Of a DNA stretch of 32,946 nt, positions 1 to 32,946 are shown in pieces. The stretch spans positions 1 to 32,946 of the forward strand of contig JAMOTN010000046.1 in the NCBI GenBank assembly GCA_027062325.1. The letters are read 5' to 3'. The notes under the pieces are model-generated. The model saw only the letters and a program-made list of their open reading frames with translations, was not told the DNA's origin and did no database searches. Positions within the stretch are counted from its first letter, which is position 1. Each line of letters opens with the position of its first letter. The position numbers and the translations under genes were made by a program. This stretch comes from a bacterium (GTDB taxonomy: Bacteria; JAMOTN01).

Positions 1-2
1 CA

Positions 3-458
3 TCTCCATTAATTGAAGAAAAGAATATTGATGAGGTAAACTTTGGCTATCGCAGAGGACTTTCTGAAGTTTTTGATGGTGTAATTCTTGCAGTATATCT
101 TTCGCTGAACAGCTTCTCAAGAGGAGATTATGAGGTAATAAAAGAAAGAATTTTTGAAGCAGCCCAAGTTAGAAGAAAACAACCAACTTTGCCTAGTGCA
201 GGATGTTTCTACAAGAATCCTAGAAAAAATTTATCAGCTGGTTATTTAATAGATAAAGCGGGTTTGAAAGGGATTAAAGTTGGTGGTGCTGCAGTATCCA
301 TAGTACATGCCAATTTTTTTGTTAATACTGGAAGGGCTACTTATAAAGATTTTGTGGAACTTGACTATGTGGTCAGGGAACGCGTGTTGCAAAGGTTTGG
401 AATTGCTTTAGAGAGAGAGGTAAGAATTTACGACAACTATGGACAGATTTTGAATTGA
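3..458 (+). CDS. murB: UDP-N-acetylenolpyruvoylglucosamine reductase, 5'-truncated by window edge
   Basis: The frame of ORF 189..458 is open back to base 3 (SPLIEEKNIDEVNFGYRRG...RRKQPTLPSAGCFYKNP). MurB motifs FGYR, KQP..SAGxxxKNP, AGYLIDKAGLKG, HANFFVN, LEREV. Lies upstream of ddl-ftsQAZ. Confidence 0.95.
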   Translation, partial: SPLIEEKNIDEVNFGYRRGLSEVFDGVILAVYLSLNSFSRGDYEVIKERIFEAAQVRRKQPTLPSAGCFYKNPRKNLSAGYLIDKAGLKGIKVGGAAVSIVHANFFVNTGRATYKDFVELDYVVRERVLQRFGIALEREVRIYDNYGQILN

Positions 459-459
459 A

Positions 460-1479
460 GTGTGGGGTGTGGAGAGGGTGAATTTTGAAGAAAAGATAAA
501 AAAGGCACACAGCGCTTTGAAAAGGATAAAAAAAGTATGTGTGCTTGGTGGCGGAGAATCTTCAGAGAGGCCTATATCTCTTAAGACTTCAGAAGCTGTG
601 ATGAAAGCTCTTAGAAATTTAGGTTTTAAAGTTGAGTTTGCTGATTTTTCTTCCCAAAATGACGAGTGGAAAAAGTTGGTAAGAACTAGTGATGTTGTTT
701 TTAACTGTCTTCACGGTGGAGATGGAGAAAACGGTAAAGTTCAGGCGTGGCTTGAGATTGAAGGGATTCCATTTACCGCTTCGGGTTACTATGCTTCTTA
801 TCTTGCAATGGATAAGCCTCTTTTGAAGAAATATATAGCCTCTCTTAAAGGTTTAAAAGTTACTAAGATTTTACCGGATAAAGTGTTTTGGTTATCAGGG
901 TTTGAGGATGAAGAAAGCGTTTTTTCTGAAGTACTTGATATTGAAAAAAAGTGGGGACGTGCTGTTTTAAAGCCGGCTGATGAAGGATCTAGTGTTGGAT
1001 TGTTTGTTTCTCCTCTTGAAAAGTATCAAAAGGAAATAATTAATATGTTGCGTGAGGGTAAAAAGTTGATGGTTGAGCCGTTTGTTAAAGGGGTTGATTT
1101 TACAGTTGGTTATGTTGCGGGGCTCTTGCCACCTATACGAATTGAGTGTGGAAAGGATAACGTTTTTGATTGGGATGCAAAATACGTTAAAAGTTCCACA
1201 ATTTACAAAGTTTTAGATTATAAAGGATACGAAGAACTTTTAGAAGATATAGAGTTGATGATAAAAGCGTTTAAATTTAAAAGTGCCTTCAGAGTTGATT
1301 ATAGGTTTAATCCTGAGGCTGGTGAGTATTACTTGTTAGAAATTAATACTGTTCCCGGAATGACAGAGCGGAGTTTGATTCCAAAGGCAGCTTATAAACT
1401 CGGGCTTTCTTTTGAGGATGTTGTGGGCTTGATTCTTTGGGAAGCGATTTCTTTTAAAGCAACTGGCCAAAATACTTAA
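460..1479 (+). CDS. ddl: D-alanine--D-alanine ligase
   Basis: GGESSERPISLKT, LHGGDGENGKVQ, MDK, KPADEGSSVG, AKY, EINTVPGMTERSLIP motifs. The start may instead be GTG at 478, after GGAGAG. Confidence 0.95.
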   Translation: MWGVERVNFEEKIKKAHSALKRIKKVCVLGGGESSERPISLKTSEAVMKALRNLGFKVEFADFSSQNDEWKKLVRTSDVVFNCLHGGDGENGKVQAWLEIEGIPFTASGYYASYLAMDKPLLKKYIASLKGLKVTKILPDKVFWLSGFEDEESVFSEVLDIEKKWGRAVLKPADEGSSVGLFVSPLEKYQKEIINMLREGKKLMVEPFVKGVDFTVGYVAGLLPPIRIECGKDNVFDWDAKYVKSSTIYKVLDYKGYEELLEDIELMIKAFKFKSAFRVDYRFNPEAGEYYLLEINTVPGMTERSLIPKAAYKLGLSFEDVVGLILWEAISFKATGQNT

Positions 1480-1560
1480 AAAAAATGCTTGTGCTAAAAA
1501 TTGTCATTTGACATTGTATAACTATTTATCGTAAAAAGTGATGGTGTTAACGATTAAATT

Positions 1561-1589
1561 TTGATAGTGGAGGGCTTGGTTGTTATAAT
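1561..1589 (+). promoter_or_regulatory. sigma-70-type promoter upstream of ftsQ
   Basis: TTGATA (1561-1566), 17-bp spacer, extended -10 TGtTATAAT (1581-1589). Confidence 0.75.
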
Positions 1590-1603
1590 CTCAATAAGTT
1601 GCT

Positions 1604-2230
1604 ATGGGTAGGATAGGCATTTTTGTGTTTTTCGTGTTGTTGACGGCGTGGATGATGTGGTGGATTTGGGAGGAAAGTGGAGTGTTCAGAATAATTGACG
1701 TCAAAGTTGTGGCGTCGTCTGATGATGTTGAGCAGTATGTAGCAGAGGTTGTTGAGAGAGTTAGGGGAAAGCATTTTGTAAATTTAAATTTTAAGAGGTT
1801 GAGGGGTGATATTCTCTCTAATAGTAGAGCAAAGGACGTGAAGTTTTTATTGAAATTGCCGGGGGAATTAGTGGTAAAGGTGTTTGAAAGAAGGCCATAT
1901 TACTGTGTAGTATCTGATGAGGTTTATGTAGCAGATAGCGATGGAGTTATTTATAAGGTTTGGGAAGGGGAAAAGTGCCGTGTAATAGTGGCAGGGAGAT
2001 GGAGTAAGTATGAGAAAGAGCAGGTTGATCAGATGTTGAAGAGAGTTAATACAATTGATGGCATATACTTTGGAGATGAGGTTAAGGTCTATATAGGGAA
2101 TACAGAGGTGGTATTTGATCCGGGTATAACTGGTGAGAAGATAGATTTTGTAAAGGACGTGGTAGAGATTTTGAAGCCTAAGAAGGTAGATGCACGTTAC
2201 AACGGACTCAAGGTTGCTGTAGTAAAGTAA
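1604..2230 (+). CDS. ftsQ: cell division protein FtsQ/DivIB family
   Basis: Single N-terminal TM helix, POTRA-like segment ending LPGELVVKVFERRP, C-terminal KVDARY (DLR-like). Position between ddl and ftsA. Confidence 0.8.
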   Translation: MGRIGIFVFFVLLTAWMMWWIWEESGVFRIIDVKVVASSDDVEQYVAEVVERVRGKHFVNLNFKRLRGDILSNSRAKDVKFLLKLPGELVVKVFERRPYYCVVSDEVYVADSDGVIYKVWEGEKCRVIVAGRWSKYEKEQVDQMLKRVNTIDGIYFGDEVKVYIGNTEVVFDPGITGEKIDFVKDVVEILKPKKVDARYNGLKVAVVK

Positions 2231-2266
2231 CTGGCTTTACGTTAAAGGGAGGGGTGAATAACCTTA

Positions 2267-3493
2267 ATGGAAGAGATAGTAGTGGGGCTTGATGTTGGAA
2301 CAACAAAGGTTTGTGCTTTGATTGGAGAAGTAAAAGGAGAAGTTGTAAACATACTTGGTGTTGGTGAAGCACCTTCAAAAGGTTTGAGAAAAGGTGTAAT
2401 AGTTGATTTAGATGCTACTGTGAAGTCGATAGAGCATGCCATAGTGGAAGCGGAAAAGAGTGCAGACAGAGAGATAAGTGAGGTTTACGTTGGGATTGCA
2501 AGTTCTTACATCAAGTCGTTTAATTCTCATGGAGCAATTACATTAGCTGCAGAGCCAATAGAAATAACAGTTCAGGACAGAGATAAAGTTATAGAGACTG
2601 CTAAAGGTGCTGCGTTGATGCAAAATGTTGAAGTTATTCACGTTATTCCTTGGCAATACAAAGTTGATGGGCAGTCCCAGATAAAAGATCCAGTTGGAAT
2701 GTACGGCTCAAGATTAGAAGTTGATGTTCATATAGTTACTGCTGCGGTTTCTGCCGTAAAAAATTTGATAAAAGCAGTAGATCAGGCAGGAATTGCAGTT
2801 ACTGATATAGTGTTGCAACCTATTGCTAGCGGAGAGGCAGTTTTAACTGAAGATGAAAAAGATTTTGGAGTTGCACTTATAGATATAGGTGGTGGAACGA
2901 CTGATATTTCGATATTTTATCAGGGTAGTGTTGTTTACTCGAAGGTGATTCCTCTTGGAGGTAGTCATATTACAAGCGATATAGCTATAATTTTTAGAAC
3001 GTTGATGAAAGAGGCAGAAATGATAAAGAAAAAGTATGGTTCAGTTCTTCCCAATGAAGTGCCTGAAGATGAGGAAATAGAGATGAGAATAGCAGGATCT
3101 GATGAGGTGAAGAAGGTTAAACTTAGGGAAGTGTGTGAGGTTATAAGGGAGAGAATGATAGATATATTCACCAGAGTTGATGCTTCTTTGAAAGAAAGTG
3201 GTTTCTATGATAAGTTGAATGCTACGGGGATAGTATTGACAGGGGGGACTTCGCTGTTGCGAGGAAGCGTTAGAATGGCGGAGGAATTTTTTGGAGGGCT
3301 TCCTGTTCGTATTGGAAAGCCGAGAAATTTGGGTGGTTTGGCAGAAAGAGTTGATAGTCCCATATATGCTACTGCGGTTGGATTGTTAAGATATGGGGCG
3401 AAACATATAAGTGCTGTATCTAGTACAGAAAAAGATTGGTTGGCTTACATTGTGGATAGAATAAGGGAATTTTTCAAGAGTATAAAAATATAG
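2267..3493 (+). CDS. ftsA: cell division protein FtsA
   Basis: GLDVGTTKV, GLRKGVIVD, IDIGGGTTD, VLTGGTS, YATAVGLL, C-terminal amphipathic helix. RBS GGAGGGG. Confidence 0.97.
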   Translation: MEEIVVGLDVGTTKVCALIGEVKGEVVNILGVGEAPSKGLRKGVIVDLDATVKSIEHAIVEAEKSADREISEVYVGIASSYIKSFNSHGAITLAAEPIEITVQDRDKVIETAKGAALMQNVEVIHVIPWQYKVDGQSQIKDPVGMYGSRLEVDVHIVTAAVSAVKNLIKAVDQAGIAVTDIVLQPIASGEAVLTEDEKDFGVALIDIGGGTTDISIFYQGSVVYSKVIPLGGSHITSDIAIIFRTLMKEAEMIKKKYGSVLPNEVPEDEEIEMRIAGSDEVKKVKLREVCEVIRERMIDIFTRVDASLKESGFYDKLNATGIVLTGGTSLLRGSVRMAEEFFGGLPVRIGKPRNLGGLAERVDSPIYATAVGLLRYGAKHISAVSSTEKDWLAYIVDRIREFFKSIKI

Positions 3494-3527
3494 GGTGAAA
3501 GATAAATAGAGAAGGAGGGAGAAGGGG

Positions 3528-4592
3528 ATGGACTTTTCTTATCCCTTTAAAATGGATCTACCAGATATGCCATTTGGTTACGATGAATTTAATACTCGTA
3601 TCCGCATAAAAGTGGTAGGAGTTGGAGGCGCTGGTGGAAATGCGGTAAGTCGCATGATTGAAAAGGATCTAAAAGGAGTGGAGTTCATAGCTGTGAATAC
3701 AGATGGACAAGCATTAAAAAGCTGTCCTGCTCCAGAAAAAATTACCATTGGTGCAGATTTGACCAAAGGTTTGGGAGCTGGAGCGAATGTTGAGGTTGGA
3801 AGGGAGGCTGCTTTACAGTCTTATGAGGAGATAGAAAGAGTTTTAGAAGGGGCAGATATGATATTTATCACTGCTGGAATGGGAGGCGGAACTGGGACGG
3901 GTGCATCTCCCGTTGTGGCAGAGATTGCTAAAAAACTGGGCGTTTTAACAATAGCTGTTGTTACGATGCCCTTTTCTTTTGAAGGCCGTATAAGAATGCG
4001 TCAGGCTCAAGAAGGTTTAAAGCGCCTTCAGGAAGTTGTGGATACGCTGATCATAGTTATGAACGATAGGTTGATAAACATAGTTGATAAGAATACGCCT
4101 TTTGTGGAGGCATTTCGTATAGCTGACGATGTGCTTTATCACGGAATAAGGGGTATAACAGATTTGATAACTGTTCCAATGAATGGAATAAACGTTGATT
4201 TTGCTGATCTTAAGGCTGTTATGAGCCACGGTGGTTTTGCACTTATGGGGATAGGAGAGGATTACGGTGCTGCTGCTGCGGTTAACGCTGTGAGGCGCGC
4301 AATGGAAAATCCTCTTGTAAATGCCACTGTTGATGGAGCAAAGGGCTTGATAGTAAGCTTCTTTGGTGGTTCTGAAATGGGAATACATGAGATAAATGAG
4401 GCTTCAGGTGAGGTTGTAAGAAGAATAGATCCGGATGCAGAAGTTATATTTGGTTTCCATACAGATCCAGCTCTTGGCGATAGAGTAAAGGTTATACTCA
4501 TTGCCACAGGTGTTAGGATAGGAAAGGAGTTTCCAAGTGCAGGTGGGAGCTTTTCAGGGAAAAAAGAGATGGTATTTGCAGGGGGGAAGTAG
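3528..4592 (+). CDS. ftsZ: cell division GTPase FtsZ, paralog 1 (short C-terminus)
   Basis: [22 protein letters not shown], tubulin signature [24 protein letters not shown]. Only 26 aa after the core. RBS AAGGAGG. Confidence 0.96.
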
Positions 4593-4595
4593 GGG

Positions 4596-5864
4596 ATGTT
4601 TGAATTCGAAATTCCGGTACAGGCAAAAGGTGCTGATATAAGGGTAATAGGGGTTGGAGGAGCAGGTTGCAACGCTGTTAATCGAATGATAGAAGTTGGT
4701 TTACAGGGAGTTGAATTTATAGCTGTTAATACGGATGCTCAAGCCCTTGCAAATTCAAGAGCTAAAATAAAGGTGCAGATAGGGGAAAAAGTTGCAAAGG
4801 GGCTTGGCGCTGGTGGAGATATGAATGTGGGGCGCCAAGCGGCGGAAGAAGATCGTGAAAAGCTTGAGGAGATTGTCAAGGGAGCAGATATGATATTTAT
4901 AACTGCTGGAATGGGAGGCGGAACGGGAACAGGAGCTTCCCCTGTAATAGCAGAGATAGCGAGGGACAAGGGGATATTGACTGTTGCAATAGTGACAAAA
5001 CCTTTTATGTTTGAAGGAAGAAGGAGAATGCAGCAGGCAATTGTGGGAATTCAGCAGATAAAAGATAGAGTTGATACATTGATTGTGATTCCAAATCAGA
5101 AATTACTTGAAATTTCGGATACAGAGATGTCTATTGTTGAAGCTTTTAAAAAGGCTGATGATGTCTTAAGACAAGGTGTTCAGGGGATAAGTGAGATAAT
5201 AGTTAAACCAGGAGTCATAAACGTTGACTTTGCTGATGTAAGAACAATTATGAGAGATGCAGGTAGCGCAATAATGGGAATAGGAGAAGCTACTGGAGAA
5301 AACAGAGCTGTTATGGCTGCAGAGGCTGCTATAAACAATCCTTTACTTGAGGCTGGTATTCAAGGAGCCAAGGGAATATTGGTCAACATTGTTGGGTCTT
5401 CTGCTATTACTCTTCATGAGGTATATCAGGCTTGTGAAGTTATCCAACAGGCAGCTGATGAGGATGCAAATATAATATTTGGTGCAGTTATCGACGATGA
5501 GATGAAGGATACGTTTAGGATAACTGTTATTGCAACAGGTTTTGATAAGAAAAAGAGTGATGCCATTGCTGGGGGAATGGGCACAGGAATACCATCTGGT
5601 AGGATGACAGCGAGAGATTTGCTGAAAATGATGGGGAAAACTCCAGCTTCTCAGCATTCTTCAACCCAACCTTCGCAGCCTACTCCGGTAAATTCTTCAC
5701 CGAGGGAAGAAGGAAGTATGTCACCTAGCCAGTCACCGGAGGTAGCTCAGGAGGAGAAGAAAAATATAAATTTACCTGATGATGTTTTTATAGAGACAGA
5801 GGAAGATCTTCCACCAAGGTTAAGAGGAAGAGATAAGGATTGGAATCCGTTTGGGGGAAGATAA
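4596..5864 (+). CDS. ftsZ: cell division GTPase FtsZ, paralog 2 (long linker, C-terminal peptide)
   Basis: IRVIGVGGAGCNAV, NTDAQAL, GGGTGTG, PGVINVDFAD, IATGF, S/P/Q-rich linker, EDLPPRLR resembling the D(I/V)PxFLR peptide. Confidence 0.97.
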   Translation: MFEFEIPVQAKGADIRVIGVGGAGCNAVNRMIEVGLQGVEFIAVNTDAQALANSRAKIKVQIGEKVAKGLGAGGDMNVGRQAAEEDREKLEEIVKGADMIFITAGMGGGTGTGASPVIAEIARDKGILTVAIVTKPFMFEGRRRMQQAIVGIQQIKDRVDTLIVIPNQKLLEISDTEMSIVEAFKKADDVLRQGVQGISEIIVKPGVINVDFADVRTIMRDAGSAIMGIGEATGENRAVMAAEAAINNPLLEAGIQGAKGILVNIVGSSAITLHEVYQACEVIQQAADEDANIIFGAVIDDEMKDTFRITVIATGFDKKKSDAIAGGMGTGIPSGRMTARDLLKMMGKTPASQHSSTQPSQPTPVNSSPREEGSMSPSQSPEVAQEEKKNINLPDDVFIETEEDLPPRLRGRDKDWNPFGGR

Positions 5865-5866
5865 AA

Positions 5867-6958
5867 GTGAGAAGAGTTTTGATTTGGGTTGTAGGGCTGG
5901 GCATTTTGTTTGGTTGGTTTAATGTTGTAGTTCACGCGAAAAAGATAGATTTTGATGAGTGGAGTTTTCTAAACATAAAGAGTGCGGGACGTGGTGGGTG
6001 TTATCTTACGTTTTACTCCGATAAAGATACCGCGTATTATAATCCTGCACTGCTGCACTATTATTCTTCTCACCTAGATTTTGGGGCATCTGCTCTTCTG
6101 GAGGGAAATGATGATTTGAGTGATGGTTGGGATTTGATAAATGATTTAGAGGATATATACGATGCTTATAGGGGAAGTGTGTTGCTTTCAGAAAAGATCA
6201 GAGAGAGATTAGATCAGGCTTTGCAGGATAAGCTTAGTCCTTATATCTCCTTTGGAGCAAATGGGGCAATTTTTACCAAAAAGATGCTTGCTTTAGGTGG
6301 AATGGGGCAGTTTATTGTATCGCTTGGTTTGACTGGAACATCTGTGGATCCTCATCTCAAGATCAACGCTTACAGTTCTAAAGTTTTTTACGTTTCAGTT
6401 CCTTTGAAGAGAAGAGTTTTTAATAAAAGGTTTAAGGTTGGAATAACACTTAAAAAGGTTGAGGCAGGAAGCGTTTCACTTGATTGGAATGCCAATACTG
6501 TAGCAAACAACAGTGATGACTTATTGGATTCCATAGATGATGAAATAAAAGAAGATTCGTCGGTCATGGCAGATATAGGTATAGCTTACAAAAATAGAGC
6601 TGGAATATTCATGGCGGCAGTTTTGAGAAATATAGGGAAAGTAGAGATGGCAGGAGGAAAAGAGATAGGGACTACTTTGGATATAGGAATTCGTAAGAAA
6701 GTTGGGTTGTTCACATTGGGTGTGGAGATTCACGATATAGGTACAAATTCAGATTTTTCGGACAAGCTGAAGATAGGTGTTGAGACGAGTAAAATTCCCT
6801 TTGTTGGAGTTTTGAGAGCAGGCTATAACAACAGTGGAGCAACATTTGGATTATCCACACGTCTGTTTATATTTAACTTTGATTTTGCTGTATATAAGAG
6901 AAAAATGTTTGAAGATACAGATGTGGTGTACTCGGCTAGTTTGAGTTTGAGATTTTAA
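5867..6958 (+). CDS. outer-membrane beta-barrel protein, FadL/TraF/PorV-like
   Basis: GTG at 5867 (in frame with the 5840 ORF) gives signal peptide MRRVLIWVVGLGILFGWFNVVVHA. AYYNPALL motif, alternating beta-strands, C-terminal YSASLSLRF ending in Phe. Confidence 0.65.
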   Translation: MRRVLIWVVGLGILFGWFNVVVHAKKIDFDEWSFLNIKSAGRGGCYLTFYSDKDTAYYNPALLHYYSSHLDFGASALLEGNDDLSDGWDLINDLEDIYDAYRGSVLLSEKIRERLDQALQDKLSPYISFGANGAIFTKKMLALGGMGQFIVSLGLTGTSVDPHLKINAYSSKVFYVSVPLKRRVFNKRFKVGITLKKVEAGSVSLDWNANTVANNSDDLLDSIDDEIKEDSSVMADIGIAYKNRAGIFMAAVLRNIGKVEMAGGKEIGTTLDIGIRKKVGLFTLGVEIHDIGTNSDFSDKLKIGVETSKIPFVGVLRAGYNNSGATFGLSTRLFIFNFDFAVYKRKMFEDTDVVYSASLSLRF

Positions 6959-6970
6959 GGTTAGTATGAT
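6941..6970 (+). promoter_or_regulatory. probable sigma-70 promoter for rpsO
   Basis: TTGAGT (6941-6946), 18 bp, TATGAT (6965-6970). Confidence 0.45.
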
Positions 6971-6982
6971 AAGATTTAAAAA

Positions 6983-7045
6983 CCAGGGAGTAATCATTCT
7001 CTTAAATTACCCACAAGAAGGCTTATGGCTTTCTTGTGAGGCGAA
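6983..7045 (+). promoter_or_regulatory. structured rpsO 5' leader (candidate S15 autoregulatory leader)
   Basis: Long hairpin CACAAGAAGGC...GCTTTCTTGTG and a short AGGGAG/TTCTCT stem directly upstream of the rpsO RBS. Confidence 0.5.
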
Positions 7046-7058
7046 GGGGGGATAAGTT

Positions 7059-7328
7059 ATGTTGTCACGCAAAGAGAAGGCAGAGATCATCAAAAAGTTT
7101 GCACGCCATGAGGGTGACACTGGTTCCAGTGAAGTGCAGATTGCTGTATTGACGGAGAGAATTAAAAGACTTACTGAGCATTTAAAACAGCATCCTAAAG
7201 ATTACCACTCTCGTCGTGGGTTGACTCTCATGGTTGGAAAGAGAAAGAGGCTTTTGAGGTATTTGAAGAGGAAAGATTATGATAGTTATGTGAAAGTGAT
7301 AAAAGAGCTTGGAATAAGAGGAGTTTAA
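7059..7328 (+). CDS. rpsO: 30S ribosomal protein S15
   Basis: [38 protein letters not shown]. 89 aa, upstream of pnp. Confidence 0.99.
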
Positions 7329-7344
7329 ATTAGTTGTTAATATT

Positions 7345-7381
7345 AAGGTGGGTAGGATTAATCCTACCCACTTTTCTTTTT
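7345..7381 (+). terminator. intrinsic terminator after rpsO
   Basis: Perfect stem GTGGGTAGGA-ttaa-TCCTACCCAC followed by TTTTCTTTTT. Confidence 0.9.
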
Positions 7382-7440
7382 ATGACTGTTTTTATGTTTC
7401 CCGTGTTAGGTGAAAGAGAATTAGGTAGGAGGGAGATGTT

Positions 7441-9810
7441 ATGGAGTCTGAGGTGAAAAAAGTTAGTGTAGAATTTGCTGGGAAAGAGTTGGTTATAGAA
7501 ACAGGAAAGGTTGCTAAACAAGCAGCTGGTGCGGTTGTGGTTAGTTGGGGAGATAACAAGATACTTGGAACTTTGGTGCTTGGTGGAGAGAGGGATGTGC
7601 CGTTTCTACCGTTAACTGTTGAATTTATGGAGAGAATGGGAGCAACTGGTAGAATACCTGGTGGATTTTTCAAAAGAGAGAGTAAACCAAGTCCTGAGAC
7701 TATTTTGGCTGCAAGGCTTGTTGATAGACCAATTAGGCCTCTATTTCCGGAGGGTTGGAATAGAGAGTTGCAAGTAATTTTGGATCCGTTATCTGTGAAT
7801 ACGGATGATGCAATAATAGATGTATTAGGGGTAATTGCAGCTTCTGCTGCTATAACGATTTCACCTGTACCTTTTGATGGTCCAGTTGCTGCAGTGCGGG
7901 TTGGTTATGTCAATGATGAGGTAGTGTTCAATCCTACTCAAGAACAGCTTGAAGAGAGTAAGCTCAATTTGGTAGTTGCTGCCAAGGAAGATGGAATAGT
8001 TATGGTTGAAGCTGGAGCTAAGGAGTTGCCAGAGGATATAGTTATCGATGCACTTTTAAAGGCTTTTGAATTTTTGAAGCCGGTTGTTGAAGTACAGAAG
8101 AAACTTGCAGAGGTTGCAGGAAAGGAGAAGATAGAATTTCGACCAGAAGAAGATCCAGATTACATAGTTTCAGTTGTGCAAGAACATGCAGACAGAATGA
8201 GAGAGTTGATACTTGAAGCAAAGGGTAAAAAGGATAGGGAAGAGAAGCTTTCTAATTTGAAAGAATTGGTAAAGGAGAAATTACTGGAAGAGGCAGAGGC
8301 TCGTGAAGAAGAGTTGAGTGAGGCTGCGTTTGAAAAGGTGTGGCATGAAGTTGAGAAAAAAGTTGTGAGAAAAATGATATTGGAGGAAGGCGTAAGACCG
8401 GATGGGAGAAAAATGGATGAGATAAGGCCCATAAGCATAGAAGTTAACCTATTACCACGTAGTCATGGATCGTGTTTGTTTACTAGAGGAGAGACGCAGG
8501 CCTTAGCTTCTGTGACATTGGGAACACTTAAGGATGCTCAGATTGTGGATACTATGTTTGGTGATGTTAAGAAAGAGTATTTCATGGTGCACTACAACTT
8601 CCCACCATTTTCTACTGGTGAGGTTAAGCCAATGAGAGGGCCTTCTCGTCGTGAAATAGGGCATGGAAATTTGGCACGGCGGGCATTGGAGGCAGTTATG
8701 CCCTCTATCGAAAAATTTCCCTATACTGTGAGAGTTGTATCAGACATTCTTGAAAGTAATGGATCATCTTCAATGGCTACTGTTTGTGCTGGATGCCTTG
8801 CACTTATGGATGCAGGAGTGCCAATAAACAAGGTTGTTGCTGGAGTTGCGATGGGACTTGTTACGGATGAAGATAAGTCGAATGTGAGAATTTTGACTGA
8901 TATAATGGGAATGGAAGATCATTGTGGAGATATGGACTTTAAGGTAGCTGGGACTGAAGATGGAATAACGGCTCTTCAGATGGATATAAAAATAAGTGGA
9001 GTAAGTTACGAAATATTGAAGAATGCTCTTCAGCAAGCGAAAGAGGCGAGATTGTATATTATTGGACTTATGAAAAAGGTATTAGAAAAACCACGTAGTA
9101 GTTTGAGTGAGCATGCTCCTAAGATTATCACGTATCAACTTGAGAATACCAAACAAGTTGCTGAGTTGATAGGTCCTGGTGGCAAAGTTATAAAGGAAAT
9201 AATAGAAAAGACAGGAGTTGAGATAGAGATAGATGATCAAACGGGGCTTGTGTTCATAATTTCTCAGGATGAGGAAAAGTTGAAAGAGGCTTTAGAGTGG
9301 GTCAAGGCGGTAACGAGTGAGATTGCTGTTGGAGAAGTGTTGAGGGGAAAAGTTACTAAGGTTGTCAACTTTGGAGTGTTTGTAGAGGTGAGGCCTGGTA
9401 AAGAGGGTTTGGTTCACATTTCGCAACTGGATGACAGGAGAATTGTCAACATTGCTGATTTTGTAAAGCCCGGCGATGAGATAGTCGTTAAGGTTGTTGG
9501 AGTGGATAGTATTGGAAGACTTAATCTTTCTAGAAAAGAGGCAATAGCTGATACGGGGCAGGAGGATGATTTGAGTGGCAGGACTGATGGAGTTGTAGCT
9601 TCTCGATTGAGTCCTGCTGGATCCAATGATCATTTTAGTGATCATAGAGATAGGGCTAAGGAAGATAGGCACGATGAAGGGAGAGATATGCATGCAAAAG
9701 CTCCGAGAAATTCGGGACGCTCAGAGCACAGGGAATATCGAGACCACTCTCATCGTACTTCCCATGGTCCAAGAAGAGGAGATAGGCGTCATAAGGGACC
9801 TAGAAGATAA
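7441..9810 (+). CDS. pnp: polyribonucleotide nucleotidyltransferase (PNPase)
   Basis: IPGGFFKRE, RLVDRPIRPLF, FTRGETQ, RREIGHG, ESNGSSSMATVC, DMDFKVAGT, KH (IGPGGK) and S1 domains. Confidence 0.99.
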   Translation: MESEVKKVSVEFAGKELVIETGKVAKQAAGAVVVSWGDNKILGTLVLGGERDVPFLPLTVEFMERMGATGRIPGGFFKRESKPSPETILAARLVDRPIRPLFPEGWNRELQVILDPLSVNTDDAIIDVLGVIAASAAITISPVPFDGPVAAVRVGYVNDEVVFNPTQEQLEESKLNLVVAAKEDGIVMVEAGAKELPEDIVIDALLKAFEFLKPVVEVQKKLAEVAGKEKIEFRPEEDPDYIVSVVQEHADRMRELILEAKGKKDREEKLSNLKELVKEKLLEEAEAREEELSEAAFEKVWHEVEKKVVRKMILEEGVRPDGRKMDEIRPISIEVNLLPRSHGSCLFTRGETQALASVTLGTLKDAQIVDTMFGDVKKEYFMVHYNFPPFSTGEVKPMRGPSRREIGHGNLARRALEAVMPSIEKFPYTVRVVSDILESNGSSSMATVCAGCLALMDAGVPINKVVAGVAMGLVTDEDKSNVRILTDIMGMEDHCGDMDFKVAGTEDGITALQMDIKISGVSYEILKNALQQAKEARLYIIGLMKKVLEKPRSSLSEHAPKIITYQLENTKQVAELIGPGGKVIKEIIEKTGVEIEIDDQTGLVFIISQDEEKLKEALEWVKAVTSEIAVGEVLRGKVTKVVNFGVFVEVRPGKEGLVHISQLDDRRIVNIADFVKPGDEIVVKVVGVDSIGRLNLSRKEAIADTGQEDDLSGRTDGVVASRLSPAGSNDHFSDHRDRAKEDRHDEGRDMHAKAPRNSGRSEHREYRDHSHRTSHGPRRGDRRHKGPRR

Positions 9811-10510
9811 TTTTAAGATAAAAAGGGTTATTTGCGTTGATTGCGATGAGGAAAAGGTTGGCCCCGCTGATGTGTCGGTTTCCAAAGTTTGGATAGGTGA
9901 TGCTGACACGGTTGGCGGGGCCAGCCGCGTTAAAGGCAATTATGATTTAAAGGTGATTTTTTCTGAGGCAAAAGACAAAAGTGATTTTGAGTTGGCACTT
10001 GAAATTGCGCGAAATTTGAGCTACTTTGATTTTGAATCTTCCGAATGGGTAAATAATTTCTTTGTTTTAGGAGCAGTTGGTGGTAGGTTGGATCACGAAA
10101 TGTTCAATTTAGGTGTTGTGTGGAGGTTGTTCACAGGTGATGTTGTGTTAAGGGATAGAGTGAGTTCTAGTAGATTACCTAGCAGTGTGCAGCATTTGAA
10201 AAACTTGCATTTAAGGGTTTCTTTTTTAGGAATTACTGATCGGGGAAGGTGGTATGCTCTATTGTTTTTTGATCAAAAGATTAGTTTTTACCACCGAGGT
10301 ACATTTTCATTCTTGGCTTTGGAAGAGGTATTTGTAAGGATAGATGGGCGATGCAGATGGAGATATGAAGGATACGCTTCCTTTTTTAACAGTTTAACCC
10401 TCAGCAATGAAGCTAGTGGGAGAGTGTATGTATCGGCTCAAAAAGGAGCTATATATGTTGAATTTGATGATAAAAAAGGTTTACTGGAATTTTTAAGAGA
10501 CATTAAATAA
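9764..10510 (+). CDS. thiN: thiamine pyrophosphokinase-like protein (divergent; start uncertain)
   Basis: WIGDADT, KDKSDFELAL, GAVGGRLDH..N, LTLSNE motifs. The ORF is open from 9626; the last in-frame ATG before the domain is 9764, overlapping the end of pnp. Confidence 0.75.
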   Translation: MVQEEEIGVIRDLEDNFKIKRVICVDCDEEKVGPADVSVSKVWIGDADTVGGASRVKGNYDLKVIFSEAKDKSDFELALEIARNLSYFDFESSEWVNNFFVLGAVGGRLDHEMFNLGVVWRLFTGDVVLRDRVSSSRLPSSVQHLKNLHLRVSFLGITDRGRWYALLFFDQKISFYHRGTFSFLALEEVFVRIDGRCRWRYEGYASFFNSLTLSNEASGRVYVSAQKGAIYVEFDDKKGLLEFLRDIK

Positions 10511-10554
10511 ACTGATTGCGCGGGCAATATAGATGCAAGATGCCCAATTTAGTG

Positions 10555-12849
10555 CTACATAAAGTCTGCTAGTGATAGAGGTAAAATTTTGGCTCCTGTT
10601 GAAAGAGTAACTTGCAAAGCTACCTGTAGAAGCCTTAGTTGTGATACAACTTCTGATAGATCTGCGTCTTCTATGTCAGATATTGTCTTTTCAATGCTAA
10701 CTTTTTCATTTTGTAAAAATTCATCGTTATTTTCTAATCTTTTTTGCCATACTCCGAGTTGAGCTATCTTGTTACGGATTTTAGACATGCCGCTGTCTAA
10801 CTCTTCCAATAAGCTTCTACTTCTGAGTACTGGTTCTGATGATACTGTAGTTAATGTGTTGTTTTCGTCATCTTGTTGGGTGTATGGAGTGTCGATTATT
10901 TTTCCAAGAGAGATGGCCTCTGTATCACCTTTGATTACAGCATCTCGAATTTCTATCATTATCGAGAATAGATTTTTTGTTTTATCTTCTACTACGTCAC
11001 TTTTAACCATTCCATTTTTAGAGATATGACTGATAGGAGATGTTAAACCCAGAGCTTCAGATACAGGGTTATCCTCTACTTCTATTTTTTCGTTTGAAAA
11101 AAGAAGTAATTGTCCATCGTTTGTAACTGTAGCAAAGACTTTCTGTTTTAGTCCTTCTGTGGAATTTATCTTTTCAGCAAGGGATGTGAGGTTATCAGTT
11201 GGATCTACTATGATGTTGTAACCGTTTATATTTATCGATGCAGAAGCGGTGGGGGGAAGTATACCAATGTCGGAAAAAGTTTTACCTTTCCAGAGTTTTG
11301 TAGTGTCAAAATCTAAAGCGAGGGCTGTATTTGCTTCTGGAGCTGCAGGGTCATACTGGTTGAGTTTTCTATTGTAAACTTCGTGAATTTTTAATTTTTG
11401 AGCTATAAATGAGTCTATTTCTGCGAAGTCTTGGAGAGATAAGGAGCCATTTGGATCAGGGCTTCCATCCTTATCGCTATCTTGATAGATGAACAATTGC
11501 CCGTCTTCTAGACGAGCTACTACCGGTGCTGGAGAGGAATTTATTTTATTGATGAATTCGTTTAAGGTTTCATCACCGGTAAGCTGTATGTTAATACCGT
11601 AGAATGATAGAGTTCCACCGTTTACTCCAAGATCTCTTAGCTTTACATCTCGTAAACTAGGACCAAATGAATTGGATTTTAGTACGTTGCTGAAAAATCC
11701 AATTTTATTGAGAAGATCCCCTTCCAGCTGTTTGATAGTGAAACTACCTGTACTTTCTAGAGTTATTCTGTTGTTTTCTAATTTCCAGCTTATACCTTCT
11801 TCACTCAATTTATTTAGTAAATCTTTTAAAGTTGTGTCACGTGTGTATGAGATTATTTTATTGTTAACCATTATTTGTCCATTTTGAATAGTTGTAAATA
11901 CGTATTTTAGTGGAAGCTCTAACTGCCTTTTTGAAAATGTTTGTGAAGATGCAACTTCTGTTTTTAAATTCAAAAGAGATGCGAGATTCGAAGTATAAGT
12001 GCCGTCTATGAGTGAAATTGGTTTGTCAGAGTTTATAACTAAACGGTAGCCATTAGGTTCCACGCTCTCTATGGAAGCACTAACGAGTCTTGTTTGATTT
12101 AGCTTTTCGGCAATTTGAGAAAGAGTAGCATTTTCTGGGATTTCAACTTTTACTTGAGTATCACCCACCTTTAAGAGAATTTCTCCCTCTGTTGTGTTGA
12201 GAGGTGTGTTTTTGCTATCAAAAATTTTTGAGTATAGAGAGTTAATTGTGGAATTTTCGAAGATTTCATCTCCAGTCATTGAGGTTGGTAGCACCACATC
12301 TTGGGTAGCAAAGGCGCTTGCAGTTTTGCTACTTCCTACCCATTCTACTGATGTAATTAAGTTATCTGTTATCCCGTATTGAAGTAAATCTGGATCTTGG
12401 GATTTAACTGCTATGAATGGTTTTGTAATGTTAGAAGTTCCTGCAAAGATGTATTTGCCTTCGGATGTACTGTTGGCTATATTAACAAGTTCTTCAATTA
12501 TCTGCTCCATCTCCATTGCTATTGCTTTCCTATCATCGAGAGATAGTGTGTCATTTGCGCCTTGAATGGTGAGTTCTCTGAATCGTTTTAACAACTCATT
12601 TGCTTTTGAGAGGGAATTTTCGGCTGTAGATAACTTATTTTTAATTTGAGAGACATTTCTTATATATTGGTCGTTTGCAACCTTTTGTGAATGATAGTAT
12701 TTTGACAAGGTGTAAGAGAGGGGATCATCTGAAGGGAGGATAAACTTTTTCCCAGTTGTCATTTGCTTTTGATACATATCTTGTCTGTTTTCGATATTTT
12801 CCAAGTCTGATAGGAAACCTATGATTCTACTCTGATTTGTAAGACGCAT
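10555..12849 (-). CDS. flgL: flagellar hook-associated protein 3 (extended)
   Basis: MRLT..., TTGKKFILPSDDP, QGANDTLS, GKYIFAG, C-terminal SDIEDAD...SLADFM. Follows flgK. Confidence 0.93.
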   Translation of the reverse strand: MRLTNQSRIIGFLSDLENIENRQDMYQKQMTTGKKFILPSDDPLSYTLSKYYHSQKVANDQYIRNVSQIKNKLSTAENSLSKANELLKRFRELTIQGANDTLSLDDRKAIAMEMEQIIEELVNIANSTSEGKYIFAGTSNITKPFIAVKSQDPDLLQYGITDNLITSVEWVGSSKTASAFATQDVVLPTSMTGDEIFENSTINSLYSKIFDSKNTPLNTTEGEILLKVGDTQVKVEIPENATLSQIAEKLNQTRLVSASIESVEPNGYRLVINSDKPISLIDGTYTSNLASLLNLKTEVASSQTFSKRQLELPLKYVFTTIQNGQIMVNNKIISYTRDTTLKDLLNKLSEEGISWKLENNRITLESTGSFTIKQLEGDLLNKIGFFSNVLKSNSFGPSLRDVKLRDLGVNGGTLSFYGINIQLTGDETLNEFINKINSSPAPVVARLEDGQLFIYQDSDKDGSPDPNGSLSLQDFAEIDSFIAQKLKIHEVYNRKLNQYDPAAPEANTALALDFDTTKLWKGKTFSDIGILPPTASASININGYNIIVDPTDNLTSLAEKINSTEGLKQKVFATVTNDGQLLLFSNEKIEVEDNPVSEALGLTSPISHISKNGMVKSDVVEDKTKNLFSIMIEIRDAVIKGDTEAISLGKIIDTPYTQQDDENNTLTTVSSEPVLRSRSLLEELDSGMSKIRNKIAQLGVWQKRLENNDEFLQNEKVSIEKTISDIEDADLSEVVSQLRLLQVALQVTLSTGAKILPLSLADFM

Positions 12850-12868
12850 TTAATCCCCCCCTCTTTTA

Positions 12869-15100
12869 CTAGACAATGGCAAACAGAGCGTCTAACATGC
12901 TTTGAGTAGTGCTGATTACCTTAGTGGCTGCTACGTATGCTTTTTGATATTTGATCATGTTGGAAAGCTCTTCGTCCAAATTGACTCCACTTACAGCCTC
13001 TCGTTGCTTTTTCAAGGAGTCTAATACGTTTTTTTCTGTATCGTAACGATTTTTGTTTGCTTGGTTTTGGATTCCTATTTTTGCTTCAAAATCTCTGAAA
13101 AACTCTTCGGGTGACATGTTATTAAAGAGCTTTTTCTCTTTCAATTTTATGAGTTTTAGAACATTAGAGTTATCTCCACTGCCTTTGCTGACAAGTTTAC
13201 CCGTTTGATCAAATACTTCTTCGTCAAATCCTGCAGCAGCAATTTTGTTGTAGTCGTCGAGAATGTCTTGAGAGATTGAGACACTTTTTACCGGGTCATT
13301 CCAGTCAATTGAAAAAAAGTTTCTGCCGCTTACCCCGTATAGATCAAAACCTTGAGCATGAATTTTGTTGAATTCTTCTACAAATGTTTTCATAAAATTG
13401 TCAAGATCGTTTTTCAAATCTTCCAAAAGGCCATCTCTTACATCAATTAAGGCTTTGATTTTGCCGCTTCCTGAGAATGAGCGCCATGTTATTGTGGTGG
13501 TACCGGTTGATAGAATTTTCAATGTGGTACCATTGTAATCAACTGTATCTCCCCAAAATTCTATCTCTTCTCCATTAATGTTAACCTTACCGGGAATACC
13601 TTCTTCTATTATTGGAGGTTGGGTTTTTACTTCAGTAGCAGGAATGTTTGAAAGACCAAGTTTATAAAGTAGATCCTCACCACTATCGGATGAAACGAGG
13701 CGAATATCTACCATTTTGAGAGGATCTTTAGAAGAGATTGAAAACATGTAACCATCTTCAGTTTTAATTACTTCGGTTTCTACGTCTGGAACGTTTGAGT
13801 TTATCTCTTTCGCAATATCCTCCAACGTATCATTTACTCCAGCAGTTATTCTTATTATTCTATTGTTGATTTGAAGGACAGCGCCTACTCCAAGATGTTC
13901 TGTTGAACTGTTGATGTTAAATTTTACCTCCCCGCTGGCTCTGGAAAGTAAACCGAGTTTTTCCAAAACGTTGCTGCTTCCACCTTTTAGTTCAATACCT
14001 TCTCCTGTTTTATCTATGAGTTGAATTCTTCCCATAGGAGTGTAGACTGCTTCTACTCCTATGTTTGCATTGTTGATCTTTTTAACAAATTCACTGATAG
14101 TTGCTGTTGGTTCCACATTGAAAACCACACCATTTATAAAAAAAGTTCCGGAGGTAACGTTGTATTGAGAAAGTTGTGCAGTTGATGTAGAAAAATGCTG
14201 TAAACTGGTTATGGTCTCTTCTTTTGGAAGGTTTTCAACTTTTATGGCCATTGAAGGATTATTAACTCCTTCAACAACTGCTACTTCGGGGTTTGAGTTC
14301 CAAGAGCTTCCTTCTACTTTCACACCGTATTTACCATTACCAAAGTCGTATAATTGTACAGGTGTAACTGAGTCTTTTGAAACAATGGTATTACCCCCTA
14401 AGCTGACGATTCCATTTTCCAATCCCTCGGTATCGACAAATTTAACTCCTATGAGTTCTGAAAGTTGTTGAAAGAGACGCTCTCTTTCGTCTAGTAGATC
14501 ATTTTGAAAAGCAGTTTTTGAACTGCTTTTTAAAAGCTCTTTGTTTATTGATGCAATTTTTTGCAGTAGTAAGTTTACCTCAGCTGTGTAATCTTGAATG
14601 TGTAAATTGGCTTCATTCTGTATATCTTCGATTCTGGAATATATGTGTTTTACAGTGTTTAAGAATTGTTCTGCTTTTTCTACAACTGCTGCGCGTGTGG
14701 CTGAATCTTGAGGATTAACTGACAAATCCTGCATTGCTTTCCAAAATTCAAGCCATGAGTCCTGCATTGATGCTTGGGGATTTTCAAATATTCTTTCTAC
14801 TTTTTCAACAATATCTTGGGCAGCTTCCCAATATCCGGTATTTGCAAACTGATCTCTAAGTTGTCCGTCTAGATAACGATTGTTAACTCTTTCTATATCA
14901 ACTAAATCAACGCCAAGACCGGGGGGATTTTTAAATCCTTCTGTTGGAGTGGCTGGTCTTGTCAAAGAAAGTGCATTTAAAACTACTCTTTGGCGAGTAT
15001 AGCCTTCGACTCCTACATTGGCAATGTTATGAGATATAACTTCAAGAGCAGCTTTGGCAGCATTTAGTGCTGTTTTAGATATGCCTAGTGATTGTAACAA
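12869..15100 (-). CDS. flgK: flagellar hook-associated protein 1 (extended)
   Basis: SHNIANVGVEGYTRQRV, NDLLDERE, VSGVNLDEELSNMIKYQKAYVA. TTG start with G-rich RBS. Confidence 0.95.
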   Translation of the reverse strand: MLQSLGISKTALNAAKAALEVISHNIANVGVEGYTRQRVVLNALSLTRPATPTEGFKNPPGLGVDLVDIERVNNRYLDGQLRDQFANTGYWEAAQDIVEKVERIFENPQASMQDSWLEFWKAMQDLSVNPQDSATRAAVVEKAEQFLNTVKHIYSRIEDIQNEANLHIQDYTAEVNLLLQKIASINKELLKSSSKTAFQNDLLDERERLFQQLSELIGVKFVDTEGLENGIVSLGGNTIVSKDSVTPVQLYDFGNGKYGVKVEGSSWNSNPEVAVVEGVNNPSMAIKVENLPKEETITSLQHFSTSTAQLSQYNVTSGTFFINGVVFNVEPTATISEFVKKINNANIGVEAVYTPMGRIQLIDKTGEGIELKGGSSNVLEKLGLLSRASGEVKFNINSSTEHLGVGAVLQINNRIIRITAGVNDTLEDIAKEINSNVPDVETEVIKTEDGYMFSISSKDPLKMVDIRLVSSDSGEDLLYKLGLSNIPATEVKTQPPIIEEGIPGKVNINGEEIEFWGDTVDYNGTTLKILSTGTTTITWRSFSGSGKIKALIDVRDGLLEDLKNDLDNFMKTFVEEFNKIHAQGFDLYGVSGRNFFSIDWNDPVKSVSISQDILDDYNKIAAAGFDEEVFDQTGKLVSKGSGDNSNVLKLIKLKEKKLFNNMSPEEFFRDFEAKIGIQNQANKNRYDTEKNVLDSLKKQREAVSGVNLDEELSNMIKYQKAYVAATKVISTTQSMLDALFAIV

Positions 15101-15122
15101 AGTGATTCACCCCCCCTTTAAT

Positions 15123-15149
15123 TTTTCGGTAAAATTAAGGAAAGATGAA
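15123..15149 (-). promoter_or_regulatory. possible sigma-28 (FliA) promoter for flgKL
   Basis: Minus strand TTCA-N15-ACCGAAAA versus consensus TAAA-N15-GCCGATAA. Correct spacing, imperfect boxes. Confidence 0.35.
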
Positions 15150-15191
15150 CTATTAAAATAGATACTAAAAATAGATGTAATATGGAGTAAA

Positions 15192-16361
15192 ATGCGTAAT
15201 ATGAAAAGGATTGTGCTTGAGCTACTTTTCTTACTGTTTTTATTTGCTTATTGTAGGATTACCTATCTAGAGTCGCAAGTTATAAGTTTTGATGATTTAA
15301 TTTTGAGAGAGTACGTTGAATGTTTGTTTCCAAATAAGTGTGATATATCTAGGTATGGAATTGTGAATAGGCAAGTGTTTGAAGTTTTTTTAGATAAGAT
15401 AGAGACTACAGCTAATACAATCTTCTCAAAGATAGAGAAGACAAGGATTTACGAGGAAAATTTTCTTGCTACTGTTGGTTTTATAAAAGACTTGATTAAA
15501 GAATATGATTACGATCCAGTATCTATATGGATTTTGCTCGGACAAGTTAAAAAAGATTTTTTGAAAATTCTTCACTACGTTTCTCAAAAGAGAAGAATAT
15601 TACTGGGGTTTTATGCGTTATTGTCTCTGCCTTTATCTCCTTCTGATTATTCAACTAAAGTTGGTTTTTATCTGAATGTTTCTGGAGATAAGTTTATGCG
15701 ACTTCTGTATCCGTGCCGTGTAAAGTGGGAAGAAAAACTGATAAAAAGTTATTTTAATCCTGATATAGTAATAAAACCTTTATTTTTGGAAGATTTTGAT
15801 CCGAGACGGAGTTATTTTAAAGCGTGGTACTGGTTGAAGCCGTCAGTTTTGTATGAGAGCTATTCATTTAGCGATTGGCAATTTATTAAAACTATGGAAG
15901 AATTTTTAAAAGGTCATGAAGAATTGAGGTTGATTTTAAATCCTTATGAAGTTTATCCTGTTTTTAAAATGAAAATTTTGTCTTTTAAATCTTTTGTAAA
16001 GAAGCTAATAGCTTTATCTAAAAGGAGGTCAAGTTTAATTATTGCTGTTAAGCCGTCTTCTTTTGAAGTGTTTATGAAAGGAGCAAATATAGGATTTGTA
16101 GTGGAAGGAGTTGATGATCTTAATGAATTAAGAAATTTTGTGCTTAAGTACAGTTTAAACAAGTGGGGGTTGGTTTATGTTTGGGACAAGTACGAGTACT
16201 ACCTGGACAATGTGACGATAAGTTTTTTGGAATTGGCGTGGAAGTTTGCAAATATATATGGGGCTAGTTATTTTTGTATAGGAAGGAGTAGTTTCATGTT
16301 TTTTAATAAAAAGCCAACTTACATAGCTAAGAAAGTGAAAGAGGTGATATTCTCTAAATAA
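15192..16361 (+). CDS. hypothetical protein with N-terminal hydrophobic anchor
   Basis: 389-aa ORF with GGAG RBS and a K/R-rich then hydrophobic N-terminus. TAATG coupling to the next gene. Confidence 0.7.
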   Translation: MRNMKRIVLELLFLLFLFAYCRITYLESQVISFDDLILREYVECLFPNKCDISRYGIVNRQVFEVFLDKIETTANTIFSKIEKTRIYEENFLATVGFIKDLIKEYDYDPVSIWILLGQVKKDFLKILHYVSQKRRILLGFYALLSLPLSPSDYSTKVGFYLNVSGDKFMRLLYPCRVKWEEKLIKSYFNPDIVIKPLFLEDFDPRRSYFKAWYWLKPSVLYESYSFSDWQFIKTMEEFLKGHEELRLILNPYEVYPVFKMKILSFKSFVKKLIALSKRRSSLIIAVKPSSFEVFMKGANIGFVVEGVDDLNELRNFVLKYSLNKWGLVYVWDKYEYYLDNVTISFLELAWKFANIYGASYFCIGRSSFMFFNKKPTYIAKKVKEVIFSK

Positions 16362-19096
16362 TGTTTGGAAAGTTGATTGGAAGAATTAGAGTGTTCAGGT
16401 ATTGGTTTTATGTAGTGCTCATGGATATAGACTTTTTAACGGCTTATTGGTTGAAAAAGATATGGAGATATTTAAATGTACCGTATTTTGCACGTTTTTT
16501 TGTAGATTATGTGGTTTCCCCACTTCTTGCAGGTGTATTTGATGCACTAACAGAAGAAGAAAAAAAGACAGCGTGGCAGGCAAATGTTTATTTAAAATTA
16601 GAGTTACTTAAGCGAGATTTGGCTAAGGCTCTAAGAATGGCTCTTCAGTTTAGAGATGAATATTTTGTGGCTTTAATCTCTTTTAAGTTGAAACGTTATG
16701 ATATGGCTGTAAAGTACTCAGAAAATATTTCTAATAGACTAAAAAGAGCTGCATACTTCAAACTGGGTGAGTACGAAAAGGCCTACAAGATTGGTAAGTG
16801 GAAGTTTGCTTTGTTTTATGGAAAAGTTTTAAATGGTGAAAGTTTTAAGTTGGAAGAAGTTAGTTTATCCGAAAAAAAACATCTTTTGAAGTTGGCTTAC
16901 AAGGTAAAAAACTGGGAATTTATTTTCAATAATGCTGATAATCGTTACATTAAATACTTTGCGGGTTTAAAACTTGGTTTGTTGAGTGCCAAGGAAACTG
17001 AAGAATTGTTAAGGGGTTTGAATCCTGACTTTTCCTGGAATAGAGCTTTTGTCGTTTACGAAAAAGAGGATGGGAAGTGGAAACTTTATTTGGGATGGAG
17101 AAAGTGTTTTGAAGGTGAGTTTTTTAATGAGATGTCGTTTGCTTGCTCGTGTATTAATTTGGATGCTCTTGCTTCGAGTTGGTTGGAATTTGAGACACGA
17201 TTTAGTTTATTGAAGGAGCCGGTAGCTGTTCTTTGGAAAAATTTTAATGTTGGTAGATGGCGGGAAATTTTAGAAATTTTGAAGCTCGTAGGGATTGATT
17301 GGAATTATGCTGGAAAGTATTGGTTACCCTTTAAGGCTTTAAGATTTCTGAATTCTTTTTCAAAAAAATCGCGTATGGGGCGTGCTAAAAAGTTAGTTGT
17401 TCTTTGTGGAAAAAGGTGGAGGAGAGATTCGGAGGTAATGTTAAGGGTTTTTAAAAAGATAAACTATTGTCCTCGTTTAAATAGTGTGGAGGTATTTTTT
17501 GGATTGTTGCTGGCTTTCAGATTGTTAAAAAAGGGTCTTGATGAAGATAGAGTTTTCAATGCTTTAGAAAGTATGCTAGCAGAGAATAGAGATAATATAC
17601 GTAATTGTGCTACCTGCAAGTTAAATGAAAGTTGTAGTTTCAAGGTTTTGGATTATTCGGTAAAAAAGATTGATAAATATGAAGAATTATTGGCTGTTAA
17701 TAAATTTTATGAATTTGATACTTCTGAATTGATGGCTTACTGGGGAAAGAATACTTTGGCACTTCCTGAGAAACTTGAGCGTTTATTCAATGAATTTGGC
17801 CCTCGATCTTACTTGGAACCAAATGGTGTACGTATAAAGAGAAATGAGGAGAATGCAATTTTACTGTTTGATTTTTACTTTGAGGGGGTTTCATTATTAC
17901 TTGCAGAAATTTTAGGTTTTGATGTTGGAGCAGAATATGTGGATTATGATGTTGAAATAGTAGGTAAAGATACAGAGAGTATTGAACCTTTAGAATCGGA
18001 GTCTCTTAAAGCAGAAGAGTTGTCAAAGTTAATTTTTAAGTTGGGAGATAGAGAAGTAAAAATTCCAGATGTTTTGAAAGTTGAATTTGATCCTGCAGTC
18101 GTAAGTGGTTTTGTGAATAGGTTTTCAAAAAAGGAGCTTGTTGGATATATGCCTTCGCTTGATCCTACAGATGGGAGTTTTAGTTTGAAGAGATTTATGG
18201 ATGTAGTGGTTGGTAGGGATGATAAAGTTGTGAGTTTGTGGTTGCCAACAGCTTTGGATAGTAGTATTGAGTTGTTTAATGTTTTTAAAAGGGAAAAGGT
18301 GAGTTGGTTAGAAGGTTTTGGAGATAAACTGCTTGATAGGTTTAAGGAAAGATTAGGAAATATAGGATATTTGAAAAATTATATGATTGAGTTTTCTCAT
18401 GATCCAGCAGGATTTTTTGAGTTGAGTGTTTCCAGATTCTTTAAGAGATTGTCGGTTTATAAAAAAACACAGATATTTTTTAATGGCAAAGTGAAAAGAT
18501 TGTTGATGTGGTGGCCGTTTTGGCAACTCCTCGAAGAGTTTGAAGTTTTGTTGAAAAATTATATGAAAAAGGGAATAGAATTTATGTCGTACAGTTTCCT
18601 TGAAGGTTTTTTTGCAGGTTTTGAGGAAAGCATAGATGTTTTACTTGAAAATTTACAGTTGTGTGGAGCTTTGGATTTTGAAATTATTCAGAGTAGAGGA
18701 AGTGCCCCAAATGGCGAGAGTTTTACTAACAAAATAGATGAAATCTGGAATTATTTAGAATCAGAAGAAGAGTTGATGTTGGGAAGTGCACGATTTATTG
18801 AAAATTACAGAGTTGCCGTGGTTCTAAGAGAATTGGGACTAGCAGGATTGGATAAGCTTTGGCAGGTTAAATTGAGGATAACTCCGGCTAAGTTGTATTC
18901 TGAATTGAAAGATAAAGTTTCGGAAGAGAGTAAAACTGATTGGTTAGCTGGTTTATTTGGAATGGTTGTTGGTTGTGGAGGAGAAGGTGTTAAAATAAGA
19001 AAGTTTGATGCCGACAGATTTGCTCTCTACAAGAAGTTTCTATGGGAGTGGAGGAAAGAATTTCTCAAGTTTTTTGAAGTAAAAGAAGAGCGGTAG
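16361..19096 (+). CDS. large hypothetical protein (TPR-like N-terminal helices, Cys cluster)
   Basis: 911-aa ORF. AYFKLGEYEKA is TPR-like; contains CATCKLNESC. Coupled to both neighbours. Confidence 0.75.
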   Translation: MFGKLIGRIRVFRYWFYVVLMDIDFLTAYWLKKIWRYLNVPYFARFFVDYVVSPLLAGVFDALTEEEKKTAWQANVYLKLELLKRDLAKALRMALQFRDEYFVALISFKLKRYDMAVKYSENISNRLKRAAYFKLGEYEKAYKIGKWKFALFYGKVLNGESFKLEEVSLSEKKHLLKLAYKVKNWEFIFNNADNRYIKYFAGLKLGLLSAKETEELLRGLNPDFSWNRAFVVYEKEDGKWKLYLGWRKCFEGEFFNEMSFACSCINLDALASSWLEFETRFSLLKEPVAVLWKNFNVGRWREILEILKLVGIDWNYAGKYWLPFKALRFLNSFSKKSRMGRAKKLVVLCGKRWRRDSEVMLRVFKKINYCPRLNSVEVFFGLLLAFRLLKKGLDEDRVFNALESMLAENRDNIRNCATCKLNESCSFKVLDYSVKKIDKYEELLAVNKFYEFDTSELMAYWGKNTLALPEKLERLFNEFGPRSYLEPNGVRIKRNEENAILLFDFYFEGVSLLLAEILGFDVGAEYVDYDVEIVGKDTESIEPLESESLKAEELSKLIFKLGDREVKIPDVLKVEFDPAVVSGFVNRFSKKELVGYMPSLDPTDGSFSLKRFMDVVVGRDDKVVSLWLPTALDSSIELFNVFKREKVSWLEGFGDKLLDRFKERLGNIGYLKNYMIEFSHDPAGFFELSVSRFFKRLSVYKKTQIFFNGKVKRLLMWWPFWQLLEEFEVLLKNYMKKGIEFMSYSFLEGFFAGFEESIDVLLENLQLCGALDFEIIQSRGSAPNGESFTNKIDEIWNYLESEEELMLGSARFIENYRVAVVLRELGLAGLDKLWQVKLRITPAKLYSELKDKVSEESKTDWLAGLFGMVVGCGGEGVKIRKFDADRFALYKKFLWEWRKEFLKFFEVKEER

Positions 19097-20127
19097 TGAA
19101 GGAAGATTTTAACTTTATCTCTGAGAGTGAAGGGAAGAAGATGAGTTTTATCGAGGTTGTGTTAATAAATACTCTTCATAGATTGAAATTACTTGTTAGG
19201 GAGAAAGAGTATTTATTTCAAGCTTTAGGACTATACTTTTTTATGGCACTTTTGTTTTTCTCGCTTGGCGTATGGGGAACAGTTGTAGAAATTCAGAGTG
19301 GATGGGTTAAAAAGATATATTCACGTTATAGGTCTTACCAAAGATTTGAAGGTGCTAGAGGTGTCTATGAGACGGAAGCCGAATTGGTTATAGGACGTGA
19401 TACTTTCCCCGTAAAAATTGTAGGACGGACGGATCAAAAAAAAGTGTTATTTGGAAGTTATTTTAAAAGGTACAGAAGAGCTAAGGGAATTTTAATTGGT
19501 TTGGATAGAGTGAATGTGAAGTTGGAGCATTTTTTTACAACGGGGTATGAAGATGTAGATAAGTTTATTGTTATTGCTCCAATTGAGTTGGCGTGGAAAA
19601 TAGATATGGCTTCTGGAGTTTACAGTTGGTGGGAATCTGATAAGATACCATCTGCTTTGAGAAACAGTGCGAGGGCAACTGTTGAGGATGTTTATTTTAC
19701 TAAATATGGAGTGGGAAGATTTGAAGTATTGGAGAGTGAGATAGTATCTGTAATAGGTTTTTTGGGAGTTGTGAGTGTTATGTTACTCAGTTATTCTGCT
19801 TCTCTTGGATTGCGCAAGAGATTTGTCAATCTTGATTTGATTTGGAGAGTTAAAAGGGCTAGTTTTTTTTCTTGGAGAAAAATTCCGCAAGTGGCTTGGT
19901 TCACTTTGTTTATGATGACTTATATGGGCATTGTTATTCTGGCTTACTTTACTGCCCAGGGAACAGCTATTTATATATCACAAACAGAGGTGATGAAATA
20001 TTTTAGGGATGTGTATGGAATAAATGAGTTAAGAATTACACTGAGCTTAAATTTTATAATAGCGATAATTTTAGTTATGAGTCTTACTTCGGTTTTAATT
20101 GCTTTTTCTAAAGAAAGGATTTTTTGA
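19096..20127 (+). CDS. degenerate LolE/MacB/FtsX-like ABC permease
   Basis: One TM, a soluble loop (FTTGYEDVDKFIVIAPIELA) and three C-terminal TMs, with VYGINELRI before the last helix, as in LolC/E topology. Confidence 0.5.
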   Translation: MKEDFNFISESEGKKMSFIEVVLINTLHRLKLLVREKEYLFQALGLYFFMALLFFSLGVWGTVVEIQSGWVKKIYSRYRSYQRFEGARGVYETEAELVIGRDTFPVKIVGRTDQKKVLFGSYFKRYRRAKGILIGLDRVNVKLEHFFTTGYEDVDKFIVIAPIELAWKIDMASGVYSWWESDKIPSALRNSARATVEDVYFTKYGVGRFEVLESEIVSVIGFLGVVSVMLLSYSASLGLRKRFVNLDLIWRVKRASFFSWRKIPQVAWFTLFMMTYMGIVILAYFTAQGTAIYISQTEVMKYFRDVYGINELRITLSLNFIIAIILVMSLTSVLIAFSKERIF

Positions 20128-20163
20128 AAGAACAAGGGTGCAGGACTTTAAGCCCCGCACCCC
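20126..20163 (-). terminator. intrinsic terminator of hsp20
   Basis: Minus strand GGGTGCGGGGC-ttaaa-GTCCTGCACCC (11 bp including two G-U pairs) followed by TTGTTCTTT. Pairing is complete only on the minus strand. Confidence 0.8.
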
Positions 20164-20213
20164 TAATATTTATTAATGACAAGGTCTTGACGGGACTGTT
20201 CTCCACTGATTAT

Positions 20214-20669
20214 TTACTTTTTAATGGGGATCTTTTTAGTTTTCTCTTCTTCTTTCTTGGGGATACGAATTACTAGTATTCCGTTTTTGAACTCTGCTTC
20301 TGCTTTGTCAAAGTCAACATTTTTGGGAAGGCGAATACTTCTTTCAAATTTTCCATAGGATATTTCACTAAAAAGGTAATTTTCTCCTTCCTTCACTTCT
20401 TCTTTTTTGCGTTCTCCTTTAATAGTCAACACATCACCTTTTACATTCAGTTCGATGTTTTCTTCCTCAATTCCAGGAAGTTCTACCTTCAATACCATTT
20501 CATTTTCCTTGTCGATTAGCTCCATGGCGGGAAAAGATGCGGCAGTTTCATACCGAACTATATCCGGTATGAACTCAGACAGAATTTTATCGGTTAATCT
20601 GAAGATGTCTCTTATTGGACTAACTCCAAATTCTTCCATATTATTTGGTTTTCTTGGCCATCTGTTCAT
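20214..20669 (-). CDS. Hsp20/alpha-crystallin small heat-shock protein
   Basis: ELPGI, LTIKGER, EISYGKFERSIRLP, AEFKNGILVIRIPK, C-terminal IPI motif. RBS GGAGGG. Confidence 0.96.
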   Translation of the reverse strand: MNRWPRKPNNMEEFGVSPIRDIFRLTDKILSEFIPDIVRYETAASFPAMELIDKENEMVLKVELPGIEEENIELNVKGDVLTIKGERKKEEVKEGENYLFSEISYGKFERSIRLPKNVDFDKAEAEFKNGILVIRIPKKEEEKTKKIPIKK

Positions 20670-20725
20670 TTTACATCCCTCCTTTTTTCAATTTGTGTTT
20701 TGTCAATGTTTCCACTTTTTATTTT

Positions 20726-20741
20726 TGCAAAATGCGTGCCT
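20726..20741 (-). promoter_or_regulatory. sigma-54 (-24/-12) promoter of hsp20
   Basis: Minus strand AGGCACGCATTTTGCA matches TGGCACG-N4-TTGCA with exact GG-N10-GC spacing. Confidence 0.8.
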
Positions 20742-20804
20742 AAGATTTTGTAGAATTTATCAACAGTTAGCTTAGTAGTGTTGTTTCATATTTCAATGAT
20801 AGTT

Positions 20805-21677
20805 TCATTTTGTAAATTCAAGTACGGCGGAATACCACATAGCTGAATTTTCTTCTTCAACTACGAATTTTCCCCACTCCTTTTTGAATTCTGATACCTC
20901 TTCTTCTAATATCCCACTCACTATGAGTTTTTTCACTCTGTTTTTTAGATCTGGTATGAGTTTCTTGAGAACACTCCAAAGGATATTGGCAGCTCCTAAA
21001 TCAAATTTTTTGTCTTCACGTATGGCTTTTGTACCCTCACATATGATTACTTTTACGGAACTTTTATTTTCTTTAAGATTTTCTGCAAGGGAGAAGATAC
21101 AAGATTTATCAATTTCTGTTGCTAATACATCCTTAATACCAAGTTTTTCAGCGGCAATTGATAAAATACCGCTTCCTGTGCCGATGTCCAAAAATGAAGA
21201 GCTTTCTTTAGCATATTTTTGTAGGAACTTCAAGCAAGCTCTGGTTGTTGGATGATGACCTGTTCCAAATGCTCCGAAGCCTTCTATTGTGATTACAATA
21301 TTATTCGAAGTTGCTTCTTCTGGTGTTTCCTTATCAGCTGGCTTAACAAGGATTATTCCAACTTTTACGGGTTCGAACTCCTGTTTTTGCAGCTGATTTA
21401 ATTCGTTTTCATCTAAGGCTTCTATGTGATATTCGAATTTTCCGAATAGTTCTTCTAACTCCTTCCAAGCCTTCATTGCATCTGAGAACTCTGCAAAGTA
21501 AGCTTTGGCATAGGGGCGTGAAGACTTTGGAACGACACCTGTAAGACCGGGAAAGTCTTCCTCTCTTAAATCTTCGTATTCACAACCTCCTGTCTTCTCG
21601 ACTAGATAAGCAACGATAGGTTCAATCAACAACTTATCTTTGGGGTATATTGTTAATGAAACAGGCATTTTTATCAC
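20805..21677 (-). CDS. prmA: ribosomal protein L11 methyltransferase
   Basis: GAFGTGHHPTT, LDIGTGSGILSI, ANIL, SGIL motifs. Confidence 0.88.
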   Translation of the reverse strand: MIKMPVSLTIYPKDKLLIEPIVAYLVEKTGGCEYEDLREEDFPGLTGVVPKSSRPYAKAYFAEFSDAMKAWKELEELFGKFEYHIEALDENELNQLQKQEFEPVKVGIILVKPADKETPEEATSNNIVITIEGFGAFGTGHHPTTRACLKFLQKYAKESSSFLDIGTGSGILSIAAEKLGIKDVLATEIDKSCIFSLAENLKENKSSVKVIICEGTKAIREDKKFDLGAANILWSVLKKLIPDLKNRVKKLIVSGILEEEVSEFKKEWGKFVVEEENSAMWYSAVLEFTK

Positions 21678-21691
21678 CTCCGGGGGTATTG

Positions 21692-22432
21692 TTAAATAAT
21701 TTTGAAAGTTTGAACCAGAAAGGCAGTGTGTGCAATCATCCTATCTGTTGGACGCAGCGCTTTAGGGTTCGGATTCCATTCACGGTGCAAAATCTCTAAT
21801 ATCCGGGTAGCAACGAATTTTTTTGTTTTTAAAGTTTCCAAAAGCTCTATAATTTGAGTTGTTGTTGGAACTAGAAATACTACTGATTTGCCAGGTTTTA
21901 GGACTTTGTATACAGCTTCTACCATAGCAAAAGGTTCCGGAACATCTATGAAGACAGCATCTGCTATTTCATCTTGGATAGGGAACTTCTCTTTTATGTC
22001 GGCATTTATCAAGTGATAGTTGTTGAATTGTGAGAATTTTTTTAAGTTTTGTTTTGCAATATTAATAAAAGAAAAACGCCTTTCAAAGCTAAGTAGTTTC
22101 CCTGTAGGGCCAATCATGTTTGAAAAAAATATCGATGCTGATCCCGAACCTGTTCCACATTCCACTACTGTACTTCCAATACGAAGATCCATGAGAAAGG
22201 GCAGCATAGCTAATTCTTTTGGAAATAGGATTTGTGTCTTCCTGTCAAGTTTTTTTATAATGTCCTCCAGCGTTGGATAGAGTATGTGAGCTTTAATTCC
22301 TTTATTTGATTGTATTGTTTGGCCGTAATTTTGTGAAATCTCTTCTTCTGGAAAAGTTCCCTTATCAGTGTGAACAGAATGGAGTTTTGAGATTAGGAAT
22401 TTGCGTTTTTTGTCTATTCTTATTAACTTCAC
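21692..22432 (-). CDS. trmI: tRNA (adenine58-N1)-methyltransferase TrmI/GCD14 family
   Basis: RKTQILFPKE, VECGTGSG, FIDVPEP, LRPTDRMIAHTAFL. Confidence 0.9.
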   Translation of the reverse strand: MKLIRIDKKRKFLISKLHSVHTDKGTFPEEEISQNYGQTIQSNKGIKAHILYPTLEDIIKKLDRKTQILFPKELAMLPFLMDLRIGSTVVECGTGSGSASIFFSNMIGPTGKLLSFERRFSFINIAKQNLKKFSQFNNYHLINADIKEKFPIQDEIADAVFIDVPEPFAMVEAVYKVLKPGKSVVFLVPTTTQIIELLETLKTKKFVATRILEILHREWNPNPKALRPTDRMIAHTAFLVQTFKII

Positions 22433-22980
22433 TTCAATTCACCTGCCAGAATTTTTTCTGCTTGAGAGGGAATAGTTTTGTGTAGAGAAAAAAGCAGATT
22501 ATCTTTATAAAAAACTTGAAATTCAAACATAAAAATTTTTGATCTGGTTACGCTATCGTCCAACTCTTTATCGTGAATCAATACTTTGCCATTTGAGAAG
22601 TAGTAAGGGATAAATTTTATCTCTACGCTATCCGGGAGGTGAATGAAATTTGTTCTGCCAGCTTTTGAAATTTGAATTTTTGATTTTGAAAACTCTACAG
22701 TCATTGTTTCCTCCTCGGCTATTGATGCAACTGGAGGTTTTAGTTTGAAAGATATGAAGTTTGATTTGCAACGTGTGACTTCCGAGACATTTTCTAACAG
22801 ATCGCCCAATTTAGTTATGGCTTTATAAGAAAAGAGAAGACGAGATGTTTTCTCTTCTAAAAAAATTCCGCGTTTGTTGATATAAAGCCATACCTGATTT
22901 ATGACGATTCCAATAAAAGAAGCTATTGCAATAGAGATTAAAACCTCTGGTAATGTGAAGGAGTGAATTTTGTACCTCAT
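22429..22980 (-). CDS. prepilin-type N-terminal cleavage/methylation protein (pseudopilin-like)
   Basis: MRYKIHS/FTLPEVLISIAIASFIG: class III signal with F+1 and E+5, and Ser in place of the usual Gly at -1. Confidence 0.7.
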   Translation of the reverse strand: MRYKIHSFTLPEVLISIAIASFIGIVINQVWLYINKRGIFLEEKTSRLLFSYKAITKLGDLLENVSEVTRCKSNFISFKLKPPVASIAEEETMTVEFSKSKIQISKAGRTNFIHLPDSVEIKFIPYYFSNGKVLIHDKELDDSVTRSKIFMFEFQVFYKDNLLFSLHKTIPSQAEKILAGELK

Positions 22981-22998
22981 CAGGAGTAATTATACACT

Positions 22999-23445
22999 AT
23001 GGAGAGCACAATAATCTTGGTAGCTTTAATTTTGTTTGGGTTTTCAGTGTTTTTGGGTTTTATAAATTATATAGTTGGAAAACCATTAATAGCGGCACTT
23101 ATGAGTGTTTTTGGTATCTACATAAATTTTCTTGCGGGTATGGCAGTATTTCTTGTTTTGAATGAACTTTTATCATATTTTGTGAGGAATGCTGTAGGAA
23201 TGCGGCGCATGGTTGAAGTGCCAGATTTAACCCCTAAGGAAGTTATACTGAGAAGAAAAGCTATTAAGCGCACTCTTGGATTTGAATTAGGAGGAAAGGA
23301 GAATCTTATTGAGGGATCAAAGGTAAAGAGTTCTGAAGGAGGTACAAGGAGTTCCCAAGGTACTCCTAATATTCCCAACTTACCTGAAGGAATGAATATG
23401 GAAGATTTAACAAATGCTTTGAAGTTGCTAGGGGGGATGCAATGA
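22999..23445 (+). CDS. small membrane protein of unknown function
   Basis: Two N-terminal TM helices and a soluble tail. AGGAG upstream. Confidence 0.65.
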   Translation: MESTIILVALILFGFSVFLGFINYIVGKPLIAALMSVFGIYINFLAGMAVFLVLNELLSYFVRNAVGMRRMVEVPDLTPKEVILRRKAIKRTLGFELGGKENLIEGSKVKSSEGGTRSSQGTPNIPNLPEGMNMEDLTNALKLLGGMQ

Positions 23446-23457
23446 TCCCCCCATTTT
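23431..23457 (+). terminator. hairpin/terminator overlapping the stop codon between convergent genes
   Basis: GGGGGGAT-gcaatg-ATCCCCCC followed by ATTTT. Confidence 0.55.
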
Positions 23458-23475
23458 AGAAAATTGACGAAAGAT

Positions 23476-24000
23476 TTATTTACCAAAAAGTTTGTTCCAT
23501 ATTCTTTTCCACCAGCTTTCTTCTTTCTTTTGCTCTTGAGATGGGTGAGATGGGGTTGTGTTAGCAGGTTTGGAGGTAACAGTATTCTCTTCAGTTTTAG
23601 GTTTTAATAACACCTTTTCTAACTTTGGAAGATTGAAGCCTATAATTTGATCTTTCATTGTTTTATCTTTGGAGAGAATAATTGTTGTGGGAACTCCTCT
23701 AATCATAAATTGCCTAAAGAGAGGAATGGCTGCTGGAATGTAATCGAATTGGTTATCTACCATCTGCTGCGTCATTTCACGAGATACCGGTGTTACAATA
23801 ACAATTCTTACATTTGGATTTAATTTTTCTTTATTCTCTTTTAGCCATGAAATAAGTTTTATGCAGTAAGGACAATGATTTGAGACAAAAGCAAGAGCGA
23901 TTTCCTTGTCGTTTGGAATTGATTCCAAATCGGTGAATTCTGTTCCCAAAATTGTGAATGTTAGTAACAATGTGAAAAGCAATGCGTACCTGAATTTCAT
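23476..24000 (-). CDS. exported thioredoxin-fold protein (CPYC)
   Basis: Signal-like N-terminus from ATG at 24000 (AAGGAG RBS). HCPYC active site and GVPT cis-Pro loop. Confidence 0.8.
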   Translation of the reverse strand: MKFRYALLFTLLLTFTILGTEFTDLESIPNDKEIALAFVSNHCPYCIKLISWLKENKEKLNPNVRIVIVTPVSREMTQQMVDNQFDYIPAAIPLFRQFMIRGVPTTIILSKDKTMKDQIIGFNLPKLEKVLLKPKTEENTVTSKPANTTPSHPSQEQKKEESWWKRIWNKLFGK

Positions 24001-24088
24001 CTCAACCACTCCTTGTTGATTTTTTAGTTATAATAAATTATATACAAAAGTTGCTTTCTTTCCTAAGATATTTGGGAGGTGTAAGTTT

Positions 24089-24955
24089 ATGAGTTGGGCA
24101 AATATTGATAAAGCAAATGACTTGTTTGAGAAGGCACTGGAATACTTTGAAAATGAAGATTTTAGTTCTGCTGAGAAAAATTTAAAAGAGGCTCTTAAGA
24201 AAGATCCAGAATTTGCTCAAGCATACATAAAATTGGGAGACATCTATCTCCTAAGGAATAAATTGACAGAGGCTAGGGATTATTATGAGAAGGCTTTGAA
24301 AATTAATCCGGATTCTATTTTAGCTTTGTATAAACTTGCGGATACTTATTTGAAAATGAGAATGTACAGTCAGTCTATAAAGTTGTTCCGTGAGTGTATT
24401 AAAAAAGGCGTAGAAGATCTTGAACTTTATGTTTCAGCAGATGAAATCTATGCAAAGCTTGGAGAGGCTTACTTAAAGAAGGGAGATCTTAAAAAGGCTG
24501 CAACCTTCTTGTTGAGAGCTTTGAACATAGCTCCGACTTCTCTTGTTGCGCGCTATCATTACGCTGTTTTGTTGCTAAGAAAGAGAAAACTGGATGAAGC
24601 AGAGCATAATTTTCGAGTTGTCATAGAACAGACTACTCGTTCGTTAGAAATAAGTGCTCAAAATCCGGGGGTGTATTTTTTCAGGGGTAAAGCAAACTTT
24701 CACATATTTAACTACGGAGATGCAAAGAGGGATATATCAAGAGCAATTGAGTTGGATACTGAAGAGATTGATTATCACGTTTATGAGGGGTTGGGATATA
24801 GCGATGCAGATGCATATGTAGCTTTGGGTGAAGTTTACAAAAAAATTGGCGATAAAATTAAAGCGGAGGAGTATTGGAAAAAGGCTCTTGAAATAGAACC
24901 TGATCATCCATTGGCAAGGAGGTATTTGTCCGGGTGGAAGTTGGTAATCTGGTAA
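24089..24955 (+). CDS. tetratricopeptide repeat protein
   Basis: Multiple TPRs (AYIKLGDIY...ALKINP; AYVALGEVY...ALEIEP). GGAGG RBS. Confidence 0.9.
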   Translation: MSWANIDKANDLFEKALEYFENEDFSSAEKNLKEALKKDPEFAQAYIKLGDIYLLRNKLTEARDYYEKALKINPDSILALYKLADTYLKMRMYSQSIKLFRECIKKGVEDLELYVSADEIYAKLGEAYLKKGDLKKAATFLLRALNIAPTSLVARYHYAVLLLRKRKLDEAEHNFRVVIEQTTRSLEISAQNPGVYFFRGKANFHIFNYGDAKRDISRAIELDTEEIDYHVYEGLGYSDADAYVALGEVYKKIGDKIKAEEYWKKALEIEPDHPLARRYLSGWKLVIW

Positions 24956-25392
24956 GGTATGGGTTGGCTTCAAATGGAACGATGTTATACGAATCTGATC
25001 CAGTTTCTAATTTGGATTTCAGAAGATTTAAAAAGATGTCTAAAGAAGAGCAACTGAAAAAGTTGCGTGAGCTTGCTGATGAGATGGAAGCGTCCATGGT
25101 TAAATCACTTTTAGTTAAAATGAAGCGGGCAAGTGAATGGAGTGAGAAGCCGTCGCTTGCCCGCCGTTTTTGGGAAGAGGAGCTTTTTGGAAAGTGGGCT
25201 GAAGTTATAGCCAAGAGTGGGGACTTGGGGATAAGTGAGGCAATTTACAATCAGTTAAAAGAAGCAATAGAAGGAAAAGGTTTGAAGGGGAAAGTGGTTG
25301 AAAAGATTGATGTAGTTGATGAAATTGATAAAGAAAAAACTTTGACTTCTCCAAAACTGGATTTATCTAAATTTAGGCTTAGAGCTCCTTAA
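24934..25392 (+). CDS. FlgJ-like rod-binding domain protein (no muramidase domain)
   Basis: KLRELADEMEASMVKSLLVKMK...AEVIAKSGDLGISEAIYNQL matches the FlgJ N-terminal rod-binding pattern. Confidence 0.75.
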   Translation: MEVGNLVRYGLASNGTMLYESDPVSNLDFRRFKKMSKEEQLKKLRELADEMEASMVKSLLVKMKRASEWSEKPSLARRFWEEELFGKWAEVIAKSGDLGISEAIYNQLKEAIEGKGLKGKVVEKIDVVDEIDKEKTLTSPKLDLSKFRLRAP

Positions 25393-25413
25393 TAATTCTG
25401 GTTTTGTTGAGTT

Positions 25414-26337
25414 ATGAGTGGAAGGTATTTGGATAAGTGGAAGCTTAGATTAGAGTCTTTGAGTATTACTTCAATACTGTTGATTTTATTGCTAAAGTTG
25501 TTTTTTGAACTAGTTCCTTTAGATATAACAGCTTTAAATGCGCCATTTTCTCACACCAAGGTTGTAAAAGTAGAGTTAAAGTTTGCTGGGAAAGATTTTT
25601 CTGAGAAAAAAAGAAGAACCGTTGAACGTTCTTTTGATTACTCTTCAAGGAGAATAGTTAAGAAATTAGCTGAAAATTTGAAATTTTCGCAATTATCTAA
25701 GCGGCTTGATTACAAGCCCAAAATTTCAAAGAAAAGATTTACGATTTCTGAATTCTGGAAAAAGGGTCAGAATCTTCGTAAGGCAGAAGTTGGATTAGAA
25801 GGAAATAGGAAAAGAATGTTCAAAGTTGATTTTGAGAAAGTTGATTTTAAACCTGCTGGATTTGATGAGGTTGTGAGTAAAGCTAAAAGAAGTGAATTGA
25901 CCATGGTTGGAAAGAGAGAGCCAAATTTAGATGATTCAAAAATCATTGCTTCTATTGCCAAGAAAAAATTTTCTCCACGTGTAGTTAATGAAAGTAAGTT
26001 GAGTGATAATTTAGTTATTTCGAGTTCAAAGAAGAAACGTTTTGTGGTTTCGATAAATGGCAGAAATTATGAATTTGAGAGTGATGTGAAGTTGAAAATG
26101 TTATCGGATGGTGGTCTTTTTTATCCTGACTGGGCGGTCAAAAATGGGATAGAAGGAACTGTTAGGTTGAAATTGATAATAGATAGAGATGGAAACGTGG
26201 AAGATGTTGAAGTGATAAAAGCTCCACCTTCTGCTAAGCTTCTTGATTTTACTGTAAAGAAGGTTAAGCTTTGGAGATTTGTGCCACTGAATAACAAAGT
26301 TGAAGCTATAGTTACAATTAGGTATGTTCTGAAGTAA
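25414..26337 (+). CDS. TonB family energy transducer
   Basis: N-terminal TM. C-terminal YPDWAVKNGIEGTVRLKLIIDRDGNV...VKLWRFVP is a TonB_C pattern. Confidence 0.8.
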   Translation: MSGRYLDKWKLRLESLSITSILLILLLKLFFELVPLDITALNAPFSHTKVVKVELKFAGKDFSEKKRRTVERSFDYSSRRIVKKLAENLKFSQLSKRLDYKPKISKKRFTISEFWKKGQNLRKAEVGLEGNRKRMFKVDFEKVDFKPAGFDEVVSKAKRSELTMVGKREPNLDDSKIIASIAKKKFSPRVVNESKLSDNLVISSSKKKRFVVSINGRNYEFESDVKLKMLSDGGLFYPDWAVKNGIEGTVRLKLIIDRDGNVEDVEVIKAPPSAKLLDFTVKKVKLWRFVPLNNKVEAIVTIRYVLK

Positions 26338-26352
26338 TGGCATCCATACTGC

Positions 26353-27849
26353 CTATCCCCAGAAAAGGCGCTCTGCTGTTTTGACAAATTCTTTGAATTT
26401 TTGTTTGTAAATTTTTACCTTCACTGTTGTTGGAGAACTCCAGATATCTGATATGTCAACAAGATTGCCAACAACTCTGGGGATGAGCTTTGCAGCTTCT
26501 GCGTAGTTTTTTGCTTTGTCAAACATAATAGCAGCTTTGTATAAGAAGAATTTTTTCTCTTGGAACATTTCTGCAAGTTCGAGGTAAACTTTTGCTGCTA
26601 GTGAGGGATGGATATTCTCTGCTGCTTTAGCTTTTAAAAGAGCAATATCTTTATCGTAAGGAAGACGTAAAGAAAGCGCAGTTGCGAGTTGAAAGGCTTT
26701 GTGTGGATCTGTCTTGATCAATTTTTTGATGCGATTGGTTATCAAATTGTAAATTAACTCACCGTTTAGTAGTTTTTTAGAGATTGTGAAATCTTCTGTT
26801 GCATCTATTAAACGAAAATTTATCCATCCTAAAATGAAGAAGTTGACTAGTGAGAGACCTGTTATAAAAAAGTTCATGAAGTATTTTTTGAAAAATGCAG
26901 CTGTAAAGTATGTATAAAACCTGGGTTTGTCATAAGCATTGGCAAGTATAAATCCATAATCCTCTTCAAGCCAAGCTATTTTGAATCTGAGAGCCCACCA
27001 TTTACTTAAATGCTTTGTTGATTTGGAACAAAGTTTCAAGGTGTCTTTTGCTTTTTTTATTTTTCCGTCTTTTATGAGAAATGAGGCTATGAAAAGATAT
27101 ACCTTATCCATCTCTTCAGTGGATTTAAATAGGTACTTTTTTATTATCTTGTGATAAATAAATATCAAACGTGCAAATTTTTCCAGTTCTTCAGGGGATG
27201 AGTTAAATTTGTTTTTCCAAATTTTCTGGACTTTTATGAGCGTTTGAATGCTATTTTTTAGTTCTGCAACAAGAGGATGTTTTGGATTGTAAAATTCTAG
27301 CTTTTTTAGCAATACCTTGACCTTTTCAAAATCTTTTTTCAGCAGGGCTTTTTGTATAAGTTTCGCAAATTTATCTGCCATTGCTTCTTTTAGTTGAGCT
27401 TCGTTTGTAATTGTTTTTCCAGAAGCTACACTAGCTGCGTTGAGGTGAAAAAGTTTTTCTGTGACATTCGATTTTATTAGTTTATCTACTCTTGCTTTGA
27501 GTTTTTTTAAGGGGCAACTTACAAATAATCTCAAATATAGATCCAGTGCTTTTTGTGGATCTTTTTTAGCAAGTTTGATTATCTTATTGGCAATGGGTTG
27601 GTATATCTCCCTGAGTTTTTGTTCTAGTTTTTGCTTTATATCCTGTAGAATGTTTTTCTGTTCTGAAGATAAGGACTTTGATTCAAGTTTTTTAACTAGT
27701 TTATAAGCATCTTCAAAATGTCCTTGAAGCATCTTTAATTTTATCTGTTGTAGCATAAGTTGAAATTGTGCTTTAAGGGGGGAGGCACAGCAGTTATAAT
27801 AGTGGGTTGTAAGGAGAATTAGAATGGGTAAGAGGGTTTTTCTAAGCAC
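26353..27849 (-). CDS. hypothetical helical (TPR-like) membrane protein
   Basis: 498-aa ORF with signal-like N-terminus, internal TM (FFITGLSLVNFFILGWI) and helical repeats. GGGGG RBS. Confidence 0.7.
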   Translation of the reverse strand: MLRKTLLPILILLTTHYYNCCASPLKAQFQLMLQQIKLKMLQGHFEDAYKLVKKLESKSLSSEQKNILQDIKQKLEQKLREIYQPIANKIIKLAKKDPQKALDLYLRLFVSCPLKKLKARVDKLIKSNVTEKLFHLNAASVASGKTITNEAQLKEAMADKFAKLIQKALLKKDFEKVKVLLKKLEFYNPKHPLVAELKNSIQTLIKVQKIWKNKFNSSPEELEKFARLIFIYHKIIKKYLFKSTEEMDKVYLFIASFLIKDGKIKKAKDTLKLCSKSTKHLSKWWALRFKIAWLEEDYGFILANAYDKPRFYTYFTAAFFKKYFMNFFITGLSLVNFFILGWINFRLIDATEDFTISKKLLNGELIYNLITNRIKKLIKTDPHKAFQLATALSLRLPYDKDIALLKAKAAENIHPSLAAKVYLELAEMFQEKKFFLYKAAIMFDKAKNYAEAAKLIPRVVGNLVDISDIWSSPTTVKVKIYKQKFKEFVKTAERLFWG

Positions 27850-27885
27850 TATTTCGCCCCCTGTTAAATTTATTGAAAAGTTGTT

Positions 27886-29082
27886 TTAACCACAGAAGCG
27901 CCTCTTTTCTGTCTCCATTATTATGTTCAAAAACAGCTCGCGTCCTCGGTAGATGTACTCAGATTTACCTAGGACCTCTGCTGCCACTTGAAGAACGTCG
28001 AGAATTAAAAATGCTCCCCTGTAGATCTGTGATGGATCAAAGTTCCATGCAGATGCCCACCAAAATTGACAGGAGTAAAGAGCTTTGTCCATTAAAAGAC
28101 GTAATTTTTCAAATTCTTCTTTCAAAATTTGCTTTTGCCTTAGTTTATCCTCTGCTTCTTTGACGGCTTCAAGAGCGAAGAATAGTAACTCCCATTGTTT
28201 AGCGTGAATGGGGTTGAATTTGCTCTGCCATAAAGGATAAGGGTCGTCGTTTGCAAGATCTGTTGCGGTTGCTGACCATGTAGATGGTGGCACAAAGACA
28301 TCGCGCGCTTCAAACTTTTCCACAAGCTCTGAGATTGTTACCAATTGGAGCTTATCTGAGTTAGCAGCTTCGCACAAAAATGCTCTCAAAAACTTTTCAT
28401 GGTAGTATTTGTGATGATGACCAAATGTTTCTCCATCCATGGCAATTACTATGTAGCCCTCTTCTTCGCCAAACCATTTTTCCATGTCAGATAGAAGTTT
28501 GTAGAAAAATTCATTTCCTTTGTATGAATTAAAGGAGATATCATTGCTGTGGAGATTGGAGCGTAAAACCACTCTTATGTTTCCAACTTTTGGGATGAAG
28601 TTGTATGGAACAAATCCATGATAGTATGAGAATGGTAAGTCATCAGTTATTACCCATTTGTATCCCATTTTGGCAAGGAGCATAGCTAAAGGTGTGCTGT
28701 AGCACATCTCTGGAGGAAATACTCCTTGAGGTTTAAAGTTTGGCATGTAAGTCATGTTACCGGCTTCGTTGAGGCGTAATTGGCGCTTTATTTCCTCTTC
28801 TGGGATTAAGGGGAAAATTGGATGGTAGGCTCCGCTACTTGTAAATTCTATGAAACCTTTACCTGCTGCTTCGTTGAAGTTGTCGAGTATCTCTTTCCAC
28901 CCATGTTTTATGAGTTGTTCAGTCAATGAAAAATTTATGTTAAGAGTAACTTTGGGAGAAATTGATGGATCGTTTAATATTGTAGAGAGCGGTAAATAGC
29001 ATTCTTTAGCAATTTGATCGATTACCCAGCCAATTTGCGTGGGTGGTTGATATATGTGAAGTAAGATTGCAACGTATTTCAT
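27886..29082 (-). CDS. glycoside hydrolase family 57 protein
   Basis: HIYQP, YHPIFPLI, FPPEM (nucleophile region), DGETFGHH (acid/base region), SCQFWWAS. Confidence 0.88.
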   Translation of the reverse strand: MKYVAILLHIYQPPTQIGWVIDQIAKECYLPLSTILNDPSISPKVTLNINFSLTEQLIKHGWKEILDNFNEAAGKGFIEFTSSGAYHPIFPLIPEEEIKRQLRLNEAGNMTYMPNFKPQGVFPPEMCYSTPLAMLLAKMGYKWVITDDLPFSYYHGFVPYNFIPKVGNIRVVLRSNLHSNDISFNSYKGNEFFYKLLSDMEKWFGEEEGYIVIAMDGETFGHHHKYYHEKFLRAFLCEAANSDKLQLVTISELVEKFEARDVFVPPSTWSATATDLANDDPYPLWQSKFNPIHAKQWELLFFALEAVKEAEDKLRQKQILKEEFEKLRLLMDKALYSCQFWWASAWNFDPSQIYRGAFLILDVLQVAAEVLGKSEYIYRGRELFLNIIMETEKRRFCG

Positions 29083-29114
29083 TTGAATCCCTCCTTTAAG
29101 TGGACTTTTGTAAA

Positions 29115-31166
<2,052 letters not shown>

Positions 31167-31181
31167 TTAGTTCACTCCTGT

Positions 31182-32534
31182 TTATGTATTGGCTTCCCAC
31201 TTGAATTTTGCTTCATAGTTGAGTTCATTCTTTAATCTATCCGCTTCCTCTTCAAAGCCTTCACGGCCAAGTAGTGCATAAGTTGCTACTTTTCCAGCTT
31301 CAACTCCCGGCTGATCAAAGGCATTGATATCTAAGTATTCTCCAGCAATTGCAGTTGCCATTTCAAATAAGAAGAAAAGGGCCCCTATGTGTTCTTCGTC
31401 AATTTGGGCAATGCTTATTTCCCAGTTGTAGCAGCCTGAATTTTGAAGAGCTATTTGAGTGGCTGTGCATTCTGTGTTTATCAATCTTGAGAATTCAACA
31501 CCTGATAAGTATTTAATTGAGTAATTTTGGTACATTCCCTCTGGAATTTTTACTTCTTTTCTGAACTTTTCGACTTTTATAAAACCAACGACTTTGTCTT
31601 TTGGACCTTCATTATAGAGCTGAATTTGTGAGTGCTGATCTATGGTTCCAACTGCCTTGACGGGAGTTTGCCCCCACTCGATTACTCGCCCTGATCTTGT
31701 AAAGCGCTTTCCAAGGCTTTCTGCCCATAGTTGTCTGAACCAATCGGAGAGATAATGGAGTTGGGTTGAGTATGGCATGAGGACCAGCATATTGACTCCT
31801 CGTCTGAAAAGAAGAAGGTGTGCAGCTGCAAAAGCTGCAGCAGGGTTGCTTGGGGCTGCTATAGAACACAGCTTTTTCATCTTAGCAGCTCCTTCGAGAA
31901 GTTTTCTTATGTTTATTCCGGAAACAGCAGCAGACAAAAGTCCAACTGGGGTTAGGACAGAAAATCTTCCACCCACAGATGGGGGAATGTGTAGAATTTT
32001 GAAGCCTTCTTCACGTGCAATTTTTAAAAGGTCTCCTTTTTCAGGATCGGTGGTTGCTACAATGTTTTCAGGTTTAACAAGACTCCTTAAGTACATAAAA
32101 GCGGCCATGGTTTCTGCTGTACTTCCTGATTTTGTTATTACGTTGAAACATGTCTTTTCAGGGTTGATCACTTCAAATAAAGCAGCCACGTTTTCGGGAT
32201 CAGGATTATCTATGAAAAATATGCGTGGTTTATTGATAAAATTGTGATATGGGTGATTAAGCGCAGTATGTAATACAAGGTTTCCGAGGTTTGAGCCTCC
32301 TATTCCAACGATAACGAAATTTTCAAACTTTTGTCGAATTTCATCTGCTAGAGTTTCTATTTCTGAAATTAGTTTTTCTTCTGTTTCGGGAAGAGAAATA
32401 AAACCGTAATTGGCTTTCAATACCTCATCTGTATATGGAGCAACCTCTTTTATAAAAGAAGCCAATTCATTTGGGTCTAAGGCTCCCTTAGTTCTGAGAT
32501 TAGTTATACCGTCAAGTTTGAACTCAATTTTCAT
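31182..32534 (-). CDS. pgi: glucose-6-phosphate isomerase
   Basis: GIGGSNLG, TKSGSTAET, VGGRFSV, QLWAESLGK, DQHSQIQ, FDQPGVEAGK. Confidence 0.97.
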   Translation of the reverse strand: MKIEFKLDGITNLRTKGALDPNELASFIKEVAPYTDEVLKANYGFISLPETEEKLISEIETLADEIRQKFENFVIVGIGGSNLGNLVLHTALNHPYHNFINKPRIFFIDNPDPENVAALFEVINPEKTCFNVITKSGSTAETMAAFMYLRSLVKPENIVATTDPEKGDLLKIAREEGFKILHIPPSVGGRFSVLTPVGLLSAAVSGINIRKLLEGAAKMKKLCSIAAPSNPAAAFAAAHLLLFRRGVNMLVLMPYSTQLHYLSDWFRQLWAESLGKRFTRSGRVIEWGQTPVKAVGTIDQHSQIQLYNEGPKDKVVGFIKVEKFRKEVKIPEGMYQNYSIKYLSGVEFSRLINTECTATQIALQNSGCYNWEISIAQIDEEHIGALFFLFEMATAIAGEYLDINAFDQPGVEAGKVATYALLGREGFEEEADRLKNELNYEAKFKWEANT

Positions 32535-32663
32535 CTTACTCCCTCCCAGTTGTTGAGATTATTTGAGATTATTACTTATTATAAAATATAAGCGTAAAAT
32601 AAGCATTAGCACGAGAAAATGGAAAATGTAAAACAGCTAGAGCTTTTGGTGGAGGAGAAGTGC

Positions 32664-32946
32664 GTGGGGAGAGTAATTTTGTGTTTGCTTATTTTGATGA
32701 CTTCAGGAATGTTGCAAGCTCTATCTGACGTTCCGGAATTAACATATACGATTGCGGATTGGTTGAAGTGGACGTATTTTTTGGATAGTGAGGAAGCTTA
32801 TAATGAAGCAAGAGGAATTGTTGCACTGTACATGGAAGGGAAAGATAAGGGGTATGACAATGAACCTGATGCCAAACTTCTAATTAAGTGGGCAGAGCGG
32901 GGGCTTTGTTGGCGCTATATAGTGTCAATGCTAGATGAGAGATTTG
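32664..32946 (+). CDS. exported hypothetical protein, 3'-truncated by window edge
   Basis: GGAGGAG RBS (32651-32657) and GTG at 32664. Open frame MGRVILCLLILMTSGMLQALSDVPELTY... to the window end, with a signal-peptide-like N-terminus. Confidence 0.7.
   Translation, partial: MGRVILCLLILMTSGMLQALSDVPELTYTIADWLKWTYFLDSEEAYNEARGIVALYMEGKDKGYDNEPDAKLLIKWAERGLCWRYIVSMLDERF

What the first reader, a model, noticed from the sequence alone, without database searches (positions are those of the whole stretch)
3528..5864. Tandem pair of divergent, intact ftsZ genes inside the dcw cluster: candidate two-subunit bacterial Z-ring
Seen: ftsA is followed by two complete FtsZ ORFs 3 bp apart. Both keep GGGTGTG and the T7 NxDFAD residues but are clearly diverged across the core. 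Established: bacteria normally have one ftsZ after ftsA; extra copies are usually unlinked, whereas co-functioning FtsZ1/FtsZ2 pairs are known from archaea and plastids. Inference: a co-transcribed, subfunctionalised pair that may co-polymerise, which would be unusual and possibly undescribed for this lineage.
Basis: partly seen in the sequence, partly recalled or inferred. Interest (0 to 1): 0.85.

Follow-up and report, generated by a model that had tools for sequence, protein, structure and literature searches.

The report
Old tandem ftsZ pair after ftsA
An uncultured hydrothermal-vent bacterium keeps two different, intact copies of the cell-division protein FtsZ side by side in its division operon, one conventional and one remodelled, which suggests a division ring built from two kinds of subunit.

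Summary
Confirmed. After ftsA the window carries two complete ftsZ genes (3528-4592 and 4596-5864), 3 bases apart and in the same frame. Both pass the curated FtsZ model and are 49% identical. The pair is old. Each copy has its own orthologue (55% and 62% identity) in one other uncultured genome, and trees group copy with copy (aLRT 99.6 and 99.5).

The upstream copy (FtsZa) evolves about twice as fast and has a longer N-terminus. It has a one-residue insertion before the T7 loop that 0 of 465 other FtsZ show. Seven of its 19 clade-specific replacements line the interdomain cleft. In this genome it has also lost the linker and the FtsA-docking peptide, which its orthologue keeps. FtsZb is conventional.

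No adjacent ftsZ genes turned up in 300 other diverse genomes or in 171 other FtsZ loci.

Most likely this is a two-subunit ring: FtsA tethers FtsZb, and FtsZa joins by co-polymerisation and alters filament dynamics. The nearest parallels are plastid FtsZ1/FtsZ2 and Agrobacterium FtsZ1/FtsZAT. My searches found no in-operon bacterial pair in print. This scan has noted tandem ftsZ arrays before on other DNA.

The parts
1561..1589 (+). Promoter-like site (TTGATA, 17 nt, TATAAT, with TG) ahead of the ftsQ-like gene. It is a candidate operon promoter.
   Evidence: 11 of 12 matches. The scan as a whole was no richer than shuffles (18 found against 17.3 expected), so this is only a hint.
1604..2230 (+). 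ftsQ-like gene (208 aa, N-terminal membrane helix, weak POTRA_1 match).
   Evidence: ORF. POTRA_1 E = 0.02, 15.6 bits, below the cut-off. Named by position between ddl and ftsA, so the name is an inference.
2267..3493 (+). ftsA, the only FtsZ membrane anchor detected. It has a C-terminal amphipathic helix.
   Evidence: TIGR01174 at 415.2 bits against a cut-off of 175.85; the only FtsA over the cut-off in the genome. C-terminal 14-mer with hydrophobic moment 0.68 and no Pro or Gly.
3514..3518 (+). GGAGG Shine-Dalgarno sequence, 9 nt before the ftsZa ATG. It supports residue 1 as the true start, and so the N-terminal extension.
   Evidence: sequence read directly. The region is identical in an independent contig of run X2.
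3528..4592 (+). ftsZa (P0001, 354 aa): the divergent, fast-evolving FtsZ paralogue with intact GTP-binding and T7 catalytic motifs.
   Evidence: It retains 63 of 63 columns that are at least 98% conserved in 465 other FtsZ. Its orthologue is P0003.
3528..3605 (+). Codons 1-26 of ftsZa, the N-terminal stretch before the first beta-strand. It is 26 residues long, against 14 in FtsZb and 13 in a canonical FtsZ of the same alignment.
   Evidence: alignment A1. The orthologue P0003 has 29 residues here, against 20 in its partner P0122.
4179..4181 (+). Codon 218 (Met): a one-residue insertion between the positions equivalent to B. subtilis P204 and G205, at the entry to the T7 loop.
   Evidence: HMMER alignment to 2vam; a residue at this place in 0 of 465 other FtsZ. 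It is present in P0001 and P0003 and absent in P0002 and P0122.
4515..4589 (+). Codons 330-354 of ftsZa: a short 25-residue tail with no linker and no FtsA-docking C-terminal peptide.
   Evidence: One search found no helix-compatible amphipathic segment; the best window holds 4 Pro/Gly in 14 residues.
4581..4589 (+). GGGGGGAAG inside the last codons of ftsZa, 6 nt before the ftsZb ATG. It is a Shine-Dalgarno-like site for coupled translation of ftsZb.
   Evidence: sequence read directly. That it works this way is an inference.
4596..5864 (+). ftsZb (P0002, 422 aa): a conventional FtsZ with a 106-residue tail (linker plus C-terminal peptide).
   Evidence: Its orthologue is P0122.
5805..5825 (+). 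Codons 404-410 of ftsZb (D-L-P-P-R-L-R): the C-terminal peptide, in a lineage-specific form (PP followed by a non-aromatic residue).
   Evidence: PP plus non-aromatic occurs in 0 of 381 other C-terminal peptides, but in P0002, P0122 and P0003.
5867..6958 (+). Downstream gene for a probable outer-membrane beta-barrel protein. It is likely part of the same transcript. Its probable start is GTG 5867, 6 nt after GGGGGAAG (5853-5860) inside the ftsZb 3' end.
   Evidence: sequence. TraF_2 at 28 bits. PorV/PorQ at 21 bits, below the cut-off. The start site is an inference.
7345..7374 (+). First strong terminator-like hairpin downstream, lying after rpsO.
   Evidence: 13 pairs, 6 of them G-C, followed by a T-run. 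No terminator-like site lies between ftsZa and ftsZb; the only earlier + strand hairpin is a weak one (6 pairs) at 4097-4111 inside ftsZa, and the scan was no richer than shuffles (4 found against 3.3 expected).

Best explanation
ftsZa and ftsZb are an old duplicate pair kept inside an ftsQ-ftsA-ftsZa-ftsZb operon. Both encode complete FtsZ proteins with all the GTP-binding and catalytic motifs.

FtsZb is the conventional subunit. Its long linker and C-terminal peptide dock on FtsA, which holds filaments on the membrane.

FtsZa is a derived subunit with four differences:
- a longer N-terminus;
- one extra residue at the entry to the T7 loop;
- bulkier side chains lining the cleft between the two domains, which is the part that switches FtsZ between the free and the assembled state;
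- in this genome, no linker and no docking peptide.

Most likely FtsZa enters the ring by co-polymerising with FtsZb. There it would thin out the FtsA tethers and change filament stability or turnover. That would make the ring a two-subunit polymer, as in plastids.

Shown: the gene anatomy, the age and conservation of the pair, the asymmetric rates, the location of the changes and the rarity of the arrangement. Inferred: co-transcription, co-polymerisation, and the effect on dynamics.
For: (1) Both are real FtsZ. FtsZa keeps 63 of 63 columns that are at least 98% conserved in 465 other FtsZ.

(2) The pair is old and kept.
- The best non-self hit of P0001 among 5.8 billion proteins is P0003 (55% identity). 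The best hit of P0002 is P0122 (62%). Both come from NCBI only, each on a contig of 252,245 bases.
- Trees join P0001 with P0003 and P0002 with P0122. SH-aLRT is 100 and 99 in the 77-row LG+C20 quick tree, and 99.6 and 99.5 in the 50-row LG+F+G4 tree.

(3) FtsZa evolves about 1.9 times faster in both lineages, with tip lengths 0.87/0.90 against 0.47/0.46. Yet it stays open and intact, and 12 of its 19 clade-specific replacements are the same residue in both orthologues.

(4) Seven of those 19 replacements fall in the 30-residue interdomain-cleft set that PMC8456036 lists for S. aureus FtsZ. Fisher p is 0.006 among conserved columns and 0.001 among all 304 core columns. The changes are G205N/S, L206G/V, T265F, A296F/V, V297H, T309I and V310L, plus an insertion seen in 0 of 465 others. 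The FtsZb pair has only 6 such replacements.

(5) The tails differ. FtsZb has D-L-P-P-R-L-R. FtsZa has a 25-residue tail with no such peptide and no amphipathic helix.

(6) FtsA is the only anchor found. SepF, ZapA and MinC_C gave no match, and MinD and MreB gave nothing over the cut-off, in an 84% complete genome.

(7) The operon looks coupled: a 3-base gap, a Shine-Dalgarno-like run in the ftsZa 3' end, and no terminator-like site between the two genes.

(8) There is precedent. Tail-less A. tumefaciens FtsZ1 cannot polymerise alone, co-polymerises with FtsZAT and needs it to reach mid-cell (10.1101/412759, passages read). Plastid FtsZ1 lost the ARC6-binding motif in later lineages while FtsZ2 kept it (PMC11285052, passages read).
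Against:
- The orthologue P0003 keeps a good docking peptide (D-L-P-P-V-F-R). Tail loss is therefore recent and specific to this genome, not the original division of labour.
- Whether P0003 and P0122 are adjacent is unknown. Their contig could not be fetched.
- The place of the FtsZa pair in the FtsZ tree is unresolved. It is not sister to the FtsZb pair in the free trees, and its nearest neighbour changes with the method. A test for rare residues shared by all four proteins found only one.
- The cleft test compares against a sample of top hits, mostly Bacillota-like, and uses a residue list defined on S. aureus FtsZ.
- FtsZb also has two clade-specific cleft changes.
- Missing genes in an 84% complete genome are not proven absent.
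Confidence: 0.5

Rival explanations
1. FtsZa builds its own filament system with a job distinct from the FtsZb ring. Examples would be a separate step of division, as proposed for archaeal FtsZ1 against FtsZ2, or a shape or membrane-remodelling role, as for the magnetosome-linked truncated FtsZ of Magnetospirillum. It would be recruited by an unknown partner through its N-terminal extension.
For: FtsZa keeps every catalytic and near-invariant residue, so it could polymerise alone. It has a clade-specific N-terminal extension in both orthologues and changes on both filament faces and in the cleft. In this genome it has no FtsA-docking peptide. Archaeal FtsZ1 and FtsZ2 are reported to have distinct functions in ring assembly and constriction (10.1101/2020.06.04.133736, abstract start seen in the listing). 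The truncated Magnetospirillum FtsZ is dispensable for division (as cited in 10.1101/412759).
Against: The gene sits between ftsA and ftsZb with a 3-base gap, the tightest possible link to division. The orthologue P0003 carries the same lineage-specific docking peptide as the FtsZb proteins, which points to the same partner. The N-terminal extensions of P0001 and P0003 are poorly conserved in sequence. No candidate partner gene was seen next to the pair.
Confidence: 0.25
2. The two genes are largely redundant copies, as reported for the two ftsZ genes of Segatella copri, or FtsZa is a slowly decaying spare under relaxed selection. Either way there would be no distinct mechanism.
For: FtsZa evolves about twice as fast as FtsZb. 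It has lost its tail in this genome. It sits in the lower tail of conservation: 85 of the 91 columns that are at least 95% conserved, where the median of the others is 91 and the 5th percentile is 86. S. copri was reported to have two functionally redundant FtsZ (10.64898/2026.04.17.719208, passages read). Deleting A. tumefaciens ftsZ1 gave no phenotype.
Against: Both FtsZa orthologues are intact after a divergence at which even the conservative FtsZb copies are only 62-68% identical. All 63 near-invariant columns are kept in P0001. Twelve of the 19 derived sites hold the same new residue in both orthologues, so the new states are themselves conserved. The changes are concentrated in one functional region rather than scattered. 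GC3 matches the neighbouring genes: 0.318 against 0.303 for ftsZb and 0.284 for ftsA.
Confidence: 0.12
3. FtsZa was acquired by horizontal transfer from another lineage and inserted next to the resident ftsZ, rather than arising by duplication on the spot.
For: In the free trees the FtsZa pair is not sister to the FtsZb pair. Only 1 or 2 rare residues are shared between the pairs, no more than with many unrelated FtsZ: 196 and 81 of 465 do as well. One unnamed ENA protein, P0362, shares 8 rare residues with the FtsZa pair and joins it in a FastTree run with support 0.87.
Against: The AU test does not reject all four as one clade (delta lnL 4.9, p-AU 0.445; 50 rows by 356 columns). P0362 does not join the pair in the IQ-TREE fast run and lacks the insertion. 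The FtsZa orthologue P0003 shares the PP-plus-non-aromatic tail form with both FtsZb proteins, seen in 0 of 381 others. Also against transfer are the same strand and adjacency, the matching GC3 and the similar 3' ends of the two genes. If there was a transfer, it predates the split of the two known genomes.
Confidence: 0.1
4. The tandem is an assembly or binning artefact: two strains' ftsZ genes joined, or a chimeric contig.
For: The genome is a metagenome-assembled genome of 81 contigs. Only one run, the likely source, spans the whole stretch in one contig.
Against: The copies are only 49% identical, so they are not strain variants. Contigs from three other studies match both genes with 0 to 3 differences. 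They bridge ftsA/ftsZa and ftsZb/downstream and tile the inner junction. The protein collection records both exact proteins on a 375,776-base contig, so an assembly other than the 32,946-base contig here also holds them. A second genome has the same two paralogue types. Contamination is estimated at 0.21%.
Confidence: 0.03

Closest known systems
Plastid FtsZ1/FtsZ2 (green lineage) and FtsZA/FtsZB (red algae)
   Same: There are two conserved paralogue lineages from one duplication. One keeps the bacterial-type C-terminal docking motif and the other loses it later in some lineages. In chlorophytes both still bind ARC6, in land plants FtsZ1 no longer does, and red-algal FtsZB lacks the C-terminal domain (PMC11285052, passages). 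The two co-polymerise and differ in dynamics (PMC12343686 and PMC8142252, abstract starts seen). Here the relative's FtsZa keeps the peptide and this genome's FtsZa has lost it.
   Different: Those are eukaryotic nuclear genes of cyanobacterial descent that use ARC6/PARC6. Here there are two adjacent genes in a bacterial ftsA operon, with FtsA as the only anchor found. This is an independent duplication. Co-polymerisation was not tested here.
Agrobacterium tumefaciens FtsZAT with truncated FtsZ1, and the related truncated paralogues of Hyphomicrobiales
   Same: A full-length FtsZ encoded in the dcw operon is paired with a paralogue that lacks the linker and C-terminal peptide. FtsZ1 co-polymerises with FtsZAT and depends on it for localisation (10.1101/412759). 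Substitution patterns suggest a modified function (10.1101/2025.09.29.679267).
   Different: Those paralogues lie outside the dcw operon. Here the divergent copy sits inside it, upstream of the conventional one. The FtsZa orthologue in the second genome is not truncated. FtsZa also has an N-terminal extension and a T7-entry insertion.
Archaeal FtsZ1/FtsZ2
   Same: Two ancient FtsZ paralogues are both needed for normal division and have distinct roles. Only one is tied to the SepF anchor (abstract starts of 10.1101/2020.06.04.133736 and 10.1101/2023.03.28.534543).
   Different: That duplication predates archaeal diversification, and the genes are not adjacent or in a dcw/ftsA context (PMC9871819). 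Here the pair is known from only two bacterial genomes.
Two ftsZ genes of Segatella copri
   Same: [quoted passage not shown]
   Different: They are reported as functionally redundant, and the passages read did not describe them as an adjacent pair after ftsA. Here the copies are strongly asymmetric in rate, cleft and tail.

Membership tests
FtsZ (NCBIfam TIGR00065 equivalog; Pfam PF00091 + PF12327) | Whole-protein score above the curated cut-off of the ftsZ equivalog model | tested here: met
   FtsZa 397.1 bits and FtsZb 428.6 bits, against a cut-off of 295.2.
FtsZ (NCBIfam TIGR00065 equivalog; Pfam PF00091 + PF12327) | Tubulin/FtsZ GTPase domain followed by the FtsZ C-terminal domain | tested here: met
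   both domains in both proteins (E = 4e-52 and 1e-24 for FtsZa; 5e-52 and 1e-34 for FtsZb). The best solved relative is B. subtilis FtsZ (2rhh, 2vam) at 337 bits.
FtsZ (NCBIfam TIGR00065 equivalog; Pfam PF00091 + PF12327) | Glycine-rich GTP-binding signature GGGTGTG and T7-loop catalytic N-x-D-x-x-D | tested here: met
   both motifs are intact in both proteins. That these are the defining motifs is established knowledge, recalled.
FtsZ (NCBIfam TIGR00065 equivalog; Pfam PF00091 + PF12327) | Conserved C-terminal peptide (D-I/L-P-x-F-L-R type) after a flexible linker, used to dock on FtsA and other partners | tested here: inconclusive
   FtsZb has D-L-P-P-R-L-R after a long linker, a variant that lacks the usual aromatic residue. 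FtsZa has none. The feature is therefore met in variant form by one copy and not met by the other. Truncated natural FtsZ paralogues are still counted as FtsZ in the literature.
FtsZ (NCBIfam TIGR00065 equivalog; Pfam PF00091 + PF12327) | Gene at the end of the dcw cluster, after ftsA | tested here: met
   the order is murB (cut by the contig end), ddl, ftsQ-like, ftsA, ftsZa, ftsZb.
FtsZ (NCBIfam TIGR00065 equivalog; Pfam PF00091 + PF12327) | GTP-dependent polymerisation into filaments and ring formation at the division site | not testable with these tools
   This needs purified protein or cell imaging.
Two-paralogue FtsZ ring of the plastid type (works-like comparison, not descent) | Two paralogue lineages, each conserved across species | tested here: met
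   each copy has its own orthologue in a second genome. Only two genomes are known.
Two-paralogue FtsZ ring of the plastid type (works-like comparison, not descent) | One paralogue keeps the anchor-binding tail and the other lacks it | tested here: inconclusive
   Met in this genome. Not met in the second genome, where both copies have a tail peptide.
Two-paralogue FtsZ ring of the plastid type (works-like comparison, not descent) | The two proteins form heteropolymers with dynamics different from either alone | not testable with these tools
In any case this needs biochemistry.
Truncated FtsZ paralogues of Alphaproteobacteria (A. tumefaciens FtsZ1 type) | Paralogue ends shortly after the GTPase core, lacking the linker and C-terminal peptide | tested here: met
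   FtsZa has 25 residues after the core and no peptide. Its orthologue P0003 is not truncated.
Truncated FtsZ paralogues of Alphaproteobacteria (A. tumefaciens FtsZ1 type) | Paralogue encoded outside the dcw operon, with the canonical copy inside it | tested here: not met
   FtsZa lies inside the operon, between ftsA and ftsZb. The criterion is taken from 10.1101/2025.09.29.679267.

The most novel reading that the evidence does not exclude
This deep-branching vent bacterium divides with an obligate two-subunit Z-ring. It is the only species of its GTDB phylum in the set searched, and no Min, SepF, ZapA or MreB was found in its genome. FtsZb would supply the FtsA tethers. FtsZa would act as a self-wedged subunit: its bulky cleft residues (F264, F265, F/V296, H297, I309, L310) and T7-entry insertion would bias the assembly switch, much as cleft-binding drugs do. 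The ratio of the two subunits, fixed by translational coupling in one operon, would then set filament stability and tether density, taking over the role of accessory regulators. Because the two ORFs share a frame and are separated only by TAG-GGG, occasional read-through could even yield a covalently linked FtsZa-FtsZb dimer, like the natural double-FtsZ proteins seen in the protein library.
Probability: 0.15. Interest if true: 0.75.

Novelty: new variant of a known kind. Interest (0 to 1): 0.55.

Why it matters
Bacterial Z-rings are taught as homopolymers of one FtsZ. Two-FtsZ rings are known from plastids and archaea, and the bacterial extra copies studied so far are unlinked and mostly truncated.

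A conserved, co-expressed pair inside the ftsA-ftsZ operon would be a natural bacterial experiment in heteropolymer rings. Its divergent member has changed precisely the interdomain cleft and T7 entry that govern the assembly switch.

The proteins can be made recombinantly. The question of what cleft remodelling and tail loss do to FtsZ assembly, treadmilling and FtsA tethering can therefore be tested without culturing the organism.

The case also shows, in a second and independent lineage, the same evolutionary path as in plastids: duplication first, both copies tailed, and later loss of the tail in one.

Tried and rejected
So there is no model of the cleft and no test of hetero- against homo-dimers.
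- Fetching the contig with P0003 and P0122 to test adjacency. It was not in genome contigs (best 52% identity). It was not among 400 'relatives' (0 matches at E <= 1e-130).
- A degenerate DNA pattern for the FtsZa-specific motifs on metagenome contigs.
- RNA evidence. No RNA holder was listed.
- treekit's AU test did not finish in three runs, and one script timed out. I replaced it with my own IQ-TREE run on 50 rows. That run left out 5 long-branch rows (P0276, P0346, P0282, P0297, P0387) and some near-duplicates of the 77-row set.
- A search for rare residues shared by all four proteins, as support for sisterhood, found only one.
- P0362 as a third FtsZa-clade member. FastTree says yes (0.87) and IQ-TREE fast says no, so this is left open.
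- dN/dS between the two window genes was not attempted. At 49% protein identity the synonymous sites are saturated.
- A membrane-binding helix in the FtsZa termini. None was found.
- Rfam and tRNA scans of the window found nothing.
- The exhaustive search of 50% representatives could not separate FtsZa-type proteins from other FtsZ; even P0003 was not listed there.
- Supplementary files of the papers were not available. Lists of FtsZ duplicates in the supplements of PMC9871819 and 10.1101/2025.09.29.679267 could hold tandem cases that I could not see.


Full report
WHAT IS THERE

The window is a whole 32,946-base contig of a metagenome-assembled genome. The genome has 1.65 Mb in 81 contigs, is 83.9% complete and has 0.21% contamination. 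Sequencing runs that hold the stretch are labelled hydrothermal vent metagenomes. The genome is the only one of its phylum in the GTDB-based set: the phylum search returned 1 genome, and all 'relatives' are 'same domain'.

On the + strand the genes run as follows:
- murB, cut by the contig end
- ddl
- an ftsQ-like gene
- ftsA
- ftsZa (3528-4592, 354 aa)
- ftsZb (4596-5864, 422 aa)
- a probable outer-membrane beta-barrel gene
- rpsO
- pnp

The two ftsZ genes are separated by TAG-GGG-ATG, so they are 3 bases apart and in the same frame.
- Both exceed the curated cut-off of the ftsZ equivalog model (397 and 429 bits against 295).
- Both have the two Pfam domains.
- Both keep GGGTGTG and NVDFAD.
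- They are 49% identical to each other.
- No other FtsZ is in the genome.

NOT AN ARTEFACT

At 49% identity the copies cannot be collapsed strain variants. Low-depth contigs from three other studies match the stretch:
- X2 bridges ftsA/ftsZa (3303-3868, 0 differences).
- X4 bridges ftsZb and the next gene (5775-6051, 0 differences).
- X3 has two contigs (4440-4603 with 2 differences; 4574-4685 with 0 differences) that overlap by 30 bases and tile the ftsZa/ftsZb junction. Neither alone meets the 31-letters-each-side rule.

X1 spans everything, but it may be the source sample. The protein collection records both exact proteins on a 375,776-base contig, so another assembly also holds them. GC3 of ftsZa (0.318) matches ftsZb (0.303), ftsA (0.284) and pnp (0.329).

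AGE AND CONSERVATION

Among 5.8 billion proteins, the best non-self hit of FtsZa is P0003 (372 aa, 55% identity). The best hit of FtsZb is P0122 (372 aa, 62%). Both are from NCBI only, each on one contig of 252,245 bases, which is very likely the same contig.

A profile built from P0001 and P0003 scores those two at 698 and 738 bits. The next protein scores 461 and ordinary FtsZ about 437 or less. So only two FtsZa-type proteins are known. The caveat is that only the 8,000 word-richest candidates were scored.

Trees join copy with copy:
- In the 77-row LG+C20 quick tree, SH-aLRT is 100 for (P0001, P0003) and 99 for (P0002, P0122).
- In a 50-row LG+F+G4 tree the values are 99.6 and 99.5.

The duplication therefore predates the split of the two genomes. 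That split is deep, since even the FtsZb orthologues are only 68% identical over the core.

The two pairs are not sisters in the free trees. However, forcing them together costs only 4.9 lnL units (p-AU 0.445). The backbone is unresolved and the FtsZa branch is long. Its nearest neighbour changes with the method.

One character links the paralogues. The tail peptides of P0002 (DLPPRLR), P0122 (DVPPSMR) and the FtsZa orthologue P0003 (DLPPVFR) all have PP followed by a non-aromatic residue. That combination occurs in 0 of 381 other FtsZ tail peptides, of which 372 have an aromatic residue there. This fits an in-lineage duplication, or co-evolution of both tails with the same FtsA. It argues against a recent foreign origin.

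HOW FtsZa DIFFERS

(a) Rate. Tip branches are 0.87 and 0.90 for FtsZa against 0.47 and 0.46 for FtsZb.

(b) Catalytic integrity. P0001 keeps 63 of the 63 columns that are at least 98% conserved in 465 other FtsZ. It keeps 85 of the 91 columns that are at least 95% conserved, where the median of the others is 91 and the 5th percentile is 86.

(c) Clade-specific replacements.
- Nineteen clade-specific replacements occur at columns that are at least 70% conserved. I counted a replacement when both orthologues differ from the consensus and their residues are under 5% frequent. The FtsZb pair has 6.
- Twelve of the 19 are the same new residue in both orthologues.
- Seven of the 19 fall in the 30 residues that PMC8456036 lists within 6 Å of the S. 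aureus interdomain cleft. Fisher p is 0.006 among conserved columns and 0.001 among all 304 core columns.
- In B. subtilis numbering, taken from the HMMER alignment to 2vam, the seven are G205N/S, L206G/V, T265F, A296F/V, V297H, T309I and V310L.
- R191Y, N263S and I264F lie alongside them.

(d) Insertion. One extra residue lies between P204 and G205, at the entry to the T7 loop. It is found in 0 of 465 others.

(e) N-terminus. Twenty-six residues (29 in P0003) precede the first strand, against 14 in FtsZb (20 in P0122) and 13 in a canonical FtsZ. A GGAGG 9 nt upstream supports the first ATG as the start.

(f) Tail. In this genome there are only 25 residues after the core, with no docking peptide and no helix-compatible amphipathic segment. 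P0003 still has the peptide. Tail loss is therefore a later event, specific to this lineage.

The cleft is described as the site of the FtsZ assembly switch and of drugs such as PC190723 (passages of PMC8456036; abstract start of PMC5460597).

CONTEXT

- FtsA is present once and has a strong C-terminal amphipathic helix.
- SepF, ZapA and MinC_C gave no match. MinD and MreB gave nothing above the cut-off. The genome is only 84% complete, so these are 'not found', not 'absent'.
- A promoter-like site (11 of 12) precedes the ftsQ-like gene. No terminator-like site lies between the two ftsZ genes; before the strong hairpin at 7345-7374 the scan lists only a weak + strand hairpin (6 pairs) at 4097-4111 inside ftsZa. 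Neither scan was richer than shuffles.
- G-rich Shine-Dalgarno-like runs lie in the last codons of ftsZa (before the ftsZb ATG) and of ftsZb (before an in-frame GTG at 5867 of the next gene).
- No RNA run was available.

HOW RARE

Of 300 other genomes from about 235 families, 21 had two FtsZ matches at E <= 1e-40. I looked at all 21.
- In two (G082, G188) the two matches are two parts of the FtsZ profile on different contigs, apparently one gene split by the assembly.
- In five the copies are on one contig, 81 kb to 1.3 Mb apart.
- In the other 14 they are on different contigs.
- None is adjacent.

Among 171 other FtsZ loci fetched with flanks, 0 had a second FtsZ. Of those, 123 had at least 1.5 kb on both sides, and many were Campylobacter, so the loci are not independent.

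In print:
- PMC9871819 states that in the few bacteria with two ftsZ copies the extra one lies outside the dcw cluster.
- 10.1101/2025.09.29.679267 counts at least five independent duplications, with duplicates outside the dcw operon and mostly truncated.
- No paper in the library contains 'tandem ftsZ' or 'ftsZ genes in tandem'. A six-term search for a vent or novel-phylum description found nothing.

Earlier notes of this scan report tandem ftsZ arrays on other DNA: gut Clostridia, two Bacteroidota lineages and Dehalococcoidia. I did not check those notes.

MECHANISM

I commit to the following, at a confidence of about 0.5. FtsZb is the FtsA-tethered scaffold subunit. FtsZa is made from the same transcript and joins the same filaments. 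Because it has no docking peptide, it lowers tether density. Because its cleft and T7 entry are remodelled, it changes the assembly switch and hence filament stability or turnover.

The steps that are shown are the anatomy, the age, the conservation of the new states, the location of the changes, the anchor inventory and the rarity. The steps that are inferred are co-transcription, co-assembly and any effect on dynamics.

Two precedents make this the most economical reading:
- Tail-less A. tumefaciens FtsZ1 co-polymerises with FtsZAT and depends on it.
- In plastids both paralogues were first tailed, and one later lost its anchor-binding motif.

The main rival, at about 0.25, is a separate FtsZa filament system with its own partner. 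Redundancy or decay (about 0.12), ancient horizontal origin (about 0.1, and compatible with either mechanism) and artefact (about 0.03) follow.

VERDICT

This is a real, old, selected and rare in-operon pair of ftsZ genes. It belongs to a known kind of system, the multi-FtsZ division ring, but in a new variant: a bacterial, ftsA-linked pair whose divergent member is N-extended and remodelled in the cleft. It is interesting mainly because it can be tested directly with recombinant proteins.

Noticed in passing
window 4590-4598: ftsZa and ftsZb are in the same reading frame, separated only by TAG and one GGG codon. Read-through of that single stop would give a 777-residue double FtsZ. The 50% representative library holds natural single proteins with two FtsZ cores in tandem (P0239, 840 aa; P0240, 826 aa; P0241, 744 aa).
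   Followed up: no
window 5840-6958: The ORF after ftsZb is listed from TTG 5840, which overlaps ftsZb. An in-frame GTG at 5867, 6 nt after GGGGGAAG, gives a signal-peptide-like start, and the protein ends in ...SLSLRF. It has weak TraF_2 (28 bits) and PorV/PorQ (21 bits) matches. It is probably an outer-membrane beta-barrel gene riding on the division operon.
   Followed up: partly
window 4573-4592 and 5849-5864: The last bases of the two ftsZ genes are alike. Both read TTTG, then a G-run, then AAG before the stop, and encode F-(A)-G-G-K/R. Each holds the Shine-Dalgarno-like run for the next gene. This could be a trace of the duplication unit, or convergence forced by the ribosome-binding site.
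   Followed up: partly
window 5805-5825; proteins P0003, P0122: The FtsA-docking peptide of this lineage is unusual. It reads D-[LV]-P-P, then a non-aromatic residue (R, S or V), then [LMF]-R. Of 381 other FtsZ tail peptides, 372 have an aromatic residue at that place and none combines PP with a non-aromatic one. The FtsA pocket may have co-evolved.
   Followed up: partly
whole genome G000: SepF, ZapA and MinC_C gave no match, and MinD and MreB gave nothing above the cut-off, in the 84% complete genome. There is a single FtsA. This is possibly a very small divisome toolkit.
   Followed up: partly
window 15192-20127: Three abutting + strand ORFs (389, 911 and 343 aa; 15192-16361, 16361-19096, 19096-20127) have no Pfam or NCBIfam match. 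They lie next to the flagellar genes FlgK and flagellin/FlgL on the other strand.
   Followed up: no
protein P0362 (ENA, 495 aa, contig of 16,414 bases): An unnamed FtsZ shares 8 otherwise rare residues with the FtsZa pair, including the cleft states N263S, T309I and V310L, but not the insertion. It has a 54-residue N-terminal extension. It joins FtsZa in FastTree (0.87) but not in IQ-TREE fast mode.
   Followed up: partly
genomes G012, G020, G045, G050, G070, G086, G094, G108, G113, G119, G139, G159, G162, G181, G217, G231, G267, G271, G296: Nineteen of 300 diverse bacterial genomes carry a second, unlinked FtsZ-family match. Three of the second copies contain stop codons (G094, G119, G231). 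So second copies are not very rare, but adjacency is.
   Followed up: partly
window 1-10000 and 15000-20000: The + strand shows a very strong G-over-C excess (GC skew 0.3 to 0.53) wherever genes lie on it. The skew is near zero or negative where genes are on the other strand, so coding strands are markedly purine-rich.
   Followed up: no

Follow-up and report, generated by a model that had tools for sequence, protein, structure and literature searches.

An old tandem FtsZ pair in a bacterial dcw operon: apparent remodelling of the FtsZ1 C-terminal domain before loss of its anchor peptide

Nearly all bacteria divide with a single FtsZ. The window analysed here, the whole 32,946-nucleotide stretch of DNA, carries two, ftsZ1 and ftsZ2, in tandem inside the dcw operon. 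Comparison with homologues points to an old in-operon pair whose accessory member, FtsZ1, appears to have rebuilt only its C-terminal domain before it lost its anchor, the C-terminal conserved peptide (CCTP; consensus DIPxFLR). What is new is the placement of the two genes side by side within the dcw operon, together with a core that diverged prior to tail loss; the loss of the tail itself has clear precedent. FtsZ1 most likely rides on FtsZ2 and tunes its filaments, in the manner of the tail-less FtsZs of Agrobacterium and chloroplasts.

The tandem ftsZ locus and its tether

The genome is an assembly of 1.65 Mb in 81 contigs (84% complete, 0.2% contamination), in which exactly two Tubulin/FtsZ matches were found. 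Every genome compared with it (40 of 40 and, in a larger sample, 400 of 400) is related no more closely than at the level of 'same domain', and pieces identical to the locus are present in sequencing runs labelled hydrothermal vent metagenome. The window starts with the dcw cluster, in the order murB-like end, ddl, an ORF at the ftsQ position, ftsA, ftsZ1 and ftsZ2 (Table 1); the murB-like end is our own reading of the first gene fragment. The ftsQ-position ORF gave no Pfam or NCBIfam match and is likely a highly divergent FtsQ. The promoter-like site ahead of it is the best of 16 sites, where shuffled sequence averages 12.9, and is the probable promoter of the ftsQ-ftsA-ftsZ1-ftsZ2 unit.

The products of ftsZ1 and ftsZ2 are 49% identical. 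The two genes lie 3 bases apart in the same reading frame, with the junction TAG-GGG-ATG, and are presumably co-transcribed; a terminator scan found no T-tailed stem between them and one weak stem within ftsZ1. Met1 is supported as the FtsZ1 start by its Shine-Dalgarno sequence, and the overlap of the ftsZ2 ribosome-binding site with the end of ftsZ1 suggests translational coupling. Of 787 long ORFs, 5 have GGGG immediately 5' of their first ATG, ftsZ1 and ftsZ2 being two of these (positions 3506-3530 and 4574-4598); this common context may be a relic of duplication or a sign of matched translation initiation.

Table 1. Features of the locus, with one tandem pair from another locus for comparison (positions of the last row are those of locus L156)
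Feature	Position	Strand	Remarks
Sigma-70-type promoter-like site	1561..1589	+	11/12 consensus matches, extended TG; ahead of ftsQ-like gene
ftsQ-position ORF, 208 aa	1604..2230	+	N-terminal hydrophobic stretch; FtsQ identity from position only
ftsA, single copy	2267..3493	+	TIGR01174, 415 bits
FtsA C-terminal amphipathic membrane-targeting helix	3431..3490	+	hydrophobic moment 0.76; aligns with other FtsA tails
Shine-Dalgarno sequence of ftsZ1	3513..3527	+	AGGAGG, 9-base spacer ending GGGG, then ATG
ftsZ1, 354 aa	3528..4592	+	TIGR00065, 397 bits (cut-off 295)
FtsZ1 N-terminal extension, residues 1-25	3528..3602	+	acidic (net -3), Pro/aromatic-rich, predicted disordered
FtsZ1 GTPase core, residues 26-328	3603..4511	+	mean identity to controls 60% in the ordinary N-domain and 38% in the remodelled C-domain
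FtsZ1 T7 synergy loop	4179..4208	+	one-residue insertion (Met218); catalytic Asn222/Asp224/Asp227 (NxDxxD) kept
Interdomain-cleft substitutions common to FtsZ1 and P0004	4356..4496	+	S277 (Asn263), F279 (Thr265), H311 (Val297), I323 (Thr309)
FtsZ1 tail, 26 residues and TAG stop	4512..4592	+	linker-like, without CCTP
ftsZ2 ribosome-binding site	4580..4595	+	purine-rich, ends GGGG-ATG; overlaps final FtsZ1 codons and stop
ftsZ2, 422 aa	4596..5864	+	TIGR00065, 429 bits (cut-off 295)
FtsZ2 CCTP-like motif DLPPRLR	5805..5825	+	Arg in place of consensus Phe
Tandem ftsZ pair, locus L156	4936-5916 and 3659-4552	-	

FtsZ2 is the only one of the two copies with a CCTP. The long FtsZ2 tail of about 100 aa that had been claimed is borne out: 107 residues follow the core, with DLPPRLR at residues 404-410, and this peptide is atypical in its Arg at the consensus Phe. 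Its core is near-canonical. FtsA keeps the invariant subdomain-2B Arg296 and has Asp at 299, where homologues have Glu (alignment of 49 FtsA). Beside this CCTP-binding Arg, FtsA residues 294-299 (3146-3163) read R-E-R-M-I-D as against E-P-R-x-E-E in homologues, and co-variation with the Arg-for-Phe exchange in the FtsZ2 peptide is possible. One other PF14450 match occurs in the genome besides ftsA, and by our reading of its sequence it looks like PilM. Searches for SepF, ZipA, ZapA, MinC, MinE and EzrA, all positive in known control genomes, gave no match in the 84%-complete genome. FtsZ2-FtsA is thus the only tether found, and genome incompleteness may hide another.

Other observations were made on the same genome. 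Directly after ftsZ2, on the same strand, lies a gene at 5867-6958 that is probably transcribed together with the division genes; its product matches TraF_2 weakly (28 bits), ends in Phe and is probably an outer-membrane barrel. FtsW/RodA has one match in the whole genome (G000:C79:2723-3790); a second SEDS gene may not exist, or may have escaped assembly. At 10555-15100, FlgL (764 aa) and FlgK (743 aa) are unusually long and contain large inserts.

Termini and core of FtsZ1 and its orthologue

The best non-self match of FtsZ1 is P0004 (55% over 94%) and that of FtsZ2 is P0226 (62%). Both are singletons from NCBI only, and because the longest contig for each has the same length, 252,245 bases, they probably lie on one contig in a second genome.

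FtsZ1 ends 26 residues past IATG and the CCTP pattern is absent, as originally predicted. In a survey of tails, 328 of 334 homologues were parsed and 6 skipped, the set being mostly best hits, redundant and Bacillota-rich; tail length after the core had a median of 38 and a 5th percentile of 32. Tails of at most 26 residues occur in 6 of the 328, among them FtsZ1 and one other labelled partial, and the CCTP pattern was missed in 14, several of which have visible variants of the motif. The further claim that the linker is gone as well did not hold, as 26 linker-like residues remain: they are of linker length, predicted disordered and basic (+3), and a membrane-binding motif of the RR/KLFF type found in plastid FtsZ1 is absent from them. 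The truncation is not an assembly error. An identical protein is found in four sources, possibly all from one sample, and the stop is supported by a contig that spans the whole locus and may equal the source assembly. Moreover, a 164-base contig from a different study covers 4440-4603 with two substitutions (codons 340 and 341), no gaps and the TAG intact, at a depth of 2.8 that makes it weak alone. A frameshift hiding a CCTP behind FtsZ1 is excluded, as ftsZ2 begins 3 bases past the stop.

At the other end of the protein, an N-terminal extension had been predicted and exists: 30 residues precede GxGGxG in FtsZ1 and 33 in P0004, the median being 17, and at least 30 are found in 18 of the 328 homologues. 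It exceeds the usual length by only about 13 residues. Length and acidity are what the extensions of FtsZ1 and P0004 have in common. Their sequences show no significant conservation, as 1214 of 2000 shuffles score as well as the FtsZ1-P0004 comparison, and the FtsZ1 extension is not amphipathic (moment 0.26). The suggestion that FtsZ1 binds partners through its N-terminus thus finds no backing in an extension that is unconserved relative to P0004, acidic and not amphipathic. The segment DLPDMPF was considered as a CCTP that had moved to the N-terminus, and this was rejected: against the FtsZ2 tail it does no better than 915 of 2000 shuffles, it has no Arg, and its Pro is helix-breaking. We propose that, in place of a substitute anchor, the extension forms a flexible tail under weak constraint.

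Between these ends FtsZ1 has an FtsZ core, with Tubulin/FtsZ GTPase and FtsZ_C domains above curated cut-offs. Its AlphaFold model has the full FtsZ fold (pLDDT 89 overall), both ends being of low confidence and devoid of secondary structure, and superimposes on B. subtilis FtsZ (2VAM/2RHJ) with TM-scores of 0.83-0.84 by query and an rmsd of 1.3-1.5 Å. FtsZ1 keeps GGGTGTG, the equivalents of D46 and Q48 (D59 and Q61; invariant in alignments) and those of R29, F138, E139, R143, N166, D187, N208, D210 and D213; the GTP-binding and catalytic residues checked are likewise kept in P0004, whose N-domain is ordinary. Of these, R143, N208, D210 and D213 are described in the available text of PMC8936486 as needed for FtsZ assembly and hydrolysis. 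Compared with canonical FtsZ (TIGR00065; B. subtilis 2VAM/2RHJ, S. aureus 4DXD), FtsZ1 thus shares the fold, the GTP-binding and T7 catalytic residues and the dcw context, and differs in the missing CCTP, the T7 insertion, the remodelled C-domain and cleft, and the adjoining second copy.

The departures from the norm are concentrated in the C-domain. Against 54 control FtsZs, 19 of 119 conserved positions are altered in FtsZ1 and 27 in P0004, compared with 4 in FtsZ2 and 6 in P0226. Mean identity of the N-domain to controls is similar throughout (FtsZ1 60.0%, P0004 58.4%, FtsZ2 59.7%, P0226 63.4%), whereas that of the C-domain is 37.6% and 37.3% in FtsZ1 and P0004 versus 56.1% and 53.6% in FtsZ2 and P0226. 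The resulting gap between the two domains, 22.4 points in FtsZ1 and 20.9 in P0004 as opposed to 3.8 in FtsZ2 and 9.9 in P0226, exceeds in both FtsZ1 orthologues that of every control (n = 54, mean 6.5, sd 3.8, maximum 18.1). A core with a remodelled C-terminal domain thus appears to be the conserved feature of FtsZ1 orthologues.

In particular, FtsZ1 and P0004 share the one-residue insertion before NxDxxD of the T7 loop, whose Gly205 is Asn in the former and Ser in the latter. According to the part of PMC8936486 that was available, a K+ ion sits on the backbone of residues 200-209, and incoming subunits are tentatively held to add via the GTP-bound top face. The cleft substitutions in Table 1 carry S. 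aureus/B. subtilis numbers in brackets, which rest on the B. subtilis alignment. N263S, V297H and T309I lie among 11 published cleft residues; this list, taken from the available text of PMC10011733, excludes Thr265, and the same text describes the cleft as open in the polymer state. The two FtsZ1 orthologues have 12 rare residues in common, three of them in the cleft list (hypergeometric p 0.007, post hoc), and three or more rare cleft residues also occur in 6 of the 54 controls. Across all four proteins (FtsZ1, P0004, FtsZ2 and P0226), N261 is the only rare residue in common.

The same T7 insertion was met in a gut-metagenome FtsZ family, in a scan of at least 120 loci dominated by that one family. 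There FtsZ is mostly the sole match in its locus, which means that an insertion of this kind does not by itself have to alter function. Five of these loci (L127, L133, L156, L161 and L183) hold an independent tandem ftsZ'-ftsZ, with ftsA upstream in four of the five and an identical C-terminus of the extra copy; they probably represent one species, and the family is presumably Alistipes-like. In the extra, upstream FtsZ, Gly replaces the T7 Asn and the C-terminus is an amphipathic helix like that of FtsA (moment 0.69), which suggests a self-tethering, GTPase-impaired FtsZ. Other unusual forms include FtsZ behind long unrelated N-terminal regions (P0375, 863 aa, one cluster member; P0412, 757 aa, three members) and two-domain FtsZ-FtsZ proteins (P0336 and P0337), one of 840 aa annotated in Closterium with 5 cluster members and one of 826 aa in Ca. 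Altiarchaeum with 23 members from many sources. A complete 1.5-Mb genome (L020) has two distant FtsZ copies (G020:C1:482430 and 965577), and the one examined shows no clear CCTP; one tree places it with the FtsZ2 clade.

Age of the pair, order of events and known parallels

In trees of the core, FtsZ1 (P0001) and P0004 are joined with a FastTree support of 1.0 (62 rows) and an SH-aLRT of 99 (38 of those rows), and FtsZ2 (P0002) and P0226 with a FastTree support of 0.987 and, in the starred set of three, an SH-aLRT of 95. Core identity is 58% within the FtsZ1 pair, 68% within the FtsZ2 pair and 51-52% across them, values that mark the FtsZ1/FtsZ2 pair as old. The FtsZ1 and FtsZ2 clades are not sisters in free trees, and a forced single clade is not rejected (p-AU 0.24); the pair could have come from either duplication or an old transfer. 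Only one orthologous pair, P0004/P0226, was found. P0004 was not found among 400 sampled genomes, all 150 representatives obtained in a search with the C-terminal half have at most 2 of 10 residues of the FtsZ1 signature, and the 80 loci from a scan of genome contigs were generic FtsZ loci. Two FtsZ matches occur in 20 of the 400 sampled genomes; both copies are listed for 6 of them and are adjacent in none of the 6.

The tails of the second genome bear on the order of events. P0004 has a tail of 41 residues ending in DLPPVFRKN, a near-canonical CCTP, and that of P0226 ends in DVPPSMR. Absence of the tail therefore appears not to be the founding feature of the pair: an orthologous FtsZ1 with a normal tail had been named in advance as a refuting result, and the sole orthologue found carries tail and peptide alike, so by parsimony the CCTP would have been lost secondarily on the lineage to the present genome. 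The score of the FtsZ1 tail against the start of the P0004 tail is reached by 16 of 2000 shuffles, yet 4 of 324 other tails score higher, and homology between the two is only suggestive. The final codons of FtsZ1 fall within the ribosome-binding site of ftsZ2, which would fit a deletion of the distal tail followed by reading on to the next stop.

Tail-less FtsZ copies are known from other bacteria. In the available text of 10.1101/412759, Agrobacterium FtsZ1 (Atu4673), which lacks linker and C-terminal peptide (CTP), does not polymerise alone, co-polymerises with FtsZ_AT, depends on FtsZ_AT to localise and is dispensable; similar truncated second copies are cited there in Rhizobium (Sinorhizobium) meliloti and Magnetospirillum gryphiswaldense (FtsZm). 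The present FtsZ1 resembles this type in its full GTPase core, its missing CTP and its coexistence with a full-length FtsZ of a ddl-ftsQ-ftsA operon in the same genome. It differs in that the pair is tandem within the dcw operon and 3 bases apart, in that a 26-residue linker is kept where the alphaproteobacterial copies are cut right after the GTPase domain, and in having an orthologue still with a CCTP. Recruitment by co-polymerisation has been shown for Agrobacterium FtsZ1, whereas for the present protein residue conservation is what suggests it. An origin independent of the alphaproteobacterial tail-less FtsZs is assumed; the trees contain no alphaproteobacterial paralogues, and the likeness is functional only. 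Extra bacterial ftsZ copies are located outside the dcw cluster according to PMC9871819, and no description of two ftsZ genes in tandem within the dcw operon of a bacterium was found in literature that leaves subscription journals largely uncovered.

The original prediction also drew a parallel with plastid FtsZ1, which is right in so far as a tail-less, co-assembling copy has precedent; the closest precedent is bacterial (Agrobacterium FtsZ1 and FtsZm), and an architecture of this kind was already known. Chloroplast FtsZ1/FtsZ2 (FtsZB/FtsZA in red algae; PMC3494859) likewise form a two-subunit ring in which one copy is bound to the tether by a C-terminal motif. As described in the available parts of PMC12343686 and PMC11285052, the other copy secondarily lost binding to the tether, ARC6, and the cores set the differing dynamics of the two; plastid FtsZ dynamics are reported to depend on the core and not on the flanks (PMC12343686). 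The chloroplast system differs in residing in an organelle, in its ARC6 tether in place of FtsA and in its nuclear genes. Moreover, plant FtsZ1 is described as bearing the RR/KLFF tail motif (PMC11285052, as far as available) that the present FtsZ1 lacks, and the parallel is one of analogy only. No plastid or cyanobacterial name occurs among the named best hits of FtsZ1 and FtsZ2, and the trees contain no plastid rows.

Proposed role of FtsZ1 and competing explanations

On balance, FtsZ1 is probably an accessory subunit with no tether of its own, which enters filaments of FtsZ2 anchored by FtsA and modifies the turnover of these filaments. FtsZ1 would be an old, specialised paralogue produced from the same operon as FtsZ2, which would form the ring and whose CCTP would link it, via FtsA, to the membrane. 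FtsZ1 would bind GTP and enter FtsZ2 filaments by its conserved GTP-side (top) face, and its rebuilt other face, comprising the T7 loop, the C-terminal domain and the cleft that opens on polymerisation, would make the next subunit bind or hydrolyse differently, which in turn may change filament turnover or length. Carried along by co-assembly, FtsZ1 could do without a CCTP of its own, and in the present lineage the peptide was probably lost by deletion of the far end of the tail. We infer both co-polymerisation and the effect on filament dynamics from conserved and altered residues. The originally predicted division of labour, with FtsZ2 anchoring and FtsZ1 modulating, survives to the extent that FtsZ2 is the sole copy with a CCTP, FtsA the sole anchor found and co-assembly a known arrangement; the loss of the tail, being later, would not belong to the founding of the pair. 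A stricter version, unlikely as it stands, is a preferential or obligate alternating heteropolymer, a two-subunit Z-ring resembling alpha/beta-tubulin in a free-living bacterium, in which only every second subunit would be tethered by FtsA. The bottom face of FtsZ1 would then match the top face of FtsZ2, as proposed from two of the four FtsZ2 deviations, A67 and M76, around the T3 loop, and the second genome, with a CCTP on both copies, would be an intermediate stage.

The restriction of divergence to the bottom-face domain could also mean that FtsZ1 is an end-capper or brake, which adds to the growing end with an ordinary top face while its changed bottom face then blocks or slows growth and so sets filament length. 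Mutants of the bottom interface are toxic and MciZ caps via the bottom face, as reported in the available text of PMC8936486, and MinC, MinE, ZapA and EzrA are all unmatched in the incomplete genome. A pure capper would not, however, need the T7 catalytic N208/D210/D213 and the L272 equivalent, long kept in both orthologues; P0004 retains its CCTP, and two similar ribosome-binding sites suggest comparable amounts of both proteins, too much for a strict capper. We regard capping as improbable. We are equally doubtful that FtsZ1 tethers itself, to FtsA, the membrane or another protein, through its extension or its short basic tail and builds a separate or parallel structure. Both orthologues do have an acidic extension, FtsZ N-terminal tails can act as binding hooks, as in the binding of ZapA by Phe2 (PMC12216130) and the Anabaena N-peptide (PMC6175996), and plant FtsZ1 tails bind membranes weakly (PMC11285052), all according to the available parts of these sources. 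Against this stand an extension without conserved sequence or amphipathic character, a tail lacking the RR/KLFF-like motif and a genome in which ZapA and SepF are unmatched; the coexistence of extension and CCTP in P0004 means that the extension did not evolve as a substitute for the tail.

Tail loss might instead be an early step in the decay of a dispensable, relaxing duplicate. The FtsZ1 branches are longer than those of FtsZ2 (0.69+0.91 versus 0.19+0.42), 19 of 119 conserved positions have changed, and the tail-less copies of Agrobacterium, Sinorhizobium and Magnetospirillum are dispensable for division in the text available (10.1101/412759). Decay would not leave one domain spared, however, and here the frame is intact, the N-domain is conserved like that of FtsZ2 (60% in each), the catalytic residues checked are kept, and FtsZ1 has its 12 rare residues in common with an orthologue of 58% core identity, all of which makes decay quite unlikely. 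Still less probable is an old horizontal transfer, or a cytoskeletal role outside division such as that of FtsZm, with ftsZ1 placed beside ftsZ2 for co-regulation only. The unjoined clades of the free trees and the single rare residue found in all four proteins would fit it, but one clade is tolerated, ftsZ1 lies directly between ftsA and ftsZ2, both ftsZ genes have the rare GGGG-ATG start context, and no donor clade was found in 8000-candidate searches, 400 genomes and 150 representatives. Read-through of the single TAG into an FtsZ-FtsZ fusion, to which the common frame and the double-FtsZ proteins of Closterium and Ca. Altiarchaeum lend some colour, was rejected as having next to no likelihood: TAG is an ordinary stop here (306 of 1018 long ORFs use it), the tRNAs called include none with a CUA anticodon, in-frame gaps of +3 occur at 6 gene pairs in the genome, ftsZ2 has its own ribosome-binding site, and P0004 and P0226 exist as two individual proteins, both with tails.

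The two lineages would represent two stages, one with a CCTP on both copies (P0004/P0226) and one with an untethered copy (the present genome), which suggests that divergence of the polymer interface preceded loss of the anchor. This order of events agrees with reports that plastid FtsZ1 lost its tether binding secondarily. The pair may offer a compact system for the evolution of a two-subunit cytomotive filament and for the control of treadmilling by the interdomain cleft.
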